DNA of 64,000 nucleotides from NCBI GenBank assembly GCA_947246685.1, contig CAMXSN010000006.1:3898-67897 (forward strand), read 5' to 3'. This document shows, piece by piece, positions 1-64,000 of this stretch (within the stretch, counting starts at the first letter, position 1; every line of letters begins with the position of its first letter). The position numbers were made by a program, and so were the translations under genes. The notes under the pieces were generated by a model. The model was not told where the DNA came from. It made no database searches and was given only the letters and a program-made list of their open reading frames with translations. Source of the DNA: an uncultured Clostridia bacterium (lineage in GTDB: Bacteria; Bacillota; Clostridia; Christensenellales; UBA3700).

Positions 1-1795
1 CGTCGTCGTTATGTTCCTCTGTCGTAGATTCATCCGTAGATAACTGATCCGCAACGTCCTCAACAAGTTCTTGCGCAACGGATTCTCCTACCGCGCTTTG
101 TTGCAAAGCCTCTACGGCAAATCCCATTTGCGTAGCCTGCTCTGCGGTAAGAACTCCGAGTTCGATTGCCTCCGCGACGTTCTCCTGTTCGAGCGTGCCG
201 GAGTCCATAGCCTCCTTGAATCCTCTTATCTTGATATCGCGCGTCATCTCCAACTGTTTCTTCTCTGTCAAATCCCAGAAAAGGAAGGGAATCGTCGCCA
301 GCACTCCGCATGCGATACTGAGAATACCCCAAATTATCAAAACGCTCTGCATTACGCCTTCCTCGCCGTAATCTTCGGAAGAAGCAGCGCCAGCGAACTT
401 GATAAGAAGTTCTGTCGTCATCCAACCGGACAACATTCCGCACAAAGTGGTAATAACCTGCGAATACTGAGACATATAGCCGTCGAGACGATCGCCAGTC
501 TTCCATTGCTGATACTCGCAGTAATCGGCAACCATAGCGGGAGACGTAACCGTCCAAAGCGCCGCGAACATGTTGTGCATAAACACTCCTACGAAGAATA
601 TCCATGCCGTAGCGGCATTGTGGTAAGCAAACTTAAACAGCAACAACAGCAACACGGAGATCACGGTCGAACCTGCAAATGACACGAGCGTCATCTTTTT
701 CTTGCCGAGCTTTTTCTGAATTATAGGCGAGAACAACATGCCGGGTACAAATCCAACTGCTGCGATCGTAGGCATAATTCCTCTCATGTCTGCGCCAAGC
801 TGTCCGCCGAGAATATAAAGGCAAACGTAATTGGTCGCCGAGAATATCAAAAGTCTGCCGAAACCGAGAATATTGGAAGTATTGAAAAGCCAGAAATACT
901 TGTTTTTCATACTCTTCTTGATACCGGTCATAAAGCCTACTTTTTCTTTGACTTTCTTTTCCTGTATGATTCTCTCTTTTGTGCCGAAGAACATTATAAG
1001 AGAAATACCGACGAATATCATTCCCGCTATCGGGAAAATAATTTTGTATGTATTGATATTGTCCATACCGTAAGTCAGTCTTAAGCCGATATTTCTTATC
1101 TGATCGGACGTCATCTGACCGAATTCATCGCCATATACGGCGCCTGCCTGACCGTAGATCCTGCCTGCAATAAGCGGGAAAAGCATCTGCACGATAGACG
1201 GTCCCAGCGAATCGATAACGCCGCCGACCGAATACAGTTTTGTACGTTCGTTTGTGTTGGGCGTGATAACCTGAGCAAGCCCTACTCTTCCGAAAGAGAA
1301 GAAACTAAACACCGTTGTCGCAATGAAAAGCACTAGCTGATACGACCCCACGACAAGCCATTGAGTCTTAGGCGTATGCGCCAATGCGTTGTCCGGCATG
1401 AACCAATCGGGGATAAACGCGAGCATCCAATAACTGAGAACGCAAAGCGCTCCTGTGAAAAGCAAATAAGGTCTGTATTTTCCCCATTTGGTATTGGTGT
1501 TGTCGATTATCCAACCTACCAACGGAGCGCGGAAAAGCGTAAGCAAAGCCACTATCCAAGTCGTATACTGCACGATACGAGCGTCAAAGTTGTAGACAAG
1601 CGCAAGATGCACGCCGACGTTGATAGCAAAATACTGTGTAAAAATACCGAAACCCTGAACTCCCATACCGCCTACCGCATAAGAAACGAATTCTTTGTTT
1701 GGCAGACAATATCCCTCTTTGGGAGGGGTATTCCAGTGCTTGAAAAAGTCAGTTACGATAAAACCGACTTTTTTGAAGACGTTTTGTTTTCCCAT
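1..1795 (-). CDS. GPH-family glycoside-pentoside-hexuronide:cation symporter (MFS superfamily); 3' end lies beyond the left window edge
   Basis: Absent from the ORF track because no stop lies in the window. Hand translation of the minus strand from ATG 1795 (GGAGGAAAT upstream) stays open for ~598 codons to position 1: MGKQNVFKKVGFIVTDFF...YAVGGMGVQGFGIFTQYF...GWIIDNTNTKWGKYRPYLL.... It has many hydrophobic spans and GPH-like loop motifs. The short track ORFs in 60-1894 are other-frame noise. Confidence 0.8.
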   Translation of the reverse strand, partial: MGKQNVFKKVGFIVTDFFKHWNTPPKEGYCLPNKEFVSYAVGGMGVQGFGIFTQYFAINVGVHLALVYNFDARIVQYTTWIVALLTLFRAPLVGWIIDNTNTKWGKYRPYLLFTGALCVLSYWMLAFIPDWFMPDNALAHTPKTQWLVVGSYQLVLFIATTVFSFFSFGRVGLAQVITPNTNERTKLYSVGGVIDSLGPSIVQMLFPLIAGRIYGQAGAVYGDEFGQMTSDQIRNIGLRLTYGMDNINTYKIIFPIAGMIFVGISLIMFFGTKERIIQEKKVKEKVGFMTGIKKSMKNKYFWLFNTSNILGFGRLLIFSATNYVCLYILGGQLGADMRGIMPTIAAVGFVPGMLFSPIIQKKLGKKKMTLVSFAGSTVISVLLLLLFKFAYHNAATAWIFFVGVFMHNMFAALWTVTSPAMVADYCEYQQWKTGDRLDGYMSQYSQVITTLCGMLSGWMTTELLIKFAGAASSEDYGEEGVMQSVLIIWGILSIACGVLATIPFLFWDLTEKKQLEMTRDIKIRGFKEAMDSGTLEQENVAEAIELGVLTAEQATQMGFAVEALQQSAVGESVAQELVEDVADQLSTDESTTEEHNDD

Positions 1796-1970
1796 ATTTC
1801 CTCCTGCGCATATAAACGCAATTTATTTCAATCCCTATTATCAACAGCGCACGATTTTATAATAAAATCAATACGCTACATAATTATATCATAGAATTAA
1901 AGAGTTTTGTATAATTTTTGAAAAAATTTTTTATATTTATTTTCCAACTCGTTCCAATTCCGAATACAAA

Positions 1971-3539
1971 TTATTTTTTCTTGATATATTTTCTTTTTAC
2001 CGACGCGTCGTCTAACAAATTGTGCAGTCCTTGCCAATGCAAAACTCTTCTGCCGAACCACGCTCTCTGACACGCCCCGCGCAGCTTGCACGGATTAGCC
2101 GCGCCCATGGATGCAGACTCATAGCCAAACAACTCAAGATATTTCAATACGCTGCCCAATCTGCTCTCAAATTCTTCGTAATCGCCGCCGCCGTTGTTCC
2201 ACATCGTCTCGCTGAGCGCACACGATCTAGGCAACAGACGTAAACACGCGCGCTTGAAATTAGGCACGTATTCCGTCCAAAGAGCTATTTCCGCTCCCAA
2301 AAATTTCTCCTGCGGGAAATTATCGGGAAGAGGAACATAACCGTAACTCTTTTTCAAACTTATCTTGCCGTAAGGCAGATCGACGTAAGTATAGGCGCTG
2401 TCGTTATTGATATAACCTCCGCACTTCTCTGCGAATTCCCTCACTTTCTCGTCGCCGTTCTCTTTATCCTCCCAATATTGCAGCACCTCGTGATTATTCA
2501 AATACCTGTCGGTAGACAACCCGTTCCACATAATGGGAACAAAACCTTTGCTTACGACGTAATCGCTCACTCTTCTCATAAAATACGCTTGCAATTCGCT
2601 TTCGTCTGCCAATCCTTCTCTTTTAATAGCAGCTTGGCAATGCTCGCACATCGTCCATCTTTGCAAGAAAACTTCGTCGCCGCCGATATGTATGTATTTA
2701 GTGTTTTCTCCGCCGAAAACTTCCATTATCTCGTCCAATACGCCGAATACGAATTCGTAAGTGCTTTCTTTGCCCGCGCAGAGCACGTCGTGCTTGACGC
2801 CCCAATGCGTAGCTACTTTTAGCTTCCTGTCAAAGCAGCTGAGATACGGATAACACGCGATAGCCGACTGAATATGCCCCGGCATATCGATTTCGGGAAT
2901 CACCTGCACGTTGCGCTCGTTGGCGTACGCGATTATTTCTTTCAAATCCGCCTTTGTATAGTATCCGCCGTGCGGCACGCATCCGAAATTCGTATGAGAC
3001 CGACGGCTGCCTTTTTCCGTAAGCAAAGGATATCTGTCAATGCTTATTCTCCAGCCTTGGTCTTCCGTGAGATGCCAATGCAATACGTTGAGTTTGTGCA
3101 ACAGACAGAAGTCTATAAAACGGAACACGTCTTCTTTAGGGAAAAAATATCTGCCGCAATCAAGCAAAAGCCCCCTGTAATCGACCTTCGGCTCGTCTTT
3201 TATCGAACAGTAAGGCAATACGCCGCCGTAATTGAACAACAGCTGCCCGAGAGTGCAAAATGCATAGAGAAGCCCTTCCTTGGCGCTTGCTTTGATAGCT
3301 ACGCCCTTTCCGTCGACATTCAGCTCATAACCTTCTCGGCAACTTATCCCTGCGCAATCGGCAGTATAGTTGACGGGCACTCCGTCGTCCGATACTACTA
3401 TCCCCAAAACGCTCAAATTGGTTTTGAAATTCTCGACGGCAAAACATTCGTCTCCGTGCAATCCGATAATTTTGCAGTTAAGCTGTCCGTCCTTAAAATC
3501 TACGCGGAACGGATAAGGAATAAGTTTAAGTCCTTGCAT
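1971..3539 (-). CDS. GH20 beta-N-acetylhexosaminidase
   Basis: 522-aa ORF with GH20 catalytic-domain motifs HWHLTEDQGWR, IPEIDMPGH and IHIGGDEV. The start overlaps the upstream GH3 stop by 14 nt. Confidence 0.9.
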   Translation of the reverse strand: MQGLKLIPYPFRVDFKDGQLNCKIIGLHGDECFAVENFKTNLSVLGIVVSDDGVPVNYTADCAGISCREGYELNVDGKGVAIKASAKEGLLYAFCTLGQLLFNYGGVLPYCSIKDEPKVDYRGLLLDCGRYFFPKEDVFRFIDFCLLHKLNVLHWHLTEDQGWRISIDRYPLLTEKGSRRSHTNFGCVPHGGYYTKADLKEIIAYANERNVQVIPEIDMPGHIQSAIACYPYLSCFDRKLKVATHWGVKHDVLCAGKESTYEFVFGVLDEIMEVFGGENTKYIHIGGDEVFLQRWTMCEHCQAAIKREGLADESELQAYFMRRVSDYVVSKGFVPIMWNGLSTDRYLNNHEVLQYWEDKENGDEKVREFAEKCGGYINNDSAYTYVDLPYGKISLKKSYGYVPLPDNFPQEKFLGAEIALWTEYVPNFKRACLRLLPRSCALSETMWNNGGGDYEEFESRLGSVLKYLELFGYESASMGAANPCKLRGACQRAWFGRRVLHWQGLHNLLDDASVKRKYIKKK

Positions 3540-6015
3540 TTTGCTTCTCCATATCGCGTTTTTGCTTAATTTTTACTCTCAAAGCGATTGCCAAGGTGTT
3601 GAGAGCCGTTCGCTGTAATTCTCCGCGTGTAATGCCGCCCTGTTTCCCCAAAGTCTCCAACAACGATTTATCCGGCTTATACTTTTTGACGCCGTATTTG
3701 AAATTGCCGGGCATAAACACGTCGACCTGCGCTCTAACGCGATACGCGTTGTCGCGTATGTTGGGAAATTCTTCGCTGTTGCTTTTGCGCATCCACCAAT
3801 CGGTGATCACCAATCCGTTATATCCCCACTCGTCTCTGAGCACGCTCGTTGCCAGATCATAGTTGTAATGACTCCATACGCCGTTAATCTTATTGTAACT
3901 GGTCATAATATTGCAAGGCGAGCTCTCCTTAACGCAAATCTCAAAACCTTTGAGATATATCTCTCTCAAAGCTCTTTCGGATACTATGCTGTCGTTGTAA
4001 TTGCGATTAGTCTCCTGATTGTTGCAGGCGAAATGCTTGGGACATGCGATCTTCCCATTGGACTGCACCCCGCGAGTAAACGCCGCAGCCATTTTACCGG
4101 AGAGCAACGGATCTTCGGAAAAGTATTCAAAGTTTCTTCCGCACAGGGGATTTCTATGAATATTCATTCCCGCTCCCAACAGCGCGTCTACGCCGTAGTG
4201 TTGCATCTCTCTGCCCACGCATTCATACAACTTTTCCATAAGTTCGGTATCCCAAGTCGACGCCAAAGCCGTTCCGCAAGGCAACAGCGCTGTAAATCTT
4301 CCTATACGTATTCCCGCCGGACCGTCCGCAACTATTACGGCAGGCACGCCTCTGTCTGCCAACTGAGGAATTATGCCGCCGTAAGCGCCCGCGTTGCCGT
4401 TTATTCCTTGAGGCGCGTTCATACTGCCGTATCCGCGAGTCAGCGCCTGCAATTCCTTCTCGTCCAGCTGCGCGACAAATTCCTCTAAAGTCGCTTTGCC
4501 GTCGACGACGTCGTCAAAAGAAATCTCCGCCCCGTCTTTGCGCTCTAACTCTTGCGGCAAAGAATTCAAAATGCGCTGTCGCAAATTATTCTGCCCTGCG
4601 GGAACTGCTTTTGAAGTCTCTACGATTTTGCCGTCGACAACTTCGGCGCACAATCTCTTAAACGGTTTCCTGACCGCGCATACGCTCGGCAGCGACTTGA
4701 CCGCGGTATCCTGCATAATAAGGAATTGACCTGCCTTAGATTGCGCTCTGACGTCCGATCCGACAAAAACTTCATACTCGCCTTTCTCTAAGACGTAACA
4801 ATGCCCGTTGCCGCACGCCCCCGTATCGTCAAAACTTGCAAAAGCATAGTAATCGCATCCGAGCGTCAAGATTTGACTCTCGCCCGGCTGAAGCAAATCT
4901 GTCTTTTTGAAATCCGCAAGTGTCCTGACCGCCTTGCCCAACTTGCCCTGCGGCGCCGCCACGTAAAGCTGAACGACTTCTCTTCCCACCCGCTGCCCTA
5001 TATTCTTGACTTGCAAGGCGCAATGAACTCTGCCGCCGTCTGCAGAAAATTCTTTGATTGAAAATTCAAAATGTGTATATGACAATCCGTATCCGAAAGG
5101 ATAGAGAACTTTATTTCTTGCAAAAGTCTCGAAATATCGATAACCGACGTAAATGTCTTCGGTGTATTCGTTGAAATCCGCGTTGCCGAAAGATTTAGAC
5201 GAAGGATAGTCTTCGTAGCGCGCCGCGATAGTATCCGGCAATTTGCCGCAAGGATTAGTATCTCCCGTCAACACGTCAACAAGCGCGTGTCCGCTCTCCA
5301 TTCCGCCCTGCCATGCATATACGATTGCGGAAAGTTTGCCTTCATACTTTGCCGTCCAAGACATATCTATGACGTTGCCGCAATCCATTATCACGACGGT
5401 CTTGGCAAAATGCGAAGTAAGCAAATCAAGAGCCTCGATCTCGGTATCGGTCAGATAATAACTGCCTTGCGTCAAAGTGTTTTCTCTGTCCTCTCCGGCG
5501 GCTCTTCCTATCACGAAAACGGCGATATCGTTGCGCCCCGCAACGTCGCGAATTAGATCTTCTGTCAACGGCATCTCGGGATAATTCATAGGCCAATGTC
5601 CCCACCAGCCTTGGCTCGGTACGTTTTCTTTGCGAGTGCACCATTTCTCGTATATATCGGCAAGCGCCTGATCAAGCTTGAATTTGCCTGCCGCGTCAGC
5701 CTCTTTCATAGCTTGAATAAACGAAATTTTATAAGGAGGTTTGACGTCGCCGCCGCTGCCGTAACCCACGTAAAACCAATCGACCTGACATCTGCCGAAA
5801 AGCGCAATCCTGTCTTGACTTTTGAACGGAAGTACGCCGTCGTTTTGCAAAAGCACCGTTCCTTCCGCCGCCGACCGCCTTATGAGCTCGGGCATTCCGT
5901 CTGTAACGTATCCCTCGCCCGCTGGCACGTTGGAGTCCTGCATCAGTCCGTTGCCGTTGAATCTATCGACGATTCTCTGCACTCCGCTCATAATCCTTTC
6001 TATAAATTTTGCCAT
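3526..6015 (-). CDS. GH3 beta-glucosidase/xylosidase-type glycoside hydrolase (circularly permuted domain order)
   Basis: 829-aa ORF with RBS GAGGAAATT. GH3 motifs KHFACNNQETNR, SYNKINGVW and GLVITDWW (nucleophile Asp) lie in the C-terminal half. The alpha/beta-sandwich and Fn3-like parts (YPFGYGLSYT, VQLYV) come first. Confidence 0.85.
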   Translation of the reverse strand: MAKFIERIMSGVQRIVDRFNGNGLMQDSNVPAGEGYVTDGMPELIRRSAAEGTVLLQNDGVLPFKSQDRIALFGRCQVDWFYVGYGSGGDVKPPYKISFIQAMKEADAAGKFKLDQALADIYEKWCTRKENVPSQGWWGHWPMNYPEMPLTEDLIRDVAGRNDIAVFVIGRAAGEDRENTLTQGSYYLTDTEIEALDLLTSHFAKTVVIMDCGNVIDMSWTAKYEGKLSAIVYAWQGGMESGHALVDVLTGDTNPCGKLPDTIAARYEDYPSSKSFGNADFNEYTEDIYVGYRYFETFARNKVLYPFGYGLSYTHFEFSIKEFSADGGRVHCALQVKNIGQRVGREVVQLYVAAPQGKLGKAVRTLADFKKTDLLQPGESQILTLGCDYYAFASFDDTGACGNGHCYVLEKGEYEVFVGSDVRAQSKAGQFLIMQDTAVKSLPSVCAVRKPFKRLCAEVVDGKIVETSKAVPAGQNNLRQRILNSLPQELERKDGAEISFDDVVDGKATLEEFVAQLDEKELQALTRGYGSMNAPQGINGNAGAYGGIIPQLADRGVPAVIVADGPAGIRIGRFTALLPCGTALASTWDTELMEKLYECVGREMQHYGVDALLGAGMNIHRNPLCGRNFEYFSEDPLLSGKMAAAFTRGVQSNGKIACPKHFACNNQETNRNYNDSIVSERALREIYLKGFEICVKESSPCNIMTSYNKINGVWSHYNYDLATSVLRDEWGYNGLVITDWWMRKSNSEEFPNIRDNAYRVRAQVDVFMPGNFKYGVKKYKPDKSLLETLGKQGGITRGELQRTALNTLAIALRVKIKQKRDMEKQNART

Positions 6016-6169
6016 AATTTCCTCACAACAAATATATCATGCAGCTTGCCGCCGCCGCTTATATTTTAACATAACGAAATAGGCAAACACAATACCCAAA
6101 GCTACAAAAGGAAATCAAAAAATTAAAAGACGGACGCAAATCGCGCCCGTCCTTGACAATATTAACAAA

Positions 6170-7075
6170 CTACTCTGCAAGATTGAGCAAATCCGACGCC
6201 GTGATATCAAAGCCTTTGTCGTAAGTATAGTAACTTATGCACGTCTGCTCGCACGAAACTTTGAGCGGAACGGCGGAATGTCTGCCGCTGTATTTCTCCG
6301 TCCTTCTCCAAACACAAAACTTCATCTTGCCGTTGATTTCTGCAATTGCGAAATCTATGGTCGTGTCGTTGACGGAAAATCCGTCTTCTTTTGCGCCTAG
6401 CGTATCGATGAATTCCCTGAACGCTTCTTTCTGCACGGTCTTCATAACTTCCGTCGAACAATCTATCGTCAACGTGCAATAGTATTTGCCGTCGGTATAA
6501 TAGACGTTGTCGTTATGCTTTGACGAAAGTCTTTCTCTACTGGAAATATCGTAAGTGGTGATCTTCTCTTTCATAAGGCGGTTTTCCTCTTCTACGTTGC
6601 CGTTAAAAGAAGCGAAATTGCCCCACGCGCCGACGCTGAGCGCGCCTGTCTGTTTGTCGTAGATTATATCTTTCTTTCTGGTATTTTTAAGAGAATACGC
6701 CGAGTTGCCGTCAAAATAATATTTGTTGGCGCTCGTGCCTCCGTCAAGACCGCTGCCGTATATGATTTCTTGATTGTATATCCGTCCGTCGGTAATCTTA
6801 CGTATAAGATGCGTACGCCGCGAAGCAATCTTGCCGTCGTTGGCGTCAAAACTGAAATATTCTTCTCTGCGATAATTTTTCTCTTGAAGAAAATTCTCGT
6901 AAGTCTCCATAATCAGATCGTAAGCGCTCATATTTTTAACAGGCGTTTTGCCGTCATAGTTGCCCAGATTTTTATCTAAAGGCTGAACCTTGGACCCTCC
7001 GTTACAAGAAACGGAAAACAAACACGACATCGTCAAAAGTACGGCAACCGTTGCGATAAGCAAGTATTTTCTCAT
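6170..7075 (-). CDS. hypothetical lipoprotein
   Basis: Start moved to the internal ATG with GGTGGTGGAGAC upstream. Signal peptide MRKYLLIATVAVLLTMSCLFSVSC carries a lipobox-like Cys. No recognisable catalytic motif. Confidence 0.55.
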   Translation of the reverse strand: MRKYLLIATVAVLLTMSCLFSVSCNGGSKVQPLDKNLGNYDGKTPVKNMSAYDLIMETYENFLQEKNYRREEYFSFDANDGKIASRRTHLIRKITDGRIYNQEIIYGSGLDGGTSANKYYFDGNSAYSLKNTRKKDIIYDKQTGALSVGAWGNFASFNGNVEEENRLMKEKITTYDISSRERLSSKHNDNVYYTDGKYYCTLTIDCSTEVMKTVQKEAFREFIDTLGAKEDGFSVNDTTIDFAIAEINGKMKFCVWRRTEKYSGRHSAVPLKVSCEQTCISYYTYDKGFDITASDLLNLAE

Positions 7076-7361
7076 GTCTCCACCACCATAATTCTTCAAA
7101 TATATTATTCCATAATTCAGATACGATTTGCAATAATTTTTTATTAATTTTGTGATTGCGGCAAAATTTTGTCGCTTGACCGCGCGCGCCGGCGCCGATC
7201 GGCAAACAAATTAGCCTGCATAAACGCTGAAACAGCGATAATGAGACGAACAACCGAGCGCCTTTAACCCGCATATATTATGAAATATTTAACAAATTGA
7301 ACTGCCGCTCTTGTAATTTAGGTAAATCTAATATATAATGTTAAAGTTAGGAGATCACTAT

Positions 7362-8636
7362 ATGAAAAACGCAATGTTTGACAAAGAATGGTTCAAACTC
7401 GACAACGCGGCTAAAATATACCCCGCGGCAAGAAGTTCGAGATGGAACGCAGTGTTTCGAATGTCGGTAGTATTAAAAGAAGAAGTCAAGCCGGAGCTAC
7501 TCCAACAGGCTTTGGACGATATCATAGACAGATTCCCGTCGTTTAGGGTCACGCTGAAAAAAGGATTCTTTTGGTACTATTTCCAATTCATCAACGAAAA
7601 GCCGAAAATACAGGAGGAAAAGACCTATCCGTGCTCGATGATGAGACTTACGGGAAAAGGATACGTATTCAGAGTGCTGTATCATTCGCACCGTATCGCC
7701 GTCGAAGTATTTCATTCCATCACCGACGGCACGGGAAATATAACTTTTCTCAAGACGTTGATACTCAGATACTGCGAGCTATGCGGCGCAGAAATTGCCG
7801 ACGTGGGAGATCTGCTCCATTACGACGACGATCCGACGCCCGAAGAAGTAGAAGACTCTTTCGGCAGATATATCGACAAATCTAAAGGCACGCTTCCGCG
7901 TAAAGAACCCGTAGCGTATCAGATAAAAGGCGCCAAAGAAAAACGCGGCGTACTCAACATTACTCAAGGCAGTATGCCCTTTGAACAGCTGCACGCAACG
8001 GCAAAATCCTACAACTGCACCGTCAACACTTACCTGTCGGCAGTGCTCGCCTACGTGATACTCAACAGGCAGCTGTATGAAAAGAAATCCAAGAAAAAAC
8101 CTATCAGGATTCAAGTGCCGATAAATCTGCGAAAGATTTTCCCGTCGGTCACACTGAGAAATTTCGCCGGTTATTACAATACGACGGTAATGCCCAACGA
8201 GCAGACGTTTGAGGAGATAGTAAGAGAGCTGGACACTCAGCTCAAGGAGAAAATTACTCCCGATTACTGCCAAAAATTTATAAATTCCAACGTATCTTTG
8301 GAGAAAAATCCGATTATCCGCGTCGCGCCTAGATTTCTCAAAACGCTGTTTATGAATTTATCGTTCTACATGGTGGGAGAAAATCTTATGTCTTGCACGT
8401 TCAGCAATATCGGCAACGTGGTCACTCCCAAAGAATTATACGATTATATAGACAGATTCGAATTTGTACTCGGACCTCAAAAATATATGAACAACGCCAT
8501 GACCGCCGCTTCTTACAACGGCACGACTTTGGTCACTTTTTCTCGCACGGCAAAAGACCCGATACTGGAAAGAGACTTTTTCAGAGTTTTGACGGAACAC
8601 GGCATCGAAGTGACGATCAACAGCAACAGGAGGTAA
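7362..8636 (+). CDS. condensation/alcohol-acetyltransferase-like acyltransferase (HxxxD family)
   Basis: ATG at 7362 is preceded by TTAGGAGAT. The conserved FHSITDGTG (HxxxDG) motif is typical of condensation-domain/AATase-like acyltransferases. Length ~424 aa. Confidence 0.6.
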   Translation: MKNAMFDKEWFKLDNAAKIYPAARSSRWNAVFRMSVVLKEEVKPELLQQALDDIIDRFPSFRVTLKKGFFWYYFQFINEKPKIQEEKTYPCSMMRLTGKGYVFRVLYHSHRIAVEVFHSITDGTGNITFLKTLILRYCELCGAEIADVGDLLHYDDDPTPEEVEDSFGRYIDKSKGTLPRKEPVAYQIKGAKEKRGVLNITQGSMPFEQLHATAKSYNCTVNTYLSAVLAYVILNRQLYEKKSKKKPIRIQVPINLRKIFPSVTLRNFAGYYNTTVMPNEQTFEEIVRELDTQLKEKITPDYCQKFINSNVSLEKNPIIRVAPRFLKTLFMNLSFYMVGENLMSCTFSNIGNVVTPKELYDYIDRFEFVLGPQKYMNNAMTAASYNGTTLVTFSRTAKDPILERDFFRVLTEHGIEVTINSNRR

Positions 8637-8638
8637 AT

Positions 8639-9307
8639 ATGAAACAGTGTCGAAAATGCGGCGTCAATATCGACGGAGACTTGGGCAACTGCCCTCTTTG
8701 CGGAGCGTTTGTCGGCGAAGAAAAATCTCCCACAATTTACGAATATCCGCAAGTCAATATAAAAACAAGACAAAAGTTATTCTTGAAAATCAGCATGTTT
8801 ATCACGGTGTTCGTTATCGCGTTGGTCGCGGCTATAAATCTTGCCGTCAATCGCACAATATCATGGTCGCTGCACGTTATGTTCGGTTTTGCCTTAGCAT
8901 GGATATGCATAGGACGACCGACGATAAAGATATTCAACACGCGCAAACATTTGGCATGGAATTTTGCAGGCGCGATAGCTTTGCTTTTCTACATTAATAT
9001 TTGGACGTCAAAACTCGCCAATCCTTGGGCTTTTACTTTGGGTATGCCTATCGTTGTTCTCACTTGGGCGACTGTGTTGGAAATCCTGTGTTTTGCGCAC
9101 CGAGGCGGCAGGGGAAACTATCAAATCGCGCTGACCAAACTGTTCGCGCTATCCGCTATCTGCATAGGGATATCGTTTATATGGACCAAGACGTGCACTT
9201 GGGGATGGTACGTGTGCACTGCGCGAGGATTCGTCGACGTGTTGGCGCTGTCCTTCTTCTCCAAAGACACTTATTTCGGAGAACTGAAAAGACGGTTGCA
9301 CGTATAA
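8639..9307 (+). CDS. zinc-ribbon membrane protein (N-terminal CxxC...CxxC, then ~5 TM helices)
   Basis: The true start is ATG 8639, after AGGAGG, 2 nt past the upstream stop. MKQCRKCGVNIDGDLGNCPLCG is followed by hydrophobic helices. The 8393 start in the track is an in-frame read-through of the upstream gene. Confidence 0.6.
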   Translation: MKQCRKCGVNIDGDLGNCPLCGAFVGEEKSPTIYEYPQVNIKTRQKLFLKISMFITVFVIALVAAINLAVNRTISWSLHVMFGFALAWICIGRPTIKIFNTRKHLAWNFAGAIALLFYINIWTSKLANPWAFTLGMPIVVLTWATVLEILCFAHRGGRGNYQIALTKLFALSAICIGISFIWTKTCTWGWYVCTARGFVDVLALSFFSKDTYFGELKRRLHV

Positions 9308-9325
9308 ATTCGGCAATAAAATATT

Positions 9326-9358
9326 CGCTTATCTACTGCGATAAGCGGATATTTTTTT
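9326..9358 (+). terminator. rho-independent terminator (usable from both directions)
   Basis: Stem cgcttatc / gataagcg with a 6-nt loop, followed by a run of seven T. Confidence 0.6.
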
Positions 9359-9385
9359 AATACATTCACGGCGTTGATTATACTG

Positions 9386-9768
9386 CTATTTATAAAGCTC
9401 TATATTATCCACTGCGGACTTGAATAGACCGTCCATCACCTGCTCTATTTCCTCAATACTGCGCTCCTCTCCTATATCCTTATAAATTATGTCTATCTCT
9501 AACTTACTGCTCTTGAACCACCCGATCGGGACTTTTATTTGATAATACGACGTGTAGATTCTTTCTCCCGATTCATTCAACTTGGTCTTCATTTCCTCGC
9601 TGTAATACTTATATTTTCCGTATTTCTTGTCGTACTTATCTTTTTTTACTAAGGCATTTTTTGAGTTACCCGTTATACATACTTTTATCTCTCTTTCTTC
9701 CTGATTTTTATTTATCAAAGTATAATAATAGTACTGAACGTCTTCAACTCTCTCTGTAAAATCCGTAT
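9386..9768. repeat. 383-bp segmental duplication, copy 1 (partner 11584-11966)
   Basis: Direct base-by-base comparison shows no indels and about eight substitutions, all in the first ~165 nt. The last ~218 nt are identical. Confidence 0.9.
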
Positions 9769-10072
9769 GTATATCTGTCTTCCGGCGATTATAAAATATT
9801 TCCACATTACCATAACGCTCTGTCGGCCAATAATTTTCCTTAATTATGTCTTTAAGGCTCAAGTCGTTCTCACTTATGAAATCTGACGATATGTATGCAA
9901 CATCATTCTCCATTACATTTTTCAAATTATCGTATTCCATATATGTATAGTCCGGATCAATTCCCGACATCAAACAAGCCCAAATTATTCCTAAAATTAT
10001 ACCGGCTAGCGCTATCAATACTGCCAATGTAATTGCAATCCCTTTGATTGCCTTAACTGATACTCTATTCAT
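9386..10072 (-). CDS. membrane-anchored hypothetical protein, paralog A
   Basis: ATG 10072 lies 5 nt after GGGAGG; the GTG at 10078 in the track sits inside the RBS. N-terminal TM anchor AITLAVLIALAGIILGIIWACL. The C-terminal 126 aa are identical to paralog B. Confidence 0.7.
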   Translation of the reverse strand: MNRVSVKAIKGIAITLAVLIALAGIILGIIWACLMSGIDPDYTYMEYDNLKNVMENDVAYISSDFISENDLSLKDIIKENYWPTERYGNVEIFYNRRKTDIHTDFTERVEDVQYYYYTLINKNQEEREIKVCITGNSKNALVKKDKYDKKYGKYKYYSEEMKTKLNESGERIYTSYYQIKVPIGWFKSSKLEIDIIYKDIGEERSIEEIEQVMDGLFKSAVDNIELYK

Positions 10073-10093
10073 AAACACCTCCCTATATCCATA

Positions 10094-11437
10094 TTAAATT
10101 GCGCTGATATATACGTTTCCTGCCGCATAAAACTTGTTTACGAACAGTTTTGCCTTTCTAATTCTTCCATCACTTTCTGCATGTACTTTGTCAAACCAAC
10201 CAGAGTGACAGATAAATTCGTCAAGTATCCCTAAAGCATTCTTTGTATAACCGTATACTATTACGTTATGCCGCGAAATATCAACGCCTTTATTATTCAC
10301 ATCCCAACCTTTTCCTGCCCCTACCGTCATAATCGCAGGATTACCGCTGTCAACAGCCTTTTTAATATTGGTGTAACTAGTGAAATGTGTAGATTTACAA
10401 CTTATACCGTTTTCCTTAAAATATGACTCGAATCCACCGTCAATATCAACATATGTGGCTGCTCCGTCAACATTAGGATTGTTTACACTCAATACTTTTA
10501 CGTGTTTTCTCAATTCTCGCATAATACTTTCTGCTCTAGAGTCAGTAGGCAAAAATTTAATCCATCCTTCTTCCATATCTATACCGTCACTCATCGGACA
10601 TAATTTTTTATTCAATCCTAATCTTTCATAGTATTGTAAAACTATTGTCATCGCTACTAGCGAGCAAGAATTATACATTGTTTTAGGAAAAAGTAAGTCA
10701 TACCCATAAGAAAATTTGCAATAATAATATGTACCATAAACAGTACCCTCACTTCCCATTGAATATAGAATCCTATCGATATCATTTTCTTTAAGTTTAT
10801 TTGCCGCGTCCACCTTTGAATTATTATCATACCTATACATAGTATTGATTGTCTGCGCAAAATAATTGAACTTTTGATCGCTTTTACCAAGTTTTGTCAC
10901 CCTGTGGCGATTGCTCTGGCCCATAGGCATAGGCGTATCAAGTGCTTCTAAATAATCTTGATAATCAAGTTCTCTTAGATATTCCATCGCAGATGCCATT
11001 TGTTCGATATCGTCATAAGAAGCTAATCTATCTGAAGCAATTGAATAAAACTCGCCATTTCTTAAAATAAAATATTTGCCGAATCCACCATAATATTTTG
11101 ATTCCGACTTTCCGAAATACGGTGAATTGCCCTCTCCTCTTTCCAAAATCGACCCAGTGTTCCTGATTACAATCATATAATATCCCTCGAATTCATATAA
11201 ACCGTACAATGGCTCGTGATTGAAATCGTAAAGCTTTTCTATAGAAATAATATTGGGCAAATTTCCGTCTTCAAATTTAAGTCTGAGATTAGCCATAGCA
11301 AAATCTTTTTCTGACTGAGAAAAATCTGTCGCCAAAAGACTTATTTTAATTTCCTCGGCAACTGCGCTACACGTAGTACTGAGAATTAATGCAAGAAGTA
11401 CGCTTAGCACCAGAATAATTATAAGTCTATTTTTCAT
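10094..11437 (-). CDS. secreted papain-fold cysteine-peptidase-like protein (C39/C10-like, tentative)
   Basis: Start at MKNRLIIILVLSVLLALIL (AAGGGGGTGG upstream) gives a signal peptide. The C-terminal domain has candidate nucleophile NSCSLVAM and His in SRHNVIVYGY. Family assignment is by pattern only. Confidence 0.45.
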   Translation of the reverse strand: MKNRLIIILVLSVLLALILSTTCSAVAEEIKISLLATDFSQSEKDFAMANLRLKFEDGNLPNIISIEKLYDFNHEPLYGLYEFEGYYMIVIRNTGSILERGEGNSPYFGKSESKYYGGFGKYFILRNGEFYSIASDRLASYDDIEQMASAMEYLRELDYQDYLEALDTPMPMGQSNRHRVTKLGKSDQKFNYFAQTINTMYRYDNNSKVDAANKLKENDIDRILYSMGSEGTVYGTYYYCKFSYGYDLLFPKTMYNSCSLVAMTIVLQYYERLGLNKKLCPMSDGIDMEEGWIKFLPTDSRAESIMRELRKHVKVLSVNNPNVDGAATYVDIDGGFESYFKENGISCKSTHFTSYTNIKKAVDSGNPAIMTVGAGKGWDVNNKGVDISRHNVIVYGYTKNALGILDEFICHSGWFDKVHAESDGRIRKAKLFVNKFYAAGNVYISAI

Positions 11438-11491
11438 TTTACCACCCCCTTGATAATTATATAATAGCATGCTTATTTCTTTTTATCAAGT

Positions 11492-11523
11492 GTGAATTAT
11501 GTAGAATTATGTAGAATTATGTA
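11492..11523. repeat. 10-bp tandem repeat (gtRgaattat x3.2) in the peptidase promoter region
   Basis: gtgaattat gtagaattat gtagaattat gta read directly from the sequence. Confidence 0.9.
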
Positions 11524-11583
11524 CTTTTATACAATATATGCATAATTTTGGCTATTATGCAGTTTAGGTCAATATAAAATAAC

Positions 11584-11966
11584 TTATTTATAAAGCTCTA
11601 TGTTATCCACTGCGGACTTGAATAATCCGTCCATCACCTGCTCTATCTCTTCAATACTGCGCTCCTCTCCTATATCCTTATAAATTATGTCTATCTCTAA
11701 CTTGCTGCTCTTGAACCACCCGATCGGGACTTTTATCTGATAATACGACGTGTAGATTCTTTCTCCCGATTCATTCAACTTGGTCTTCATTTCCTCGCTG
11801 TAATACTTATATTTTCCGTATTTCTTGTCGTACTTATCTTTTTTTACTAAGGCATTTTTTGAGTTACCCGTTATACATACTTTTATCTCTCTTTCTTCCT
11901 GATTTTTATTTATCAAAGTATAATAATAGTACTGAACGTCTTCAACTCTCTCTGTAAAATCCGTAT
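11584..11966. repeat. 383-bp segmental duplication, copy 2 (partner 9386-9768)
   Basis: See copy 1. Confidence 0.9.
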
Positions 11967-12276
11967 CATCGTTCGTTTTGCGCCTATTAAACTCTATTCT
12001 TACATTGCCGAGCAATTCATAATCATCGCTAAATGCATCTTCCCAATAAATATCTTTAATTTCCAATTTGTTTTCATTAATAAAGTCAGACGAAATATAT
12101 GCTACGTCATTCTCCATCACTTTTTTCAAATTATCGTATTCAATGTAAGTATAATCCGGATTAATTCCCGACGTCAAACAAGCCCAAATTATTCCTAAAA
12201 TTATACCGGCTAGCGCTATCAATACTGCCAATGTAATAGCGATCCCTTTGATTGCCTTAACTGATACTCTATTCAT
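11584..12276 (-). CDS. membrane-anchored hypothetical protein, paralog B
   Basis: 230-aa ORF. The N-terminal ~45 aa and C-terminal 126 aa match paralog A. The central ~40 aa are unrelated in sequence and 2 aa longer. Confidence 0.7.
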   Translation of the reverse strand: MNRVSVKAIKGIAITLAVLIALAGIILGIIWACLTSGINPDYTYIEYDNLKKVMENDVAYISSDFINENKLEIKDIYWEDAFSDDYELLGNVRIEFNRRKTNDDTDFTERVEDVQYYYYTLINKNQEEREIKVCITGNSKNALVKKDKYDKKYGKYKYYSEEMKTKLNESGERIYTSYYQIKVPIGWFKSSKLEIDIIYKDIGEERSIEEIEQVMDGLFKSAVDNIELYK

Positions 12277-12365
12277 AAAACCGCCTTATCTAATTTATAG
12301 CAAATGCTTTTATAACTTAATGATATCATAGATTTGCCATTTATTCAAGTAGCAATTAAAAAATA

Positions 12366-13661
12366 TTAATTATAAAGTTTTATATTATTTGCCGCGGACT
12401 TGAATATCCTATCGAATTTATACTGAGCATAATAAATATCAATATAGCCGTCGGATTGTTCTTGATTAGGATAAGAGCAAAACAGCAAGCTCAACATGCA
12501 ATATCTGCCGTCTTCAAGTTCTATAAAAACGTCATAATTACTTACCGCAAGTCCTAAAATACCCGACGCATCCGTGGCTCTGTATTTATAACCGCCATAA
12601 TTTTTGTCAAACTCTGCGTCGCTCGCGTCATAGTCAATATATAACGTGCACGTTAAATACAAAACGTCGCCGTTTTTCTCTGTTCTGCTCAAACAGTATT
12701 TATAATCTGATACGTTATCTGCCGACAAAACATCATCGCAGTGAATGTAGACGATAGGATCGATAAACCGCAGTAAAACGTTACCTGCGCTAGCATTTTC
12801 GTCAATTTTCGTACCGCGACGGTCATATAAACCGTATACGTCTTCTAATGCAAATCTGTTGTCTGCGATAAAAGATTGCGCCAAATATGCCGCTTTGTCG
12901 GTAAATATGCTCGGCAAATCGTCAAATCCGATCACGCAAGCGGAAATCTGTTCGCTAGTCTGCACCTTTTCGACTGCCGATTCAAACGTAGTCTCAAATA
13001 TTTCGCTTACACGGCTGCTTTGCATATTATCGCCCGTCAAGGTCATATTCAATTCCATTACGCTTTTCTCCCCGTTGCTTCCTATAGGAGCGGAAAAAGT
13101 ATATACTATGTTGTATTCTTCTTCATATTCGCTTAAAAACCTTAACGTAATATCCGAAACCTGGTATGTCCCGACGCCGTAATCGTGATTGAAATCTGCC
13201 GGAGTGCTATTAGACTTTGAATAACCGACGACGCGCACGTTAAAATCATATTCCGATTTATCTTTGTTTTCCAACGTAAACGCATAATACATTACGTTCT
13301 CAACTTTTTTATTAAAATCAGGCTTTTTTCTTGACGACGAAATATATACGATCTCCACGTTTCCCCAACTGTCGTCGTTAACCAATCCTATAAATTTCAT
13401 CCCGTCGTCATATATGAATTCGTCCGACGGGTATATGACGTCATCACCCATTACCGTACGCAAATCGCTGTAATGAATTAACGCGTTGACCTCTCTCGGA
13501 GCATAAAATGCATCTACGATCGAAAAGAACGCTCCGGCGAACCCCAGCGGTACGAAAAATAGTCCTGCAAGCATAACTACGACAAAAATCTTAATACTCA
13601 TGCTGATTGTCGCCATTGCGGAAATTGCTGTACCCGCCATGATCTTCTTGATTTTCGCCAT
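12366..13661 (-). CDS. membrane-anchored hypothetical protein with two tandem copies of the paralog A/B ectodomain
   Basis: 431 aa with RBS AAGGGGGG. It has an N-terminal hydrophobic region. Both halves end like the 230-aa paralogs (FESAVEKV / FKSAANNIKLYN versus FKSAVDNIELYK). Confidence 0.6.
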   Translation of the reverse strand: MAKIKKIMAGTAISAMATISMSIKIFVVVMLAGLFFVPLGFAGAFFSIVDAFYAPREVNALIHYSDLRTVMGDDVIYPSDEFIYDDGMKFIGLVNDDSWGNVEIVYISSSRKKPDFNKKVENVMYYAFTLENKDKSEYDFNVRVVGYSKSNSTPADFNHDYGVGTYQVSDITLRFLSEYEEEYNIVYTFSAPIGSNGEKSVMELNMTLTGDNMQSSRVSEIFETTFESAVEKVQTSEQISACVIGFDDLPSIFTDKAAYLAQSFIADNRFALEDVYGLYDRRGTKIDENASAGNVLLRFIDPIVYIHCDDVLSADNVSDYKYCLSRTEKNGDVLYLTCTLYIDYDASDAEFDKNYGGYKYRATDASGILGLAVSNYDVFIELEDGRYCMLSLLFCSYPNQEQSDGYIDIYYAQYKFDRIFKSAANNIKLYN

Positions 13662-13746
13662 ATAAAAATCCCCCCTTGCGAGTATTTCACTTATACTACA
13701 CTCGGGGGGACCTGTTTGTATCGAAAAATATGTTAATTTTGTAAAT

Positions 13747-16089
13747 CTATTCGTTTACGCCGTCATTGCCTTTTATATCGCCCGTCTTTTTGGACTTGGA
13801 TTTGAACAGCTTGATTTGGCTCTTGTTCTTGACGAACAAATTGAGCAATACAAAAAATACGCTCATCAAAATAGCCGCTCCCAACATGCCCAGACAAAGT
13901 CCCGTCTCGGGAGTTACGAAAATCTTTTTGTATTCCGTTACTTCCGAATGCATGGTTGTCGGAAGATCGGGTAACGTATATGCCTCGGAGCCGTCGTTGT
14001 CGCCGTAATAGACGCGTATTACGTTGATACTCTCGCCGTTGACCTTGACGCTGACCTTACCGCCGTTGATCTTGCAATCCTTTTGATAAGGCACGACAGT
14101 AGTCGATCCCAATTCGTTGCACGCAGCTCGCACTCCGCTCATGTATTGCATAGAGCTTGCGTTGATCGGTCCGAAACCGTCTACGTTGAGCGATACGTCC
14201 ATAGCTCTTGCATTGGAATTGACTATCTTTATATACAGCGTCTGCTCCGCCTCGTCGACAGACGCAGAAGAATATACGCCCTTGATATCTATGCCGGTGT
14301 CTATATAACGCGTGCCGGTATTGTTGGCAAAAAGCATCTGATTGAAATAATTGGGAGTCAGAACTATGTTCTGCGAATCGAACCATATCATATTCAAATC
14401 CCAGCACTGCGCGTTGATCTTGGCGAAAGTCGGCGCGTAAGACGCCATCTTGACTATATCGCCGTTTCGCTCCAAGGCAGTGAGATAACTTGCCTCTTCT
14501 ATTGCCGACCACATATTGTTTTGCGTCCAATATTTGCCTATGCCCCAACAGCTTGCGGCGTATTCGCCCACAAAAACCTCCGCGCCGTTTCTATCGTAGC
14601 TGTCGTATCGGTCGTTGTTCTTAAACAGCTTGTTTTGGCTTGTGTAATAATGCTCGTCGACTATCGTGTCGGGATATTTCTCATTGACAATCTCCCACGC
14701 CTCGTCTATATAATCGCCGCTGAACTGATACGATGCCGACGATATGATTTTGATATCGGGATACTTGGCTTTGACGGCGTTGTACAGCGCATCAAAGTTT
14801 CTCCAATACACTTCGCCCCAATTCTCATTGCCCAGCCCCAAATATTCGAGATTGAAAGGTTGGGGATGACCGTTCGCTGCGCGCTTGGCTCCCCATTGGG
14901 TATCTACTCCGCCGTTGGCGTATTCTATCAGGTCGAAAATATCCTGTATATAAGCGTTGAATTTATCGGTACCCGGACGAAGCGCGATTGTATCGAGATA
15001 TTTCTCCCATTCGTCGTTACTCATTCTGCCGTTTTTATACGCCTTGGAAACTTTGTTGTAGTTCGCCTCAAATTGACATATCATTCCCACATTGAGAATT
15101 GGCACGGGTTTTGCTCCCAAATCGTCGCAAAGTTGAAAATACTCGTGATATCCCAGAGAAAAAGTATTGTTGTAATATTTACCTTTTTCGTCCTCGCGCC
15201 AAATATTGCGATATTGCTCTCGCTGTTCGAGCGGACCTATGGTCTTTTTCCAATCAAAGAGATGCTCGAAGGAATCGCCTTCGGCAAGACAGCCGCCGGG
15301 GAAACGTACGAACGCGGGAGAAAGATCGTCAAGAGCCTGATAGAGATCGTCTCGCAACGTGACGTATTTCCATTGCTCGTCGCCATAACCGTAAGCGTCG
15401 GTGGGAGTAAGAGATACAAAATCTATATCGAGACTGCCCTTGCCTTGGATTCTAATATTAAGACTGCCGTCTTCGCTGACGTTACTCTTGAGCACCGCCC
15501 CTATTTTAGTCCAAGTATTCCTACTCTTAGGCAATAAGAGCTGAGCCTCTTTGGAATTGTTTTCCGAAATCAAAGCGGCATGTATACTACCCTCAAAATC
15601 ATTGAGCCTGACGTACATCGACAGTTCGTACTCCACGTCTTTGCGGAATCCCATATCCGCAGTAGCCATCTTCTCTTTCTTGTATCTCTGCGTCATCGTA
15701 GTATAGAATTCCACAAAACCGAGATTTTCCAGATTAATTTCGCCGTCCGCGTCCAATCTCAAAAAGGACTGATTGTTTGCGTTGAGCCCGTCTCTTTCGC
15801 TCTTAATCACCTGCGCGCCGTCGCTGTCGATATTCCAATACGCTTTGGGTTCCGCCTCATACTCAAAGCTGCCGTTGTTGACAAGCTCGGAGACAAGACC
15901 GCCGTCGCCCGCAAAAGAGATATCTTCCAAAAAAAGCCCGTACATAGTATCGGCGATCTCCACTCCCATATTGCTCTTGGATACCGTCGCGGAAATCGTA
16001 CTTGGCGCGGAACACGCGCTGAATATACATAGACAGGCAAGCGCCGTTGCCACTATGCCTACCGTTATAATACGCTTTTTGAATTTCAT
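13747..16089 (-). CDS. GH51-type alpha-L-arabinofuranosidase with N-terminal CBM-like domain, lipobox and C-terminal TM anchor
   Basis: 780 aa. Motifs RFPGGCLAEG, LGLGNENWGE (acid/base Glu) and VFVGEYAA (nucleophile Glu of the plant/Bacteroides-type GH51). N-terminal CIFSAC lipobox. C-terminal GLCLGMLGAAILMSVFFVLLNLF helix. Confidence 0.8.
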   Translation of the reverse strand: MKFKKRIITVGIVATALACLCIFSACSAPSTISATVSKSNMGVEIADTMYGLFLEDISFAGDGGLVSELVNNGSFEYEAEPKAYWNIDSDGAQVIKSERDGLNANNQSFLRLDADGEINLENLGFVEFYTTMTQRYKKEKMATADMGFRKDVEYELSMYVRLNDFEGSIHAALISENNSKEAQLLLPKSRNTWTKIGAVLKSNVSEDGSLNIRIQGKGSLDIDFVSLTPTDAYGYGDEQWKYVTLRDDLYQALDDLSPAFVRFPGGCLAEGDSFEHLFDWKKTIGPLEQREQYRNIWREDEKGKYYNNTFSLGYHEYFQLCDDLGAKPVPILNVGMICQFEANYNKVSKAYKNGRMSNDEWEKYLDTIALRPGTDKFNAYIQDIFDLIEYANGGVDTQWGAKRAANGHPQPFNLEYLGLGNENWGEVYWRNFDALYNAVKAKYPDIKIISSASYQFSGDYIDEAWEIVNEKYPDTIVDEHYYTSQNKLFKNNDRYDSYDRNGAEVFVGEYAASCWGIGKYWTQNNMWSAIEEASYLTALERNGDIVKMASYAPTFAKINAQCWDLNMIWFDSQNIVLTPNYFNQMLFANNTGTRYIDTGIDIKGVYSSASVDEAEQTLYIKIVNSNARAMDVSLNVDGFGPINASSMQYMSGVRAACNELGSTTVVPYQKDCKINGGKVSVKVNGESINVIRVYYGDNDGSEAYTLPDLPTTMHSEVTEYKKIFVTPETGLCLGMLGAAILMSVFFVLLNLFVKNKSQIKLFKSKSKKTGDIKGNDGVNE

Positions 16090-16214
16090 AATATATCTCC
16101 CGATGCGTTTATGTCTTGATTATATCAAAAAGACCTGCAAAATGTCAATTGACAATTATGTCGCATAAGGTATAAAAAATCAAGCGCGCTTTATAGAGTA
16201 AATTTATAATGAAA

Positions 16215-17363
16215 TCAATCCGTCAGGCAATACCTGCCGACTATCCGACCGTCCTGAACGAAATATCTCGGCACGCGCGCGCCTATGCCGCATACGATCT
16301 CGTAGTTGAAACTGCCAGATTTAGCGCCCAACTCTTCCGCTCCTATACGTTCCTCCCCCATTGCGCCTATCAGCGTAACTTCGTCGTCTATCTCCGCTTG
16401 CCGTATGTCGGTGACGTCAACCATAGTCTGATCCATACATACTCTGCCTATTATCGGGGCTCTGCTCCCCCTTATCAATACGCAGCCTTTATCGGAAAGA
16501 GCTCTGGGATATCCGTCCGCATACCCGATCGGCAGCGTCGCAACTCTGGTGATTCTTTTGGCGGTAAACACCGCGCCGTAACTTACCGACGCTCCTATAG
16601 GCAAAGTCTTGATATGAACTATGCGAGTATGCCAACTCATCGCCTCCTTCAGCCGCCAATTAGATCCCGTCTCCGTCGACGGATATAAGCCGTATGCCAT
16701 AATCCCCATACGCACCGCGTTGCCCGTAATATCTTTTTGCTCCATTAGCGCCGCCGAATTGGCGCTGTGCTCGCAACCGAGCGACACGCCTCTGCCCCTT
16801 AATTCTTCGATAAATTTGTTAAAGACTCTCTGTTGGGCGAGAGTATAAGATTTGTCGGCGCAATCGGCGCATGCGAAATGCGTGAATATTCCGTCGATTA
16901 TCAAGTTGGGCATCGACGCAGCTTCGACTGCTCCGTCGACCTCGTCGGGAAGAAAACCTATGCGGCCCATGCCGCTGTCCATAGCAATATACGCCCTTGC
17001 CTTAACTCCTAGTTTCTTGCAGAAACAATTGAGTTTGTAAGCGCTGTCTTGCGAAAAGACGCACGCGCGCAAATCATAATCTATCAAACCGGCGAATTTC
17101 TCGCGCACGGTGTTGCCCAATACCGTTATCGGAAGAACAGCTCCGCATCTGCGCAATTTTACGCCCTCCTCGACGGTGGCTACGGCGAATTCATCGACAA
17201 TATCCGAACAAAGTAACGCCACTTTGGACGCGCCGTGCCCGTATGCGTCGGCTTTGACGACTAATATTATTTTGCGATCTCCGACTTTTTCTCTTACCAA
17301 CCCGATATTGTATCTTATCGCGTCGATATCCACCGCCGCATAAGTTCTTTCGCCGCAGATCAT
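16215..17363 (-). CDS. alr: alanine racemase
   Basis: 382 aa with the PLP-lysine motif VVKADAYGHG. Typical Alr length. ATGA overlap with dat. Confidence 0.9.
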   Translation of the reverse strand: MICGERTYAAVDIDAIRYNIGLVREKVGDRKIILVVKADAYGHGASKVALLCSDIVDEFAVATVEEGVKLRRCGAVLPITVLGNTVREKFAGLIDYDLRACVFSQDSAYKLNCFCKKLGVKARAYIAMDSGMGRIGFLPDEVDGAVEAASMPNLIIDGIFTHFACADCADKSYTLAQQRVFNKFIEELRGRGVSLGCEHSANSAALMEQKDITGNAVRMGIMAYGLYPSTETGSNWRLKEAMSWHTRIVHIKTLPIGASVSYGAVFTAKRITRVATLPIGYADGYPRALSDKGCVLIRGSRAPIIGRVCMDQTMVDVTDIRQAEIDDEVTLIGAMGEERIGAEELGAKSGSFNYEIVCGIGARVPRYFVQDGRIVGRYCLTD

Positions 17364-18199
17364 TCGGTCTGCTCCTTAAATTCGGTCAATAAAGCTTTTT
17401 GTAGCGTCTTAACCGTCTCTTCGTCCTTACCGCCGATCTCTTTGCCGTCTATTTCGCATGCCTGCAAGCATAGCGAGCCTGCGCTGGTAACTATGACTTC
17501 GTCGGCATTTCTCATCTCTTCGACGCTGAAAGGTATTTCGCAGACTTTGACGCCCAATTTACCGCACATAGCGATTAAATGCGCTCTTGCCACGCCGGCA
17601 AGGATATGACAATCCGTAGGATGAGTAATCAAGGCGCCGTCTTTAAGAATATGTATGTTGCTGTGAGCGCATTCAGTGACCGTGGCTCCTCTGTGGAACA
17701 CCGTTTCGTGCGCGCCCGCTCTCTTAGCTGCCTGCGACGCCATAACCGAGGGAATAAGGTTGAGCGTCTTGATATTGCAATGTAGAAAACGCGTATCTTC
17801 CGCAGTGATGAGTTTTATCTTTTCTCTCATATCCACTATATCGCAAGGCTTGATAGTTATCCATAGGTTAGCGCGCGTATCTTCTTCATACGCGTGAGAA
17901 CGAATCTGCGTGCCGCGCGTGGCTTGCCAATATACAAAATTATTGCCGCAATCGCACTTAGAAAGCATATCTGAGAGTTCTGCTTTCAGCTCCTCTTTGC
18001 CGACGGGAACGCGTATGTCAAGAAGACGGGCGCTGTTGAAAAATCTGTCGACGTGTTCGTCAAGAGCAAAAATTTTATAATTGCGGCTGTAAGCGGCGTC
18101 GTATACTCCGTCGCCGAAAAAACATACCCTATCGTTCATGGGTATTCGCATTTTGTCAAGCTCGCCGTATTCTCCGTTATAGTATCCAAGACATTCCAT
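17360..18199 (-). CDS. dat: D-amino-acid (D-alanine) aminotransferase, fold-type IV
   Basis: Start at ATG 18199, 5 nt after GGAGG; the track start 18211 is a TTG inside the RBS. FGDGVYD and the catalytic Lys context CNIKTLNL align with Bacillus Dat. Confidence 0.85.
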   Translation of the reverse strand: MECLGYYNGEYGELDKMRIPMNDRVCFFGDGVYDAAYSRNYKIFALDEHVDRFFNSARLLDIRVPVGKEELKAELSDMLSKCDCGNNFVYWQATRGTQIRSHAYEEDTRANLWITIKPCDIVDMREKIKLITAEDTRFLHCNIKTLNLIPSVMASQAAKRAGAHETVFHRGATVTECAHSNIHILKDGALITHPTDCHILAGVARAHLIAMCGKLGVKVCEIPFSVEEMRNADEVIVTSAGSLCLQACEIDGKEIGGKDEETVKTLQKALLTEFKEQTE

Positions 18200-18307
18200 A
18201 TCCGCCTCCAAAAACCAAAATATATTAGCGGCGAGGTCTGTCGTCGCTATCTCCTACATTGTATTATATAAATCCGCAAAAAGTTTATGTCACATATCCT
18301 AAAGTAT

Positions 18308-18335
18308 AAAAAAAGCTCCGGTAAAAAACCGAAGC
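18308..18335 (-). terminator. rho-independent terminator after the XRE gene
   Basis: Minus strand reads gcttcgg-ttttta-ccggagc (7 bp with one G-U) followed by TTTTTTT. Confidence 0.6.
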
Positions 18336-18357
18336 CTTAACGTTAATTTGATAATTA

Positions 18358-18564
18358 TCAGAAATCGCTCAAACCCAAAAGAAAATCTACAGATACGTTG
18401 AAAACCAACGCGATATCGCGTAATACCGACAGACTCGGTTCACCGGTGCCCAGCTCGTATCGCGAATAAGACTGTTGTTTTATGTTTAATTTATTCGCCG
18501 TCTCTTGCTGAGAATAACCTGCCTGAATTCTTAATTCCCTTAATCTTTGCGCAAATATTTCCAT
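18358..18564 (-). CDS. XRE-family helix-turn-helix transcriptional regulator (68 aa)
   Basis: LRELRIQAGYSQQETANKLNIKQQSYSRYELG is a canonical Cro/C1-type HTH. Confidence 0.85.
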   Translation of the reverse strand: MEIFAQRLRELRIQAGYSQQETANKLNIKQQSYSRYELGTGEPSLSVLRDIALVFNVSVDFLLGLSDF

Positions 18565-18588
18565 AACATTCCTTTAATTGCTTGCATA

Positions 18589-18639
18589 TTACAACTTTTT
18601 GCTGTAAAATTGTATTGTTACAACAATTTGCTGTCAAAA
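18589..18639 (-). promoter_or_regulatory. two ~21-bp direct-repeat operator-like sites, each internally palindromic (TTACA...TGTAA)
   Basis: ttacaactttttgctgtaaaa (18589-18609) and ttacaacaatttgctgtcaaaa (18618-18639). One overlaps the -35 box and the other lies just downstream of the -10 box. Confidence 0.55.
18609..18637 (-). promoter_or_regulatory. sigma-A-type promoter of the XRE gene
   Basis: Minus strand reads TTGACA - 17 nt - TACAAT, about 45 nt upstream of the ATG. Confidence 0.6.
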
Positions 18640-18860
18640 GGGAACTTATATGAGAGCAAAACTTATTTTATGCGTTAATCTTATTATCCATGGGCATAAA
18701 TATGCCGTAGCGCGCAGAATGCTACGCCATAATCGCAATATAATTATACGCCGTTAAAAGCAAATTAAACTTGTATTATTTTGATGAAAATTACGGCTTT
18801 ACCGTTAAACAGACTGTAATTATCAGTAGTCAACACACCTCTGATAACTTCCACACCATA

Positions 18861-18894
18861 CAAAATAAACTCGCTGAACAGCGAGTTTATTTTG
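18861..18894 (-). terminator. strong bidirectional rho-independent terminator closing the large operon
   Basis: Perfect 14-bp stem caaaataaactcgc / gcgagtttattttg with a 6-nt loop and A/T-rich arms. Confidence 0.75.
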
Positions 18895-18919
18895 TATAAT
18901 CAAAACATTTTATGCCGCG

Positions 18920-20347
18920 TCAAACTTCGTCGGCAGGCAACTCTTCCGAATTAGCGGACTGCTCTTTTGCAATAGCTCTGCGTTTATCGAGTTCTTCTTT
19001 GATAAACGCGAACCTCTCTCTGCTCAAATTCGCACGTCTCGAAAAAATTATCGAAACAAGGAATATCAATCCCGGCAGAACGCCAAGCACGATTCTTACG
19101 GCAAGCAAAGCGCCGTCAGGCTGGCGTATCACGCTGCCGTCCATGCTCTCCACGTATCCGAATGCACCGAGCACAGCCGATACGAGAGCTATGGAAATTC
19201 CGTTGGCGACCTTGTACATAAACTGCGTTATACCGTAATACGCGCCCTCTCTTCTCGAGCCGTTGACGTATTCGTCCACTTCGACTACGTCTGGCACGCT
19301 GGCGTACGGCAAAATCTGTATTGCGGACATTCCAAAGCCTGCGAAAACGCATAGAAGCACCGTACTCCAAACGATTTTTGCGGGCACGAATATCGCAAAC
19401 ACTAGCACAAAAGCCATATATGCGCACGCAAAAGTATAAACTTTGTGCTTGTTGAATTTTTCGCTCAATTTTACCCAAACGAACGACGACGCGATCGCGC
19501 ATACTAGAGGTATGGCGACAAACGCCATAGCCATAGCCCCGCCGCCAAATCCCAAAGAATCGTTGATGAAAAACATAAATACCGCCATTATTATATCGAA
19601 TCCTATCATACTAAGCAAATAACACAGCATTACGTTTCTAAATTCCGGCAATTTGAAAAACTCTTTGAGCGTAAGAAAAAATCCCTTGTCGTTGAGCTCG
19701 TTGTCGTCAACTCTTTCTTTGACGTTTGCGGCGCAAAGCAACATTATGACAATAGATATAAACGCAAACACACCGGCCGATAGCAGATATGCCTTCCTTG
19801 AACTGCCCAGCAACTGATAAAACAGGCTCTCCTGTCCGTCTGCAAACAACGCAAAAAGCGCCGCGCCCATAATTATACCGACGTTGGCAAGCGCGATTCT
19901 TATTCCGTTGAGAGAAGTGCGCTCGTCGTAATTGCCAGTCATATTGGCAGTTATCGCGTTATAGGGTATGTATACGACCGTCCATGCCGTATTGAAGAGC
20001 ATATAAGCCAGCGTATAATAAATCATCTTGCCGATTTGCGCTCCGTCGCCGAAAGGCGCAAGCCACAGCAGGATAAACGCCAATCCGTACGGCGCCGCGC
20101 CAAACAGCATATAGACTCTGCGCTTACCCCACTTGCTCTTAGTCTTGTCGGATATTCTGCCCATAAAATAATCCGTGAGCGCGTCCCAAAACTTGGCAAT
20201 CAAAAATACAGCCGAAGCCAACTCGGCTTTAAGCCCTCCCACGTTGACAAAAAAATAAAGCAGATAAAAAGAGATCGCCGCAAACATAATGTTGGCGGAC
20301 AAATCTCCTAATCCGTAAAAAAACTTTTCTTTGAATTTCAATTTCAT
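18920..20347 (-). CDS. GPH-family sugar:cation symporter (MelB/YicJ-like)
   Basis: Start MKLKFKEKFFYGLGD at 20347. GRISDKTKSKWGKRRVYML is the GPH signature loop. About 12 TM spans. It begins 35 nt after the AAA+ stop with no intervening terminator. Confidence 0.8.
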   Translation of the reverse strand: MKLKFKEKFFYGLGDLSANIMFAAISFYLLYFFVNVGGLKAELASAVFLIAKFWDALTDYFMGRISDKTKSKWGKRRVYMLFGAAPYGLAFILLWLAPFGDGAQIGKMIYYTLAYMLFNTAWTVVYIPYNAITANMTGNYDERTSLNGIRIALANVGIIMGAALFALFADGQESLFYQLLGSSRKAYLLSAGVFAFISIVIMLLCAANVKERVDDNELNDKGFFLTLKEFFKLPEFRNVMLCYLLSMIGFDIIMAVFMFFINDSLGFGGGAMAMAFVAIPLVCAIASSFVWVKLSEKFNKHKVYTFACAYMAFVLVFAIFVPAKIVWSTVLLCVFAGFGMSAIQILPYASVPDVVEVDEYVNGSRREGAYYGITQFMYKVANGISIALVSAVLGAFGYVESMDGSVIRQPDGALLAVRIVLGVLPGLIFLVSIIFSRRANLSRERFAFIKEELDKRRAIAKEQSANSEELPADEV

Positions 20348-20382
20348 AATTTCACTTCCGTGCATGCCAAGCGCTGACGCTA

Positions 20383-21537
20383 TCAATGCGTGTTGCGAAA
20401 ATTCTCGTAATCATCGAGCAACTCCGCGCTGATACTCGGCGGAATCTTGTTGAACGCTTTTTCAAACATATCCGCTCTGAGAGGGATAGGACTAGAGCTT
20501 CCGCTTTGCTGAATTTCTTCGAGAGCGCATCTGCAGGCTTCCTCCACTATTCCGCATATATCTGCGGCAGAATAATACGCCGTCGTGCGGATATTGCCCT
20601 TCTTATCTTGTTCCGCCGTGAACGTCTCGGTCATATCTACGATCTCTTCCACCGTGATATCTTCTAATTCTATACCGCTGAGTTTGCTCTCTATGATAGC
20701 TTTTTTCGCGCCGAAATCGGGAGGCGTGACGTGTATCAAATGAGAAAATCTCTTATATCTGAGATAAGCGGGATCTATCACGTCGGGACGGTTGGTCGCC
20801 GCGACCATTATTCTCTTGGAACCGTCCACGCCGAATCCGTTGATTCTCTGCAGAAGTTCGGTCGTAACGGCAGCCTTGTAATCTTTGGTATCCTGTGTAC
20901 GTTTGCTGAAAATAGATTCGCATTCGTCAACAAACAGTATCGCGCCGTCGGGACATGCGTCGATTTCTTCGAATATCTGTTTGACTGCCTGCTCGGATTC
21001 GCCGACATAGGACTTGAAGATATCGGCGGGCGTAACGATGAACAACGGTAATTTCATTGCGTTGGCGATAGCCTCGGCAAACATTGTCTTACCCGTACCG
21101 GGCGCGCCGTACATAAGCATACCCAGACCGCCTTCTATCTTGTAATATTCGAGTATCGACGGATTCTGCGCCATAAATATAAAACTTCTGACCAATGCTT
21201 TGACGTTGTCCAAACCCTTGACGTCGTCGAGAGTTGTATCGGGCACTTTGCTCTTGATGACCGAGCCGTAACCTGCCGCCGCGTCGCTGAGCTGCTTGTA
21301 AAACAACTTGTATTTCTCGCTCAGCAATCTGTCTGTGCTTCTCACGGAAAGCGTGCGCGCAATTTGCGCCGCCTGAGAATATTTGGCGCGCAATACGTTG
21401 CGTTCCTCGTCGGACAGATCTTTTTTATCCTTCCTGCCGTTTAGGACGGAACGTATCTCGTCTGTGACTTTGCGGAGCGAGTTTTCCAACTCTTCCACGC
21501 CGCTGTCTTCGGTATTTCTTTTTTTATCCGCTGCCAT
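20383..21537 (-). CDS. classical-clade AAA+ ATPase with helical N-domain (Vps4/katanin-like single cassette)
   Basis: Walker A GAPGTGKT, pore loop KSYVGES, Walker B ILFVDECE and sensor-1 VAATNRPD. SRH IDPAYLRYKRFSHLIHVTPPD has no Pro-Gly and so resembles the Vps4 RRRFE type. The ~120-aa charged helical N-terminus precedes the LDDVKGLDNVK linker. RBS GAGGAG. Confidence 0.85.
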   Translation of the reverse strand: MAADKKRNTEDSGVEELENSLRKVTDEIRSVLNGRKDKKDLSDEERNVLRAKYSQAAQIARTLSVRSTDRLLSEKYKLFYKQLSDAAAGYGSVIKSKVPDTTLDDVKGLDNVKALVRSFIFMAQNPSILEYYKIEGGLGMLMYGAPGTGKTMFAEAIANAMKLPLFIVTPADIFKSYVGESEQAVKQIFEEIDACPDGAILFVDECESIFSKRTQDTKDYKAAVTTELLQRINGFGVDGSKRIMVAATNRPDVIDPAYLRYKRFSHLIHVTPPDFGAKKAIIESKLSGIELEDITVEEIVDMTETFTAEQDKKGNIRTTAYYSAADICGIVEEACRCALEEIQQSGSSSPIPLRADMFEKAFNKIPPSISAELLDDYENFRNTH

Positions 21538-21547
21538 TGTCGTCTCC

Positions 21548-22267
21548 TCAGATTATGTCGTCTATATTGATATCCCCGTCGGAACCCTTGTCCGCGCCCG
21601 TATCGGGAGCCGCGGAAGGAGCGGCGGACGAATCTTCTGCAGTTTCCCCGTTCGCCTCTGCGCGGTATTTCGCAAGCTGCTTGGAAGCCTCGTTCTGATA
21701 GCCTGCCATGACGTCGTTGCTTTTCCCGTCCGATTTTGCCATTGACTTTTTGAGCTTTTTATCGAATCCGCTCATTGCCACCAACATAGCGTTGGCAATA
21801 TTGCCGTATCCGTTGACCATATCCATAATGGCTTTCATACGGTTACTGTTCATCTTGACGAATTTTTTGATCTTGCGTCTCTGTTTCATCCTGCCTCTTG
21901 CAGAATACTGCTTGTAATTGTCAAGGCTCATCATCTCGTCGATGAATTTGAACGTATCGTCCATTATGTTGATTGTCTGCGACAGCACCTGCATTGCCTC
22001 TTTCATGGAAAACATCATTCCCACGACGTTCTGCAAGCTGAAAGTAACTGTGTAAAACATCGTCAGCACTCTGGTGTTGAAATGATCGGCGCCGTATTGA
22101 CGCTCGCTCTCAACGACTTTGCGCGCCAGATTTTCCACGGATTTCTCCAATTCGGATTTCTTACCCTCTAAAATCTTACCGTCGAGTTTTCTGAGATTTT
22201 CTTTTTGCATTTCGCTGTATGGATTGGAGAGCCTTTCTCCTCTCTCTCTGTTTCTTTCTCTTGCCAT
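21548..22267 (-). CDS. 239-aa helical protein with basic N-terminus and acidic disordered C-tail ending DGDINIDDII (ESCRT-III/PspA-like architecture, unproven)
   Basis: RBS GGGAGAA. N-terminus MARERNRERGER, long predicted helices, then Ala/Pro/Asp-rich tail SSAAPSAAPDTGADKGSDGDINIDDII. No sequence motif I can assign to a family. Confidence 0.7.
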   Translation of the reverse strand: MARERNRERGERLSNPYSEMQKENLRKLDGKILEGKKSELEKSVENLARKVVESERQYGADHFNTRVLTMFYTVTFSLQNVVGMMFSMKEAMQVLSQTINIMDDTFKFIDEMMSLDNYKQYSARGRMKQRRKIKKFVKMNSNRMKAIMDMVNGYGNIANAMLVAMSGFDKKLKKSMAKSDGKSNDVMAGYQNEASKQLAKYRAEANGETAEDSSAAPSAAPDTGADKGSDGDINIDDII

Positions 22268-22282
22268 AATTTTTTCTCCCGA

Positions 22283-23797
22283 TTAAAACTGATTGTTGAT
22301 GATGTCATTTATCTGTATGTCGCCGTCCGCCTCTTCTAAATCTTCAGACTGCTCTTGCTTATCCGCCGCGTCTTCTTTGGGGGCGGAAGTCTTTCTTGCA
22401 AATTTACGGCGTCTTTCTTCCATTCTCTTTCTCATCTCTTCTTTTTCTTTTGCTCTGTCCTCGCTCTGCTTGTTTGCAGTTACGTATGTTTGCTCTTTCT
22501 CCATAAGTTTGTTGATAGTTGCAAACCGCTCGTCGGTCATAGCCATGTGTTTTGTCTGCAGAGCAACGTTTTCCATAATATTGTCATAATAACTTATAGC
22601 GAGCGTAATATCCGACTCGGACGCGCCGTAACTCAATATATCAAGAAACTGCCTGAAATCTATATATGCGAACATAGAATAAAACAAGTTGGGTTCTATC
22701 TGCTGATACATAGTGTAGATATGTTGCAATCTCTTGAATTTGGAGAGCAGTCTGCGCATAGCGAGCATATTATTGTTCATCATATTGATACTAGCCCTAT
22801 ATTGCTCTCTTTCCATCTCTCTGATTTCCATATCCTGTTCGAGCATGGTGATTTGAGTATCCGCTTCTTCTTCCATTATTTCGCCTTCGTCGAGAGCCGC
22901 TATTACGTCGGATATATTCTTCTGAATTTCCGCGATATCGGCGTTGATCTGTTTGACTTTCTCGTATGCGTCGTTCTGTACGCTGAACTGCTCTTCAAAT
23001 GATGCCAATCTTGCAAAGAACGCGTCGCCTTTTTCTTTGACGCTCGCAATCTTTGAGAATCCCGAGAATACGTCTTCCTGATATTTGACGATATCTTTAT
23101 CCTTTGCCTGATTTCTCTTATTGACCGCCTTGGTCAGTTCGCACCATTTGTCAGCCTCGTCCAGAGCCTGTCTGAGATGGTCGTTGACGGCGTCGAATAT
23201 CATATTCCTGCCTACGTAATCTCTCCACGCGAACAGACCGTAGGAGCTGTCGCCGAGCAAATTTGCGGCGGCGTCCGCAGCGTCCAACGACGAATTGTCA
23301 AACACGCCGTCAACTTTCTCTCTCAATTCTTTGAGCATATCTTTGGACGCGATAAGAATGCCTTTCTTGTATTCGCTCTTTTCCTCGTAAATCACGTTGT
23401 CTATTCCCATCATAGAATCGTCGATATATTTCAATACTTCTTTCTTGATGTCTGCCATATTCTTTTCTCCTTTTCCCAATTTTATCTTTTTGAAAATCTG
23501 TTCTTTTTTTTCTCTGTATCCGTCAAGTTTCAGCGCCGCGTTGTATTTTGAGAGCAGCGTAGCCATTTCCGTCAGCTCGAAAATAGCGTTTTTGAGATTG
23601 CCGTCGAATCCCTTGTTGATCCCTTCTCGCAAAAGCGACTCGATATCTTCTCTTATTTCGTCGGAAAAATCTTGACAGCGATTGCTGTCGTAACCGTTGT
23701 ATTCTATATCCTTAAACTTTCTTGCGTAACTTATTTTGTTGTCTTCGAGTATACCGACAAGCTTATCCAGCCTTATCAATTCTTCTCCTCCTCGCAT
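22283..23797 (-). CDS. 504-aa coiled-coil protein with acidic C-tail ending DGDIQINDIINNQF
   Basis: All-helical, charge-rich sequence. The likely true start is TTG 23779, preceded by GAGGAGGAG and overlapping the upstream TGA as TTGA. The ATG at 23797 is the track start. Confidence 0.7.
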   Translation of the reverse strand: MRGGEELIRLDKLVGILEDNKISYARKFKDIEYNGYDSNRCQDFSDEIREDIESLLREGINKGFDGNLKNAIFELTEMATLLSKYNAALKLDGYREKKEQIFKKIKLGKGEKNMADIKKEVLKYIDDSMMGIDNVIYEEKSEYKKGILIASKDMLKELREKVDGVFDNSSLDAADAAANLLGDSSYGLFAWRDYVGRNMIFDAVNDHLRQALDEADKWCELTKAVNKRNQAKDKDIVKYQEDVFSGFSKIASVKEKGDAFFARLASFEEQFSVQNDAYEKVKQINADIAEIQKNISDVIAALDEGEIMEEEADTQITMLEQDMEIREMEREQYRASINMMNNNMLAMRRLLSKFKRLQHIYTMYQQIEPNLFYSMFAYIDFRQFLDILSYGASESDITLAISYYDNIMENVALQTKHMAMTDERFATINKLMEKEQTYVTANKQSEDRAKEKEEMRKRMEERRRKFARKTSAPKEDAADKQEQSEDLEEADGDIQINDIINNQF

Positions 23798-24924
23798 ACG
23801 TCGGAGACGAATTTATCCGTCTCTTTTTTGGACGTTCTGCCTTTCTCCGAATATTTATAAAAATCGTCGTCGTAAAAAACGCACGAATTGTATCTGCCCG
23901 CTTTTATAAGCCGCTTAATATCCGCGTTGCCGTTGTCTTCCAAGCATTTGGCTATGCCGGCAATGGTTCTTTTTTTGAGATATTTATGTCCGCCGCGCGC
24001 ATTTACGAAACACATATAAACTCCGCTGTCGGGACAGTCGCTCACGTACTGCGCCACGGCGTTGGAATTCTTAAGCTCGTAAAATTTGCCGTCGATCTCT
24101 TTGTCGTCGTATGCTTTTGCCATTTTAAGACGCAGATCTCTGCCTATGCTTTCAAGCACGGAAAAGCCGTTGTCCTCCTCGGAAAACAGACGCACGCACT
24201 CTTCTTTTGAAAGTTTGAAAATGCCGAAAACAGGAGCGCGCTCCTCGTCCGTACAACTGCGCAATGTGGCAAAAGCCACGCTTGCCGCGTCCTCGTCCTC
24301 CGCCCGTTCGCCGTATAACAGATCAAATTTATCGTAATCTCCTCCGAGATCCGTTATCTTCTCTGCCAAAGCCGCGCGCAGTTCGTCAAGACTCTCATAT
24401 CCGTCGAATTGTCTCTTGACAGCGATCTCGCGCGGAACGTTTTTTAACATATCTATCAAATATCCTGCGCACTGCAGTTTGATATCCGTCAGTTCGTCGA
24501 CGTAACGGTCGTCTCCTTCGGGAGTGTGCACGCCTCTATGAACGTTGAAAAGCACGGCTTTGTAATAAAAATACGCCACGCGCCATCTCTCGGCGCTGCC
24601 CGTATTGAAATCCACGTAGCCCCTGTCATAGTAATACCCCATACGCATAAGCGCTGAAGGATGAAACATAAACGCCGCTTCATAACACAGATTGACCGCT
24701 TTATCGAGATATTTGAATCTCGTCCTCTTGTCTTCGTTGGAAGACGTGAGCCATTTGAAATAATATTCCTCGGAGCGAACGAACAGCTCTCTGTTGAGCG
24801 CATTGATCTCCAGCTCCGTGTCCGTATCGGGGAATACGTCCTTTTTGCAATGCGGACAGCACCACCTGCCGTCATACAGCTCGAGCGGTCTGTCTATATC
24901 TTGATTGCAATTTCCGCATTTCAT
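23776..24924 (-). CDS. 382-aa protein with N-terminal Zn-ribbon, one Sel1/TPR-like repeat and an unknown C-terminal domain
   Basis: RBS AAGGAG. MKCGNCNQ...CCPHCKK is a four-Cys ribbon. AAFMFHPSALMRMGYYYDRGYVDFNTGSAERWRVAYFYYKAV fits the Sel1 repeat pattern. Confidence 0.65.
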   Translation of the reverse strand: MKCGNCNQDIDRPLELYDGRWCCPHCKKDVFPDTDTELEINALNRELFVRSEEYYFKWLTSSNEDKRTRFKYLDKAVNLCYEAAFMFHPSALMRMGYYYDRGYVDFNTGSAERWRVAYFYYKAVLFNVHRGVHTPEGDDRYVDELTDIKLQCAGYLIDMLKNVPREIAVKRQFDGYESLDELRAALAEKITDLGGDYDKFDLLYGERAEDEDAASVAFATLRSCTDEERAPVFGIFKLSKEECVRLFSEEDNGFSVLESIGRDLRLKMAKAYDDKEIDGKFYELKNSNAVAQYVSDCPDSGVYMCFVNARGGHKYLKKRTIAGIAKCLEDNGNADIKRLIKAGRYNSCVFYDDDFYKYSEKGRTSKKETDKFVSDVCEEEKN

Positions 24925-24938
24925 ACTGTTATCTCCTT

Positions 24939-27900
24939 TTAAGACGCCTTTCGCTCGATCTTGAAATCAATAAGCGTGTTTGTGAATTCATAATTAACCG
25001 ACGATACCGATGCCGAGACCGAATAATTGCCTACCGCGGTCGGCGCGCTCGCAAGCAGCCTGCCCTTGGAATCGTAATACGCATATCCGTTTAACTTGAT
25101 ATCCGAAGAATACTCTTTGCCGTCCTTGACTATCGTAGGAATGCCGGACGCGGTGTTCCACTGCAACGCGACGCTCTTTTTATTGATGATAAAATCGCAC
25201 GATTCATATTTAACGTCATAATTATTTATTACGCCGCTCTCTGGCAAGCTCAATGTGAGAGTGTATTTGCCGGCGTTTTTAGCGCTTATCGCACTGCCGC
25301 CGTATATAGGCGTCCCGAAATCTTCTTTCTTATCCTTTGTTGCAAGACCGCTCAACGTAAAGCCGAAATTGCCGCCGGTCTTGCCGTCGTAAGTCTTTGC
25401 CGACGCAACGGCTTTCGCCACAAGAGTACGTTTGGTTATCTCAAAATCCTTGGAGTCGTCGCCGATAAGTTGATAATTATCCGCATAAACGCCGCCCAAA
25501 GCGACCTGCGCCGTATACTTGCCGACGTTGAGTTGGGCGGAAGTATACTTCAGCGAAGAGATCATTGCCGTTTGCTGATTTGCAACCGCGTTTGTTATAG
25601 AGGACACTCTTGCGTTGTGATTCTGACCGTCGTAAACAAACTTGGAGTATTTCTCGTCCCATACAACTCGTACTTGGCGTTTAACTATCGAATAGGACGT
25701 TTCAACGGGCGCGTCAAGTCTGTAATTGCCATCAATAGGAAGATCCGCGCCGACGGTATAGCCGTCTCCGACGTTGACGTTGTTTTCATACCCGTAATAA
25801 TCTATCGGCACGGGCTTATCTCTGTCCAGCGCGCCTATTACCATCAAGTCGGGGTGCTGCGCGACGCCGGCGTAAACCAATTGAACGTTCTCCGCCCATT
25901 TTGCCGTCACGGTAGCCCTTTCGATGACGTAATCGCAGTTGCGATTGACGATCGTATAATTGCCGTTTGCGGTGCTGACTCTAGCGACGTAAGCGCCTGC
26001 GTCAATACCGGCGCCCGTCACGTCGGTTTGAATTTGACCGTCTTTTGCTATACCTGTTACGGTAGCGTTAGGCGCCTTGTAACTTCCGTCGTATACGAAT
26101 TGAGTATTAGACCACACCGCCTCAACTTCTATGGGAAGTATCTCGTAGGCAAAACTTCCCCCCGAGCCTATTTTGTAACAGTCTGCTCCGACCGTAAGTT
26201 CTATATTCGCCGTGTATCTGCCGGCATCGGAATTGATATGATTGGATATAGCGTATTCGATACCGTCGCCTTCAATCAACTGCGACGTATCGTAATCTAC
26301 GTAAACTTCTTTATTCTCGCCGTCGTATACGTCCTGATCAAAATCCGTCCAGACAAAATCCAAAGCCTTTTTATCAACCGACACGTCTATGACGAAAGTC
26401 TCTTGCGAACTGAGAGAGGTTTCTTCGGAAGTCGCTACGACTATGACGGAAAACGCTCCGCTCATGCTCGGAAGAACTCTGTCGTATATCATTTGAGCGC
26501 CGCTCTGCATAAACGCGTCTTTGCAATACCATGAATACGACAAATCATATCCCGACTTAGGCGCCTTTGCCGCCGCCGACAGAATCAACGTATCGCCGTA
26601 AACGTACTTCTCTGCGTTGGGCGTAATTTTGCCGTCATAAGGTTTTTTCAGCGTCCATTCCGGTTCGACTGCCGTCGCGTTGTAATATCCGTTCGCATTG
26701 CGTCTGAGGTAATCGGCGAGACTTGAAAATTCGTTGACGCCGCATTTCCATTTGATATCGAATCCATCTCTCGACAAATCTTTGAGGAGCTCGTCCGCGC
26801 GGCTGAGAGCCGTCAATCTGTAATTGCGTATACTGCCGCCTGCCTCTATCGTCTTGATCGAATCGTCAAAACTGAACTTGGTATCGTTGCCGTCGCCTAT
26901 CTCCACGGCGAAAACTCTCTCGAAATTAACTTGGGCTTTAACGACGTTGTTAACTATGCTTACGCCTTGCAGATTTCCTTGAGACGTGACTATTTCTTTG
27001 AGCATATAGCCGTTGTTTTGATAATTCCAATACAAATCTTCGTCGTCGGACTTATCAGAATATTTTACGTAATCGACTTTGTCGCCGCAGAACGACAAAT
27101 CAAACTTATTGCCTTTTTTGCCTATCCACGTGGGAATATAGCTGTTGTCGGTCAATATCAAATCGTCTGCGTTGTAGGCAAACGTAACGTACGCTTCGTC
27201 GTCGGCAAGCCCCGTAGGATAAACGTTGTTTGCCAATACCACGCTCTGTCTTTCCGAATATAATTCCTGTCTGTAACTGTCGATGAGCTTTTTGTTTACG
27301 CCCAATTTCAACGTGTCGTTCAACTCGCCTAAATAATATTTCTCGTCGTACAGACGCATCCTTTTTTCTCCGACTATTTCGACGCTGGCTATGGATGCGT
27401 CGGCAAACAGAGCGTAACTGACAGCCGTTACGTCCTTGCCGTTGAAAGTTAGAGGTACGCGCACCTTATCGCTTCTGCCCTCGAGCACTCCGTCGGCAAA
27501 ATACGAATCGCTGGCTTGGTCGTATTTGAAAGCCAAACTCCTGTATTCGTCTACGTAACCCTGTCCGAGAAAACCGTAATCCATTATATATACCGAATAC
27601 GCTCCCGATATCGCCACCGTTAACGCGCTCATGGCTATAACGGTCGCTTTGACCCACGGTTTTTTCTTGAGTATCGGATAAAGCGCCGCTATCGTAACGG
27701 CAACAAAACTGACCGCATGCGCAACTGCGAACAAAGCCGTCGCCGCGCCTGTCGAATAGGTCAGCTCCCCGCCGCTCATAACTCCCAACGTAGAACACGC
27801 GAATATAAACGTCAAAGCAAGATAAACTATCCACACCGTGAGCGAATATCTAAAACGGAAATTGGTAAACACTATGCCCACGATAAACAAAGCGTCAAAG

Positions 27901-28097
27901 ATCAGATTGAACACTGGCAGCACGATAAAACGCGCGTCGAAGCCCGATACAGCACACACTATCAGCAACACGAGGTCGCACACCGCCGCGGTAATGGAAG
28001 CGATGAGCAAAAATAGCTTGCTGCCGCCGAACCGCTTGCGGTTGGCGGAAGAATAATCTATATTTTCGCTGCCTGAATATAAGCCGTTTCTATTCAT
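24939..28097 (-). CDS. 1052-aa polytopic membrane protein with a large extracytoplasmic region ending in six MBG/YDG-type repeats
   Basis: RBS AAGGAGG and an ATGA overlap with the upstream gene. Five hydrophobic helices lie in aa ~29-170. The last 477 aa form six ~75-85-aa repeats, each with xVxW...(V/T)YDG...G(K/R)Y...NY...(F/Y)xIxK. Confidence 0.75.
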   Translation of the reverse strand: MNRNGLYSGSENIDYSSANRKRFGGSKLFLLIASITAAVCDLVLLIVCAVSGFDARFIVLPVFNLIFDALFIVGIVFTNFRFRYSLTVWIVYLALTFIFACSTLGVMSGGELTYSTGAATALFAVAHAVSFVAVTIAALYPILKKKPWVKATVIAMSALTVAISGAYSVYIMDYGFLGQGYVDEYRSLAFKYDQASDSYFADGVLEGRSDKVRVPLTFNGKDVTAVSYALFADASIASVEIVGEKRMRLYDEKYYLGELNDTLKLGVNKKLIDSYRQELYSERQSVVLANNVYPTGLADDEAYVTFAYNADDLILTDNSYIPTWIGKKGNKFDLSFCGDKVDYVKYSDKSDDEDLYWNYQNNGYMLKEIVTSQGNLQGVSIVNNVVKAQVNFERVFAVEIGDGNDTKFSFDDSIKTIEAGGSIRNYRLTALSRADELLKDLSRDGFDIKWKCGVNEFSSLADYLRRNANGYYNATAVEPEWTLKKPYDGKITPNAEKYVYGDTLILSAAAKAPKSGYDLSYSWYCKDAFMQSGAQMIYDRVLPSMSGAFSVIVVATSEETSLSSQETFVIDVSVDKKALDFVWTDFDQDVYDGENKEVYVDYDTSQLIEGDGIEYAISNHINSDAGRYTANIELTVGADCYKIGSGGSFAYEILPIEVEAVWSNTQFVYDGSYKAPNATVTGIAKDGQIQTDVTGAGIDAGAYVARVSTANGNYTIVNRNCDYVIERATVTAKWAENVQLVYAGVAQHPDLMVIGALDRDKPVPIDYYGYENNVNVGDGYTVGADLPIDGNYRLDAPVETSYSIVKRQVRVVWDEKYSKFVYDGQNHNARVSSITNAVANQQTAMISSLKYTSAQLNVGKYTAQVALGGVYADNYQLIGDDSKDFEITKRTLVAKAVASAKTYDGKTGGNFGFTLSGLATKDKKEDFGTPIYGGSAISAKNAGKYTLTLSLPESGVINNYDVKYESCDFIINKKSVALQWNTASGIPTIVKDGKEYSSDIKLNGYAYYDSKGRLLASAPTAVGNYSVSASVSSVNYEFTNTLIDFKIERKAS

Positions 28098-29752
28098 TTC
28101 GCTGCCTCCTTGTCGGAATTGCCCTTAGGCGCGCTGAGATAACCGCTGCTCTTGGCGGTATCTTTATTAAATATAAGCACAGATTCGTCGATCATAAACA
28201 TAATGCAATCTTCGTCTTCCTTGCAATATTTCTTTTTGTTGAGACTGCCTATTCTCTTGACCAAAGACAGCATTCCCGAATATTTGCGATATAGCTTATT
28301 ACCCTGTTTGTATTCCGCGTCGTCTATCGCGTCTATGCCCAATTTGGTTATTTTGCAGAAATCGCAAACGTAATCGGTCGAATTAGTTTCGGAGTAAAAC
28401 GATCTTCCGCAACATGAACAACGCGCAATTTTATCTTTAGGCACCAACGTCATTCTGTCTCTGACAAAGGCAAGATTCTTAGTATATCTAGCTATTCCGT
28501 CTTCGCAGACGTATACGACCTCGGGATGCGGACAGCGTTTGCATTTTCTCACTCCGCCGTCAAGCACGGCAGTATCGTCCTCGCAAACGTATTTGACGCA
28601 TCTGCCGGCAAGTCTCGCGTTCTCCGAGCAACTAATCCTGAGCAAGTGCGAAGTAAACGTTCCGCCGGATTTTATCTGTCTTATTATCTCTTCGCTAAGA
28701 CCGAGCCCTTGATGGGCAGGATTTATCAACGCTGTTTTCTCTACTCCGTCAAATACGTATTTGATCTTATTGAACTCGATAAGAGTAGATTTTTTGCGGC
28801 AGCTGTTGCAATAAAGACTCAACCTGCCTCCTATGCCCAATATCGCTTTGAGCGCGACCTTGCCGTCTAGTCTTACGTCGTAGTTATCTTTTCTCCACTG
28901 AAAATGCAGGACGTTGAGAAGAGACAGATTTAGGCACGTCAAATCAACGTTGTCGTTGGGTCCCTTCTCCACCATAATTCCCACGGCGTTCTCGTCTCTG
29001 CCGTCGGCTAACACGACGTAATCCGACAAATCCGCTCCTTGAGAATTACCGTCGGGATATACGAGTTTGTCCAAAGCATTGACGACGGTATCGGTAAGTT
29101 CCGCGCTGTTTTGCATAAGTTCATCTTCTTCCCTTTCCGAATCGAACGTGGAAAGATACGAGTTGATGACTTCGGCTTCTTCCTTGCCGTAAGGAAGTAT
29201 TTTTTTACCTACTTTTCTAAAAAACACTTTGCCTAGCACCGGCACCGCTTCGCCCGTTCCGTCGGTGATCTCCAACCTCAACGAGGCTCCGTAAACGTCT
29301 TCCAAACTCTCCGACTCGTCGCCGCGTCTAATATCGAATACGTAATTATCAAAGAAGCTCGATAGCACGTTGTTTATCAGCGCACAATGACTTTCTATCA
29401 ACTCGTTGGATATTACGTGCCTTCTGGGGCTGTATTCGACGATAGAATAATTGCGGTGAAAATGTTCCTTGACCGACTCGACGAACATAAGCCATTCGGC
29501 GGTGTCGTTTTTGACGCTCTCGCCTCTGAACATTCCAAACCATGACGCCCCGTTGTCGCCCATTACCGCATTGAACGAACCGTCGTCGCGCGCAGCCGCG
29601 CCGCGAGCCAATATAAATTCATGCGAGGGAGTAACTATCCTGTCTGCGTCCGCCGACAAAACCGATCCTTCTTTTATGCAATTTTCGCGGTACAATTTCA
29701 CCACGCTGTCAAACGTCTTGCCGTATTCGCTTCCAATATAAATCTTAGCCAT
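28094..29752 (-). CDS. 552-aa hypothetical protein with several CxxC Zn-ribbon-like pairs in the C-terminal half
   Basis: RBS GGAGGCGGT. CNSCRKK, CKRCPHPE and CSCCGRSF...CDFC. No other recognisable motif. Confidence 0.65.
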   Translation of the reverse strand: MAKIYIGSEYGKTFDSVVKLYRENCIKEGSVLSADADRIVTPSHEFILARGAAARDDGSFNAVMGDNGASWFGMFRGESVKNDTAEWLMFVESVKEHFHRNYSIVEYSPRRHVISNELIESHCALINNVLSSFFDNYVFDIRRGDESESLEDVYGASLRLEITDGTGEAVPVLGKVFFRKVGKKILPYGKEEAEVINSYLSTFDSEREEDELMQNSAELTDTVVNALDKLVYPDGNSQGADLSDYVVLADGRDENAVGIMVEKGPNDNVDLTCLNLSLLNVLHFQWRKDNYDVRLDGKVALKAILGIGGRLSLYCNSCRKKSTLIEFNKIKYVFDGVEKTALINPAHQGLGLSEEIIRQIKSGGTFTSHLLRISCSENARLAGRCVKYVCEDDTAVLDGGVRKCKRCPHPEVVYVCEDGIARYTKNLAFVRDRMTLVPKDKIARCSCCGRSFYSETNSTDYVCDFCKITKLGIDAIDDAEYKQGNKLYRKYSGMLSLVKRIGSLNKKKYCKEDEDCIMFMIDESVLIFNKDTAKSSGYLSAPKGNSDKEAAK

Positions 29753-29763
29753 ACCGCCTCCGC

Positions 29764-32571
29764 TCAGTTATCCATGGACAGAATTTCTTTTATATCCGCC
29801 ACTTTGTCAGATTCTTTCCTTAGATTGTTGCAGAAAGACTCGCCGTTGTCGTGTTTGAAATCCCACGACGCCTTGATATACGCCGCAAACGTCCTTGCAA
29901 TCACGGGATATAGATAACCTCTTTCGTGATTTTGTTCGCACTTGGGACAACGCGCAATCCATTTCTCGTCAAACGATATTACGTGAGGTCTGGGAGAACA
30001 CTGCGAATAATCGCACGATCCGCACAGTTCAACGCTGGCTTTACCTACGCCGTACCTGCACTTCTGCGGACATGACGAACGGCTGGAACAGCTTGCGCAC
30101 AGACTCTTGAGTTCAACTGCGGAAATATTGCGATTGAGCGCATAAGCGTTGAGCACGCTGCACTTACCTTTGAGCTCGCTCTTGAATCTCTGACAGTGCA
30201 ACATCGAGCATATCTTGGAACAGTAATAATCTCTGTCGCCTTTATCTCCGCTGCTGCACAGCGATCCTCTGTCCGTATCCGTCTTGGATATACACGTGTA
30301 TCCGCCGTCGCCCACGCTTCTGCCGAATACCGAACCGCACGTGCCGCACTTGAATTCGTACACGTTTATCTCTTCCATAACCGTGCCTCGGGGATCATCC
30401 TGAATACACTGCCTTTTTGCTATACAGAAAAGATTGTTTTTCTTCTTGCGCGCATCGTATTCTTCTTTTGTATAAAGCGCCACTTTGCCGCAAGCGGGAC
30501 ATCTGAGCGCAACCATACGCTCGTTGTTACTGCCCGCGATAATCGTCGCGTCGCCGCTGTTGCTGGAAAGCAATCCTATACTGTTGAAGTACGCAAGAGC
30601 AAAACCTTCGAGCTTATTCATATCTGCAAACGAATATATCTTGACGTCGCTAGACTGTCCGAGACGGAATATTCTGCCTATTCTCTGATCCATAGACAAC
30701 GGATCGGGCGTGACCTGGAAGTTGATGATGATTCTGCTGTCCTGCAAGTTTACGCCCTCGGTAAACGACGGGTCGGTAACGAGTAACACCGCGTCTTCTT
30801 TGGATGTAAATTCGTCTATAACCTGTCTTTTGTTATCGTCTCTGCCTATTAATATCCTTGATGAAAATTCGCCGTCCGCGGCAAGTTCCGCACCGACTTT
30901 TTCCCATTGACGGTACCCTTTGCTTGTCTTGGGCAAGTCGTAATCGAAAAATACCAACGCTCTCTCGCCCGGATGTTCGCGCAGAACGGATTTCATCTCC
31001 TCGAATTTATACGCAAACGTATCTTTATCAGCCGCGGTGAAGATAAATTTGTTGTCGCATTCTCCCGCGGCTTTTCTTGAGAATTGCTCCCAATAAAATT
31101 TAAGCGAATTTTTCTTTTCAAAAACTTTTTCGTCCCCGAAAGATTTTAGTCCGCCCAAAATGTTGGGCACCAATATCTCAGCATATTTCTCCTGAGCGTC
31201 GCCGTGCAAGGAAATTTCCTGCGCATAGTCTTTCAGCGAATATGCTCTGCCGTCGACGTTGAGCGCTCGATTCCCGTTGATTACGTCCAGACTTGCTTCC
31301 ATGTCGCAACCGTCTCCGTATTTGAACCTTATTATCTTAGGAGCGTTTTCTTTGACAGGGAAGAAATATCTGTTGAAAACGAATCTGGTCTTGGTAAGTT
31401 CGTTGGGCTGACGGATCATTATGGTGCGCAACACGCCGTTGTGATAAGCGCTCGCTACTCTTTTGAGCACCTCGGAGCGTATTGGACCGCTGTCTTTAAG
31501 AAACTCTTCTCTTAGCAATTGTTTTTCGCCCTGAGTATAAGATTGAAATTTCTCGTATTCTCCCTTTGCTTTCAAAAAAGCTTCAAACTGAGCTGAGTAA
31601 TTGTTGTCTACTTCAAACTTCTTAACCGCGGTGATAAACTCTGCCACGGTATTCGCGCCTCTGCACACGTTCTGCTTGTAATAGAGTTTCTCTTTTCTGT
31701 ATTCGTCAGTGCGCTCTTTATCCTCTTTTATATCGAAATCGTCGGGATTGCCGCCCTTACATCTGATAAAATACCACAGTCTGAACATCTTTTCCAGATT
31801 GCCGGAATGAGGCGTAGCGGAAAGAAGCACGCAGTAAGTGCTGTTGGCTTTTTTCTTTGTCTGCATAAGCAAAGACAGTAGTTTCATAGCCTTTGCATAT
31901 CTGCCTTCTTCCGCGCACAGATGATGAGCCTCGTCGACGACAACGACGTCGAATAACACGTTTTTAATCGCGCTTTCTCGCCAGTTGACGAAATCCTCCG
32001 CCTTGACGATAAACGGCTTTGTCGGTCTGACGGTCGCTCCGTCCGACAAAGTCTCGCACTCGCCGAACTCCGCGTCGGCGACTCCGACAAGCACGCCTTT
32101 GCCCAGTCCGAATTTATTTTCAAGCACGTCTATCCAGCTGTCGTAAACCTGCGACGGCACGACCAACAACAGCGATTTCATCTTACCTCTGACGGCAAGC
32201 TCGCTCAGCACTGCGCACGCCTCAAAAGTTTTGCCGCTGCCCACAACGTCCGCGAGCAGACCGAAGCCGCGCAGCTCCTTGAGAAAATGCGTCGCCGCAA
32301 GTTGCTGATGTCTCAATATTACCTGATTGCTGTTGACGCTCCTATGCACATGCGATTTGGTTATTCCGTAATCTCCGCCGTCGGATTCGTATACTTCCGG
32401 CGCTATTTTCAACGCGGCGAAATCGTCGTATCTGTCCAGTTCTTCGGCGCAGTGGGTAAGCTCGGCTATCCGCGCGTCGAAGGGGCGTATCTCACCTGCA
32501 ATCTTCGACCTCTGAATATCCCTGTCAAAAGCTCCGTCCGTACATTTAAGAGTAAATCTTTTCTTTTTCAT
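29764..32571 (-). CDS. SNF2-family (RapA/HepA-like) helicase/translocase with ~200-aa Cys-rich C-terminal module
   Basis: Start ATG 32571, 5 nt after GGAGGGG; the track start 32589 is a TTG. Motifs LLADVVGSGKTFEA (I), VVVDEAHH (II), LLSATPHSG (III), TEGVNLQ and QRIGRIFRLGQ (VI). The tail holds about 21 Cys, including CPAC, CGTC, CASC, CGSC and CPKC. Confidence 0.85.
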   Translation of the reverse strand: MKKKRFTLKCTDGAFDRDIQRSKIAGEIRPFDARIAELTHCAEELDRYDDFAALKIAPEVYESDGGDYGITKSHVHRSVNSNQVILRHQQLAATHFLKELRGFGLLADVVGSGKTFEACAVLSELAVRGKMKSLLLVVPSQVYDSWIDVLENKFGLGKGVLVGVADAEFGECETLSDGATVRPTKPFIVKAEDFVNWRESAIKNVLFDVVVVDEAHHLCAEEGRYAKAMKLLSLLMQTKKKANSTYCVLLSATPHSGNLEKMFRLWYFIRCKGGNPDDFDIKEDKERTDEYRKEKLYYKQNVCRGANTVAEFITAVKKFEVDNNYSAQFEAFLKAKGEYEKFQSYTQGEKQLLREEFLKDSGPIRSEVLKRVASAYHNGVLRTIMIRQPNELTKTRFVFNRYFFPVKENAPKIIRFKYGDGCDMEASLDVINGNRALNVDGRAYSLKDYAQEISLHGDAQEKYAEILVPNILGGLKSFGDEKVFEKKNSLKFYWEQFSRKAAGECDNKFIFTAADKDTFAYKFEEMKSVLREHPGERALVFFDYDLPKTSKGYRQWEKVGAELAADGEFSSRILIGRDDNKRQVIDEFTSKEDAVLLVTDPSFTEGVNLQDSRIIINFQVTPDPLSMDQRIGRIFRLGQSSDVKIYSFADMNKLEGFALAYFNSIGLLSSNSGDATIIAGSNNERMVALRCPACGKVALYTKEEYDARKKKNNLFCIAKRQCIQDDPRGTVMEEINVYEFKCGTCGSVFGRSVGDGGYTCISKTDTDRGSLCSSGDKGDRDYYCSKICSMLHCQRFKSELKGKCSVLNAYALNRNISAVELKSLCASCSSRSSCPQKCRYGVGKASVELCGSCDYSQCSPRPHVISFDEKWIARCPKCEQNHERGYLYPVIARTFAAYIKASWDFKHDNGESFCNNLRKESDKVADIKEILSMDN

Positions 32572-32585
32572 TATCCCCTCCGCCG

Positions 32586-34538
32586 TCAATCGGCTCCTTC
32601 CACGTCGAATTCCTCGACGCCTTGGAATTGAAGAACTATGTCTTTGTATCTGGCAAACTTAACGTTTGTCGGGTCGTCGGCTTTTCTTACGGCTATGGTG
32701 TCGTAAGCTCCGTTCTTGGATACGTTGTTGCGTATGAAAGGCTGCGCTCTGCCGTCTCCGTCGATCTTAACTCCCTCAAGGAAGTATAACACGCCTTTTA
32801 TCTGCACCGGTATGGGCGATTTTTTGCCTTCTTTGCAATAATAAAACAGTATCTTGCCTTTGCTCTTACCGCCCGACACCACTCGCAGACCTATCTTCGT
32901 CTGCATCTTCACGCGCTGTTCGGAGTCAGGTTCGCCTATCACGTATACTCCCGACGATTCCGTCGTAGAGAAAATCTCCTCATTGTCTACCGACCCCGAC
33001 CATCTGTCCATATATTTGAGGCTGGATTCGGTATAATACGTTCCTCCGTCGGGAGGAAGTATCTGACCTCTTTTGAGGAAAATGTCCAGTATCTTATAGT
33101 ATTTATCTCCGCGCTTGCGATATTGCCAAGTACCGTAAGACAATGCTACCGCCGTCTTGATCTCGTAATTATTGAGCGCAACGATAGCGCCGCCTACCGC
33201 GGGCGCAAACAAAGAATCTTCGTATGAAAGTATCCTGAATCCGTCGTCTCTGTTCTCGTAATCGTCAAACGTGACGACGTCGACGTTCAATCCCGCTTTG
33301 CGTAGTTTGGAGCGCAGATAACCTATCAGCCCGTAGGTCTCCGTAACTCCTCCCGACAAGAGAAGTTTGTCCACGTCTTTATTGATACTTCTGTTCAACT
33401 CCTCGATAATATAATCCGCTATCTTAGCCGCCACGCCGCAATCGCCGTCGATACCCACCGCCTTGCAAAAGTCATCTCTCGTCAACATTCTCTGCACCGT
33501 CACGTCTCTATAGAGCGATATAGGCGCTCCGTCTGGAAACACGTTGTCGTAAGTTGCGTCGGGAAGAGACAGCGCCGTCTTGACCTTTTTGATCTCGGTC
33601 ATAAACAAAAACTGTTTAGAATGCAATCCCCGCTCGGCGATATATCCGTCTTCTCCCGACGGCGGCGCGCCCGGAGTCTCTCTCGCCCCGATGCTGTCTT
33701 CTATATAATCTCTTAACGCAATGTCAAAATCGTTGCCGCCTATCTCCATAGGCTCGTTGTGACCGTCAACGCCGTCCACAAGCACGCTCTTGACCTTTCC
33801 GCCCGAAAGACTGAGTTTTGCAACGGAAATATCCTCTTCGCCCATATCGACGATAATAACGCCCTCTCCGCCGTCCAAAATACCTCTGTGAAATGCAAAA
33901 AGTCCCAGCGCTCTCGTAGATGACATTACCTTCTTAACATTAGAGCCGACCGAACGCTCTACCAAACGCGTCAACTCCTCTATGTATTCCGCGCCCGCTT
34001 TGGCAGGATAAATCAGCGAATAATCGACGCTGTCGAATGCTAGATTTCTCTGCGCTTGCAATCTCTCTATCGCAGGCAAAACAGTCTTAGAAAATAGATA
34101 ATCAAAAAACTCTTCGCACACCTGCATCGGCGTCCTGTCTGCGCAAAAAGTCATGTCGAGATCTTTGGCAAGCATCAGATTTTCGGAAATCTTGCGTTTT
34201 GTCGGAAAATAAAATTTGGGGAAATCTCTGCCTTCTCGATAACATACGCGATTGCTATCGCATACGGCTTTATCCGATCTTTTCAGAAGCAAAGACAGCA
34301 GCGTTTTGATCTTGACGACAGTAATAAAAGGTCTGTCGGTGCCTTTATACGCTTCGTCTCCGAACAGCCATCTGCCGTTGTCCTCGTCGTAATACGCTAT
34401 CGCCGACACGACCGCGCTGCCCGTGACTTCCCTGGGCGCCAACTTTCCGTATACCGCCTTATTGGATTCTTTATAGGCAAAAGCAACCTTTACTTTGTCG
34501 CTGCCGACGTCGATTGCAACCTCTAAATTACCTTGCAT
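32586..34538 (-). CDS. divergent Hsp70-like (actin-fold) ATPase with beta-rich C-terminal domain, no lid
   Basis: RBS AAAGGAG. Motifs AIDVGSDKVKVAF (phosphate-1), IIVDMGEEDISV (phosphate-2), EIGGNDFD, LLLSGGVTETYGL and PAVGGAIVA. The C-terminal ~190 aa resemble an SBD-beta (TAVALSYGTW...ILPP...). No EEVD. Confidence 0.8.
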   Translation of the reverse strand: MQGNLEVAIDVGSDKVKVAFAYKESNKAVYGKLAPREVTGSAVVSAIAYYDEDNGRWLFGDEAYKGTDRPFITVVKIKTLLSLLLKRSDKAVCDSNRVCYREGRDFPKFYFPTKRKISENLMLAKDLDMTFCADRTPMQVCEEFFDYLFSKTVLPAIERLQAQRNLAFDSVDYSLIYPAKAGAEYIEELTRLVERSVGSNVKKVMSSTRALGLFAFHRGILDGGEGVIIVDMGEEDISVAKLSLSGGKVKSVLVDGVDGHNEPMEIGGNDFDIALRDYIEDSIGARETPGAPPSGEDGYIAERGLHSKQFLFMTEIKKVKTALSLPDATYDNVFPDGAPISLYRDVTVQRMLTRDDFCKAVGIDGDCGVAAKIADYIIEELNRSINKDVDKLLLSGGVTETYGLIGYLRSKLRKAGLNVDVVTFDDYENRDDGFRILSYEDSLFAPAVGGAIVALNNYEIKTAVALSYGTWQYRKRGDKYYKILDIFLKRGQILPPDGGTYYTESSLKYMDRWSGSVDNEEIFSTTESSGVYVIGEPDSEQRVKMQTKIGLRVVSGGKSKGKILFYYCKEGKKSPIPVQIKGVLYFLEGVKIDGDGRAQPFIRNNVSKNGAYDTIAVRKADDPTNVKFARYKDIVLQFQGVEEFDVEGAD

Positions 34539-34600
34539 ATATCTCCTTTTTCATATCGAATTTTGACGGTTGAGAAAAAACCGCAAAATCTTACGCATAC

Positions 34601-34629
34601 AGTATAGCACACGCTCATAAGGTTTTCAA
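34601..34629 (-). promoter_or_regulatory. strong sigma-A-type promoter of the nine-gene operon
   Basis: Minus strand reads TTGAAA - 17 nt - TATACT with a TG at the extended -10 position (GTGTGCTATACT). It lies ~60 nt upstream of the Hsp70-like ATG. Confidence 0.65.
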
Positions 34630-34730
34630 TACTATTTATTATATTATTTATACAAAGGCGTTGTAGATTTTACAAAAATATTTTACAATTTTGGCATAGA
34701 CTATTCTAATATTATCTAAGAAATTAAGGA

Positions 34731-34759
34731 AAAATTTAACCGTCGAAAAAACGACGGTT
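34731..34759 (-). terminator. rho-independent terminator insulating the operon from the upstream gene
   Basis: aaccgtcg-aaaaaa-cgacggtt hairpin, followed on the minus strand by AAATTTTT. Confidence 0.65.
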
Positions 34760-34787
34760 GTAGAATGCGGCATTTATAAATGTGATA

Positions 34788-35270
34788 TCAAATACAAATT
34801 CCGTGCAATACGCTACCTGCCAGCAAATGCGCGGAAATAATTTCCTGCATCTCGGCACCCTTGACGTAATCTGCAAGTTCGCACAGCGTCACGCTCATTG
34901 AATTGTGTAATTCCAACAGTCTGTACATAGACTGTTTAAGCGGCATCTTCTGCACTCCGACAAATACTTCGTTTGCGAAGTTTGCCATAACGGATACCCT
35001 TATACGGTTTTTTGTCGCTACGTTCAAGATAAATTCTACGTTTTTGCGGTTACGCGAAACGAATATCCTGTCAAACTGAGCAATTATCGCCGTCATCTCC
35101 TTGCAACATCTGCAAAAGTCGGCGCACTTATCCGTCATATACACGGGAATGGGATATTGAAACAACGCCGTCCGCGTCTTTCCGGCGCCCACTCCGAGCG
35201 CGTCGTATTCTCTGTTCATATCCGCTATTTGTCCTTCGTCGGCTATCATGTCAAATTCGTTATCCTGCAT
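34788..35270 (-). CDS. hypothetical protein (160 aa)
   Basis: Clean ORF followed by its own terminator. No recognisable motifs. Contains CADFCRCC. Confidence 0.5.
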   Translation of the reverse strand: MQDNEFDMIADEGQIADMNREYDALGVGAGKTRTALFQYPIPVYMTDKCADFCRCCKEMTAIIAQFDRIFVSRNRKNVEFILNVATKNRIRVSVMANFANEVFVGVQKMPLKQSMYRLLELHNSMSVTLCELADYVKGAEMQEIISAHLLAGSVLHGICI

Positions 35271-35409
35271 ACTTTCTCCCCTATCAAGTCAATTCGATAT
35301 CATTAATATTTATTAAACAAAATATACTTTTATGCCGCGCGGGCGTTAAAAATAATAAATTGTCTTGCGTCGGTTGCAATTTGCTAAGATATTGATTATA
35401 ATAATTACT

Positions 35410-37068
35410 ATGGAAAACAATTTAATCTCGCCCAACAAACTTTGGGCTGATTTCGACGCCGATTCGGTACATTTGAGAGCTAATTTCTTAAAATACGATA
35501 CCGACGAAAACGGAGTCGTCGATTTTGAAGTTTATCTCAGCGGTGACCAACTGGAGGACAACAGTTCTATCCTCACGTATTGCTACGGCAAAATCCCCAA
35601 AAAAGACAGCAAAAACGCAACCTTGATTTATATCAGCGGATATAAAGCCGACAATCACGAAGATATGTTCGATATGTTTATTCCCAAAGGTTACAGCGTA
35701 ATATGTTTCGACTATATGGGAAAAACCAATAAACGCAAACATACAATTTATCCTCAATCTCTGAATTTTGCAAATTACTCGGAAAGCAAAGGACATCTCA
35801 ACTGTTTTGTCAATTCGCCTAAAGATTCATGCGTGTTCGTATGGAGCAAAGTCTGCCGCAACGTAATAACGTTTGTAAAAAGACTACTGGGAAAGGACAA
35901 TAAAATTTATATGCGCTCTTCTCTCGAAGGCGGCAATATACTATGGCAAGTAGCGGGAATGGACAAGCGCGTCGACGGCATTATTGCCGCAAACAACGCC
36001 GGTTGGGAAGAAAGCAGAGGTATTTTCAGATATTCGGAAAGTCCCGACGAATATGATTTTTCCGAAGACAAAATCAAATGGATGAGCGCGTGTTCGCCTC
36101 AGGCATATGCAAAATTCGTCACATGTCCCGTGCTGTATATCTCCGGCACCAACTCTCGCATAACCAGCATCGACAGAGTGGAAAAGACGCTGTCTCTCAC
36201 ACGAAACGACGGTCAGAATCATATTTGTCTGTGCGCTAATCTTTCCAATACCGTCAACGCTTTGGCGCAAACGTCAATGACGGTATGGCTGGACAAAATC
36301 AATCAGAACAAACCGATACCTACGGCGCCGAAAACTTCATTTGAAGTCAACGACGGAAAGCTGTATGCAAAAATGGAATACGACACTTCGCAGGAAATAG
36401 ATAAGATATTTATATATCACAGCTATGACGAAATAAACAGCGAACTAAGACATTGGAACAGAAACATACTTTCGCTTGCGCATTCGGCGGTGGAAATACC
36501 CGTGCGCACGGGCGACTCGAGAATTTTTGCATTCGCTTCGGTATATTACAAAGACGGTCAGTTCTACTCTTCATTGCCGATAATGTTCGACCTCAAAAAA
36601 GCTAAAGTCATAGAAGTCGCGCCAAAACGTTCGCATATCATATTCGAAAAAAAGAACGGTCTCAACGCTTGGGTAGTTGACAACAGTTACGGCGAAAATT
36701 CCGCGCCGGAATTCAGAGCGGGAGCTTACGATATAATGGGCGTGACTTCTAAAAACGGTCATCTGTCCACATATTCGATAAGCGATAAAAATTTTCAACA
36801 TACTGATAGCAGTATATTTCAATTCGATTGCTACGCCGAAAAGGCGCGCTCTCTTACGGTGGAAATGCTTGTGGAGACCAATCTATTCGAATACGAGAAA
36901 TATCGCATAGACGTGCAGCTTAACGGCAAGGAGTGGCAGAAAATAGCGTTGTCTCACAACGATTTCAAGACTAAAGATCTCGTGCCGCTGAAAAATTGGA
37001 ACAAGGTCAAACAGCTGTCTTTCAAAAATATAGACGGCGCTCTGATAAGCAATATTATCTGGATTTGA
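35410..37068 (+). CDS. hypothetical protein, possibly alpha/beta-hydrolase-like N-domain plus beta-rich C-domain
   Basis: First ATG at 35410 (MENNLISPNKLW); the track start is a TTG. No SD visible. Functional call is weak (LIYISGY...ICFDYMGK, SSLEGGN). Confidence 0.4.
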   Translation: MENNLISPNKLWADFDADSVHLRANFLKYDTDENGVVDFEVYLSGDQLEDNSSILTYCYGKIPKKDSKNATLIYISGYKADNHEDMFDMFIPKGYSVICFDYMGKTNKRKHTIYPQSLNFANYSESKGHLNCFVNSPKDSCVFVWSKVCRNVITFVKRLLGKDNKIYMRSSLEGGNILWQVAGMDKRVDGIIAANNAGWEESRGIFRYSESPDEYDFSEDKIKWMSACSPQAYAKFVTCPVLYISGTNSRITSIDRVEKTLSLTRNDGQNHICLCANLSNTVNALAQTSMTVWLDKINQNKPIPTAPKTSFEVNDGKLYAKMEYDTSQEIDKIFIYHSYDEINSELRHWNRNILSLAHSAVEIPVRTGDSRIFAFASVYYKDGQFYSSLPIMFDLKKAKVIEVAPKRSHIIFEKKNGLNAWVVDNSYGENSAPEFRAGAYDIMGVTSKNGHLSTYSISDKNFQHTDSSIFQFDCYAEKARSLTVEMLVETNLFEYEKYRIDVQLNGKEWQKIALSHNDFKTKDLVPLKNWNKVKQLSFKNIDGALISNIIWI

Positions 37069-37071
37069 GCT

Positions 37072-37284
37072 ATGGTCAAACTGTGCGATATTAAAGAAAA
37101 CGAAACCGTTACAACAAAAAAAAATCATCCGTGCGGAAGCAATTTATGGACGGTGCTGAGTAAAGGCGCCGAGTTTAAGTTGCAATGCCGAGGCTGCGGC
37201 CGCACTATAGTAATAGCAAGCGAAACACTAAAAAAATCTATAAAGAATATAGCGGGAGCCGACAGCTCAGCGCATAAGGGCTAA
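37072..37284 (+). CDS. DUF951-family small protein
   Basis: KKNHPCGSNLWTVLSKGAEFKLQCRGCGRTI matches the conserved DUF951 HPCGS...W...G...C.GCG core. Confidence 0.8.
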   Translation: MVKLCDIKENETVTTKKNHPCGSNLWTVLSKGAEFKLQCRGCGRTIVIASETLKKSIKNIAGADSSAHKG

Positions 37285-37295
37285 TCAAGGAAAAT

Positions 37296-37865
37296 ATGCA
37301 GGAATCGGCAGATAAATACTCTTACTTGAACGAAATAAAGAAAGAGCGCAGATACAGGGTCGTCAATATATTGTTGATGTGCCTTATCGTCGCGCTTTTG
37401 GTCGCTTTGATAGTATTTTCCACTACCCTCACAACTATGCTCGTCAAAGGCGACAGCATGCAGCCCAATCTCTTAGACGGCAACAGAATACTGCTCGTCA
37501 AACATCACTTTACGCTCGACTACGGCGATATCGTGGTAATTGACAGAGGCGGTAGCGATGACGACAGATATATCGTCAAACGCGTTGTCGGCAAAAGCGG
37601 CGACGTCGTCAAATTCGACGTAGAAAAAAAACTGTGGGTCAGAAACGGCAAACCCATAACAGACGATTACTTCGACGGAGAATACAGCGACTCTTATTTA
37701 GTATCGTCGAGTATAGAGAACGAACTGAAAGGCGAAGGCTTTAAGGTGCCCGACAACGGCATTTTTGTGCTAGGCGACAATCGCAATATATCCAACGACA
37801 GCAGACAAAACGGCGCCTTCGCAATGAAAAAAGTCGTAGGCAAAGTCATTCACGTATTTAATTAA
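37296..37865 (+). CDS. lepB: signal peptidase I
   Basis: N-terminal TM. Motifs GDSMQPNL (catalytic Ser), VKRVVG (Lys) and VLGDNRNISNDSR. Confidence 0.9.
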   Translation: MQESADKYSYLNEIKKERRYRVVNILLMCLIVALLVALIVFSTTLTTMLVKGDSMQPNLLDGNRILLVKHHFTLDYGDIVVIDRGGSDDDRYIVKRVVGKSGDVVKFDVEKKLWVRNGKPITDDYFDGEYSDSYLVSSSIENELKGEGFKVPDNGIFVLGDNRNISNDSRQNGAFAMKKVVGKVIHVFN

Positions 37866-37902
37866 CAACACGGCAGAATCAGCCGATACCAAGGAGCAAT
37901 CT

Positions 37903-38193
37903 ATGAAAGCAATAGTTTCCGTTGTGGGAAAAGACAAAAAAGGCATTATTGCCAAAGTATCAACGTGCCTGTATGAAATGAATATCAATATCGAAAACAT
38001 ATCGCAGACTATTATGCAGGATTATTTTACTATGATTATGGCGGTAGATACCGCCGACTGCCCCGTCAAATTCGACGGAATCAAACAGCATCTCAACGAA
38101 TTGGGCAAACAGACGGGGGTGGAGATACACATTCAACTGCAAAGCATATTCGACAGTATGCATACTCTCGACACATCTGATAAGGAACTTTGA
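37903..38193 (+). CDS. ACT-domain protein (UPF0237 family)
   Basis: MKAIVSVVGKDKKGIIAKVS...FTMIMAVD. It shows the classic pairing with the downstream UPF0210 gene. Confidence 0.8.
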   Translation: MKAIVSVVGKDKKGIIAKVSTCLYEMNINIENISQTIMQDYFTMIMAVDTADCPVKFDGIKQHLNELGKQTGVEIHIQLQSIFDSMHTLDTSDKEL

Positions 38194-38196
38194 TAT

Positions 38197-39546
38197 ATGT
38201 ATTCTAGCAACGAAATAATAGAAACGATCAATATGATTTCCCAACAGCATTTGGACGTGAGAACGATCACGCTGGGAATTTCTCTTCTCGATTGCATAAC
38301 GGACAGCAAGAAACGCACCTGCGAAAAAATATATGACAAGATTATGTCAAAAGCAGGCAATCTCGTCAAAATCGGCAACGATATATCGAGCGAGATAGGC
38401 GTGCCTATCGTCAACAAACGTATTTCCGTAACTCCGGTAAGTCTTATATCGGCAGCAAGCAAAGGCCATCTGGAAATCATCCATACGCTCGATAAAATCG
38501 CCGACGAAACGGGAATAGATTTTCTCGGCGGATACTCTGCTCTCGTACACAAGGCCATGACGCCTTACGAAAAAGAATTTATCAGGTCTATCCCTGAGGC
38601 TCTGTCGCAGACAAACAAGATATGTTCGTCGATAAACGTGGCGACATCTAAGGCGGGAATAAATATGGACGCCGTTGCGCTGATGGGAAAAATCGTCAAA
38701 GAGTGCGCGTATATGACAAGAGATAAAGACAGCCTTGCCTGCGCAAAACTCGTGGTATTCGCCAACGCTGTCGAGGACAACCCTTTTATGGCGGGAGCAT
38801 TTCTCGGCACGGGAGAAGACGACACCGTCGTCAACGTGGGCGTATCCGGTCCCGGAGTCGTCAAGACCGCTTTGGAGAGCTGTCACGGAGATTTGACCGA
38901 AGTGGCGGAATGCATTAAACAAACCGCATTCAAAATCACCCGCGTGGGACAGTTGGTCGCAAAAGAAGCCAGCAATCGCCTCAACGCAAGTTTCGGAATT
39001 GTAGACCTGTCATTGGCGCCGACGCCCGTCGTGGGAGATTCGGTGGCTCGCATACTCGAAGAAATCGGTCTTGAAAGCGTGGGAGCATACGGCACGACCG
39101 CATGTCTCGCAATGCTCAACGACGCCGTCAAAAAAGGCGGCATAATGGCGTGCTCCAGCGTCGGCGGACTGTCCGGCGCGTTTATTCCCGTATCCGAAGA
39201 CGCAGGCATGATAAAGGCCGCTCAAATCGGCGCGCTCAATCTTGAAAAACTCGAAGCTATGACGGCCGTCTGCTCGGTGGGTCTGGATATGATAGCCATA
39301 CCCGGCGACACAACTGCCGAAGTGATTTCCGGCATCATCGCCGACGAAATAGCTATCGGCGTGGTCAATACCAAAACCACGGCAGTCAGAGTTATTCCCG
39401 TATACGGCAAAAAAGCGGGAGAATACGCAGAATTCGGCGGGCTCCTCGGACGCGCTCCGATAATGAATATCAACAAGTATTCCCCTGCGAAATTTATCAA
39501 CCGCGGAGGCAGAATCCCCGCTCCTCTGCATAGCAACAAGAACTGA
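38197..39546 (+). CDS. UPF0210/DUF711 (PFL-like) family protein
   Basis: 449 aa. The conserved N-terminus [22 protein letters not shown] and its position after the ACT gene are typical of the family. Confidence 0.8.
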
Positions 39547-39547
39547 T

Positions 39548-40270
39548 ATGAACATAGAAGGAAAAAATGCGGTAAAAGAAGCGCTTGATTCTCAAGTCAA
39601 TATTACAAAACTTTGCATTGCCAAAAACGCGCGCGATCTCCAACCTATCATAGATACGGCGCGGCGCAAAGGTATACGCATTGATTTTGCGGAAAAAGCA
39701 TATCTTGACAGAATAAGTCAAAGCGGAAGACATCAGGGAATAATAGCCCTCGCCGAAGATTTCGCTTACTGCGAAGTCGACGATATATTGCAATATGCAA
39801 AATCAAAAAATCAAAAACTCTTTATGCTTATCCTCGACGGCATAGAAGACCCGCATAATCTCGGCAGCATAATTCGAGTTGCGGAATGCGCAGGCGCGCA
39901 CGGAATAGTCATTCCCTCAAGACGCAGCGCATCGGTCAACGCAACGGTGCTCCGCACGTCCGCAGGCGCCGCCAATCATATGCTAATAGCAAGCGTGAAC
40001 AACGTCAACGACGTGATAAGACGTCTCAGTGAGAACTTCGTCAACGTGTTTTGCGCGGATATGGAAGGCAAAAATCTCTACGATACGCGTCTCGACGGCG
40101 ACTGCGCATTCGTAATAGGCAACGAAGGACACGGAGTGAAAAGACTTACCGCGCAACTATGCGGCGGCGTGATATCCATTCCCCAATTCGGCAAAGTCAA
40201 TTCTCTCAACGCATCGGTTGCATGCGGTATAATATGCTATGAGACCGTTAGACAGCGAACTAAAAGGTAA
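39548..40270 (+). CDS. rlmB: SpoU/TrmH-family 23S rRNA 2'-O-methyltransferase (RlmB-like)
   Basis: 240 aa. Motifs HQGIIA, LDGIEDPHNLGSIIR, VIGNEGHGV and SLNASVACGI. Confidence 0.85.
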   Translation: MNIEGKNAVKEALDSQVNITKLCIAKNARDLQPIIDTARRKGIRIDFAEKAYLDRISQSGRHQGIIALAEDFAYCEVDDILQYAKSKNQKLFMLILDGIEDPHNLGSIIRVAECAGAHGIVIPSRRSASVNATVLRTSAGAANHMLIASVNNVNDVIRRLSENFVNVFCADMEGKNLYDTRLDGDCAFVIGNEGHGVKRLTAQLCGGVISIPQFGKVNSLNASVACGIICYETVRQRTKR

Positions 40271-40290
40271 GCTAAACAATCGGCGCTGCA

Positions 40291-40316
40291 AATCGGCTTA
40301 AAAGCCGATTTTTTCT
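40291..40316 (+). terminator. rho-independent terminator after rlmB
   Basis: atcggc-ttaaaa-gccgat hairpin followed by TTTTTT. Confidence 0.6.
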
Positions 40317-40363
40317 ATGTTTTAATTAACGTAAAATATATCGTTTATGGACCGTATAAAGGT

Positions 40364-40392
40364 TTGACTTTTTATCGATTTGACACTAGAAT
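40364..40392 (+). promoter_or_regulatory. candidate sigma-A promoter of pnuC
   Basis: TTGACT - 17 nt - TAGAAT. Additional TTGACAC copies flank it. Confidence 0.4.
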
Positions 40393-40455
40393 ATATTGGT
40401 TGACACTCAACGCGCGCTCAAATCACGGTAGCGCCGATAAGGAAAATACTTTGAT

Positions 40456-41187
40456 ATGATCAAAAAAATATTCGGAAAATGGAATATAGTCGAGCTAGCT
40501 CTCTATATAGCAGGACTTGCGCTGATAATCGTAATGTCAGCGTGTTTCGGCGCGTCTTGGACGTCCGCATTAGCAGGGATATTCGGACTTTCTTGCGTTT
40601 TGTTCTCAGCAAAGGGGAAAATAATAAGCATATTCTTCACTTGGATAATGATAGTTTTTTACAGTCTGCTGTCATATAAAAACAAATACTACGGCGAGGT
40701 GTTCATTAATATATTTATGATGTTTCCTATGACCGTTGTGCAACTTGCGGCATGGCTGAAAAATCTCGGAAAGGATTACGTCGTCAAAGTCAATTCAATC
40801 AAAAAAACCGAAATAATCATCGTATTTGCCGTTGCCGCAGCCGCGTTCGTCGCTTTCTATTTTATACTCCGCGCGCTCAATACGTCTCAATTGATATTCA
40901 GCACCGTATCCATAGTAACCAGCGTGCTGGCGACGTATTTTCATTCGAGAAGAAGCAGATACGGCTTTCTGGCGTTTCTGGTCAACGACGCCGTGCTTTG
41001 CGTGCTTTGGTTGCTCGCCACTCTGCAAGACGTCAAAAATATCGCAATGCTCACAGCGGTATCTCTATACGTGATAAGCGATATATACGGATTTATCAGT
41101 TGGGGAATACTGCAAAAGCGTCAACAAAAAGAAGCCGCCCCGCGCATAATAAAGCGAGAGGCGGAGAATACAGATTTGCAAGCTTAA
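40456..41187 (+). CDS. pnuC: nicotinamide riboside transporter PnuC-like
   Basis: 243 aa with ~7 TM helices and a Trp/aromatic-rich pattern like PnuC (SAKGKIISIFFTW...YGEVFIN...AAWLKN). Confidence 0.6.
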   Translation: MIKKIFGKWNIVELALYIAGLALIIVMSACFGASWTSALAGIFGLSCVLFSAKGKIISIFFTWIMIVFYSLLSYKNKYYGEVFINIFMMFPMTVVQLAAWLKNLGKDYVVKVNSIKKTEIIIVFAVAAAAFVAFYFILRALNTSQLIFSTVSIVTSVLATYFHSRRSRYGFLAFLVNDAVLCVLWLLATLQDVKNIAMLTAVSLYVISDIYGFISWGILQKRQQKEAAPRIIKREAENTDLQA

Positions 41188-41193
41188 CGACTT

Positions 41194-41757
41194 CTATCTG
41201 TCGATATTCAATTCGGCTCTTAATTTTCTTCGTATTTTCTGCAGGGTATTGTCAACGCTCTTGGTATTTTTGCCTATAGCGTCGGCTATTTCCGCATAAG
41301 AACAACCGTCGTAATACATATCGAGAACAACACTCTCCTCTTCGCTCAGTTTTTCTTCGAGAAAGCTCCTAATCCTGCCCGTCTCTTCGGTATTTATAGC
41401 TATTTCTTCGGCGGATAATCCAGTAACCAAACTGTCGTCCAGCACGCTCATAGACACACTGTCGGTAAGCGCTTTGTGCTTGAGTCTGTTGCCGCTTCTC
41501 ACGCAGTCGAGAATCCTGTGTCTTATGCAACCGATAGCGTAAGTGGAAAAAGTAATTCCGCTGTCAATATCGTAGGTGACGATTGCATTGTAGAGCGCTA
41601 TCATACCTTCCTGCACCACGTCGTCCCTGTCGGCGCCCTTAACGTAAAACGCGCGCGCCAATTTATTGACCGCGCTTTTGTAATTTGCCATAAGGACTTC
41701 TGCCGCGCTTTTTTCTCCGCCGCGGAATTTGAGGATTAAGGCAATATCGTCGTTCAT
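41194..41757 (-). CDS. sigH: sigma-70 family sigma factor, SigH-like
   Basis: GADRDDVVQEGMIALY (region 2) and YYDGCSYAEIADAIGKNTKSVDNTLQKIRRKL (region 4) closely parallel Bacillus SigH. The rlmB / Mini-III neighbourhood is conserved. Confidence 0.75.
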   Translation of the reverse strand: MNDDIALILKFRGGEKSAAEVLMANYKSAVNKLARAFYVKGADRDDVVQEGMIALYNAIVTYDIDSGITFSTYAIGCIRHRILDCVRSGNRLKHKALTDSVSMSVLDDSLVTGLSAEEIAINTEETGRIRSFLEEKLSEEESVVLDMYYDGCSYAEIADAIGKNTKSVDNTLQKIRRKLRAELNIDR

Positions 41758-42506
41758 TTATTGTTCAACCGCTCCACCAAAGCCTTTTGTCTTGCTCTGA
41801 CTTCCGCCATCTTACCGCAAGTCATCTTGCCTTCCGTACACGCTCCGCCAACGCACGACGCTCCGCAATTACCGAAAATGCTTGGAGCGACTTGAAGAAC
41901 CAATTCAAGCATTTGCCACGCAACGTCCCTTATCTCCCATTGCGCGCGATTGCAGCATCTCAGATTAAAAAAGTTCATGAGCGAACGGGCGTTCATAGTC
42001 ACGATCATCTTGGTCTCTGCCGCGTTGGGCAGGACGAAACGCGCGTCCTCGTTGGATTTTTCGCACGCGCCCCCGAGCAAACTCTGCCATTCGCTGTACC
42101 ATTGGTGCATTATAGCCATTTGCTCTTGGAATTTTGCCGTATATTCTTCGCCGAGCGCCTGAATCGACTCGGGAATAACATAGTTGAAAGTACCTTGGTT
42201 TTTATTTGCGGCAACGTATCTTTGCGACTTGACGCTGAAAGAGGCTATTCTGTGCCTTGTGATTTGCGCAAGCAGACTGCGCGATACTCCCTCTATACCA
42301 AACGTAAAACTCGCGTGCTCGAAGGGAGAAGCATGTCCGAAAGATCTAAGCCTTTCTATAAACTTATTGACGTCGCTTTTGTCAAGTCCCTCCTGCAAAT
42401 TCTCGATAGTGGCGTCGGAATAACACAATTTAGCCGCCAAAGCCACCGTCCTTTCGGGATTGGGCGTGTATTCAAGGAGCGTAACGCTCGGTTTTACCTG
42501 TGGCAT
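41754..42506 (-). CDS. thyX: FAD-dependent thymidylate synthase
   Basis: Start ATG 42506 after GGAGGAAAAGAG. ThyX signature RHRIASFSVKSQRY. Confidence 0.9.
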   Translation of the reverse strand: MPQVKPSVTLLEYTPNPERTVALAAKLCYSDATIENLQEGLDKSDVNKFIERLRSFGHASPFEHASFTFGIEGVSRSLLAQITRHRIASFSVKSQRYVAANKNQGTFNYVIPESIQALGEEYTAKFQEQMAIMHQWYSEWQSLLGGACEKSNEDARFVLPNAAETKMIVTMNARSLMNFFNLRCCNRAQWEIRDVAWQMLELVLQVAPSIFGNCGASCVGGACTEGKMTCGKMAEVRARQKALVERLNNK

Positions 42507-42728
42507 CTCTTTTCCTCCGTGAGATATATTCAAGGTATATTCTACTTCAATAAAGCGCATTTGTCAATCTTTTGGGCAAGCAGCGCGCGCTCGGGAATAA
42601 GAATGTCTGCGCCGAAATATCGGGATTGAAAAACTTTCAAATTAAATCGACGTTTCAATCGAGTGCAATTCGATTAAAAAATAAAACGGCGGCATTCCGA
42701 AGAATAACCGCCGCGTAAAGACGTAGCG

Positions 42729-43127
42729 TCAATTATCATTCAACAAAAAACTCAACCTTTCGTTTTGCCCCGTAAGATAGAGATATCCGATTAACGCCTC
42801 AAAACCCGTTGCCATCCTGTAATCAATCACGCTGGCGTTCTTTGCCATAGAATGGGTATGCGCATTTCTTGCCCGACGGAAGACGTCGCTTTCTTCCTCG
42901 CTAAGCAAGCGCTCTATCTGCTGAATACGAGCTGCCTGCGCGGACGCCTTAACCTGCGACGTGACCGCCTTATGTAATTTATCAGCCTTGCCGCAAGTGC
43001 CTGCAAGCGCTTTGAGCCTAACGTAAAGAGTATGCACTCCGTCGCCGATATAGGCAAGCACGAGAGGGTTGAGCTCTCGCGCCTGTTTTACAGTAATCGG
43101 TTGATCGTTCAACGGCAAAAAATCCAT
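42729..43127 (-). CDS. mrnC: Mini-ribonuclease III
   Basis: 132 aa. LAYIGDGVHTLYVR (RNase III signature) and FRRARNAH. Confidence 0.85.
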   Translation of the reverse strand: MDFLPLNDQPITVKQARELNPLVLAYIGDGVHTLYVRLKALAGTCGKADKLHKAVTSQVKASAQAARIQQIERLLSEEESDVFRRARNAHTHSMAKNASVIDYRMATGFEALIGYLYLTGQNERLSFLLNDN

Positions 43128-43136
43128 AGTCAGAAT

Positions 43137-43814
43137 TTAAGCCTTCTTCTTTTTCGCGGTCTTGTCGGCAACGAAATAATCAAAAAGCAATTCGTCGCTG
43201 TAAGTCTGCGATCCCGTTGCTTTGAGAGTACACTCCTGAATATACTGGTAACTGCTCTTCTCCATAATCCTGATTATCTCGAAAGCCTCGTCCATATCTT
43301 TACCGGCGCAGAATACGCCGTGATTTGCCATAAAGCAAGCGTTGCGTCCTTGCATAGCCTCGACGGTGCCTTTTTTGAGTTTTTTAGTGCCGGGCAATCC
43401 GTATGCGCCTACTCTGCAAGCGCCTCCGACGAGTCTTTGCATCTCATCGTTCATGACAGGCAATTCGATTCTCGCCGACGCCAATATAGAACAGAAAATC
43501 GGATGCGAGTGTATCGTCGCGTTTATCTCCGGTCTCGCCTGCATGATAGCGGCGTGGATCTTTCTCTCGCTGGTCGGCTTCTTACCGTCATTCCATACCG
43601 ACGGATCGCTTATCTGCACAACCGGCATATCTTCGGGCGTGAGCGCAATATAGTCCAATCCCGTGGGCGTAACCAGCATATGATCTTCGTCGAGTCTCGC
43701 CGCGGTATTGCCCCACGTGCCCTGCACAAGGTTTTCTGCCAAAAGCGCAACTCCGCTGTCTTTAATAACCTGTCTCAATCTCAGTTCCGTTTCTTTATCC
43801 CATGCCATAATCAC
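43137..43814 (-). CDS. class II aldolase/adducin-family protein (FucA-like, metal ligands intact)
   Basis: 225 aa. TIHSHPIF His motif and NHGVFCAGKDMDEAF. Confidence 0.8.
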   Translation of the reverse strand: MIMAWDKETELRLRQVIKDSGVALLAENLVQGTWGNTAARLDEDHMLVTPTGLDYIALTPEDMPVVQISDPSVWNDGKKPTSERKIHAAIMQARPEINATIHSHPIFCSILASARIELPVMNDEMQRLVGGACRVGAYGLPGTKKLKKGTVEAMQGRNACFMANHGVFCAGKDMDEAFEIIRIMEKSSYQYIQECTLKATGSQTYSDELLFDYFVADKTAKKKKA

Positions 43815-44479
43815 ACCTCGCCTTCTTCCTTGACGGAAGTCTCTTCTTTGATTTGTTCTCCCTCTTCCTTAGCGGAAAGGTTTTCTTGATTCTTTTTGCT
43901 GTATTTAGTCTTGTAGATAAATCTCATAAGTCTTGCTTCAAGTCCGTTAATAACCTTATTTGCTCCTATAACGCTGCTAGCGACAAAACAGTGACTTGCT
44001 TTGTCGAGCACCAATACGCAAGTATAAGCCTCGTCCATCGTGCGTCCCGAAGTGATACAGCCCTTGTCTTTTACCAGACAGGAATTTCTGCCCTTCAACG
44101 TCTTGATGATGCTTGCCACGTCGTCTGCTGACGTCTTGCACGTCGGTCCGACTATCTGAGCCATATCGTCGAGCACTGCGGGTATAGTCACTCCCGCCTT
44201 AGCCACGGGCGTCACCCACTTGGGATAGCACTGACAAATAGCGTTGATATCTTCTCTCTCTTTGTAGATTTCCGCGTGAACTTTGTATTCTTCGTCGACC
44301 TTGAATATCGTCGTCTTGAAAATATCGTTTTCCGTAAGATCGGCAAGTTTTACGCCCGCCTTGGTTATATACATAAAATTGATCTCCGATCTCATGCTCA
44401 GCATATCGCTTTCGCCGACTACGCCCTCCGCCACGAGTTTTGCGGCATAATCCAATATAGTCTGTACAATCTTGTCCAT
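43811..44479 (-). CDS. class II aldolase/adducin-like protein with degenerate metal site
   Basis: 222 aa with the same fold pattern (KDKGCITSGRTMDEAY), but the HxH position reads CQCYP. TAATG overlap with the kinase stop. Confidence 0.65.
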   Translation of the reverse strand: MDKIVQTILDYAAKLVAEGVVGESDMLSMRSEINFMYITKAGVKLADLTENDIFKTTIFKVDEEYKVHAEIYKEREDINAICQCYPKWVTPVAKAGVTIPAVLDDMAQIVGPTCKTSADDVASIIKTLKGRNSCLVKDKGCITSGRTMDEAYTCVLVLDKASHCFVASSVIGANKVINGLEARLMRFIYKTKYSKKNQENLSAKEEGEQIKEETSVKEEGEV

Positions 44480-46011
44480 TATTCTTCTCCTTCAAATCTT
44501 TTTGAGTTTGCCTGTCTATAAGTCTTTTCCAGACTGTAATATATCTGTTTGTAGCTCTTGAAAAGCTCGTCGTAGATATACTTGTTTTTGGGGTTGGGTC
44601 TGTAAGTTTTGCTCTCTATTACGAAATTCTTAGCTTCGGCAAAACTTTTGAGTTCTCCAAGTCCTATCAACGCTATAATCGCCGCGCCCAAAGCGCCCGC
44701 GTTGCGCGGATTCTGCACTATAGCGAACTCGCTGCCCGTTATGTCAGCTATTATCTGCATCCACGCGTCGTCCAACGCGCCTCCGCCGATAATTCTGAAC
44801 TGTCTGCAATGGAATTTGTAATCCTTGCGGAAATTCTCCAAAATCCATCTGAGATTGTATCCTATACCCTCGTACAGCGCCTTCATTATATGTTCTCTGG
44901 TGTGGCTGGGAGTAACGTTCCACAGCGTAGCTCTCGTCGTTGTGGACGACACGGGACATCTTTCGCCCAACATCCAAGGAGTGCAGATCAAATGATCCGA
45001 ACCCGCAGGAATGGACTCTATGACTTTATCCATATACGCGTAGATACCGTCGCCGAGCTCTTTTTGTTCCGCAGAGAAAAACTGATCGCATATCCACTGG
45101 ATATTGCTTCCCGCGGCTTCCGTTATTCCGCAGATAAGATTCATTTGAGGATCTGCCGACTGTATAGCAGCCGCGCCGTGCTTGAACTTGGTCTTGGTTT
45201 TGCTCGACGCCGCCACCCAAGCAGACGTGCCCAAATAAATATGTATTTCGCCGTCGCCGTTCATTCCGCTTCCTATAGCCGCCGCCTGCGTGTCGTCGCA
45301 TCCGCCGAATACCGCCGTGCCTTCGCGAAGTCCCATCTTTATCGCCGCATCTTTGGTAAGTCCGTTGCCTATCTTATCCGTGCTCTTGACAAGCGGAGGA
45401 AGTTTTTTCATATCTATACCGATAAGTTTAAGCGCGCTCATCCAAGTCTTTTTCTTCAAGTCGAGACCGTAGCTCGAAGCGCCCGAAAGCTCGGCAACCA
45501 TTTCCCCTGTACACTTGAATTTCAAAAATCCGTTGACGTCCAAAAAGTATTTGGTGTTGTTGTAGACGTCGGGACGCTCCTCTTTGAGCCATTGAATTTT
45601 TGACACAACGTCTTTGCCCATAATCGGCGTGCCCGATACCAAAGTGAATATTCTTTTGCCGCCGACTTTTTTCATCAGCGTCTGAGCCTGCTTTTCCGCT
45701 CTGCCGTCAACCCAAGTAATATTGGGATGCAATACTCTGCCGCTCGCGTCGACGGGTATGATACCCATGGCCTGGGTGGAGAAAACGACTCCTTCTACGT
45801 CTGCCGCGTCAATGCCCGTTTCTTCGACAATCGTCTTGGATGCAAGGCACACTGCTTCCCAATACTCGTCCGGGTCCTGCTCTACGAAAGCGGGCGCGGG
45901 ATAATAAGTGGGATAAGGCACAGCCTTGGACGCTATTATGTTGCCGTTGAAATCTATGAGCACGGCCTTATCCGAACTTGTACCCATATCGTGCGCCATT
46001 ATGTACTTCAT
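44479..46011 (-). CDS. FGGY-family carbohydrate kinase
   Basis: Start MKYIMAHDMGTSSDKAV after GAGGTAAAT. FGGY N- and C-domain motifs (GCDDTQAAAIG, IIGGGALDD). Confidence 0.85.
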   Translation of the reverse strand: MKYIMAHDMGTSSDKAVLIDFNGNIIASKAVPYPTYYPAPAFVEQDPDEYWEAVCLASKTIVEETGIDAADVEGVVFSTQAMGIIPVDASGRVLHPNITWVDGRAEKQAQTLMKKVGGKRIFTLVSGTPIMGKDVVSKIQWLKEERPDVYNNTKYFLDVNGFLKFKCTGEMVAELSGASSYGLDLKKKTWMSALKLIGIDMKKLPPLVKSTDKIGNGLTKDAAIKMGLREGTAVFGGCDDTQAAAIGSGMNGDGEIHIYLGTSAWVAASSKTKTKFKHGAAAIQSADPQMNLICGITEAAGSNIQWICDQFFSAEQKELGDGIYAYMDKVIESIPAGSDHLICTPWMLGERCPVSSTTTRATLWNVTPSHTREHIMKALYEGIGYNLRWILENFRKDYKFHCRQFRIIGGGALDDAWMQIIADITGSEFAIVQNPRNAGALGAAIIALIGLGELKSFAEAKNFVIESKTYRPNPKNKYIYDELFKSYKQIYYSLEKTYRQANSKRFEGEE

Positions 46012-46147
46012 ATTTACCTCGTTATTATGTAAAAACTTTGTTATACAGAGCAAGGTTTATTCGATTTGCGCCTGCGACGCAATCGGATAAACCCTCTCTT
46101 TACCGCAAAAAGGACGAGCCCTCGGACTCATCCTGTGCAATTATTTC

Positions 46148-47788
46148 TTATTTGCCTGCCTTAGCTTCTTCGGCTTTGGCTTTGGCGAGCATTGCTTCCG
46201 CCTTAGCGTACTTCTTCTCGTTGACGCCCTTATACTTGTTCATCTTATATTCCGCAACCTGAACATCCATGGAAGTCGTTCTCGGAGCGACGAGTTTGAA
46301 CACGTCTTCAAATCTGTTGAGAGCGTCGTCGATGATCTCATCCGTGTCCGCCATAGAAGTGTAGAGACGCGAACCTGCGAGAGTAACGATTCCGTTAGCC
46401 ATATATGCGGCTCCCATATGTTCCATAGCAACCTTTCTGACCATAATCATGTCTTTCTTCTTCAATACTTTGATGAGGTTGATCAAATGCTTGGAGGAGA
46501 AATCGTAGCTCATTGCGCCCGTGCATTCGAGGTGGACAATAGAACCTTGGTTGTAAGCAACGTAAGGCAAGTTGTATTTCTCGATAAGGCTTACGAGACC
46601 GTCCGTAAGTCTGTTGCCTGCCAAACCTGCTTTAACGCAAGCGTTGGTCTCCGCGATCTTCTTAATCGCCACGTATCCTGCCATCGAAGAAAGCGGATTT
46701 GCCGCGAGAGTACCTCCGCAATATGCTTTCTTAGCGCCGCCAGCAACGCCTGCCGCAAGGAGAGAAACGTATTCTTTCTTGCCGCCTACGCCGCCTGCAG
46801 CCGGATATCCGCCGGCTACGATCTTACCGAATATCGTAAGGTCGGGCTTGACGTTGAAGAAACCTTGAGCGCCGCCGAGACCTACTCTGAATCCCGTGAC
46901 AACTTCGTCGAAGATGAAGAGCGCGCCGTATGCGTGAGCAAGCTCCAACGCCTTCTGATTGTAATCGAGATCGACGGGACGCGTACCCGACTCAGGACCT
47001 ACCGGCTCTACGATTACTGCGGCAGTGCCGCCTCTTCTTCTGTTGATTTTGAGATAATCTTCGAGCATATCCAAATCATTGGGTCTAACTTCGTCGATAA
47101 CGCTGAATATATTGTTGGGAATACCGTGCGATTCGAGGAACTGTCTCGTGCCCGGCACTTTAAGTCCGTATACCATCTGATCGGACCAGCCGTGATATGC
47201 GCCGCCGATTTTTATTATTCTCTTGTTCTTGGTCTGACATCTTGCGATACGAAGAGCCGCCATAACGGATTCGGTACCCGAACCGAGCATTCTGAACATC
47301 TCGACGTTAGGCATATTCTTGTTGATCTCTTTGGCAATCAAAAGTTCCGCCTCGTGGAAAAGTCCCGTAACAGGTCCGCAATCTTTGATTAGACGGATAG
47401 CTTCATCCTGAACGTCTTTGTAATTGCTGCCGAGGATGGTCGGACCGCCCGCCTGCAAAAAGTCGATATATTTGTTGCCGTCGATATCCTCAAGATAAGC
47501 GCCTTCGGCTTTGACCATGCACATCGGGAAAGGCTTGTTGAAAGCCAAATTGTGCTGAACTCCGCCCGGAATATATTTTTTAGCTTCTGCGGTAATCTCT
47601 TTGGATTTTGCGCATTTTTTGTCATAATAATTTTCGCAGATATCTTTATAAGTGTCTACCGGCACGGAGTAGATATTTTGATCCGTGAGTTCTTTGAGAC
47701 TCTTGTTTATTTCCTGCGCGTTCGGCCAACGGGTGATACCGTAACCTTGCTCTTTCTTTTCGGGTAATTCTTTGTAAGTTACTTTCAT
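46148..47788 (-). CDS. class III aminotransferase / glutamate-1-semialdehyde aminomutase-like PLP enzyme with N- and C-terminal extensions
   Basis: 546 aa with RBS AAGGAGG. Motifs GSGTES, IFDEVVTGFR and FGKIVAGGYPAAG (PLP Lys). Lys/Ala-rich C-terminal tail. Confidence 0.8.
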   Translation of the reverse strand: MKVTYKELPEKKEQGYGITRWPNAQEINKSLKELTDQNIYSVPVDTYKDICENYYDKKCAKSKEITAEAKKYIPGGVQHNLAFNKPFPMCMVKAEGAYLEDIDGNKYIDFLQAGGPTILGSNYKDVQDEAIRLIKDCGPVTGLFHEAELLIAKEINKNMPNVEMFRMLGSGTESVMAALRIARCQTKNKRIIKIGGAYHGWSDQMVYGLKVPGTRQFLESHGIPNNIFSVIDEVRPNDLDMLEDYLKINRRRGGTAAVIVEPVGPESGTRPVDLDYNQKALELAHAYGALFIFDEVVTGFRVGLGGAQGFFNVKPDLTIFGKIVAGGYPAAGGVGGKKEYVSLLAAGVAGGAKKAYCGGTLAANPLSSMAGYVAIKKIAETNACVKAGLAGNRLTDGLVSLIEKYNLPYVAYNQGSIVHLECTGAMSYDFSSKHLINLIKVLKKKDMIMVRKVAMEHMGAAYMANGIVTLAGSRLYTSMADTDEIIDDALNRFEDVFKLVAPRTTSMDVQVAEYKMNKYKGVNEKKYAKAEAMLAKAKAEEAKAGK

Positions 47789-48054
47789 ACTTGCCTCCTT
47801 GTCAGTAAAATCCTAACAATAAAATTTTAACATACTTAATAGATTGTTGTCAATAATCATTTTTGTTATAAGCTATATAATAATATAAATTTTTTGCAAA
47901 ATATCCCGCCGTTTAATCAACATATGTCGACAAAATTGACATTATTAAACACTCCAACTTTTTTTGTGAATTAAAATAAAAATTCCGCTATTCTGTTGTG
48001 AACGAACGCACTGATATGATATAATGTATCCAGTTGAATATAGAGGAGCAAATC

Positions 48055-49359
48055 ATGAATAACCAAGAGTATCAGAACGGTCAAAAGATATACGACCTAG
48101 TCAAAGAAGTGCTCGACGTCACCGGTCCCCGACTGCCCGGCAGCGAGGAAGAACGCATAGGCGCCGAGATAATCGCCGGACAGCTGCAAAGAGAGCTGGA
48201 CGCGACTCCCGTCACGGAAAAATTCAAGACGCCGAGACATGCGTGTATCAGCGCTATACCGTGGCTTGGATGGGCAAGTTTTATATCTTTCTGTCTGCTG
48301 TATCTCAGCCCGATACTGTCGCTGATAGGTTCGGCCTTTCTACTCCTATTTGCTCTTACGCATATTTTTTATTATAGCCATTTGCTAGATCCTTTGTTCA
48401 AAAAAGACGACTCTCAGAACGTCTATGCAGTAATACCTCCCAAATCCGGCAACGCCAAATACAATATAATGCTTTCCGCCCATATGGACAGCAGCTGGTG
48501 CTGGTTGCATTCATACAACAACCCAAAAACCATGATGCTCAAAACTGGCGCGGGAGTGCTGAGCGTAATAGGACTGCTCTGCATCTCGATAGCTATCATA
48601 GCGCTTGAATCAGCAACGGGCGGCAAACTCTCTTTTATGGGCTTGAGCGACGCTTTTGCAAAGATGTCCAGCGGCATACACACGGGTATAGAAATCGCGC
48701 TGGTGGCAGTGTACTGCGTGCCCGTAATATTCTTGCCGGGATTTTGGTGGCTGACTCAATATATGACGTACGACAAGAAAAAAGCCGCTCCCGGAGCTAT
48801 GGACAATCTCAGCGGCGTAGCCACAGCCATCGCGGTTGCAAAATATTATAAAGAAAGCGACACCGAAGTTGCAAAAGACGCGCGTATTATCGTAGTGGGC
48901 ACAGGCGCCGAAGAAAGCGGATTAATAGGAGCCAACGCTTTTGTCAAAGCCCATAAGGAAGATAAAGAACTGCTCAACGAAGACACCTACGTAATCAATC
49001 TCGATTCATTCAGAGATATGGAGCATTTCAACGTAGTCAAAAAGGATACTCTGCAATTCGTACCTTTTGATAAAGAACTCACTCAACTGTCAAAACAAGC
49101 TATAGATAATTGCGGCGTAGAATCTCATATAATCGAAAACCCTGTAGGAGGCAGCGACTCCACGTCGTTTGCAAAAGCCGGTTTCAAGACGATAACAATC
49201 AACGCTCAAGATCCCAGACCTACGGATTACTATCACACGACCAACGACGGACTCGACAATCTAAATATAGACACGCTCGACAAAGGTTTCGACGTGGTAA
49301 AAGAGCTAATAAGATTGCTCGATCAAAAATATTCCGGCGATTCAAAAACGCAGAATTGA
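48055..49359 (+). CDS. membrane-embedded M28-family metallopeptidase
   Basis: ATG 48055 after AGAGGAG. Motifs LSAHMDS, GAEESGLIGA and YHTTNDGLDNL. Several TM helices are inserted. Confidence 0.75.
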   Translation: MNNQEYQNGQKIYDLVKEVLDVTGPRLPGSEEERIGAEIIAGQLQRELDATPVTEKFKTPRHACISAIPWLGWASFISFCLLYLSPILSLIGSAFLLLFALTHIFYYSHLLDPLFKKDDSQNVYAVIPPKSGNAKYNIMLSAHMDSSWCWLHSYNNPKTMMLKTGAGVLSVIGLLCISIAIIALESATGGKLSFMGLSDAFAKMSSGIHTGIEIALVAVYCVPVIFLPGFWWLTQYMTYDKKKAAPGAMDNLSGVATAIAVAKYYKESDTEVAKDARIIVVGTGAEESGLIGANAFVKAHKEDKELLNEDTYVINLDSFRDMEHFNVVKKDTLQFVPFDKELTQLSKQAIDNCGVESHIIENPVGGSDSTSFAKAGFKTITINAQDPRPTDYYHTTNDGLDNLNIDTLDKGFDVVKELIRLLDQKYSGDSKTQN

Positions 49360-49387
49360 CGCAACTTGCCATATTAATCCAATATCA

Positions 49388-49418
49388 TCCGACGGTTCGT
49401 TTAACCGTCGGATTTTTT
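49388..49418 (+). terminator. rho-independent terminator
   Basis: tccgacggtt-cgttt-aaccgtcgga hairpin followed by TTTTTT. Confidence 0.75.
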
Positions 49419-49551
49419 ATGCTGCCGTAACGGTTGACTGATATTGCTCTGTAAGTATCCCCGATTCTGCCAAAACGTCGGGTATTGACATATTGAATTT
49501 ATTTAATTATAATAAAAATTGAACTATCGCCTGAGAATTTAGGAGGATATT

Positions 49552-51090
49552 ATGAGATACAAAAAAATTGCTTTGGTGCTGAGCGCAGTAATGATTGTAT
49601 CTGCGTCGTTGCTAGGGTTTGCGGCTTGCAATAAAAAAGACACGCAAAAAGACGACAATCTGACGAGCGTTCTTGCATCGGATTACAATCCGCCGGCGAA
49701 GCCGAAAGTAAAATACGTGAAGTTGGACGACCTAAAAGGCTACACGCTGGAAAACAGAAATTCCGACGGATTTATCATAGGCAAAAAAACGTATGACAAC
49801 GGTTTGCAGAATTATATACTTTTCAACGTACCGAACGCCAAGACTTTGGTCAAATCTTCCCGCCCGATAACCAAAGCTTTCGACGGAATGTATTATATCG
49901 TGGGAGACGGTCCCGTAAAATTCTACGATAAAGACGGCCTCGTAGCTTCGGAAGAAGGAAAATATATCATATCATCGGAACATCGCAACGTAACGCTTTC
50001 CGACGGAAGGAAGATATCGGTAGTAAACGGCAAAACGCAAATTCAAGACGTTTCTCTCGATATCTTGCCGGAAAATTTGCGCCAATATCAAAAGATTGAG
50101 GACATATATATCGCATCCGACGAAGAAACTCAATTTGTATTCGATTCGTCTAAAAAACTGATGCACACCTTTTCCGTTAATTCTTTGCTTCATCCGTCCG
50201 AAATAAGCACGGTGACGGCTGCAATGCTGCCCTCTGTAAGAGTGCTATTCCAGATAACAACGCCATTGGATAAAGACGCGCAAGACTACGACTATACAGA
50301 CGAAGACTCCGTCTATTCCCTGGCGACCTATTTATACGACGTCAAATCCGATAAACTATCGCCAATCGATTACGACTCTGTGGTAGTATCGGATTACCAT
50401 CCCAACGAAATAAACTATTCGCCGTATTACGCAGTGCTGAATACGCGCAAAATCAACAAACAAAAACGTCTTAATGCCGCGAGTTTGCAGATTGTGGGAA
50501 AAGATCTTGACCAAACAGTCGATCTCGACGACTATATGCGCGATTGCCATACGATACGAATACTTGACCGCGGAGAAGTACTCGTTGCCAACGAATCAAT
50601 GACGGCGATATATAAAGGTAAAAATAAGATAGCCTCGTATATCAACAATCCTCAATTCGAATACGCCAACAGCAATCTCATTACCGACGGAATAAACTAT
50701 TTCGATATCTACGGCGAAAAGGTCTTCACACTTTCCGGCAAAAACTGCGCGAGATTCTTCCCGACAGCCACGACGGACGGACTGGTATATTTTTCGCGCG
50801 AAATTTCGGACGAAGAAAATACGCCGAAAATCGAATATTGCGTATACGATACCAAATCCAAGCAACAAAAGTCGCTGGGCAACGTCATAACGGTTTTCGA
50901 CAATACGTCCTACAAAATACGAAATACGCAAAGCAATACGGTAAGTCTATACCACAGTTACGACGGCAGCCCGATATTCGTCGACAAGGATTATTCAAAC
51001 ATCAATTCTTACGTAATAGGAAAATACACGTATATCTCCGCAAGAACGCCCGACAGCGGTTACGACTATTACGTGTATTATCTAGATTAA
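49552..51090 (+). CDS. hypothetical lipoprotein (512 aa)
   Basis: RBS AGGAGG. Signal peptide with lipobox LLGFAAC. No catalytic motifs. Confidence 0.6.
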   Translation: MRYKKIALVLSAVMIVSASLLGFAACNKKDTQKDDNLTSVLASDYNPPAKPKVKYVKLDDLKGYTLENRNSDGFIIGKKTYDNGLQNYILFNVPNAKTLVKSSRPITKAFDGMYYIVGDGPVKFYDKDGLVASEEGKYIISSEHRNVTLSDGRKISVVNGKTQIQDVSLDILPENLRQYQKIEDIYIASDEETQFVFDSSKKLMHTFSVNSLLHPSEISTVTAAMLPSVRVLFQITTPLDKDAQDYDYTDEDSVYSLATYLYDVKSDKLSPIDYDSVVVSDYHPNEINYSPYYAVLNTRKINKQKRLNAASLQIVGKDLDQTVDLDDYMRDCHTIRILDRGEVLVANESMTAIYKGKNKIASYINNPQFEYANSNLITDGINYFDIYGEKVFTLSGKNCARFFPTATTDGLVYFSREISDEENTPKIEYCVYDTKSKQQKSLGNVITVFDNTSYKIRNTQSNTVSLYHSYDGSPIFVDKDYSNINSYVIGKYTYISARTPDSGYDYYVYYLD

Positions 51091-51141
51091 AAATCAATCG
51101 CGATACAAATGCGATAAAGAGCGTATACGACGCATAAAAAT

Positions 51142-51164
51142 TACCCGCCGCTAAGCGACGGGTA
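51142..51164. terminator. bidirectional terminator between the lipoprotein gene and gap
   Basis: tacccgccgc-taa-gcgacgggta hairpin (one G-U on the minus strand), flanked by A-run and T-run. Confidence 0.55.
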
Positions 51165-51184
51165 TCTTAATTTAGCTATCGAAA

Positions 51185-52198
51185 TTACTTCAATTCAGCA
51201 AAGTACTTGATCGTTCTTACCATCTGGCTGGTGTAAGAATTCTCGTTGTCATACCAAGATACGACCTGAACCTGAGTGCTGTCGCCCATCGGTATAACCA
51301 TCGTCTGAGTAGCGTCAAACAACGAGCCGTAGGTGATGCCGATAACGTCGCTGGAAACAAGCTCTTCTTCCGTATATCCGAAAGATTCGGTGGAAGCTGC
51401 CTTCATAGCCGCGTTGATCTGCTCTTTGGTTACGTTGCCTTCAACAACCGCTACAAGAATCGTCGTGGAACCCGTGGGGGTAGGAACTCTTTGAGCGGAA
51501 CCGATAAGCTTGCCGTTGAGTTCGGGAATAACAAGTCCGATAGCCTTTGCAGCGCCGGTGCTGTTGGGAACGATGTTGCAAGCAGCCGCGCGGCTTCTTC
51601 TCAAATCGCCCTTTCTCTGCGGACCGTCAAGAGTCATCTGATCGCCGGTGTAAGCGTGAACAGTGGTCATGATACCGGATTTGATGGGAGCAAGGTCGTT
51701 GAGAGCCTTAGCCATCGGAGCCAAGCAGTTTGTCGTGCAGGAAGCTGCGGAAATAACCGTGTCGCTTGCCTTCAAAGTTTTGTGGTTGACGTTGTAAACG
51801 ACGGTGGGAAGGTCGCTGCCTGCCGGAGCGGAAATAACGACTTTCTTAGCGCCCGCCTGAATATGAGCCTCAGCCTTAGCCTTGGAAGTATAGAAGCCCG
51901 TGCATTCGAGTACTACGTCTACGTCGAGCTGTCCCCAAGGAAGTTCTGCTGCGTTAGCCATTGCATAAATCTTGATTTTCTTGCCGTTGACAGAAATGAA
52001 ATCCTCGCCTGCCTCTACGCCGTCAGCATACTTGTAACGTCCCTGAGCGGAATCGTATTTCAAAAGGTGAGCAAGCATTTTCGGGCTCGTCAAATCGTTG
52101 ATTGCCACTACGTCATAGCCCTTAGCGTCAAACATCTGTCTGAAAGCCAAACGGCCGATACGGCCAAAACCGTTGATTGCAACTTTTACATTTGCCAT
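51185..52198 (-). CDS. gap: glyceraldehyde-3-phosphate dehydrogenase
   Basis: [16 protein letters not shown] and the catalytic SCTTNCLAP motif. The track start (TTG 52216) lies in the RBS region. Confidence 0.9.
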
Positions 52199-52375
52199 AA
52201 TATATTGGTCCTCCAAAATTAAATATCGAAAATAATGCGTATTCGCACATATATTATTCTACCAATAATTGCTATTATTGGCAAGCAATTTTTATAAAAT
52301 TCCTATGAGGAACAGCCTTTTGACGCATTAATTGACAATAAAAGGCATTTTATCTAACGAGTTAATTGAGATAAA

Positions 52376-52406
52376 TTAAAAATATCCTCTGTTTCCAGAG
52401 GATATT
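52376..52406 (-). terminator. rho-independent terminator
   Basis: aatatcctctg-tttc-cagaggatatt hairpin, followed on the minus strand by TTTTTAATTT. Confidence 0.65.
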
Positions 52407-52481
52407 TTGCATACATTGCCCTGTCCGCCGCTTATCGGCAGATAGTTGCTTTGATCGACCGTATTGATATAGGATAGGAAA

Positions 52482-53183
52482 TTATTGGAATTCCTCTTCC
52501 CAACCGCTTTCGTCTCCCCAAGGAGAATCAAATTCGCCGCCGTTATTCTCATTGCCGTTATGATCGCCCGAACCCACGGTGCTGTTGGGGAATTTATCGC
52601 GATCTACGCCGCCGAACAACTCCGCAAATTGAGCTCTTGCGGCTTCTGCAGTCTCAGCGTCGAGAGTGCCTTGACTCTCCAATGACGATATGACCTGTTC
52701 CGCAATCACGTAAAGCGCTTCGTTGACCGTCTCCGCTCCGGTCTGAGCTTTGACTTGGTTCATAAACGACACAAACGTAATGCCGAAAATCAAACCGAAT
52801 ACAAGAGTGATGATAAGTAAGACTATGACGTACGCTCTGATAAACGCCGTTCTGCTCTTGTTGCCTACGCCGAAAAACCAGCATATTCCGCATATAAAAT
52901 TCACCATAGGAATCGCGAGCAAAATAAACGTAGCTATCCATCCGCCTATGCTCATAGGATAGTTTCTCAGATCCATCTCATCGAACTTAGCGCTCTTCTT
53001 TGCTAACTTCTTTTCTCTATTGCTCATATATTTTCTGTCGGGCAGGGTAACTCTTTCAAATTGAGTCTCTTGAAGAGACTCTTCCCCGTCCGCCTCCTTT
53101 ACTTGTAAATCGTTCCCGACTCTATCGTTTTCGGTGTCGGGTTTTCCTTTGCTTTTTTTCAATTTTTTGTCCCGATTAAGCAA
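52482..53183 (-). CDS. hypothetical membrane protein
   Basis: Three hydrophobic helices in the centre and an acidic C-terminus. Start uncertain: TTG at 53183 or ATG at 53027, neither with a clear SD. Confidence 0.45.
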   Translation of the reverse strand: MLNRDKKLKKSKGKPDTENDRVGNDLQVKEADGEESLQETQFERVTLPDRKYMSNREKKLAKKSAKFDEMDLRNYPMSIGGWIATFILLAIPMVNFICGICWFFGVGNKSRTAFIRAYVIVLLIITLVFGLIFGITFVSFMNQVKAQTGAETVNEALYVIAEQVISSLESQGTLDAETAEAARAQFAELFGGVDRDKFPNSTVGSGDHNGNENNGGEFDSPWGDESGWEEEFQ

Positions 53184-53304
53184 TATTTGTAGATATATAG
53201 GAGGAAATCATATCAAAATTTCGCCGTTGAATAACGAAAACGACACAACGTTTCCCTCCACAATCTATGTTTATGATACTACAATTGATTATATTTGTCA
53301 ATAT

Positions 53305-54423
53305 TTATTTAAGATTTTCGGGATTGAGACACTTTAGTTCTTCCGTCACGAAAATTCCGTCTTTTCTTATCAAAACGTCGTCAAAATATATTTCTCCGCC
53401 GCCCATCTCTTTTGTCTGGATCAACACCAGATCCCAATGTATCGCGGAATTGTTGCCGTTGAAAGCGTCGTCGTAGCAAGCCCCCGGCGTGAAGTGTATT
53501 GATCCGCTGATCTTCTCGTCGAAGAGTATGTCGCCCATAGCGCGCGTGATATAAGGATTGACTCCGAGCGCAAATTCTCCCACGTATCTCGCGCCGTCGT
53601 CGGTGTCGAAAATCTTGTTGATCTGCTCGCTCTTGTCAGAACCTGCTTTGACTATTCTGCCGTCCTTGAATTCAAGCCGTATGTTGTCAAATTTGACGCC
53701 GTTGCTCACGGAAGGAACGTTGTAGCTTATAACTCCGTTGACGCTGTTTTTTACCGGCGCGGTATAGACTTCTCCGTCGGGAATATTTCTTCTGCCGGCG
53801 CACTTAACGCCCCCTATACCCTTGATCGAAAAAGTCAAATCGGTGCCGTTGCCTACGATACGCACCCTATCCGTTCTGTTGATAAGCTCTACGAGCGGAG
53901 TCATCGCGCGTTCCATTTTGGAATAGTCGAGATTGCATACGTTGAAATAGAGATCCTCAAATTCTTCGGTGCTCATAGCGGACATTTGGCTCATGCCCTG
54001 AGTAGGATATCTCAGCACGCACCATTTGGTATTTGCCACTCTCCTCTCGTGATGAACCGGATGCGAATAATGCACGTTGTATGCGGCTCGGAAGTCGGCG
54101 GGAACATCGCTGAGCTCGTATGCGTTTTCGCCGCCTCTGATACCAAGATACGCGTGCATTTTGTCCATTCTGTAACATCCGAAATCGCTCATGCGTTGGG
54201 CAAGCTCTTTATCCATACCCATGAGCAGCTGTCTTTGCACTCTGTTGTCGTACAGTTCGACAAACGGATAAGCCCCTGCTTTCTGCACTTCTTTTATTAC
54301 GGCGTTGACCAATTGATAATCCACGCCCGTCGCCTCTATAAGTATATTCTCGCCCTTCTTCAACTCGCATGAAAAGTTGACGAGGTTTTTTGCCAAAGTA
54401 TTGATTCTGCCGTCTACCAACAT
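53305..54423 (-). CDS. M29-family aminopeptidase (AmpS/PepS-like)
   Basis: 372 aa with RBS GGGAGAA. The N-terminus LAKNLVNFSCELKKGENILIEA and the overall pattern are typical of M29 aminopeptidases. Confidence 0.75.
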   Translation of the reverse strand: MLVDGRINTLAKNLVNFSCELKKGENILIEATGVDYQLVNAVIKEVQKAGAYPFVELYDNRVQRQLLMGMDKELAQRMSDFGCYRMDKMHAYLGIRGGENAYELSDVPADFRAAYNVHYSHPVHHERRVANTKWCVLRYPTQGMSQMSAMSTEEFEDLYFNVCNLDYSKMERAMTPLVELINRTDRVRIVGNGTDLTFSIKGIGGVKCAGRRNIPDGEVYTAPVKNSVNGVISYNVPSVSNGVKFDNIRLEFKDGRIVKAGSDKSEQINKIFDTDDGARYVGEFALGVNPYITRAMGDILFDEKISGSIHFTPGACYDDAFNGNNSAIHWDLVLIQTKEMGGGEIYFDDVLIRKDGIFVTEELKCLNPENLK

Positions 54424-54654
54424 ATCGTTCTCCCTTTGAAACCGACGCGTAAGCGCCGCCGTTATTAATTGACTTTAACGGTTATTAACCGCAACCGACT
54501 GATTTATACCCATTATATCCCTTATATGCTTATTTGTAAACGATAATGCCTATCAAACTCAAAAACCTGCGGCTGTTAATTTATTCCAAAATCCTTGTAA
54601 TTTGAGTATCTATGTGATAAAATCTATATGATAATAAAATTTGGAGGTAATTTT

Positions 54655-55608
54655 ATGCCACTTGTAACATCAAGAGAAATGTTTAAGAAAGCATACGCAG
54701 GCAAGTACGCTATCGGCGCTTTCAATGTAAACAATATGGAAATCATTCAAGGTATCGTGGAGGCGGCAACGGAAGAAAACGCTCCGCTCATCCTGCAAGT
54801 ATCTTCCGGAGCAAGAAAGTACGCAAACCCGACTTATCTTCGCAAAATGGTTGAAGCTGCGGAAGAAGTAAGCCACTTGCCTATATGTCTGCACCTTGAC
54901 CACGGCGACACGTTTGAACTTTGCAAGAGCTGCATCGACGGAGGATTCAATTCCGTAATGATCGACGGAAGCCATCATTCTTTCAAAGATAATATCGAAC
55001 TTACCAAGAAAGTCGTAGAATACGCTCACGACCACGGCGTGACCGTTGAAGGCGAACTCGGACGTCTCGCAGGCGTTGAAGACGACGTAAAAGTATCTGC
55101 GGAAGACAGCTCCTATACCCGTCCCGAAGAAGTTGAAGAATTCGTCACAAAGACAGGCGTTGATTCGCTTGCAATAGCAATCGGCACTTCTCACGGCGCA
55201 TTCAAATTCAAGCCCGGCACCAAGCCGCAACTTAGATTCGATATTCTCGAAGAAGTCAGCAGAAGACTTCCCGAATTCCCGATAGTATTGCACGGCGCTT
55301 CTTCCGTTCCGCAGGAATTCGTCAAGATAGTCAACGCAAACGGCGGCAAACTCAACGACGCTATCGGCGTACCCGAGGAAATGCTCCGTCAGGCGGCATC
55401 TATGGCTGTATGTAAGATTAATATCGATTCCGATTTGAGAATGGCTTGCACCGCAGGTATTCGTAAGCACTTCGTAGAGCATCCCGATCATTTCGATCCC
55501 AGACAGTATCTCGGAGACGCAAGAGCAAATATCAAAGCCATCGTCAAGCACAAGCTTGTCAACGTACTCGGTTGCGCCGGCAAAGCAGACGAAATACTCG
55601 GAAGATAA
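54655..55608 (+). CDS. fba: class II fructose-1,6-bisphosphate aldolase
   Basis: ATG 54655, 7 nt after GGAGG. Motifs YAIGAFNVNNME, LHLDHG and IGTSHGAFKF. Confidence 0.9.
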   Translation: MPLVTSREMFKKAYAGKYAIGAFNVNNMEIIQGIVEAATEENAPLILQVSSGARKYANPTYLRKMVEAAEEVSHLPICLHLDHGDTFELCKSCIDGGFNSVMIDGSHHSFKDNIELTKKVVEYAHDHGVTVEGELGRLAGVEDDVKVSAEDSSYTRPEEVEEFVTKTGVDSLAIAIGTSHGAFKFKPGTKPQLRFDILEEVSRRLPEFPIVLHGASSVPQEFVKIVNANGGKLNDAIGVPEEMLRQAASMAVCKINIDSDLRMACTAGIRKHFVEHPDHFDPRQYLGDARANIKAIVKHKLVNVLGCAGKADEILGR

Positions 55609-55624
55609 TCATATAAAAAACAAG

Positions 55625-55657
55625 CGAGACAGGCTTAACGCCCGTCTCGTTTTTTTA
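55625..55657 (+). terminator. rho-independent terminator after fba
   Basis: cgagac...gtctcg hairpin followed by TTTTTTT. Confidence 0.65.
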
Positions 55658-55673
55658 TGCAAATTTTTAGCAA

Positions 55674-57092
55674 TCAAATACGTCTCGGAGAAAAAATCCT
55701 TACCTTATAATTATTTGCGACCAAAGCTCCTATCTCCGACTTGTTCAACACGCCCAGTCCGACAAACTGACCGAGAGCATTTCCCAGCGCGCTTGCTTCC
55801 GTAGGACCTGCAGACACCGTAATCCCCAAACCGTCGGCAATCAACTGATTGAGATAATCGTTATCGGAGCCTCCGCCGATTACGTAAATTTTGCCGTATT
55901 GTCTGCCGGTAAGTTTTTTGAGACCGTCATACGCCTGCGCATATGCCTTAACAAGCGAATCGTACACGCATTTTGCCACGTCGCCTACGCCGCGCAGCTT
56001 TATACCTTGATTTTTCCACACGTAATCGGCGACCGCGTCAGCCATATCGCACGGAAAAGAAAAGGCTCGGTCGTCGACGTCTATATACGCTCCTTTTACT
56101 TGAGACTGTCTAGCCAATCCGACGATTTGAGCATAATCCAAATCCATCCCCTGTCCTTTCCACTGACGGCGGCACTCCTGAATGATCCACATACCCATTA
56201 TGTTACGCAGAAATCTCACCTTGCCGTCGAAAGCAAGTTCGTTAGTATAGCGTCCTTCAAACGCCTCCGGACTTATCTGAGCGCGCTCTTCTATCGCGCC
56301 GAAAAGCGACCACGTACCGCTGCTGAGAAACATCGGATATTCCTCGCTTGTAGGGATGCCCAACACGGCGCAAGCCGTATCGTGACCCGCCGTAGCTATA
56401 ACCGGCAAATCATAATCTATCTCTGCCGCTAATTTTACTTTATCGCTTAAATTCCCTATTATTGCGCCCGTGTCGACGCTGTCGGGAAATATTTCTAGCG
56501 GAATACCCGCCCAATTACAAAACTGCTCGCTGAAACCTTCATCCTTGGTATAAAAGCCGCTTGTAGAGGAAATCGTAGGCTCGCTTACAGCCACTCCGGT
56601 AAGCATATACGCCAGCAACTGAGGCATAAACAGCAAGTGACGTGCGTTTGCAAAATCTTCGCCCTCTTGTATTCTGGCAACGACCTGATACGACGTGTTG
56701 AAATCATTGTCGCTAACACCTGCTAAGGCGAACAATTCAAAGGCTTTGTCTTGAAGAGAAATCCTTGCCGCGGAATTGGCTTTATCGCGGTAATGACGGG
56801 GATCGCCTATAGGATTGCCGTCTCGACCGATCAATCCGAAATCAACACCCCACGTGTCTATGCCTACGGAATCCAATCTGCCGCACTTCTTATCTGCAAT
56901 CCCTATAGCTTTGACGATTTCGTCAAAAAGCATCTGCAAATCCCAATAAAGTCTGCCGTCTTTTTCAACGGCGCCGTTGGCAAACCGATGAACTTCCGTC
57001 TGCCTGATATCCTTGCCGTCGATTTCAAAAACTATACCTCTGCCCGAACTCGCGCCGAGATCTATGGCAAGCGTTCTTGCAAACTTTCCCAT
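55674..57092 (-). CDS. RhaB-family FGGY kinase (rhamnulokinase/L-fuculokinase-like)
   Basis: Motifs LAIDLGASSGRGIV, GIDTWGVDFGL, SSGTWSL, LRNIMGMW and VIGGGSDNDYLNQL parallel E. coli RhaB. The context is a fucose cluster. Confidence 0.8.
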   Translation of the reverse strand: MGKFARTLAIDLGASSGRGIVFEIDGKDIRQTEVHRFANGAVEKDGRLYWDLQMLFDEIVKAIGIADKKCGRLDSVGIDTWGVDFGLIGRDGNPIGDPRHYRDKANSAARISLQDKAFELFALAGVSDNDFNTSYQVVARIQEGEDFANARHLLFMPQLLAYMLTGVAVSEPTISSTSGFYTKDEGFSEQFCNWAGIPLEIFPDSVDTGAIIGNLSDKVKLAAEIDYDLPVIATAGHDTACAVLGIPTSEEYPMFLSSGTWSLFGAIEERAQISPEAFEGRYTNELAFDGKVRFLRNIMGMWIIQECRRQWKGQGMDLDYAQIVGLARQSQVKGAYIDVDDRAFSFPCDMADAVADYVWKNQGIKLRGVGDVAKCVYDSLVKAYAQAYDGLKKLTGRQYGKIYVIGGGSDNDYLNQLIADGLGITVSAGPTEASALGNALGQFVGLGVLNKSEIGALVANNYKVRIFSPRRI

Positions 57093-57095
57093 ACG

Positions 57096-58352
57096 TCACC
57101 AACCGTTGAATGTATCATTGATTTCTTTGACTTCTTCGTCGTTGATAGGTTTGATATCCGACACAGCCTTTGCCATAATGACCGACCTTGCCGAATAATC
57201 TGCGACTTCAAGTCTGTCGAACGCTTTGGTAACGTTCTTACCGATAGTGATTATACATTCATTGTCTATTATCGCAACGGGCGACGACGTGGTCAATACC
57301 TCCGCGATCGACTTGTAGTCCGCCATTGCGGAGTAAGGAACACGCGCAACGTCTTTGAGCATCAAATAGCTCTCGGGAATCAGCCTTGCATTGAAACGCT
57401 TGTTTGCTACGGCAAATCCCATGACAGCCGCAGGCATAGAGACGAACACCGCGTTGGCTTGAGGCTCTCCGCGCAAAATCTCCAAAATCAAATCAAGGTA
57501 TCTGCATTGTTTTGCCTTGCTGACCTTTCCCCTTTGGTATCTGACAATATCGTCCGCGCTTAAATCGTCGGGAGAATCGCAATCAGCGTTAAACAATACT
57601 CCTTCTCCGTCGCGCACCGCGAGCGTACCCCATCCGCAGCCCGCAAGCTGACCTCTGTGCGCTCGTCTTAAAAACGCCGCGATTTCCTCACGTTTTTCTC
57701 TATCGTCCGCGCTTATATCGGCAACGGGATAAGCCGTTGTTTTTAGAGGAATAGGCTCATCTATCATATTGACTCCGCCGAGATTCTTTGCGTGAAACAA
57801 CGTCCTGCACAGATAATCCAACGTCTCGTACATTGCCAGCGCGTCGCGCATATCGCGCGCTCCGACCGTTGCGCCGTGATTATCCATCATTACGCATCTA
57901 TTGCCAAGCACAAACTGCTGTTTTACTATATCGCCTAGTCTAAGACTTCCCGGAAGCGCGTATTTCGATCCCGCGATTTTGCCAAGCGCATCGGCGTAAA
58001 CTCTCGCGCAGCCCGAATCGGGAGCAATGCCCATACACGCGTATGCCACAGCCGCGGGGGCATGAGCGTGAACAATAGCCTTGACGTCTTTGCACTCCCT
58101 ATATATGTTGGAATGAAACGGCAACTCCATTGACGGCGCGTGTCTGCCTATTCGCGTGCCGTCGGGCAGAACTTCTACGATATCGTCAATAGTCAGCGTG
58201 CCTTTGTCTATGCCGCTCGGCGTGATAAAAATGTGTCCCTGTTCGTCAATCGCGGAGATATTGCCGCCAGACGTAGTCGTCAACGCGTTGGAATATACTC
58301 TGCGCATTGCTTCAAGCACCTGCTCTTTTACCGAAAGTCTTCTTATATCCAT
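57096..58352 (-). CDS. fused tandem class II aldolase/adducin protein (active N-domain plus degenerate C-domain)
   Basis: 418 aa with RBS AGGAG. The N-domain has IVHAHAP and NHGATVGARDMRDAL. In the C-domain the His positions are replaced (VFVSMPAA). Confidence 0.7.
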   Translation of the reverse strand: MDIRRLSVKEQVLEAMRRVYSNALTTTSGGNISAIDEQGHIFITPSGIDKGTLTIDDIVEVLPDGTRIGRHAPSMELPFHSNIYRECKDVKAIVHAHAPAAVAYACMGIAPDSGCARVYADALGKIAGSKYALPGSLRLGDIVKQQFVLGNRCVMMDNHGATVGARDMRDALAMYETLDYLCRTLFHAKNLGGVNMIDEPIPLKTTAYPVADISADDREKREEIAAFLRRAHRGQLAGCGWGTLAVRDGEGVLFNADCDSPDDLSADDIVRYQRGKVSKAKQCRYLDLILEILRGEPQANAVFVSMPAAVMGFAVANKRFNARLIPESYLMLKDVARVPYSAMADYKSIAEVLTTSSPVAIIDNECIITIGKNVTKAFDRLEVADYSARSVIMAKAVSDIKPINDEEVKEINDTFNGW

Positions 58353-58378
58353 AAATTCTCCTGTCGTCCGATAGCAAG

Positions 58379-60136
58379 TTATTTATACAGCGCGCCGTAA
58401 ACCGCGCACGCTCTGTAATCGGCTCCTTCTTTGTCCTCGGTGCCGAACGCCGTCCATGCGTGCGGACGGAATATCTTGCCGTCTTCGACGTTGTGCATAC
58501 TGACGGGAATTCGCAGCATTGACGCAAGCGTTATTACGTCGGCTCCGATATGTCCGTAAGTAAACGCTCCGTGATTGGCTCCCCAATTTGCCATAACGCT
58601 GTAGACGTCGGTAAACGCTCCCTTGCCAGTGAGGCGGGGCGCAAACCAAGTGCTCGGCCACGTCGGGTCTGTGCGTTCCCACAGAATCTTCTGCACGTCG
58701 TCCGGCACCGTCACCGTATATCCCTCCGCTATCTGCAACACGGGACCAAGTCCGTCTACCATATTCATTCTCACCATTGTTACGGGCATTTCCGCTTCCG
58801 TCTTGAAATGCGAGCTGAATCCGCCGCCGCGGAAATATTGGAGATTAGCCTGACACCAATCTGTCTTGGACAGACATCCGTCGATATCTCTATCGCTCAT
58901 CTGCCACCAAGGCTTTATAACATTCTCGCCTTTCTGGTTTTTGGACATCGCGGTGCCGTCCAAAGCCGCCGCGCCGCTGTTGATAAGGTGCATAAAACCG
59001 TCTTTTGCCTTGCCGCTGGGCGACCATCCCGTCACGCGCTTGATTGCGTCGGGCGACCAATATGTACGCACGTCGGCGAAAATGCTGGCATTATAACTTA
59101 GCAATTTCTCAAAAAGCATTGCCATTCCGTTGAGCGTATCGTTTTCCGTAGCAAGCACAAGCGGCTCTTTTTTCCCATTCCAATCAAACGAGGAGTTGAG
59201 AATGGCTTCGCTGAAATCTCCGTTTGGCAGCCAATCAGTCCACATACGCTGACCTTGGAATCCGCCCAAAATCGCATTTCTTCCCAACGCTTCCTCGTGT
59301 CTTCCTATTTCGTTGAGCTTTGGATTGCCTAGCATTATATCTTTTATCGCCAAAGTCATCTTGGCAATAAATTCCCACTGCGCGTCTTTTTCCTCTCTAG
59401 TCTTGGGATTGGCGTTGGTATCCACTCCCTCTTTGCAATTTGCCTTGATCCAGGCAAGCTCTTTTGCATATTCATCTTTATCATAAATGCCGAGCGTTAT
59501 TCTTCTGTTGATCTCGGACATATCAACCCACTCGGCTCTTATTCCGAAATACTTCTGCATCAGATTGCCGTCGAGAAAAGATCCGCCTATGCCCATGGAC
59601 ACGCTGCCAAGTCCGACGTACGCTTTGTTTCTCATGCTGCCGACGGCTATCGCCGCTCTGGCAAAACGCAAAATTTTCTCAGCGACGTCGCTTGGAATAG
59701 TCTCGTCGTCCTTGTCCTGCACGTCGCGTCCGTATATTGCAAAAGCAGGCAATCCTCTCTGAGCATGTATTGCCATTGCCGCCGCAAGATAAACCGCGCC
59801 GGGTCTTTCCGTGGCGTTGAGTCCCCACACTGCCTTAACGGTATTCGGATCTAAATCTATAGTCTCCGAACCGTAACACCAGCACGGAGTAACGCTGAGC
59901 GTGCCTACAACGTTCTGCGTGTCAAAAAGCTCTCTGCATTTCGCCGCTTCCGCGCCGCCGCCTATCGTTCCGTCAAAAACTACGACCCGTACGGGTGTGC
60001 CGTCAGTATAATATAAGTTGCTTTCGATCAGCTTTTTTGCAGATTGAGCCATTCTTCGGGTCTGTTCTTCAAGTCCCTCTCGTATGCCGCCCCATCTACC
60101 GTCTATTATCGGTCGTATTCCTATTGCAGGTTTCAT
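58379..60136 (-). CDS. fucI: L-fucose isomerase
   Basis: Near-collinear match to E. coli FucI (IGIRPIIDGR, TPCWCYGSETID, FADVRTYWSP, VMANWGANHG, LRIPVSMHNV). ATG 60136 lies 8 nt after AAGGAG; the track start is a TTG. Confidence 0.92.
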   Translation of the reverse strand: MKPAIGIRPIIDGRWGGIREGLEEQTRRMAQSAKKLIESNLYYTDGTPVRVVVFDGTIGGGAEAAKCRELFDTQNVVGTLSVTPCWCYGSETIDLDPNTVKAVWGLNATERPGAVYLAAAMAIHAQRGLPAFAIYGRDVQDKDDETIPSDVAEKILRFARAAIAVGSMRNKAYVGLGSVSMGIGGSFLDGNLMQKYFGIRAEWVDMSEINRRITLGIYDKDEYAKELAWIKANCKEGVDTNANPKTREEKDAQWEFIAKMTLAIKDIMLGNPKLNEIGRHEEALGRNAILGGFQGQRMWTDWLPNGDFSEAILNSSFDWNGKKEPLVLATENDTLNGMAMLFEKLLSYNASIFADVRTYWSPDAIKRVTGWSPSGKAKDGFMHLINSGAAALDGTAMSKNQKGENVIKPWWQMSDRDIDGCLSKTDWCQANLQYFRGGGFSSHFKTEAEMPVTMVRMNMVDGLGPVLQIAEGYTVTVPDDVQKILWERTDPTWPSTWFAPRLTGKGAFTDVYSVMANWGANHGAFTYGHIGADVITLASMLRIPVSMHNVEDGKIFRPHAWTAFGTEDKEGADYRACAVYGALYK

Positions 60137-60294
60137 ATTCAATTCTCCTTCTTAGAAAAAATTATAAATTTGCCGCGAAGCTGCATATTTCCTGTCACAT
60201 GCATTCCTCGGCGTTGCTCATCTTATATTCTAATACATACGGAAAAACTTTTCCACATTTATTGCAAAATTATATTGGTAAATTCAAAATAATT

Positions 60295-60884
60295 TTATGA
60301 GCGATACGTCGGATATCTGCGTTTATCCAACTCTGATATCTCCCTCATTACCTTGCAAGGCACGCCCACCGCAACCACGCCGCCGGGAATGGATTTTGTA
60401 ACTACGCTGCCTGCGCCTATTACGGAATCGTCGCCTATCGTTACGCCTGCAAGTATGACGCTGCCCGCGCCTATCCAAACGTTGTTACCGACAGTTATCG
60501 GTTTGGCTACCTCTATGCCGAATTTGCGAAGTTCGGGATCGATAGCGTGCTCGGCTGTCGTAAAACAGCAATTTGGGGCGATAAATACATTGTCGCCGAA
60601 TTTGACTTTTGCCCCGTCGGTGATTACCAAATTGTGATTGGAATAGAAATAGTCGCCAACGCTGATATTATATCCGTAATCGCACCAAAAGGGCGGAGTT
60701 ATCATAACCTCTTTGCCCATAGAACCGAGAAGTTTTTGCAATATCTCGTTTTGAGCGATTCTATCATAAGGATGAGCTTGTTGTATTGCCAGCAAATATC
60801 TTTACATTTCTTTATTTCTTTTTCGAATTGTGGATTGTAACAACCTTGAAAAAAACAGTTAATCGGCACTTGAGGTCTCTGCAT
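60295..60884 (-). pseudogene. maltose/galactoside O-acetyltransferase (left-handed beta-helix) disrupted by a 1-nt frameshift near 60775
   Basis: The N-terminal 37 aa (CYNPQFEKEIKKCKDICWQYNKL) lie in track ORF 60702-60884. The rest (HPYDRIAQNEILQKLLG...WCDYGYNI...VGNNVWIGAGSVI) lies in ORF 60295-60795, in another frame. Joined, they align end to end with E. coli Maa. Confidence 0.7.
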
Positions 60885-61018
60885 ATTATACTCCTTACGT
60901 CAAAGCTATTTTATCATAGAATAACAAGGAAAGCAATATGCGATTGTAAAAGATCGCAGGCTGAATTTACGCAAAAAAGGCGTACGCGAAAGATTGTATA
61001 CTTTCGCGTACGCATGAA

Positions 61019-61092
61019 TGGAGCAGGTGACGGGAATCGGACCCGCGCTGGCGGCTTGGGAAGCCGCTGTTCTGCCATTGAACTACACCTGC
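61019..61092 (-). tRNA. tRNA-Gly (anticodon CCC), CCA encoded
   Basis: Hand-folded 74-nt cloverleaf. The 7-bp acceptor GCAGGTG/CACCTGC is followed by the D arm GTTC-AATGGCA-GAAC. The anticodon arm is GCGGC-TTCCCAA-GCCGC and the T arm is GCGGG-TCCGATT-CCCGT. The 3' end is the discriminator T plus CCA. Confidence 0.9.
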
Positions 61093-61134
61093 ATATGCGG
61101 CGCGCAATATTCAAGGCGCGCCTAAGTTGTCAAT

Positions 61135-62088
61135 TTACTTTTTGTCGTATTTGTAAAAGCCTTCGCCCGACGCCATACCGAGTTTTCCTTCGTCAATATA
61201 TTTTTTGAGCAGTTTTTCCATACCTTTGAAATTATACGGCGCCAAAAACGAAGGAATCTTGACGTACATCGCCACAATGTTGTAAGCCGTGGTCAGTCCT
61301 ACTGTATCTATAATACGGAACGGACCTTTTGGAGAGCCTGTGCCAAGCGTCCAAGCCTTGTCGATACTCTCGGGATCGGAAACTCCGTTGACGTATAGAT
61401 CAAGCCCCGAGAAAAGCAACGGCACCAACATAGAGTTGAGCAGATACCCTGACTTTTCTTTCCTCACAGGGAGCGCTATCATTCTGATATCCTTGGCAAA
61501 CGACATTATCAAATCGAAATACTTCTGCTCTGTCTTTGCCTGCGACATTATCTCGGCGGTGTTGTTTTTCCATATACTATTTGCAAAATGTAGCGAAAGA
61601 TATCTGTCGGCTCTGCCGGTGTATTTTGCAAATTTAGACGGGAGTAAAGTCGACGAATTGGTAACTACCACTGTCTTTTGCGGCAACAACGGCGCAAGAG
61701 CTTTATAGAAAGCTATCTTGTCGTCGGCGTTTTCCGCCATGGATTCGATTACTAAATCCGCATCCGCTACGGCCTTGCCCATATCCAACTCGAGCTCTAT
61801 GGACTCGTAAGCTTTCTGCGCCTTTGCCAGACAATCGTCCTTATCAAAAGCGTCGTAATCGGCAATGCCTCTCGCCCAATTGGCAGGCGTCTGACCTTCG
61901 GGAGTAGCCATAAGTTCGATCGTCTCGTCATAAGTTTTTTTCAGCGCGTCCAATTTTGGACGGGTACGTGATATGCTCCCCTCGCTTCTCAGCCATATAG
62001 TCACGTCAAAACCGCAATATGCCGCTTGAAAAGCTATCTGACTGCCGAGAACGCCGCCGCCTGCTACCACAACTTTTTTGATTTCCAT
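61135..62088 (-). CDS. 3-hydroxyacyl-CoA dehydrogenase family protein
   Basis: RBS GGGGGAG. Rossmann motif VVVAGGGVLGSQIA, plus 3HCDH-type N- and C-domains. Confidence 0.75.
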   Translation of the reverse strand: MEIKKVVVAGGGVLGSQIAFQAAYCGFDVTIWLRSEGSISRTRPKLDALKKTYDETIELMATPEGQTPANWARGIADYDAFDKDDCLAKAQKAYESIELELDMGKAVADADLVIESMAENADDKIAFYKALAPLLPQKTVVVTNSSTLLPSKFAKYTGRADRYLSLHFANSIWKNNTAEIMSQAKTEQKYFDLIMSFAKDIRMIALPVRKEKSGYLLNSMLVPLLFSGLDLYVNGVSDPESIDKAWTLGTGSPKGPFRIIDTVGLTTAYNIVAMYVKIPSFLAPYNFKGMEKLLKKYIDEGKLGMASGEGFYKYDKK

Positions 62089-62261
62089 TTTCTCCCCCTG
62101 ACAGTATCGATTTTTGAGCTATGCGTCTTGATTATTCGCAAATATTTTCAACCGATACCCTATATTAATATATTATCACTTTATATCGGATAAAATCAAT
62201 ACTTTTATGATTTTAACAAGCTTTTTTGGGCAGAATAATGTCTCATACTACTAAAAAATAA

Positions 62262-62290
62262 TTGCATTAGGCAAAAATATAGTATATAAT
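62262..62290 (+). promoter_or_regulatory. sigma-A promoter of the retron transcript
   Basis: TTGCAT - 17 nt - TATAAT. The predicted +1 falls at ~62297-62298, exactly where the a1 repeat begins. Confidence 0.6.
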
Positions 62291-62297
62291 AATAAAC

Positions 62298-62454
62298 GAG
62301 ATTCTAGATATTTAACCATAATTATATTTTGGTTAGCTTCGATTTTATATGCGAAGCGAGTAAAATTGATTCCATTCTATGAGGATGTTTTAACATCTTT
62401 TTGCTTGGAATCTCAAAGATGTTAAAACATCCTCTAGCGTATATGTAGAATCTC
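62298..62454 (+). ncRNA. retron non-coding RNA (msr-msd)
   Basis: Terminal inverted repeats gagattcta (62298-62306) and tagaatctc (62445-62453), with an unpaired G at 62307 as candidate branching G. Two small msr hairpins (62313-62335, 62336-62357). A perfect 20-bp msd hairpin gaggatgttttaacatcttt / aaagatgttaaaacatcctc (62381-62434). Located directly upstream of effector plus RT. Confidence 0.75.
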
Positions 62455-62481
62455 CATAATAAATAATTTAAGGATTAATAA

Positions 62482-63375
62482 ATGAATATCCTGGAAGATA
62501 AATTTCTTACAAACGTTTGCGAACAATTAAAAACCCAAAAAAGAATAAATCGCAAATCAAACGTAATGCCATTAAAATTATATTTTATTTGTGGGAAAGA
62601 ATTTGATAAAAGCAAACGCGAAAATAGATCTTTACTAAGAGATTTAATAGAAAAGTCCGATATTAATGCCAAATGTATATTTGCAGAAGAGATGTATTTT
62701 GATGACTTAGAATATAATCTTTTGCAATTTGAAAATGTTTTGGCTAATATTAGTGAAAAAATCATTATCATTCTAGAAAGTCCCGGCACTTTCTGTGAAT
62801 TAGGTGCTTTTGTAAATGTTGAAGAATCAAAAAGCAAATTAATTGTAATAAATGAAGACAATCCTAACTATGATAATTCTTTTATTACTAAAGGTCCACT
62901 TCAGCTAGTAAATAAAGAAAACAGTCTAGTTAAATTTCAAGGCGAACTCATAAAACATCCTGAAGTTAAAAAACTAATCAAAAATTTAGCCAATAATAGT
63001 ATAACCCCATTAAAACCAAACCTCTCAAGTGAAATTGAACTAAAATCGTTAATTTGTGAATTATTGCATTTATTTTATATGTTCTGCCCTATTTGCAAAT
63101 TTGAATTAGAAAAACTTTATAAAAATATATATGAAATAAAAGAAATAAAAATTAAAGAATCCAACAAGCATGGCATGGATTCGATAGATAAAGTTATTAA
63201 ATTAATGATAAAATTAGATTTAATACGTTATAGATGTGGATACTATATACTCTCAGATAATTTATCCATAACCAAACCACTTTTCAAAAACAATGATGAA
63301 GGCAAAATTCGTACACAATATCTCGCGAGATTATACAAAAAGGATAAAAATAGGTTAAAATGTTATGATAATTGA
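62482..63375 (+). CDS. retron effector, nucleoside 2-deoxyribosyltransferase-like (NDT) domain plus C-terminal winged-helix-like domain (St85/Sen2 RcaT-type)
   Basis: 297 aa, AT-rich, RBS AAGGA. IIIILESPGTFCELGAF fits the NDT-like ExPG...ELG core. C-terminal IDKVIKLMIKLDLIRYRCGYYIL looks like a wHTH. Position msr/msd - effector - RT as in type II retrons. Confidence 0.65.
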   Translation: MNILEDKFLTNVCEQLKTQKRINRKSNVMPLKLYFICGKEFDKSKRENRSLLRDLIEKSDINAKCIFAEEMYFDDLEYNLLQFENVLANISEKIIIILESPGTFCELGAFVNVEESKSKLIVINEDNPNYDNSFITKGPLQLVNKENSLVKFQGELIKHPEVKKLIKNLANNSITPLKPNLSSEIELKSLICELLHLFYMFCPICKFELEKLYKNIYEIKEIKIKESNKHGMDSIDKVIKLMIKLDLIRYRCGYYILSDNLSITKPLFKNNDEGKIRTQYLARLYKKDKNRLKCYDN

Positions 63376-64000
63376 TAATATTTCAAAATCTTTAATGATA
63401 GATAAAAATTTGATAATATCTATGTCTAAAAATAATAACAAATACAAGTCATATTATATTGGCAACAACGGACGCCAACGTTTGATTCAACATCCATCAA
63501 AAGAAATTAAGTTGTTACAATACTGGTTAGTAAATAATTTGCTTAATAAGTTACCTTGTTCAAAATATGCAACTGGATATGAACCAGGATGCTCTATAAT
63601 AAGAAATGCAGCAATACATGCTGATAATAAATATATATTACATACGGATATTAAAGATTTTTTTAATTCTATCACAGTAAACATGGTAGAATCAATTTTA
63701 TCAAAATCTAATCTAAATTTAATACAAGAAGATATTAATTTTATTATAGATGTAGTATTCTATAAATCTAAAATATTTCCGACCGGCAGTGTGTCTTCCC
63801 CCTGCCTTTCAAATAGAGTTATGTATAATTTTGATTTAGAACTTAAAAGTGAACTGGACACTTTTTATGGACTACAAGAATTCAAATTTACAAGATATGC
63901 TGATGATATAATAATTTCGAGCAATTATAAAATTCAAACAAATATAGTAGATATTATAAAAAACTTATTAAATAAATATGGCTTTGAAATTAATAAAAAT
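63365..64000 (+). CDS. retron-type reverse transcriptase, 3' end beyond the right window edge
   Basis: Not in the ORF track (no stop). Hand translation from ATG 63365, which overlaps the effector stop by 11 nt, gives ...GRQRLIQHPSKEIKLLQYWL...GYEPGCSIIRNAAIH...ILHTDIKDFFNSI...PTGSVSSPCLSN...FTRYADDIIIS. These are RT motifs 1-5 with the retron-style RYADD box. Confidence 0.85.
   Translation, partial: MIIDNISKSLMIDKNLIISMSKNNNKYKSYYIGNNGRQRLIQHPSKEIKLLQYWLVNNLLNKLPCSKYATGYEPGCSIIRNAAIHADNKYILHTDIKDFFNSITVNMVESILSKSNLNLIQEDINFIIDVVFYKSKIFPTGSVSSPCLSNRVMYNFDLELKSELDTFYGLQEFKFTRYADDIIISSNYKIQTNIVDIIKNLLNKYGFEINKN

Follow-up and report, generated by a model that had tools for sequence, protein, structure and literature searches.

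A conserved eight-gene operon with an SNF2-family ATPase as its second gene

The window (the whole 64-kb stretch of DNA that was analysed) carries an operon of eight genes in the order A (Hsp70-like), B (SNF2-Cys), C (Cys-rich), D (5-TM Ig/MBG), E (Zn-ribbon/Sel1), F (coiled-coil), G (helical) and H (AAA+), with the following features:

34738-34759, terminator-like hairpin of the preceding gene (consensus scan)
34601-34667, reverse strand, two sigma-70-like promoter matches that overlap each other, ahead of the first gene of the operon (from a consensus scan alone, which is not evidence of function)
32586-34538, reverse strand, gene A, Hsp70/ASKHA-like ATPase with a beta-rich C-terminal part (650 aa)
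29764-32571, reverse strand, gene B, SNF2-family ATPase with a Cys-rich C-terminal domain (935 aa)
28094-29752, reverse strand, gene C, second Cys-rich protein with 12 conserved Cys in its C-terminal half (552 aa)
24939-28097, reverse strand, gene D, about five N-terminal TM helices (aa 25-170), then Ig/PKD-like and MBG (YGX-type) repeats (1052 aa)
23776-24924, reverse strand, gene E, N-terminal CxxC...CxxC Zn-ribbon, Sel1/TPR-like repeats and a C-terminal domain with an invariant DDD (382 aa)
22283-23797, reverse strand, gene F, long helical protein resembling a coiled coil, with an acidic linker and, at its C-terminus, a short amphipathic motif (504 aa)
21548-22267, reverse strand, gene G, helical, Met-rich protein with a Ser/Gly/Ala linker followed by an invariant C-terminal DINIDDI(I/V) (239 aa)
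20383-21537, reverse strand, gene H, classical-clade AAA+ ATPase (Cdc48/PAN/CdvC/Vps4-like) with a helical N-terminal extension of ~90 aa (384 aa)

The genes are tightly spaced or overlapping: gene B starts at an ATG at position 32571, close behind the stop codon of the gene before it and 5 nt downstream of the ribosome-binding site GGAGGGG, gene C begins 11 nt past B, and C and D overlap by 4 nt. The order A-B-C-D-E-F was held in 31 species-level genomes as far as each fetched contig extends, with genes G and H detected in 13 and 11 of them, respectively. Three more distant metagenomic loci kept A-B-C-D, and one of these (L039) had all eight genes, G and H being confirmed only in the closer relatives plus this one distant locus. 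Gene order was conserved down to 43% identity in B, and as A-B-C-D beyond that, with flanks that differ between clades; wherever the DNA context was readable, the B clade is the second gene of this conserved chromosomal operon. Housekeeping genes flank the operon, neither an integrase nor a defence island was found among the neighbours scanned, and the plasmid, phage and viral collections searched did not contain it. Gene B has diverged at an approximately ordinary rate relative to the ribosomal proteins encoded beside the operon, and this rate is at least as compatible with a lineage trait passed on stably as with a defence system; the operon as a whole looks largely stably inherited in the chromosome.

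For gene A, the Pfam HSP70 match was sub-threshold and profile matches to DnaK/Hsc70 nucleotide-binding domains were weak, while its consensus contains Hsp70-type phosphate and adenosine motifs (IDLGSDTxKVAY, FDMGEEDISV, EIGGNDxD and LSGGxxETYGL), and distant orthologues have precomputed PF00012 matches and are labelled 'Hsp70 family protein' in some sources. Gene C has invariant Cys at positions 273, 315, 375, 385, 390, 404, 407, 445, 448, 463 and 466, and C510 is conserved in at least 90%; it gave a weak profile match to an eL43-type Zn-ribbon and no Foldseek match in the PDB (AlphaFold model pLDDT 76), and hhalign detected no relationship with the tail of gene B (probability 6.5%). Gene D matched Ig-like proteins and the LAR_0958 adhesin repeat in profile searches of the PDB, and its orthologues matched MBG_2 with E values of up to 1.7e-75. 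From hydropathy, positive-charge distribution and the adhesin-type MBG/Ig repeats, D is predicted to have an N-in topology with five TM helices and an extracellular C-terminal part; its conserved intramembrane residues are D41, D68 and H127. D evolves faster, and varies more in length, than any other operon gene, with complete orthologues of 840-1669 aa and an identity of 25-38% where that of B is 43-73%.

Matches of gene E to a Sel1 repeat protein (E 0.025) and of gene F to CIS_TMP and GvpG were all sub-threshold, and gene G had no match in Pfam or the PDB. Gene H matched Pfam AAA (E 3.9e-32) and, sub-threshold, Vps4_C (E 1.1e-3), as well as NCBIfam CDC48 (1.7e-43) and CdvC (1.2e-37), both far under the cut-offs. 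Among the seven operon proteins besides B, only H had a PADLOC match (IetA/TRIP13-like; IetA-like E 1.5e-31), and the five partner proteins of uncharacterised type gave zero matches in PADLOC and PHROGs. No nuclease, methylase or other effector was recognisable anywhere in the operon by Pfam, PADLOC and NCBIfam.

Gene B encodes an SNF2 motor distinct from RapA and from known defence ATPases

Gene B was divided into the following parts:

31720-32286, reverse strand, SNF2 N-terminal RecA lobe (aa 96-284; Walker A GSGKT, DEAHH, SATP; Pfam SNF2-rel_dom)
31009-31719, reverse strand, inter-lobe region (aa 285-521), outside the Pfam domain matches and with the lowest conservation in the protein
30658-31008, reverse strand, SNF2 C-terminal RecA lobe (aa 522-638; motif VI QRIGRIFRLGQ; Pfam Helicase_C)
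30514-30567, reverse strand, linker SSNSGDATIIAGSNNERM (aa 669-686) from the helicase core to the Cys-rich domain, column conservation 0.66
29938-30501, reverse strand, Cys-rich module (aa 691-878; 21 Cys, 20 near-invariant), defined by Cys pattern, alignment and AlphaFold pLDDT of 81-98
29767-29937, reverse strand, C-terminal helical end of the domain (aa 879-935), with conserved F895, F913, C914, E920 and L931

All four SNF2 motifs listed in an earlier, sequence-only reading of this DNA were found intact (GSGKT at aa 111-115, DEAHH at 213-217, SATP at 251-254 and QRIGRIFRLGQ at 629-639), and Walker A (GxGKT), DExH, motif III (SAT) and motif VI (QxxGRxxRxGQ) are retained in the family consensus. 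With the Pfam gathering scores as the criterion for SNF2/SWI2 (SF2) membership, both lobes lay above them (PF00176 SNF2-rel_dom at aa 96-284, E 1.6e-11, 44.3 bits versus a cut-off of 24.9; PF00271 Helicase_C at aa 522-638, E 3.3e-9, 37.4 bits versus 23.5). Judged by these matches, gene B encodes an intact SNF2-family ATPase with predicted dsDNA-translocase activity. The absence of an attached nuclease or methylase agrees with our profile searches of Pfam, PADLOC and NCBIfam, in which no such domain was detectable in gene B. The long helical insertion between the lobes exists as that reading described (aa 285-521), but it is not special: a helical inter-lobe region is a normal feature of SNF2 proteins, and this one is family-typical and the least conserved part of the protein (mean column conservation 0.37 versus 0.61 and 0.54 for the two RecA lobes). 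The linker behind the core has the highest conservation of any gene B stretch and yet a low AlphaFold pLDDT (49-64), and is therefore probably flexible or a binding element.

The closest solved sequence to gene B was RapA (E 1.4e-12, aligned over aa 87-263 only), and the NCBIfam RapA model matched with E 1.1e-23. These matches, together with the chromosomal, apparently largely stably inherited gene and its housekeeping flanks, would suit a housekeeping RapA-like, RNAP-associated SNF2 protein whose Cys-rich end is a lineage-specific Zn-finger decoration binding RNAP or nucleic acid, and whose neighbours are unrelated in function. However, RapA membership was rejected, since the score was 83.5 bits against a cut-off of 576 and the similarity was limited to the RecA lobes (two stretches, the best at aa 85-256), and the DrmD, BrxHII and DpdE models matched gene B as well as or better than RapA. 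With the match confined to the RecA lobes, the N-terminal region and the tail of gene B are not RapA-like. RapA is not known to carry a Cys-rich domain at its C-terminus, and in the sources used neither an Hsp70-like nor an AAA+ gene is reported alongside it. RapA (HepA; PDB 6BOG, 4S20) is likewise a bacterial SNF2 protein, of ~950 aa and without a nuclease or methylase domain. Against a housekeeping role with unrelated neighbours also stands the persistence of the packed operon between changing flanks, and we consider this explanation very unlikely.

Membership in a known SNF2 defence system, as a divergent relative, was suggested by the best PADLOC matches of gene B, namely BrxHI/II (1.3e-30), DrmD (1.8e-27), HmaA (2.7e-25), DpdE (4.2e-21) and ZorD (9.6e-11). 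DrmD (DISARM), BrxHII (BREX), DpdE (Dpd) and HmaA (Hma) are also large bacterial SNF2 ATPases in multi-gene systems, but the libraries searched describe no 20-Cys C-terminal domain for any of them. The matches were, however, restricted to the generic RecA lobes, and the NCBIfam defence-SNF2 scores lay 5- to 70-fold under the equivalog cut-offs: DrmD gave 106.7 and 89.1 bits against cut-offs of 610 or 950 (RecA lobes only), DpdE 93.9 against 500, and ZorD 21 against 1500, while the PADLOC matches to BrxHII were limited to aa 78-269 and 579-649 and were not full-length. Nor were the expected partners found in the operon and the 64-kb window as scanned, including DrmA (helicase), DrmB (DUF1998), DrmC (PLD) or a methylase of DISARM (by PADLOC in the operon), the PglX methylase, PglZ and BrxC of BREX (in the operon or scanned neighbours), the DpdA-K (7-deazaguanine) partners, the Hma methylase and ATPase, and ZorA/B/C (by PADLOC); gene B also lacks the nuclease domain of ZorD. 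These membership tests largely refute the known-defence explanation, which we regard as highly improbable. The broader defence-SNF2 framing of gene B is unproven: the partners lack PADLOC matches (H aside), and the operon looks largely stably inherited and sits among housekeeping genes.

The C-terminal domain is built around 20 conserved cysteines

The count of ~21 Cys with five named CxxC pairs made earlier for the region after the helicase core proved exact: 21 Cys lie within about aa 690-878 (nt 29938-30504), and the pairs are CPAC at 691, CGTC at 742, CASC at 825, CGSC at 850 and CPKC at 875. Only 10 Cys occur in the first 690 residues of gene B, and one more at 914. At the Cys frequency of long ORFs in the window (1.9%), the binomial probability of at least 21 Cys in 188 residues is ~1.6e-10, and every other ORF in the window has at most 13 Cys per 188 aa, the runner-up being the next operon gene. 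An alignment of 59 sequences (the window plus 58 representatives of 50%-identity clusters) had 20 of the 21 tail Cys conserved, each in 49-58 of the 59 (at least 83%), with C772 alone varying. Because of this conservation, we judge that the pattern is not a chance feature, and that the tail is a genuine conserved module of cysteine/metal type, as had been proposed.

Some database entries give the tail as a separate short ORF (165-209 aa), as might be expected of a Cys-rich stretch that arose by chance, of a pseudogene tail behind a frameshift or of an artefact of assembly. However, a 10-N scaffold gap accounts for the split in L002, and the other splits are on short contigs or contig ends. An unbroken fusion was found in 31 genomes and in over 100 clusters of proteins of ~930-990 aa, with its Cys conserved and its fold predicted with high confidence. 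The artefact explanation is refuted by this conservation, and its probability is negligible.

AlphaFold modelled aa 689-888 with a pLDDT of 81-98 (pTM 0.75), with beta-hairpins at the CxxC pairs 691 and 742, a short helix after pair 875, a centre that is helical rather than beta-ribbon, and two further helices at aa 895-904 and 911-933 (pLDDT 73-80). The last ~250 residues of gene B are thus modelled as an autonomous, confidently folded domain. Profile and structure searches found no common Zn-finger accessory domain of RapA-like proteins, the outcome that the earlier reading had named as refuting it, and no significant match to the tail in Pfam, NCBIfam, PADLOC, PDB sequences or Foldseek PDB/BFVD. 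Sub-threshold matches to Zn_ribbon_8, FmdB CxxC_CxxC_SSSS and CPxCG_zf fell at knuckles 691, 742 and 875, and Foldseek sub-matches of ~55 residues to Zn-ribbon proteins had a target-normalised TM-score (TMt) of at most 0.64, with E above 1. On its sequence, the tail is a previously undescribed, family-specific domain of metal-binding type, based on 20 conserved Cys, for which a metal is predicted. The earlier observation is confirmed, and its interpretation as a metal module fused to a DNA motor is supported in part.

Searching 1.84 billion representatives with the tail yielded 94 matched clusters, in which the significant full-length matches were SNF2 fusions of 909-1143 aa; in every full-length protein recovered, the tail is fused to one SNF2 clade. 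The genomes identified belong to Christensenellales-type Clostridia. The suggestion that such tails might be confined to this operon context held wherever context was readable.

The only possible exception to the fusion and operon context is an ambiguous tail fragment on a short contig (L040), where the tail still adjoins gene C.

Candidate zinc or iron-sulfur sites in the helical centre

The helical centre (aa 784-858) holds 11 conserved Cys within 75 residues, spaced C784-x3-C788-x4-C793, C804, C825-x2-C828-x5-C834-x3-C838 and C850-x2-C853-x4-C858, and its motifs CX2CX5CX3C and CX2CX4C are also compatible with [4Fe-4S]. CX2CX5CX3C is the spacing of the SPASM auxiliary-cluster motif, and the CX2CX5C triad contained within it is used by [4Fe-4S] sites of the AddB/Cas4/EndoIII type. 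The tail might therefore be mainly an iron-sulfur domain, in which one or two [4Fe-4S] clusters at aa 784-858 would act as a redox, oxygen or DNA-state sensor gating the SNF2 motor, by analogy with the clusters of XPD/DinG, AddB/Cas4 and EndoIII/MutY. C825, C828, C834 and C838 are conserved in 55-57 of the 59 sequences, and their spacing is kept across the family, although the motif by itself is not diagnostic and a coincidence of spacing is plausible given 20 Cys. The helical model of the centre, a very weak match to a TcuB 4Fe-4S protein (E 0.21) and the hosts, Christensenellales-type gut Clostridia, which are anaerobes, point in the same direction. On the other side, SPASM, Fer4 and other Fe-S profiles (among them PF13186, TIGR04085 and the Fer4 families) gave no match at E up to 10 in Pfam and NCBIfam with 10 family members, Foldseek returned no Fe-S domain and the main sub-threshold matches were Zn-ribbons, and no Fe-S maturation genes were found among the neighbours. 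We regard a mainly iron-sulfur tail as possible but doubtful.

Comparison with known Cys-ligated modules pointed to both likeness and difference. The SPASM/twitch auxiliary [4Fe-4S] domains share the identical CX2CX5CX3C spacing at aa 825-838 and an upstream Cys-flanked beta-hairpin followed by helices; gene B differs in having no radical-SAM domain and an SNF2 domain upstream, and in that the first hairpin Cys, C772, is not conserved. DUF1998 (DrmB/YprA-MrfA) is helicase-associated with four putatively metal-binding Cys (PMC11090510), and like the Fe-S domains of XPD/DinG and AddB/Cas4 it places Cys-ligated metal sites on or in SF1/SF2 nucleic-acid motors. Those modules, however, have 4 Cys and one metal site, are recognisable by profile and occur on DEAD/DEAH or SF1 helicases, whereas the tail has 20 conserved Cys in ~190 aa without a profile or fold match and forms the C-terminus of an SNF2 protein.

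A proposed metal-scaffolded adaptor linking a DNA motor to a membrane complex

On the overall best reading, whose chances we put at about even, the tail would be an adaptor scaffolded by metal, through which the DNA motor is tethered to a multi-ATPase complex linked to the membrane. The 20 Cys would form about five tetra-cysteine metal sites holding together a domain poor in regular secondary structure, with the CxxC pairs at 691, 742 and 875 as candidate zinc-ribbon or treble-clef sites (beta-hairpins being predicted at the first two), and the helical centre binding Zn or up to two [4Fe-4S] clusters. Tail conservation is almost wholly limited to the Cys positions, and the net charge varies across the family from -9 to +15, which speaks against a surface conserved for binding DNA. 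Since the tail keeps just its ligands, varies in its surface and shows no catalytic motif, it may be a structural adaptor and not an enzyme. It would tether the dsDNA-translocating motor to its operon partners, as their adjacency suggests, with the adjoining, translationally coupled Cys-rich protein C as the most likely partner. Through these partners the motor may connect with a complex at the membrane for which protein D is the anchor. The Hsp70-like and AAA+ ATPases would control how this complex is assembled and disassembled, and the conserved C-terminal peptides of F and G may serve as docking tags.

The most speculative step is that the fast-evolving extracellular repeats of D might sense envelope events, which this complex would couple to ATP-driven action on DNA. 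Zorya-type anti-phage systems (ZorA/B membrane motor, ZorC and the SNF2-nuclease ZorD) have the same logic, combining in one operon an intramembrane-acidic membrane component, coiled-coil elements and a cytoplasmic SNF2 ATPase. However, ZorA, ZorB and ZorC are unrelated by homology to the proteins of this operon, whose membrane protein has extracellular Ig/MBG repeats and which also includes Hsp70-like and AAA+ ATPases. Such Zorya-like coupling is only slightly more likely than a lineage-specific non-defence role. Hsp70-containing conflict systems, namely the GTPase-centric systems (PMC7159879) and CoCoNuT with CnuD (PMC11090510), likewise have multi-gene operons in which a divergent Hsp70-like ATPase occurs together with repeat-containing and TPR/Zn-ribbon proteins; the present operon differs in having no GTPase, McrB/McrC, tubulin, HEPN or effector-associated domain, and the SNF2-Cys-rich fusion in this gene order is not described in PMC7159879 or PMC11090510.

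Because the same eight-gene operon recurs wherever context is readable, the SNF2-tail gene would mark an uncharacterised molecular machine and not a known defence or housekeeping helicase. A bolder form of the adaptor reading, and on present evidence an unlikely one, is that the eight genes encode an undescribed envelope-to-chromosome machine of Gram-positive gut anaerobes. In it, D would be a hypervariable surface receptor with an ion-coupled or signalling TM core, the Hsp70-like ATPase and the Vps4/Cdc48-like AAA+ ATPase (remodelling the coiled-coil subunits) would wire D to the SNF2 motor, and the 20-Cys domain, with Fe-S clusters, would be a switch or docking hub. If true, this would be a functional analogue of Zorya made from unrelated parts, plus a new metal-binding fold.

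Gene B encodes an SNF2 motor outside the defence families tested

SNF2 motors play central roles in chromatin remodelling and in several of the defence systems of bacteria. Gene B encodes 935 aa; its ATG lies directly downstream of the preceding gene's stop codon and has a GGAGGGG ribosome-binding site before it. B stands second in a run of eight minus-strand genes (20383-34538) that are closely spaced or overlap, with promoter-like sites upstream of the first.

Genes of the operon, in order
A: (-), 650 aa; Hsp70/ASKHA-like ATPase
B: 29764..32571 (-), 935 aa; SNF2 protein with Cys-rich tail
C: 28094-29752 (-), 552 aa; 12 invariant Cys in CxxC and Cx4C pairs
D: 24939-28097 (-), 1052 aa; about five N-terminal TM helices, then Ig/PKD and MBG(YGX) adhesin-type repeats
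E: (-), 382 aa; Zn-ribbon, then Sel1/TPR-like repeats
F: 22283-23797 (-), 504 aa; coiled-coil-like
G: 21548-22267 (-), 239 aa; helical, with a Ser/Gly/Ala-rich linker, then an invariant C-terminal DINIDDI(I/V)
H: (-), 384 aa; classical-clade AAA+ (Cdc48/PAN/CdvC-like) with sub-threshold Vps4_C and a helical N-terminal extension

The SNF2 motifs quoted in the sequence-only reading were all located (GSGKT, aa 111-115; DEAHH, 213-217; SATP, 251-254; QRIGRIFRLGQ, 629-639), and both the SNF2-related N-lobe (aa 96-284) and the Helicase_C lobe (aa 522-638) exceeded Pfam gathering scores; as read from its motifs and domains, B encodes an intact SNF2 ATPase. The long helical insertion that had been singled out between the lobes is present (aa 285-521, the least conserved part of B in the family alignment), but SNF2 proteins ordinarily have a helical inter-lobe region, and the feature is not distinctive. 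The nearest solved sequence was RapA, over aa 87-263 only (E 1.4e-12), while the PADLOC models matching B (BrxHI/II, DrmD, HmaA, DpdE and ZorD) all did so via the RecA lobes, and NCBIfam equivalog scores fell far below their cut-offs.

NCBIfam equivalog scores of B (bits; cut-off)
DrmD: 106.7; 610
DpdE: 93.9; 500
RapA: 83.5; 576
ZorD: 21; 1500

Because the score and partner-gene tests all fail, B is an SNF2 family member that is not DrmD, BrxHII, DpdE, ZorD or RapA. The SNF2 core alone, used as query, retrieved at least 381 clusters at 90% identity; among the 120 matches listed, nearly all were about 930-990 aa long, the exceptions being three truncated entries of 713-739 aa, and the few named entries were called only "DEAD/DEAH box helicase" or "SNF2 family".

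The tail is a conserved cysteine-rich domain

The Cys-rich C-terminal module described in the sequence-only reading held to the codon: aa 691-878 (nt 29938-30501) contain 21 Cys, including the five CxxC pairs listed there, compared with 10 Cys in the first 690 residues. Given 1.9% Cys in the window's long ORFs, such a stretch has P ~1.6e-10, and the only other Cys-rich stretch in the window lies in the gene directly after B. Queried with the tail alone, a word-indexed search over 5.8 billion proteins gave 11 clusters, all fragments. When 1.84 billion representatives at 50% identity were searched exhaustively with a profile, 94 clusters came back, in which the significant full-length matches were 909-1143 aa long and matched at the C-terminus.

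When the window protein was aligned with 58 such representatives, 20 of its 21 tail Cys proved to be kept in 49-58 of the 59 sequences, C772 alone being variable, and C914 was retained in 45 of 59. Very few other tail positions were conserved (R751, Y758, K786, P862, F867, W871, P876 and G885), and across the family the Cys count per tail was 19-24 while net charge ranged from -9 to +15. With conservation nearly confined to Cys and charge variable, selection appears to act on the ligand set rather than on a surface or active site. The best-conserved stretch of the entire protein is the 18-residue linker SSNSGDATIIAGSNNERM, which leads from the helicase core to the first CxxC.

An AlphaFold2 model of the tail, built from a 64-sequence alignment, had a mean pLDDT of 85 and a pTM of 0.75, with ten-residue block means of 81-98 over aa 689-888, 49-64 in the linker before it and 73-80 in the terminal helices. 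The predicted first third is beta-rich, and its hairpins bear the knuckles CPAC and CGTC; helices make up the centre (aa 784-858), where 11 conserved Cys lie; and after the CPKC pair come a short helix and two C-terminal helices. Foldseek found no PDB match to this model at E <=0.001 (best E 0.7, TM ~0.1) and, in BFVD, only zinc-ribbon sub-matches of about 55 residues, all at E >0.07; phmmer found no match among PDB sequences. The possibility that the tail is a well-known Zn-finger accessory domain of RapA-like proteins, named in the sequence-only reading as what would refute it, was not borne out in the profile and structure searches: permissive Pfam and NCBIfam scans of ten family members gave only sub-threshold Zn-ribbon matches at three CxxC knuckles (Zn_ribbon_8, CPxCG_zf and FmdB CxxC_CxxC_SSSS). 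With neither a fold nor a profile match, the module is a new domain at the level of the libraries searched, probably assembled from zinc-ribbon-like elements and a helical Cys cluster. Among the full-length proteins recovered, the tail is a conserved, foldable 20-Cys domain exclusive to this SNF2 clade.

Zinc is favoured over iron-sulfur in the tail

The 20 conserved Cys would be compatible with five Cys4 sites, and the three CxxC knuckles resemble Zn sites of the classical structural type. Within the helical centre, C825-x2-C828-x5-C834-x3-C838 is followed by C850-x2-C853-x4-C858, and the spacing of the former is identical to that of the SPASM auxiliary-cluster motif, CX2CX5CX3C; it also contains the CX2CX5C triad used by AddB/Cas4/EndoIII-type [4Fe-4S] sites. 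The identified hosts, Christensenellales-type gut Clostridia, are anaerobes. These spacings and the anaerobic hosts keep alive, at the level of motifs, a mixed metal content, for example three Zn and two [4Fe-4S]. The permissive scans of the same ten family members returned no Fe-S, SPASM or ferredoxin model, and a SPASM or ferredoxin identity of the central motif, having no profile support, was kept as a motif-level lead. On balance, we consider an all-Zn or mostly Zn tail distinctly the more probable reading, by a clear but not overwhelming preference over Fe-S.

The operon combines further ATPases with a second Cys-rich protein and a membrane protein

B is encoded in a conserved operon with two further ATPases (A and H), a second Cys-rich protein (C) and a membrane protein with adhesin-type repeats (D). 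C ranks second among the window's ORFs in Cys density and shows a weak eL43-type ribbon signal; it received no family assignment, and its AlphaFold model (pLDDT 76) had no Foldseek match in the PDB. A paralogous origin of the tail and C's Cys-rich half was rejected (hhalign probability 6.5%). The TM region of D has conserved intramembrane Asp41, Asp68 and His127, and hydropathy together with the distribution of positive charge predicts that the repeats lie outside the cell. Complete D orthologues span 840-1669 aa, making D the most length-variable and by far the fastest-evolving member of the operon (25-38% identity where that of B is 43-73%).

G had no Pfam or PDB match, and an ESCRT-III/PspA-like role as partner of the Vps4-like AAA+ found no support (hhalign probability 0.1% against yeast Snf7 and E. 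coli PspA). Matches of F to CIS tape-measure or gas-vesicle proteins were sub-threshold, and these identities were set aside. The C-terminus of F often bears a short motif similar to that of G (in the window DIQINDII..., after an acidic linker), and these motifs may act as docking peptides, either for the N-domain of the AAA+ or for the Sel1/TPR protein.

For five of the eight operon proteins no family assignment exceeded threshold, and neither of the two modelled (the B tail and C) had a structural match. Beyond the SNF2 and AAA+ cores, no operon protein matched PADLOC, and PHROGs gave one weak match, of G (E 4e-4) to a family of unknown function. Consistent with the earlier remark that no nuclease or methylase is attached to B, profile scans recognized neither of these, nor any other effector, in the operon proteins. 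Hsp70-containing conflict systems (CoCoNuT, GTPase-centric) were rejected, their core genes being absent here, and full-text literature searches found no description of this gene combination.

The operon is lineage-restricted and mostly stably inherited

Scanning one genome per GTDB species with two strict peptide patterns yielded 31 loci, a distribution that is a lower bound because of this strictness. All 31 came from gut or faecal MAGs, labelled Christensenellaceae, Christensenella, Borkfalkia, Pumilibacteraceae, Clostridia or Eubacteriales. As to whether such tails occur only in this operon context, a check proposed in the sequence-only reading, the order A-B-C-D-E-F was kept in every locus as far as the fetched contig extends, which supports it; the one ambiguous case is a protein on a 1.2-kb ENA contig (P0103; L040:1-1217), whose module is preceded by hydrophobic TM-like segments and not by an SNF2 C-lobe. 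The P0103 ORF is open to the contig start, and even here the following gene, which overlaps it, is similar to the start of the gene C product. G was found in 13 of the 31 genomes and H in 11, the fetched DNA elsewhere stopping early or the genes being too diverged. Three more distant metagenomic loci keep the Hsp70-like gene, the SNF2-Cys gene, C and D, and one of them, on a 2.39-Mb scaffold, retains all eight genes. The family is common in gut metagenomes, with 90%-identity clusters of up to about 200 sequences from Christensenellales-type Clostridia.

The operon is flanked by housekeeping genes that differ between clades.

Genes flanking the operon
One clade: rpsF-ssb-rpsR
Another clade: Tex, L19
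Third clade: MetH, MTHFR
Window: signal peptidase, SpoU, ThyX, alanine racemase, MFS transporter

The examined flanks contained no integrase or defence island, and there was no GC anomaly over the operon. A prophage, plasmid or mobile-element origin was rejected on this normal GC and on the lack of tail homologues in IMG/VR, PLSDB and INPHARED; the unknown operon proteins, moreover, had no firm PHROG match. Where ribosomal proteins S6 and S18 share about 86% identity, the figures for the operon proteins are about 66% (B), about 55% (A), about 49% (C) and about 33% (D). The divergence of B is thus of ordinary pace, and that of D is far quicker. Such a profile suits a system confined to its lineage and inherited stably for the most part, in which a single component is under diversifying pressure; mobile defence islands do not typically look like this, though the profile is still compatible with a defence role.

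Among the loci examined, the sole defence-flavoured neighbours were a gene for a WYL-domain regulator, immediately upstream of the Hsp70-like gene in one distant operon copy (L036:162-1151), and a divergently oriented N6/N4 DNA methyltransferase gene upstream of another (L038:6963-7910). In the window, GC dips to 0.35 at 10001-12000 and 0.27 at 62001-64000 and is 0.41-0.52 elsewhere. Just downstream of the operon, the MFS_2 transporter (18920-20386, (-)) shares 90-95% identity with that of relatives whose operon proteins share only 32-81%; this would reflect unusual conservation or recent exchange of the transporter, or else fast evolution of the whole operon.

A possible link between cell envelope and DNA

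B is an SNF2 motor that bears a putative new metal-binding domain and belongs to a possibly new system. We infer that the tail Cys would ligate about five metal centres and so scaffold an adaptor domain, which would dock the DNA motor onto operon partners; C is the favoured partner, since its gene lies next to B with translational coupling, it too is rich in Cys, and a C-like gene still neighbours the tail on the contig of P0103. The Hsp70-like and AAA+ ATPases may regulate assembly, possibly via the C-terminal tags of F and G, while D would anchor the complex at the membrane and offer a fast-evolving extracellular face. Our best guess, placed slightly ahead of a lineage-specific cell-biological function, is an envelope-triggered action on incoming or chromosomal DNA. 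In its logic the system is closest to Zorya, which likewise pairs a membrane component with a cytoplasmic SNF2 protein, but only the ATPase core is homologous, and the same limit applies to helicases with accessory metal domains (DUF1998 Cys4; Fe-S helicases), whose logic is similar. The large, Cys-scaffolded domain on this SNF2 motor, predicted to be well folded, is without recognisable relative in the profile and structure libraries searched; its metal content and partners, once known, would define a new metal-binding domain and probably reveal a new multi-ATPase system linking the cell envelope to DNA. If it binds Zn only, the tail would still count as a new accessory domain of helicases and offer a handle for purification of the complex.

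Short tail entries in databases are mostly assembly products

The tail as a separate gene was rejected. Ten N at L002:6540-6549, a scaffold gap in MAG GCA_948847035.1, split the SNF2 gene into ORFs of 722 and 209 aa, and database "stand-alone" tails of about 205 aa appear to stem from this type of artefact. The remaining short tail entries are fragments on short contigs or at contig ends. One further fragment of 165 aa (L001:9959-10498) lies at the end of a 29-kb contig that otherwise carries SusC/SusD-type, Bacteroidota-like genes; this probably marks a chimeric assembly or else a remnant left by truncation.

What the first reader, a model, noticed from the sequence alone, without database searches (positions are those of the whole stretch)
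32586..34538. Orphan Hsp70-like ATPase with altered phosphate-2 loop, SBD-beta-like tail, no lid and no co-chaperones, leading the operon
Seen: actin/Hsp70-fold motifs occur in the right order (AIDVGSDKVKVAF; IIVDMGEEDISV, where canonical Hsp70 has D-x-G-G-G-T-x-D; EIGGNDFD; LLLSGGVTETYGL; PAVGGAIVA). A ~190-aa beta-rich C-terminal domain parallels the DnaK substrate-binding beta-sandwich (TAVALSYGTW...GQILPP...). The protein ends in VEEFDVEGAD, with no helical lid or EEVD. No J-domain or GrpE gene is present in the operon.

Inference: this is a specialised, probably client-dedicated Hsp70 relative. It sits first in the operon, 14 nt ahead of an SNF2 translocase. I do not know that pairing from characterised systems.
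Basis: partly seen in the sequence, partly recalled or inferred. Interest (0 to 1): 0.75.

Follow-up and report, generated by a model that had tools for sequence, protein, structure and literature searches.

The report
Lidless Hsp70 relative leading SNF2 module
The gene encodes a real but extremely diverged, lid-less relative of the Hsp70 chaperone that is always followed by an SNF2 motor, a zinc-ribbon protein and a giant surface protein in gut Christensenellales-type Clostridia; this gene module matches no system in the databases or papers searched, and its function is unknown.

Summary
Window 34538..32586 (-) encodes a 650-aa protein with all five actin/Hsp70 nucleotide-binding motifs in order. 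It has a family-wide altered phosphate-2 loop (DMGEEDIS in place of DLGGGTFDIS), a 195-aa all-beta C-terminal domain, no helical lid and no J-domain or GrpE partner. The SNF2 gene starts 14 nt downstream.

Sequence models barely detect it: Pfam HSP70 scores 14.9 bits, below the cutoff, and the PDB profile search gives E about 0.1. A confident AlphaFold model (pLDDT 87) matches only full-length Hsp70, Hsp110 and BiP (E about 1e-20). The C-terminal domain alone finds Hsp70 substrate-binding domains as its best PDB matches, but weakly (E 0.03, TM 0.25-0.39), so it is a heavily elaborated SBD-beta.

The family is small, with 224 clusters among 1.84 billion representatives. It was seen only in Clostridia and Christensenellaceae metagenome-assembled genomes, and not in phage, plasmid or viral collections.

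In all 17 distinct loci examined, down to 26% identity, it leads the same core: Hsp70-like, SNF2, Zn-ribbon protein, 5-TM/MBG-repeat giant protein, Zn-ribbon protein, coiled-coil protein. Two alternative 3' ends follow: a small helical protein plus an AAA ATPase, or an HExxH protein plus a DUF4011 helicase-nuclease.

It is not HscC, YegD, CnuD or DISARM. My best reading is a dedicated nucleotide-gated clamp inside a fast-evolving, conflict-type system. That function is inferred, not shown.

The parts
34601..34667 (-). Two promoter-like sigma-70 sites upstream of the Hsp70-like gene (TCTACA-18-TATAAT; TTGAAA-17-TATACT with TG)
   Evidence: sequence read. These are consensus matches only.
34738..34759 (-). 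Terminator-like hairpin ending the preceding, non-conserved 160-aa gene; marks the 5' boundary of the operon
   Evidence: The upstream gene is not conserved in related loci.
32586..34538 (-). Hsp70-like gene, 650 aa: nucleotide-binding domain, hydrophobic linker and an elaborated SBD-beta, with no lid
33165..34538 (-). Nucleotide-binding domain (residues 1-458) with family-specific invariant loops FPKFYFP (106-112), RETxGxP (286-292) and ERGLHSKQ (302-309)
   Evidence: Full-length Foldseek E about 1e-20 to Hsp70, Hsp110 and BiP. Collinear low-stringency hhalign to the DnaK NBD: 361 columns, 21% identity, E 0.003. Conservation.
33825..33848 (-). Altered phosphate-2 loop D231-M-G-E-E-D-I-S238 (DnaK: D-L-G-G-G-T-F-D-I-S)
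   Evidence: It is 80-99% conserved in the family.
32586..33164 (-). Linker (IKTAVALSYGTW) plus the 195-aa beta-rich C-terminal domain, a derived SBD-beta, and the stop codon
   Evidence: AF2 model of the domain alone has pLDDT 95. The best PDB matches are Hsp70 SBDs at E 0.03-0.5 and TM 0.25-0.39. The motif parallels to DnaK (LSYGTW/LSLGIE, RGxxLP/RNTxIP, EEIFST/QVFST) were read by eye from the sequences.
29764..32571 (-). SNF2-family ATPase (935 aa from the ATG at 32571) with intact GSGKT, DEAH, SATP and QRIGRIFRLGQ motifs and a Cys-rich C-terminal region (six CxxC/Cx4C motifs in the window copy)
28094..29752 (-). 552-aa protein with several Zn ribbons (11 invariant Cys); no known family; core module member
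24939..28097 (-). 1052-aa membrane protein: 5 N-terminal TM helices (residues 29-169), then a large predicted extracellular region with about 5 YDG/MBG-type repeats; the fastest-evolving module member
   Evidence: Its start overlaps the p552 stop by 4 nt.
23776..24924 (-). 382-aa protein with an N-terminal CxxC...CPxC Zn ribbon and a conserved C-terminal VFYDDD motif; core module member
22283..23797 (-). 504-aa coiled-coil-type protein with a low-complexity linker, ending in DGDIQINDII; core module member
21548..22267 (-). 239-aa helical protein with a Ser/acidic linker and the same C-terminal tail (DGDINIDDII); belongs to 3' variant A
20383..21537 (-). 384-aa single-domain classical AAA ATPase with a helical N-terminal domain of about 95 aa; 3' variant A; the most conserved module protein

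Best explanation
Shown:
- The gene encodes a genuine but extremely diverged member of the Hsp70 structural family. It has an ASKHA nucleotide-binding domain, a hydrophobic linker and an enlarged SBD-beta-derived domain, and it has no lid.
- It founds a small family that was seen only in Christensenellales-type gut Clostridia.
- It is the first gene of a tightly packed, vertically inherited module: Hsp70-like, SNF2 ATPase, multi-Zn-ribbon protein, 5-TM/MBG-repeat surface giant, Zn-ribbon protein and coiled-coil protein. Two interchangeable 3' ends follow.

Inferred:
- It is not a general chaperone. It is a dedicated, J-protein-independent nucleotide-gated clamp.
- Its derived SBD and its invariant exposed loops (FPKFYFP, RETxGxP, ERGLHSKQ) hold or release a module partner. 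The co-translated SNF2 and Zn-ribbon pair is the most likely partner. This would gate assembly or activity of the SNF2 motor.
- The module as a whole behaves like a chromosomally fixed, fast-evolving conflict-type (defence-like) system. Its surface MBG protein would act as anchor or sensor, and its swappable 3' ends would act as effector or recycling units.
For: Fold:
- The AF2 model has pLDDT 86.9 and pTM 0.84.
- All top-50 Foldseek PDB hits are two-domain Hsp70, Hsp110, BiP or DnaK constructs at E 2e-20 to 5e-17. No NBD-only entry is among them.
- The isolated C-terminal domain hits Hsp70 SBDs first.

Nucleotide-site motifs are under strong purifying selection.

The family is narrow and distinct: 224 clusters among 1.84 billion representatives.

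Linkage holds in all 17 distinct loci examined, down to 26% identity. Intergenic gaps run from a 4-nt overlap to 15 nt. Mirror-tree r is 0.95 with SNF2 and 0.90 with p552.

No J-domain, GrpE or HPD motif was found.

Conflict-like behaviour:
- Module proteins are 32-77% identical where the flanking MFS gene is 87-90% identical. The surface protein is the most diverged, at 32-35%.
- The 3' end is modular. Variant A carries p239 plus the AAA ATPase.
- Variant B carries an HExxH protein plus a 1500-aa helicase with DUF4011, AAA_11/12 and MTES_1575 domains. That helicase matches the PADLOC defence candidate PDC-S37 at E 3e-40.
- The SNF2 protein's closest profiles are DrmD, BrxH, DpdE and RapA.
Against: - No partner contact was tested, because no multimer prediction was available.
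- The DnaK catalytic E171 is Ser here. T199 is deleted, and two Gly of the phosphate-binding loop are Glu. ATP hydrolysis, or even ATP binding, may therefore differ or be lost.
- SBD homology rests on weak structural scores. Sequence-profile comparison of that domain is not significant.
- Against the defence reading, the module lies among housekeeping genes: sugar metabolism, rpsF-ssb-rpsR and ctsR-clpC. No integrase or known defence gene is nearby.
- The module is absent from phage, plasmid and viral collections.
- No PADLOC model fits any core protein except through generic SNF2 or AAA similarity.
- A surface protein with 800-2000 extracellular residues is unusual for a defence system.
Confidence: 0.45

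Rival explanations
1. It is a dedicated biogenesis chaperone. The Hsp70-like protein keeps the giant 1000-2300-aa MBG-repeat membrane protein, or the coiled-coil proteins, export- or assembly-competent. The module would then be a lineage-specific envelope or adhesin assembly machine rather than a conflict system.
For: The giant 5-TM/MBG protein is present in all 17 loci. The genomic context is housekeeping, and one locus lies next to ctsR-mcsAB-clpC. The module is inherited vertically at a fixed site in close relatives. An AAA ATPase with tail-bearing helical substrates suggests assembly and disassembly cycles.
Against: This reading does not explain three things:
- the catalytically intact SNF2 DNA/RNA-polymerase-type motor next door;
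- the Zn-ribbon proteins;
- the variant-B helicase-nuclease.

The Hsp70-like gene is also separated from the giant gene by two genes and is coupled most tightly to SNF2.
Confidence: 0.2
2. It is a non-hydrolysing pseudo-chaperone. Like the CnuD Hsp70-like units of CoCoNuT systems, it binds nucleotide at most. It would serve as a scaffold or nucleic-acid/ribosome-binding targeting subunit for the SNF2 and helicase components.
For: The DnaK E171 and T199 equivalents are lost and the glycine-rich phosphate-2 loop is replaced. The CoCoNuT paper (PMC11090510) predicts RNA binding for similarly degenerate Hsp70-like NBD/SBD units. Its domain legends list helicase components in the associated super-operons, loosely paralleling variant B here.
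Against: All five nucleotide-site motifs, including the new GEED loop, are 80-99% conserved. That pattern suggests a working, if altered, active site. The exhaustive family search recovered only 224 clusters, and no McrB or McrC gene appears in any examined locus.
Confidence: 0.15
3. It is an actin/Arp-like regulatory subunit of the SNF2 motor, a prokaryotic analogue of the Arp/actin-HSA modules of INO80 and SWI/SNF remodelers. The ASKHA-fold NBD would bind the SNF2 N-terminus and tune its translocation.
For: Adjacency was found in every locus and the genes appear translationally coupled. The two proteins diverge in step, r = 0.95. Both folds are ASKHA. Arp-SNF2 pairing in eukaryotes is established knowledge, not tested here.
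Against: The fold matches Hsp70 rather than actin or Arp. By eye, no long HSA-like helix stands out in the 90-aa SNF2 N-terminus. The strict co-occurrence with p552, the giant protein and the rest is left unexplained.
Confidence: 0.1
4. It is an ordinary housekeeping Hsp70 paralog (HscC- or YegD-like) whose neighbours are coincidental.
For: It has an Hsp70-type architecture.
Against: The family is distinct and narrow, is below the Pfam cutoff, and has the same neighbours in all 17 loci examined.
Confidence: 0.02

Closest known systems
DnaK / canonical Hsp70 (also BiP, Hsc70)
   Same: It has a two-domain NBD plus SBD-beta architecture with a hydrophobic linker. All five ASKHA motifs are in order. 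The Hsp70-specific GG(E/N)DxD motif is present, and the K70 and D8 equivalents are retained.
   Different: Identity is about 13-14%, and Pfam HSP70 is below its cutoff. There is no alpha-helical lid. The E171 equivalent is Ser. The phosphate-2 loop is 2 residues shorter, with EE for GG and T199 lost. The NBD is 70 aa larger, with invariant family-specific loops. The SBD is about 195 aa rather than 115 aa. No DnaJ or GrpE partner is present.
Hsp110 / Sse1
   Same: It is the best single Foldseek hit (3c7n_A, E 2.4e-20). Both have an enlarged SBD-beta with insertions, and in Hsp110 ATP binding rather than hydrolysis dominates function (the Hsp110 properties come from general knowledge).
   Different: Hsp110 keeps a long helical lid and acts as a nucleotide-exchange factor for Hsp70. 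No partner Hsp70 is encoded in this module.
HscC and YegD (E. coli atypical Hsp70s)
   Same: Both are specialised, non-canonical Hsp70 paralogs. HscC has a shortened lid and a dedicated J-protein (DjlC) encoded nearby.
   Different: HscC and YegD are readily recognised by Hsp70 sequence models, whereas this family is not. tblastn of HscC and YegD against the window gives only chance-level matches. YegD is 450 aa, too short for an SBD. The genomic contexts are unrelated.
CnuD, the Hsp70-like NBD/SBD unit of Type III CoCoNuT (McrBC-type) systems (PMC11090510)
   Same: It is an Hsp70-like NBD/SBD with degenerate catalytic motifs, embedded in a multi-ATPase conflict system.
   Different: CnuD is tied to McrB-like GTPase and McrC (DUF2357) components and to HEAT repeats. 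None of these is present here. CnuD sequences were not compared directly.
Hsp70 components of GTPase-centred conflict systems (DO-GTPase/tubulin/Hsp70; GAP1-N2/Hsp70/GrpE/DnaJ-FNIII; PMC7159879)
   Same: These are Hsp70-family proteins recruited as regulatory components of prokaryotic conflict systems.
   Different: Those systems carry GTPases, tubulin, GrpE or DnaJ fusions. This module has none, and instead has an SNF2 protein plus a TM/MBG giant.
DISARM DrmD, BREX BrxH, Dpd DpdE and RapA SNF2 proteins
   Same: These are the closest profiles or structures to the neighbouring SNF2 ATPase.
   Different: Scores are far below the family cutoffs (DrmD 107 bits against 610; DpdE 94 against 500; RapA 84 against 576). 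No DrmA, DrmB, methyltransferase, PglX or Dpd genes are present. The Cys-rich C-terminal region is specific to the module's SNF2.

Membership tests
Hsp70 family (PF00012 / DnaK-like) | Sequence match to the family model above its curated cutoff | tested here: not met
   Pfam HSP70 scores 14.9 bits against a cutoff of 20.6, E 0.008. There is no NCBIfam hit. The PDB profile search gives E about 0.1. hhalign probability is 8-11%.
Hsp70 family (PF00012 / DnaK-like) | ASKHA NBD with phosphate-1, connect-1, phosphate-2, adenosine and connect-2 motifs, and the overall NBD fold | tested here: met
   The motifs are in order and conserved. Foldseek gives E about 1e-20 to Hsp70, Hsp110 and BiP only.
Hsp70 family (PF00012 / DnaK-like) | Catalytic constellation D8, K70, E171, D194 and T199 (DnaK numbering) | tested here: not met
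   D10, K78 and D231 are retained. E171 is Ser, T199 is deleted, and GG is replaced by EE in the loop. The mapping rests on a low-confidence alignment.
Hsp70 family (PF00012 / DnaK-like) | Hydrophobic interdomain linker followed by a beta-sandwich substrate-binding domain | tested here: inconclusive
   For the isolated domain (pLDDT 95), Hsp70 SBDs make up about 40 of the top 50 PDB hits. The best E is 0.028, TM is 0.25-0.39, and no hit reaches E <= 1e-3. Motif parallels were read by eye.
Hsp70 family (PF00012 / DnaK-like) | Alpha-helical lid (SBD-alpha) | tested here: not met
   DSSP on both models shows only two short helices after residue 460. The protein ends at residue 650.
Hsp70 family (PF00012 / DnaK-like) | Works with a J-domain protein and a nucleotide-exchange factor | tested here: not met
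   There is no DnaJ or GrpE Pfam hit in the operon and no HPD motif in the cytoplasmic module proteins. Use of the cell's general DnaJ or GrpE cannot be excluded.
HscC / YegD subfamilies | Closer similarity to HscC or YegD than to other Hsp70s, with a housekeeping context | tested here: not met
   tblastn of E. coli HscC and YegD against the window gives E 0.5-1; HscA gives 6e-4 over 96 aa only. The context is the conserved SNF2 module.
CoCoNuT CnuD | Association or fusion with an McrB-like NxD GTPase and McrC DUF2357, plus HEAT-like repeats | tested here: not met
   No such domains were found in any module protein. Family definition from PMC11090510.
DISARM | DrmD-type SNF2 above the model cutoff, plus DrmA, DrmB (DUF1998) and a methyltransferase | tested here: not met
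   NF038317 scores 106.7 bits against a cutoff of 610. The operon has no DrmA, DrmB or methyltransferase genes.
ESCRT-III / Vps4-type membrane remodelling pair (considered for p239 plus the AAA ATPase) | ESCRT-III (Snf7/PspA) fold protein, plus an AAA ATPase of the Vps4 clade with an MIT domain | tested here: inconclusive
   Profile searches of p239 and of the AAA N-domain against the PDB and Pfam found no Snf7, PspA or MIT match. The AAA core is closest to VAT/p97 D2, and Vps4_C is only E 0.001, below its cutoff. No structure was predicted for either protein.
IetAS defence system | IetA AAA ATPase above cutoff, paired with the IetS subtilase | tested here: not met
   NF042959 scores 98 bits against a cutoff of 510. 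The PADLOC IetA hit at E 1.5e-31 covers only the generic AAA core. The module has no protease gene.

The most novel reading that the evidence does not exclude
The eight-gene module is a previously unrecognised kind of envelope-anchored, multi-ATPase machine. A rapidly diversifying surface MBG-repeat protein would report an external event, such as phage or cell contact, to a cytoplasmic SNF2 DNA motor. A lid-less, J-independent Hsp70 derivative would gate that motor, and interchangeable effector or recycling units (AAA plus tail-bearing helical proteins, or a peptidase-like protein plus a helicase-nuclease) would complete the response. This would be the first Hsp70-family protein acting as a built-in regulatory subunit of an SNF2 translocase in bacteria.
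Probability: 0.25. Interest if true: 0.85.

Novelty: new variant of a known kind. Interest (0 to 1): 0.68.

Why it matters
Hsp70s are among the best-understood molecular machines, and their dependence on a lid, J-proteins and exchange factors is textbook. This family keeps the NBD-linker-SBD skeleton. It rewrites the phosphate-binding loop, drops the lid and has no dedicated co-chaperone. It is also co-inherited with an SNF2 motor across a whole lineage of abundant gut Clostridia.

If the protein is a dedicated clamp for the SNF2 complex, that would show a new way the Hsp70 allosteric cycle can be repurposed. It would also give a bacterial parallel to the actin-fold subunits of eukaryotic SNF2 remodelers.

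Five of the eight module proteins have no recognisable family. The module is therefore a compact, testable entry point into unknown biology of Christensenellales, a group linked to host health but hardly studied genetically.

Tried and rejected
1. ESCRT-III/Vps4 reading of p239 plus the AAA ATPase. The idea came from the helical core, flexible linker and C-terminal tail of p239, and from a weak Vps4_C hit. Profile searches of p239 and the AAA N-domain against the PDB and Pfam gave nothing relevant. The AAA core is nearest to VAT/p97 D2. I keep it only as an architectural analogy.
2. Sel1-repeat annotation of p382. The motif HPxAxxxMGYYYExGY looked Sel1-like by eye. Pfam found no Sel1 hit in any of 10 orthologs, only weak Zn-ribbon hits.
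3. Paralogy between the SNF2 Cys-rich tail and the p552 Cys-rich half. hhalign probability is 2.8%, with only one Zn-ribbon-sized match.
4. Paralogy of p239 and p504. Only the C-terminal tail is shared.
5. Mobile-element origin. There are no hits in phage, plasmid or IMG/VR collections, and the window has no integrase or transposase.
6. Regulatory RNA in the 250-nt leader. Rfam finds none.
7. Sequence-level proof of SBD homology. Global hhalign failed, and local hhalign of the C-terminal domain against DnaK, HscA and HscC SBDs was not significant.
The three-sequence version worked but, with narrow patterns, returned only 10 loci. Prevalence across the lineage was therefore not measured.
9. Known defence systems. 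PADLOC gave only generic SNF2 and AAA matches for core proteins.
Full report
**Observation**

The ORF at window 34538..32586 (minus strand) is 650 aa. It starts at an ATG preceded by AAGGAG. About 60-130 nt upstream are two promoter-like sites. A terminator-like hairpin closes the preceding 160-aa gene, which is not conserved in related loci.

The stop codon (32588-32586) is followed by 14 nt (cggcggaggggata) and then the ATG of the SNF2 gene at 32571.

All the quoted motifs are present. In an alignment of 43 homologs they are the most conserved parts of the protein:
- GLDLGSD (phosphate 1)
- VVKIK
- DMGEEDISV (phosphate 2, 80-99% conserved)
- IGGNDxD
- SGGxxETYGL (adenosine)
- APAVGGAIVA (connect 2)

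HMMER and hhalign alignments to DnaK were compared. They align the phosphate-2 loop with DnaK DLGGGTFDISI. Relative to DnaK it has a two-residue deletion, two Gly replaced by Glu, and T199 lost. The DnaK NEPTAAA segment, which holds the catalytic E171, reads SSTKAL here. D8 and K70 have equivalents (D10 and K78).

None of the nine operon proteins has a DnaJ or GrpE hit. None of the cytoplasmic ones contains an HPD motif. The window holds no canonical dnaK.

**Is it an Hsp70?**

By sequence, barely:
- Pfam HSP70 scores 14.9 bits, against a cutoff of 20.6.
- NCBIfam, PADLOC and PHROGs give nothing.
- phmmer against the PDB gives nothing.
- A family profile reaches DnaK NBDs only at E about 0.1.

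By structure, yes:
- An AlphaFold2 model built on the 43-sequence alignment is confident, with pLDDT 86.9 and pTM 0.84.
- Its 50 best PDB matches are all two-domain Hsp70-family constructs: Sse1/Hsp110, DnaK, BiP, Hsc70, Ssb, Ssz1 and mortalin. Their E-values run from 2e-20 to 5e-17 at 12-15% identity.
- NBD-only Hsp70 entries are, to my knowledge, numerous in the PDB, yet none appears among the top 50. I take this to mean the C-terminal domain adds to the score.

To test the 'SBD-beta-like tail' directly, I modelled residues 456-650 alone (pLDDT 95.1) and searched the PDB. About 40 of the top 50 hits are Hsp70 substrate-binding domains (DnaK, BiP, HSP70-F, Hsp70-x, Kar2, HscA, Ssz1). The best E-value is 0.028, TM-scores are 0.25-0.39, and nothing reaches E <= 1e-3.

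The domain is about 195 aa with about 13 strands, against about 115 aa and 8 strands in DnaK. By eye, the start of the domain keeps DnaK-like landmarks:
- LSYGTW against LSLGIE
- RGxxLP against RNTxIP
- EEIFST against QVFST

I conclude that it is a heavily elaborated derivative of SBD-beta. There is no lid: both models show only two short helices after residue 460.

**How big and how separate is the family?**

The word-indexed search found 169 relatives. All are unnamed or 'hypothetical' apart from one UniRef 'Hsp70 family' label, none has a precomputed Pfam domain, and all named ones come from Clostridia MAGs (Borkfalkia, Coproplasma, 'Christensenellaceae').

The exhaustive profile search of 1.84 billion cluster representatives found only 224 clusters at E <= 1e-3. 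The family is therefore small. Every member whose genomic context was examined lies in the same module.

The family is absent from the phage, plasmid and IMG/VR collections.

**Context**

I looked up Hsp70-like orthologs at 40%, 35%, 27% and 26% identity. I also examined 10 genome loci anchored on the downstream Zn-ribbon protein and four further loci anchored on SNF2 or p552 homologs. All show the same order:
1. Hsp70-like protein
2. SNF2 ATPase (930-1145 aa)
3. a 540-607-aa protein with several Zn ribbons ('p552')
4. a 960-2273-aa membrane protein with MBG repeats
5. a protein of about 360-424 aa with an N-terminal Zn ribbon ('p382')
6. a protein of about 415-544 aa of coiled-coil type ('p504')

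Junctions between consecutive genes in the window range from a 4-nt overlap to 15 nt, apart from a nominal 22-nt overlap at the p382-p504 junction.

The reciprocal searches gave the same picture. The 44 p552 relatives and the top 120 SNF2 relatives are all of the module type. NCBI locus tags place p552 homologs two genes from Hsp70-like homologs.

Pairwise divergence of the Hsp70-like protein correlates with that of SNF2 (r = 0.95) and of p552 (r = 0.90) over 14 loci. This is expected for co-inherited partners, though shared phylogeny also contributes.

**The other parts**

- SNF2: the ATPase motifs GSGKT, DEAH, SATP and QRIGRIFRLGQ are intact. The Cys-rich C-terminal region of about 250 aa has six CxxC/Cx4C motifs in the window copy, and its cysteines are largely conserved. 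Its nearest profiles are DrmD, BrxH, DpdE and RapA, all far below the family cutoffs.
- p552: no family is found beyond Zn-ribbon-sized matches.
- The giant protein: five N-terminal TM helices are followed by a large region with YDG/MBG-type repeats. These repeats score above Pfam cutoffs in orthologs.
- Variant A downstream end (window, L009-L011, L014, L017, L023, L025, L026, probably L015): a helical protein of about 240 aa ('p239') and a single-domain classical AAA ATPase. The ATPase core is closest to VAT/p97 D2.
- Variant B downstream end (L012, L013, L018, L024): a 630-661-aa protein with a conserved C-terminal CHECFHAFQH (HExxH) motif, followed by a helicase. In L024 that helicase is 1500 aa with DUF4011, AAA_11, AAA_12 and MTES_1575 domains. 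The N-terminal half of the variant-B helicase matches the PADLOC defence candidate PDC-S37 at E 3e-40.

**Evolutionary behaviour**

In the closest genomes (L009, L011) the downstream MFS transporter gene is 87-90% identical to the window's copy. The module proteins are much less conserved:

| Protein | Identity to the window's copy in L009-L011 |
|---|---|
| Giant surface protein | 32-35% |
| p239 | 34-76% |
| p504 | 35-68% |
| p552 | 46-55% |
| p382 | 49-64% |
| Hsp70-like | 55-62% |
| SNF2 | 65-72% |
| AAA | 73-80% |

The module therefore sits at a fixed chromosomal site in these relatives but evolves much faster than its flank. The surface protein evolves fastest.

Elsewhere the flanks differ. 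They are ordinary genes: TrkAH, ABC transporters, GH3, rpsF-ssb-rpsR and ctsR-mcsAB-clpC. No integrases were seen.

**Interpretation**

Shown:
- The protein is a real, strongly constrained and structurally Hsp70-like protein.
- It forms a new narrow family.
- It is the first gene of a conserved six-gene core with two interchangeable downstream ends.

Inferred:
- It is a dedicated rather than general Hsp70 derivative.
- It probably acts as a nucleotide-gated clamp on a module partner. I favour the SNF2/Zn-ribbon pair because of the tight coupling and matched divergence.
- The invariant loops FPKFYFP (106-112), RETxGxP (286-292) and ERGLHSKQ (302-309) are candidate interaction surfaces. The blocks of the AF2 model that contain FPKFYFP and RETxGxP have its lowest confidence.

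Whether the protein hydrolyses ATP is open. The E171 and T199 equivalents are gone, but the replacement GEED loop is nearly invariant.

For the module as a whole I favour a conflict-type (defence-like) system, on four grounds:
- it evolves fast;
- its surface component is diversifying;
- it contains a DrmD/BrxH/DpdE-like SNF2 protein;
- its 3' units are swappable, one of them a helicase-nuclease of a defence-candidate class.

The housekeeping neighbourhoods, the absence from mobile elements and the huge adhesin-like ectodomain argue against this. An envelope or adhesin biogenesis machine therefore remains a serious rival.

**Comparison with known systems**

It is not HscC or YegD. It is not CnuD of CoCoNuT systems, because no McrB or McrC component is present. 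It does not match the Hsp70 components of the GTPase-centred conflict systems, because there is no GTPase, tubulin, GrpE or DnaJ. It is not DISARM, BREX, Dpd or IetAS.

Three full-text searches found no description of an Hsp70-like/SNF2/MBG module.

I rate the protein as a new variant of a known kind, the Hsp70 family. At the level of these tests, the module has no known counterpart.

Noticed in passing
window 22283-22330 (-) and 21548-21590 (-); L009, L010, L011, L014 equivalents: The coiled-coil protein p504 and the small helical protein p239 share nothing except their last 10 or so residues (window: DGDIQINDII and DGDINIDDII). This tail co-varies between genomes: L011 has GIDDIIF and GNIDDITFM, and L014 has GIDGIISDN and GIDDIVS. 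It is replaced by unrelated ...DDDK tails in loci that lack the AAA ATPase. This suggests both tails dock on one receptor, probably the helical N-domain of the AAA ATPase.
   Followed up: partly
L012:13319-17234, L013:18103-21604, L018:17383-21599, L024:17897-21677: In these loci an alternative 3' end of the module replaces p239 plus the AAA ATPase. It consists of a 630-661-aa protein with a conserved C-terminal CHECFHAFQH (HExxH, zincin-like) motif and no Pfam hit, followed by a helicase. In L024 the helicase is 1500 aa with DUF4011, AAA_11/12 and MTES_1575 (REase-like) domains. The helicase matches the PADLOC candidate PDC-S37 at E 3e-40.
   Followed up: partly
window 24939-28097 (-): The 5-TM/MBG-repeat giant is by far the fastest-evolving module protein. 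It is 32-35% identical in genomes where the flanking MFS gene is 87-90% identical, and its length varies from 960 to 2273 aa between loci. This pattern is compatible with diversifying selection on a surface-exposed region.
   Followed up: partly
L025:15740-18202: In one locus the module is followed immediately by the class III heat-shock operon ctsR-mcsA-mcsB-clpC. This was seen only once and may be coincidence.
   Followed up: no
L021 (E. coli K-12 679000-686000): The E. coli hscC neighbourhood encodes its J-protein DjlC and the Sel1-repeat protein YbeT. I had suspected a Sel1-like motif in p382, but Pfam did not confirm it.
   Followed up: partly
window 62001-64000: GC content drops to 27%, against 41-52% over most of the rest of the window, just beyond a tRNA-Gly(CCC) gene at 61019-61092. 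The 297-aa ORF at 62482-63375 (+) has no Pfam hit. This may be foreign or an integrated element.
   Followed up: no
window 10001-12000: This is a second low-GC stretch (35%). It contains a 458-aa ORF (10094-11470, -) with no Pfam hit.
   Followed up: no
window 32586-32620 (-), Hsp70-like C-terminus: The acidic C-terminal tail G(V/M)(D/E)EFDVEG(G/A)D is conserved in the closer half of the family. It loosely recalls the EEVD tail of eukaryotic Hsp70s, which docks TPR co-chaperones. No TPR or Sel1 partner could be confirmed in the module.
   Followed up: no

Follow-up and report, generated by a model that had tools for sequence, protein, structure and literature searches.

A type II-A retron of the St85/Sen2-Ec86 family, very probably complete, in DNA from an uncultured bacterium

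Organization of the locus

The 3' edge of the DNA analysed here, a 64,000-nt stretch referred to as the window, carries a structured ncRNA, an effector gene and a reverse transcriptase (RT) gene, in that order and all on the (+) strand. An earlier note on this DNA had read the arrangement as a retron of the msr/msd–NDT-like effector–RT class, and protein profiles, RNA anatomy and gene order uphold that reading. We conclude with considerable confidence that the element, which extends from 62262 to the equivalent of base 64282, is a genuine type II-A retron with all three parts in place, belonging to the St85/Sen2-Ec86 family and forming one transcription unit from a promoter at 62262–62290. The order ncRNA–effector–RT, with the effector and RT genes overlapping or abutting, recurs in all relatives (from an exact protein look-up) whose contig extends beyond the effector gene.

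The ncRNA (msr-msd) occupies 62298–62454 (+), so the structured RNA of about 157 nt noted previously is exactly 157 nt long. The segment 62296–62460 folds with a minimum free energy (MFE) of −57.1 kcal/mol, against −27.2±3.5 for shuffled sequences (z = −8.49; 0 of 200 shuffles were as stable). Its ends pair in a 9-bp terminal stem between the a1 arm (GAGATTCTA; 62298–62306, +) and the a2 arm (TAGAATCTC; 62446–62454, +), as indicated by the inverted repeat and by comparison across loci, which includes covariation. Directly 3' of a1 lies an unpaired G (62307, +), the candidate branching residue, whose 2'-OH would prime reverse transcription. This G belongs to TTCTAG, the invariant columns 5–10 of the ncRNA alignment (10 of 10 loci), and stands opposite the invariant G62445 (+) on the a2 side, within a TGTAGA that is invariant across the aligned loci. 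By analogy with the Ec86 msd, the first templated base would presumably be T62444.

The region between the arms folds into hairpins. msr stem-loop 1 (62313–62335, +; TAACC.../...GGTTA) appears in the MFE folds and as a hairpin at the same position in every locus, its sequence being variable. msr stem-loop 2 (62336–62357, +; GCTTCG, a 10-nt loop and CGAAGC) is a conserved, covarying stem (RNAalifold pairs 53–58/69–74), with 91.7% of cells paired and two pairs showing double-sided changes; for the window sequence alone, MFE favours a competing pairing of 62339–62347 with 62361–62369. The msd hairpin (62377–62437, +), the candidate template of the msDNA stem, contains a 20-bp perfect stem formed by the inverted repeat 62381–62400 and 62415–62434, with three further pairs. 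The RNA hence has the a1/a2 repeats, msr hairpins and msd hairpin of a retron, together with two opposing G residues, a hallmark of retron ncRNAs (Mestre et al. 2020).

In each of the nine related loci examined, the effector gene is preceded by an RNA of the same architecture, ncRNA lengths across the ten loci being 152–172 nt. In the pairs scored, 96.7% of cells were paired compared with 30–62% when partners were slid, a value that 0 of 500 shuffles equalled. Compensatory changes in a1/a2 give GAGGTTC/GAACCTC in loci L012 and L014 and GGGATTC/GAATCCC in L009; these are genuine, whereas three apparent double-sided changes in a1/a2, caused in L010 by a register shift of one base, were discounted. 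Scoring of covariation covers a1/a2 and msr stem-loop 2, since MAFFT cannot align the long msd hairpins, which sit at the same place in nine of nine related loci and are unrelated in sequence. Among the Clostridia/Bacillota loci of the St85 family, msr stem-loop 2 is of the GCTTCG type in the close group and of the CTCTGAG type in the distant group. The ten-locus signature of a1, opposed G/G and a2 could serve as the starting point of a covariance model of II-A retrons in Firmicutes.

Upstream of the ncRNA, a candidate sigma-70-type promoter (62262–62290, +) comprises a −35 element TTGCAT (62262–62267), a 17-nt spacer and a −10 element TATAAT (62285–62290). Transcription is predicted to start about 7 nt 3' of the −10, at the first base of a1. 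Of the elements listed in the earlier note, the promoter is the sole soft point: the sequence is there, but a consensus promoter scan did not list the 62262–62290 site, its −35 matching three of six positions only. Moreover, promoter-like sites are frequent in the AT-rich DNA here (21 found, 15.4 expected). The promoter is nevertheless plausible because the motif, TTGnnn-17-TATAAT/TAGAAT, precedes a1 by 6–8 nt in the window, as it does in the four most closely related loci. A ribosome-binding site read from the sequence (AAGGA; 62470–62474, +) precedes the effector ATG by 7 nt.

Families of the two proteins

The RT gene starts at an ATG (63365) that overlaps the effector stop codon (63373–63375) by 11 nt, and its frame is open to base 64000. 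The window holds the first 212 of 305 codons (63365–64000, +), the remainder running on to the equivalent of base 64282. We took the full 305-aa RT from a 100-kb contig (L001) that is identical over the last 3000 bases of the window, the contig extension that had been suggested as a check. Sequence equivalent to 62262–64282 can be obtained from contig ERZ14212253 NODE_161. The HTDIKDFFNSI, SPCLSN and RYADD motifs, the 11-nt overlap and the truncation at the edge are all as previously described, and so is the absence of the gene from the ORF list, which arises because the listing tool omits ORFs running off the end. RT genes truncated at an edge escape ORF-only tracks, as do retron ncRNAs that lack annotation. 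The ncRNA here also goes undetected by Rfam models: a scan of 61900–64000 with E values up to 10 returned no retron msr family, all of its matches being spurious, miRNA-like and confined to the long hairpin. A 295-aa gene call on contig L004 was rejected as an RT variant, the DNA being identical and only the called start differing (63395 versus 63365). We favour 63365, since the PADLOC alignment then begins at residue 1 and since, in relatives too, the start of the RT gene overlaps the effector stop or abuts it.

Full-length RT scores 247.6 bits with the NCBIfam model retron_St85_RT, above its curated cut-off of 235. PADLOC RT_II-A matches the RT fragment at 6.8e-55 and is the best match of the full RT, at 1.2e-70. 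PADLOC ranks the RT_II-A models (236 and 203 bits) above those of I-A (177) and III-A (176), which groups the RT with type II-A by profiles rather than by phylogeny. The protein contains the catalytic RYADD and, as NAAIH and the VTG of RKVTG, the retron-specific NAxxH motif and VTG triplet defined by Mestre et al. (2020); motifs and profile matches alike identify it as a retron RT. Among solved structures, the Ec86 RT matches it best (1.4e-33).

These data bear on the alternative that the hairpins upstream are there by chance and the RT belongs to a class other than retrons, be it a group II intron maturase or a DGR, Abi or UG/DRT enzyme. Such a protein would share the Pfam RVT_1 core, which is common to all prokaryotic RTs, and the RT does give weak matches to the group II intron model TIGR04416 (57.4 bits), Drt3a (44.6), Drt2 (38.6) and AbiA (31.6). 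The respective cut-offs, however, are 300, 200, 390 and 250 bits, whereas the St85 model is passed; retron RT models make up all of the top 25 PADLOC matches, the RT contains NAxxH and VTG, and the RNA covaries. No group II intron Rfam match occurs in 61900–64000, and neither intron domains nor DGR template/variable repeats were seen. We regard this explanation as effectively refuted, and with it the group II intron, DGR or Abi/UG assignment that the earlier note had named as the outcome opposing its own.

The effector (297 aa; 62482–63375, +) had been described as having an NDT-like ExPG...ELG core and a wHTH-like C terminus; motifs, curated profiles and an AF2 model agree with this description. 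It scores 131.4 bits with the NCBIfam model STM3845_fam ('retron St85 family effector'; curated cut-off 100), and PADLOC NDT_II-A matches residues 27–287 (E 4.4e-35). A profile search of the PDB aligns residues 3–292, hence both domains, with the Ec86 effector (5e-32). In the AF2 model (pLDDT 87.8), the N-terminal domain is a flavodoxin-like alpha/beta fold and the C terminus a helix-helix-helix-beta-hairpin, which as modelled fits a winged helix. The top three Foldseek matches of the model are the Retron-Eco1 effector (E 6e-11), the TM-score over the full length being only 0.54 with an r.m.s.d. of 6.6 Å; bona fide nucleoside 2-deoxyribosyltransferases, compared directly, are weakly similar in fold (8pqs, E 0.13). 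Similarity to the NDT fold, the absence of which would have spoken against the original reading, is hence present, and the effector groups with type II-A as the RT does. A local Pfam-A scan of the effector gave no match; precomputed annotations assign it to PF28093 (STM3845), and a difference in library version seems to explain the empty scan.

ESPG (residues 99–102) and ELG (106–108) are invariant in 29 homologues. The predicted catalytic glutamate, E106, is retained within ESPGTFCELG. In the inactive E106A Eco1 effector (structure 8qbl), the place of the family's invariant ELG is taken by ALG.

The effector and the RT both score above the cut-offs of curated NCBI naming models, so that a standard pipeline for annotation should label them. 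The element is a new but ordinary member of an already well-described retron class, nameable by standard pipelines. Known type II-A retrons thereby gain a further intact example, found in an uncultured and probably clostridial bacterium of gut or environmental origin, and current retron biology is left unchallenged. Its practical value is modest, compact AT-rich retrons being candidate genome-editing parts for Clostridia.

Subtype and related systems

Within type II-A, profile scores and gene order lean towards subtype II-A1. II-A1 (Sen2/St85, Ec73) is defined by RT clade 1, NDT cluster 42_2 and the order ncRNA–NDT–RT, and II-A3 (Eco1/Ec86) by RT clade 9, a gene layout like that of Ec86 and NDT cluster 42_1. 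The best PADLOC models here are PDLC02928 and PDLC02939, whereas Ec86 itself prefers PDLC02930 and PDLC02941, which rank second for our retron; PDLC02928/PDLC02939 were assigned to II-A1 by elimination, as the pair that Ec86 does not prefer. A tblastn search of phage genomes with the RT, seeking a labelled II-A1 reference such as phiR73, gave only matches of ≤33% identity. Subtype II-A2, characterized by a frameshifted effector and a DNA-binding domain fused to the RT N terminus, was rejected, the effector being a single two-domain ORF and the RT lacking the extension. The long RT model PDLC02940 matches the RT through its RT part only.

The comparison drawn earlier with retron-Sen2 (St85; Salmonella Typhimurium, II-A1) and its RcaT toxin is apt. 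The Sen2 operon, msrmsd-rcaT(STM3845)-rrtT, has the gene order found here, with the RT directly 3' of the effector. The curated STM3845 effector and St85 RT models are passed, the likeness being judged from models and gene order. Scores of 119 and 236 bits are far below the level of close members (Ec86 on its own models reaches 314 and 402), and the ncRNA sequence is unrelated, matching no Rfam family. The hosts also differ, Sen2 residing in Enterobacteria and the retron described here probably in Gram-positive Clostridia. Maturation in Sen2 needs RNase H and Exo VII.

Retron-Eco1 (Ec86; E. coli, II-A3; 7V9X, 7XJG and 8QBK/L/M) is the closest solved relative of both proteins. The two effectors share the ESPG..ELGAF motif, including the glutamate mutated in the E106A structure, and the ncRNAs share the a1/a2 stem, the opposed guanosines (TA-G ... 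G-TA), two msr hairpins and a long msd hairpin. In contrast, the Ec86 order is effector–ncRNA–RT, the RTs are 30% identical, and the effectors are 39% identical over 119 residues of the NDT core only, the C-terminal half being unalignable by BLASTP. Ahead of the conserved core, the RT here is about 20 residues shorter than that of Ec86. Part of the Eco1 filament-assembly helix may therefore be missing, so that an Eco1-type filament is not assured. The msd differs from that of Ec86, and the Dcm-site trigger of Ec86 need not apply.

We consider it rather unlikely that the retron is of the Eco1/Ec86 kind (II-A3) and not of the Sen2 kind, with RT–msDNA–effector filaments and NAD+ hydrolysis upon msDNA methylation. 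Such an assignment conflicts with the preference of Ec86 for other PADLOC models, with its different gene order and with the shorter RT N terminus seen here. The two PADLOC NDT models nevertheless differ little in their scores for the effector (119.5 versus 108.6 bits, a difference of 11 bits), and the II-A3 ncRNA family is labelled 'Proteobacteria/Firmicutes' by Mestre et al., the relatives of our retron being Firmicutes. That Ec86 components are the only solved relatives and the best PDB matches for both proteins also points towards II-A3, but PDB ranking cannot discriminate the two subtypes because there is no Sen2-type structure in the PDB.

The named relatives found in one scan of genome contigs are all Clostridia/Bacillota. 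St85-family loci of this group (Coprococcus intestinihominis, Clostridium cibarium and Lachnospiraceae MAGs), for which the NCBI label is retron St85 family effector, have the gene order of the retron here and share its conserved ncRNA termini, GAGATTCTAG ... ATGTAGAATCTC. Effector identity, however, is only 33–54%, the nearest effector relative being 53–54% identical. We think it unlikely, if conceivable, that the gut-Clostridia clade of this retron is a distinct II-A sub-lineage, marked by the invariant ncRNA termini, a short RT N terminus and divergent effectors (at most 54% identical to the effector here and ~20–40% to that of Ec86). Were this so, its members might form no Eco1-type filaments, sense another phage cue and hit a substrate other than NAD+, and the compact (~2 kb) AT-rich cassette could serve recombineering in Clostridia.

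Predicted function and genomic setting

Membership of this family suggests that the retron is probably a functional anti-phage toxin/antitoxin switch. In Sen2, the antitoxin of RcaT is RT–msDNA; in Eco1, the effector is an NAD(P)+-hydrolysing N-glycosidase, triggered when msDNA is methylated. By analogy with these systems, the a1/a2 stem of the folded 157-nt ncRNA would bring G62307 beside the msd 3' end, and the RT would bind the msr hairpins and prime cDNA from the 2'-OH of G62307. Copying would begin at about T62444, proceed leftwards through the msd hairpin and end in the linker at 62358–62376, yielding a branched msDNA of roughly 70–85 nt. Following the logic of Sen2, RT and msDNA would then act as antitoxin to the effector as toxin, binding the NDT-like/winged-helix protein and holding it inactive. 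The effector would be freed by a phage product acting on the msDNA through modification, binding or degradation, and its N-glycosidase-type site (E106) would attack NAD(P)+ or a related nucleotide. The infected cell would be arrested, giving a defence phenotype of abortive infection.

The retron is a low-GC islet, with 24–27% GC against ~47–54% in its flanks (about 25% in ~48% GC DNA). As judged from composition, this implies a presumptive foreign origin and codon mismatch. The contrast of 25% with 48% would document horizontal transfer of a minimal defence cassette, in which no mobility gene is visible. In the nearest other species found, whose fucose isomerase is 87% identical, the syntenic spot has neither the retron nor a 3HCDH gene. 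Insertion boundaries and target-site repeats are not definable from this comparison because the DNA of that species is only 65–72% identical. A tRNA-Gly at 61019–61092 was considered as an integration site and is unsupported, a gene of host GC separating it from the islet.

A recently transferred and inactive remnant, its intact-looking genes silent or non-working in a host of ~48% GC, would account for the disparity in GC, the weak −35 element and the retron-free syntenic spot. We judge this highly improbable. Both ORFs are full length and have lost none of the catalytic or family-invariant residues; the ncRNA, too, is intact, its msd stem being perfect, and a good ribosome-binding site is combined with translational coupling. 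Integrity is seen across contigs as well. The retron region is identical over 2212 bases between contigs L001 and L004, and an effector of identical protein sequence occurs on 23 metagenome contigs. A look-up of the neighbouring 3HCDH protein covered 23 contigs; the retron adjoins that gene in each of the four places listed out of the 23.

Organization of the retron locus

Reading of positions 61500–64000 and listing of the ORFs there matched the layout described in the earlier note. A host-like 3-hydroxyacyl-CoA dehydrogenase (3HCDH) gene on the − strand ends at 62088. To its right, on the + strand, lie a candidate promoter (TTGCAT, 62262–62267; 17-nt spacer; TATAAT, 62285–62290), a 157-nt ncRNA that starts 7 bases past TATAAT (62298–62454), a ribosome-binding site (AAGGA) and an ORF of 297 amino acids encoding the effector (62482–63375). 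The reverse transcriptase (RT) frame opens with an ATG at 63365, giving an 11-nt overlap with the effector ORF stop, and stays open to base 64000. It carries the motifs HTDIKDFFNSI, SPCLSN and RYADD within the window and, as the earlier note had remarked, is missing from the ORF list, because it runs off the window end.

An exact-sequence look-up found the 297-amino-acid effector on 23 metagenome contigs. One of these, L001, is a 100-kb contig identical to the window over the last 3000 window bases, and it supplies the contig extension for which the earlier note had called: the full RT gene is 305 codons long and ends at window-equivalent 64282, its stop lying 4 bases from that of a convergent pyridoxamine-oxidase-like gene. 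The RT call of 295 amino acids on another contig, L004, was considered as a sequence variant and rejected, the DNA being identical and only the choice of start codon differing. The retron system is one ncRNA and two genes, spanning ∼2 kb. Neither an integrase nor a transposase was seen next to it, nor was a flanking direct repeat.

The ncRNA and its candidate promoter

The structured RNA of ∼157 nt proposed from the sequence is borne out by its fold and by its relatives. It has the inverted repeats GAGATTCTA and TAGAATCTC at its ends, encloses a perfect 20-bp hairpin and folds at −57 kcal/mol, compared with −27±3.5 kcal/mol for dinucleotide shuffles (z=−8.5). We compared nine related loci, from five named genomes (all Clostridia/Bacillota) and four metagenome contigs. 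In all nine, a 152–172-nt element with a like fold lies upstream of the effector gene, in the order terminal stem, unpaired G after its first arm (a1), two hairpins and a long hairpin, the sequence of the last being unrelated between loci. TTCTAG on the a1 side and TGTAGA on the side of the second arm (a2) are invariant and hence set two guanosines in opposition at the stem's inner end, a feature stressed in the literature for retron ncRNAs.

Compensatory changes preserve pairing both between a1 and a2 (GAGGTTC/GAACCTC and GGGATTC/GAATCCC) and in msr stem-loop 2 (GCTTCG/CGAAGC versus GCTTTG/CAAAGC). Over 15 scored pairs, 96.7% of cells were paired, compared with 30–62% when the partners were slid, and none of 500 shuffles reached the observed pairing values. 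No Rfam family matches the ncRNA. In the window, msr stem-loop 2 (GCTTCG/CGAAGC, 62336–62357), which is conserved and covaries, has a rival: the minimum free energy fold of the window sequence alone uses an alternative pairing, TCGATTTTA with TAAAATTGA at 62339–62369.

Although a simple promoter scan of the window did not list the promoter proposed in the earlier note, its spacing recurs: TTGnnn-17-TATAAT/TAGAAT stands 6–8 nt before a1 in the five closest loci (the window and four relatives).

Effector, reverse transcriptase and retron subtype

The NDT-fold similarity on which the retron reading had been made to depend is found at the level of both profile and structure. The effector matches PADLOC NDT_II-A (E=4e-35) and, at 131.4 bits, clears the cut-off (100 bits) of the curated NCBIfam equivalog ‘retron St85 family effector protein’. 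Searched against the PDB, a 29-homologue effector profile has the Retron-Ec86 effector as its sole match (E=5e-32, residues 3–292). A confident AlphaFold model (pLDDT 87.8, pTM 0.88) has three significant Foldseek matches, all of them chains of the Retron-Eco1 effector (E=6e-11 to 1e-9) and including the inactive mutant E106A; true nucleoside 2-deoxyribosyltransferases match weakly (E=0.13). Across the 29-homologue profile C37 G38, E69, E84, E99 S100 G102, E106 L107 G108 A109 F110 and S133 F134 I135 G138 are invariant, which includes the Glu replaced in the inactive Eco1 structure. There are 83 homologues with E≤1e-5, and identity to the nearest is 53–54%. Precomputed annotations place PF28093 (STM3845) on the effector and all of them; our local Pfam-A copy gave no family for the effector, apparently a library version mismatch.

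The full RT exceeds the curated ‘retron St85 family RNA-directed DNA polymerase’ cut-off (247.6 versus 235), ranks RT_II-A first in PADLOC (1e-70) and contains NAAIH, YADD and VTG; an NAxxH-type motif, YADD and VTG are retron RT hallmarks (Mestre et al. 2020). An RT of the group II intron or Abi/UG type, which the earlier note had weighed against a retron, is not what the profiles return, scores with the group II intron, Drt2, Drt3a and AbiA models lying far under their cut-offs. These results support interpretation of the element as a type II retron. It is a divergent but ordinary newcomer to the type II-A (St85-family) retrons, whose proteins current curated models already recognize. The RT finds its best match in the phage collection, 33% identical over 96% of its length, at 2706–3578 of MT838926.1, a ‘Bacteriophage sp.’ contig of 4.7 kb that derives from human faeces and is unannotated. 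This may be a retron carried by a phage or satellite fragment.

Gene order separates the window retron from Ec86 of E. coli, where the order is effector–ncRNA–RT, and unites it with Sen2, the comparison drawn in the earlier note, where it is likewise ncRNA–effector–RT. The RT is 30% identical to that of Ec86, and the effector 39%, the latter in the NDT core only. Whereas the window proteins prefer PADLOC models PDLC02928 and PDLC02939, those of Ec86 prefer PDLC02930 and PDLC02941; the lengths of a third pair, PDLC02929 and PDLC02940, are those expected of II-A2. The window's pair is therefore, by elimination, that of II-A1, the Sen2/St85/Ec73 group (Table 1 of Mestre et al. 2020), and this profile ranking, in which the effector margin is 11 bits, tentatively places the retron in II-A1. 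Effector precedes RT, the genes overlapping or abutting, in four of the five loci from an exact protein look-up; in the fifth, L016, the contig stops just past the effector gene.

In Sen2, the RcaT toxin is neutralized through direct interaction with RT and mature msDNA, an effect lost when the branching G is mutated. In Eco1, RT–msDNA assembles with an N-glycosidase effector into NAD(P)+-hydrolysing filaments, the trigger being a phage Dcm methylase acting on msDNA. By homology, the same logic would be expected of the window retron, with G62307 the putative primer and E106 the predicted catalytic residue of the effector. The RT N terminus is shorter than that of the Ec86/Eco1 RT and so Eco1-style filaments are not assured.

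Genomic context and origin

GC content falls from ∼47–54% in the flanks to 24–32% over 62089–64000, the drop coinciding exactly with the retron. That a cassette of 25% GC sits in ∼48% GC DNA points to its horizontal transfer from a Firmicute of low GC. The retron is present at all four places listed for the 3HCDH protein (23 contigs read). In the nearest other species found, a sister species whose fucose isomerase is 87% identical (L022–L024, 5178–7000; MAG assemblies GCA_949746665.1 and GCA_949088765.1, and contig ERZ14864645 NODE_64), the syntenic position lies between the Pyridox_ox_2 gene and the fucose operon, and both the retron and the 3HCDH gene are absent from it. Occupancy of this site thus differs between species. 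A tRNA-Gly (CCC) gene ∼1.2 kb from the retron (61019–61092, − strand) is not obviously an integration site, since the host-GC 3HCDH gene separates it from the low-GC islet.

In two 46–47%-identical relatives (L012, 230–4793; L014, 1289–5897), the retron sits between Fic-type genes of toxin–antitoxin type, with or without a MazE-like gene, and a ∼970-amino-acid T5orf172/ResIII protein, neighbours that suggest a defence-island context. Elsewhere in the window, seven large co-directional ORFs form a run at 20383–34538 (− strand). They include an IetA-like AAA ATPase (20383–21537, − strand; PADLOC 1.5e-31) and a 941-amino-acid SNF2/ResIII helicase (29764–32589, − strand; BrxH/DrmD/HmaA-like, 1e-30 to 1e-25). 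PADLOC gave no match for the remaining five proteins (382–1052 amino acids), and the four of them scanned against Pfam matched no family there; the run may be an uncharacterized defence or helicase island.
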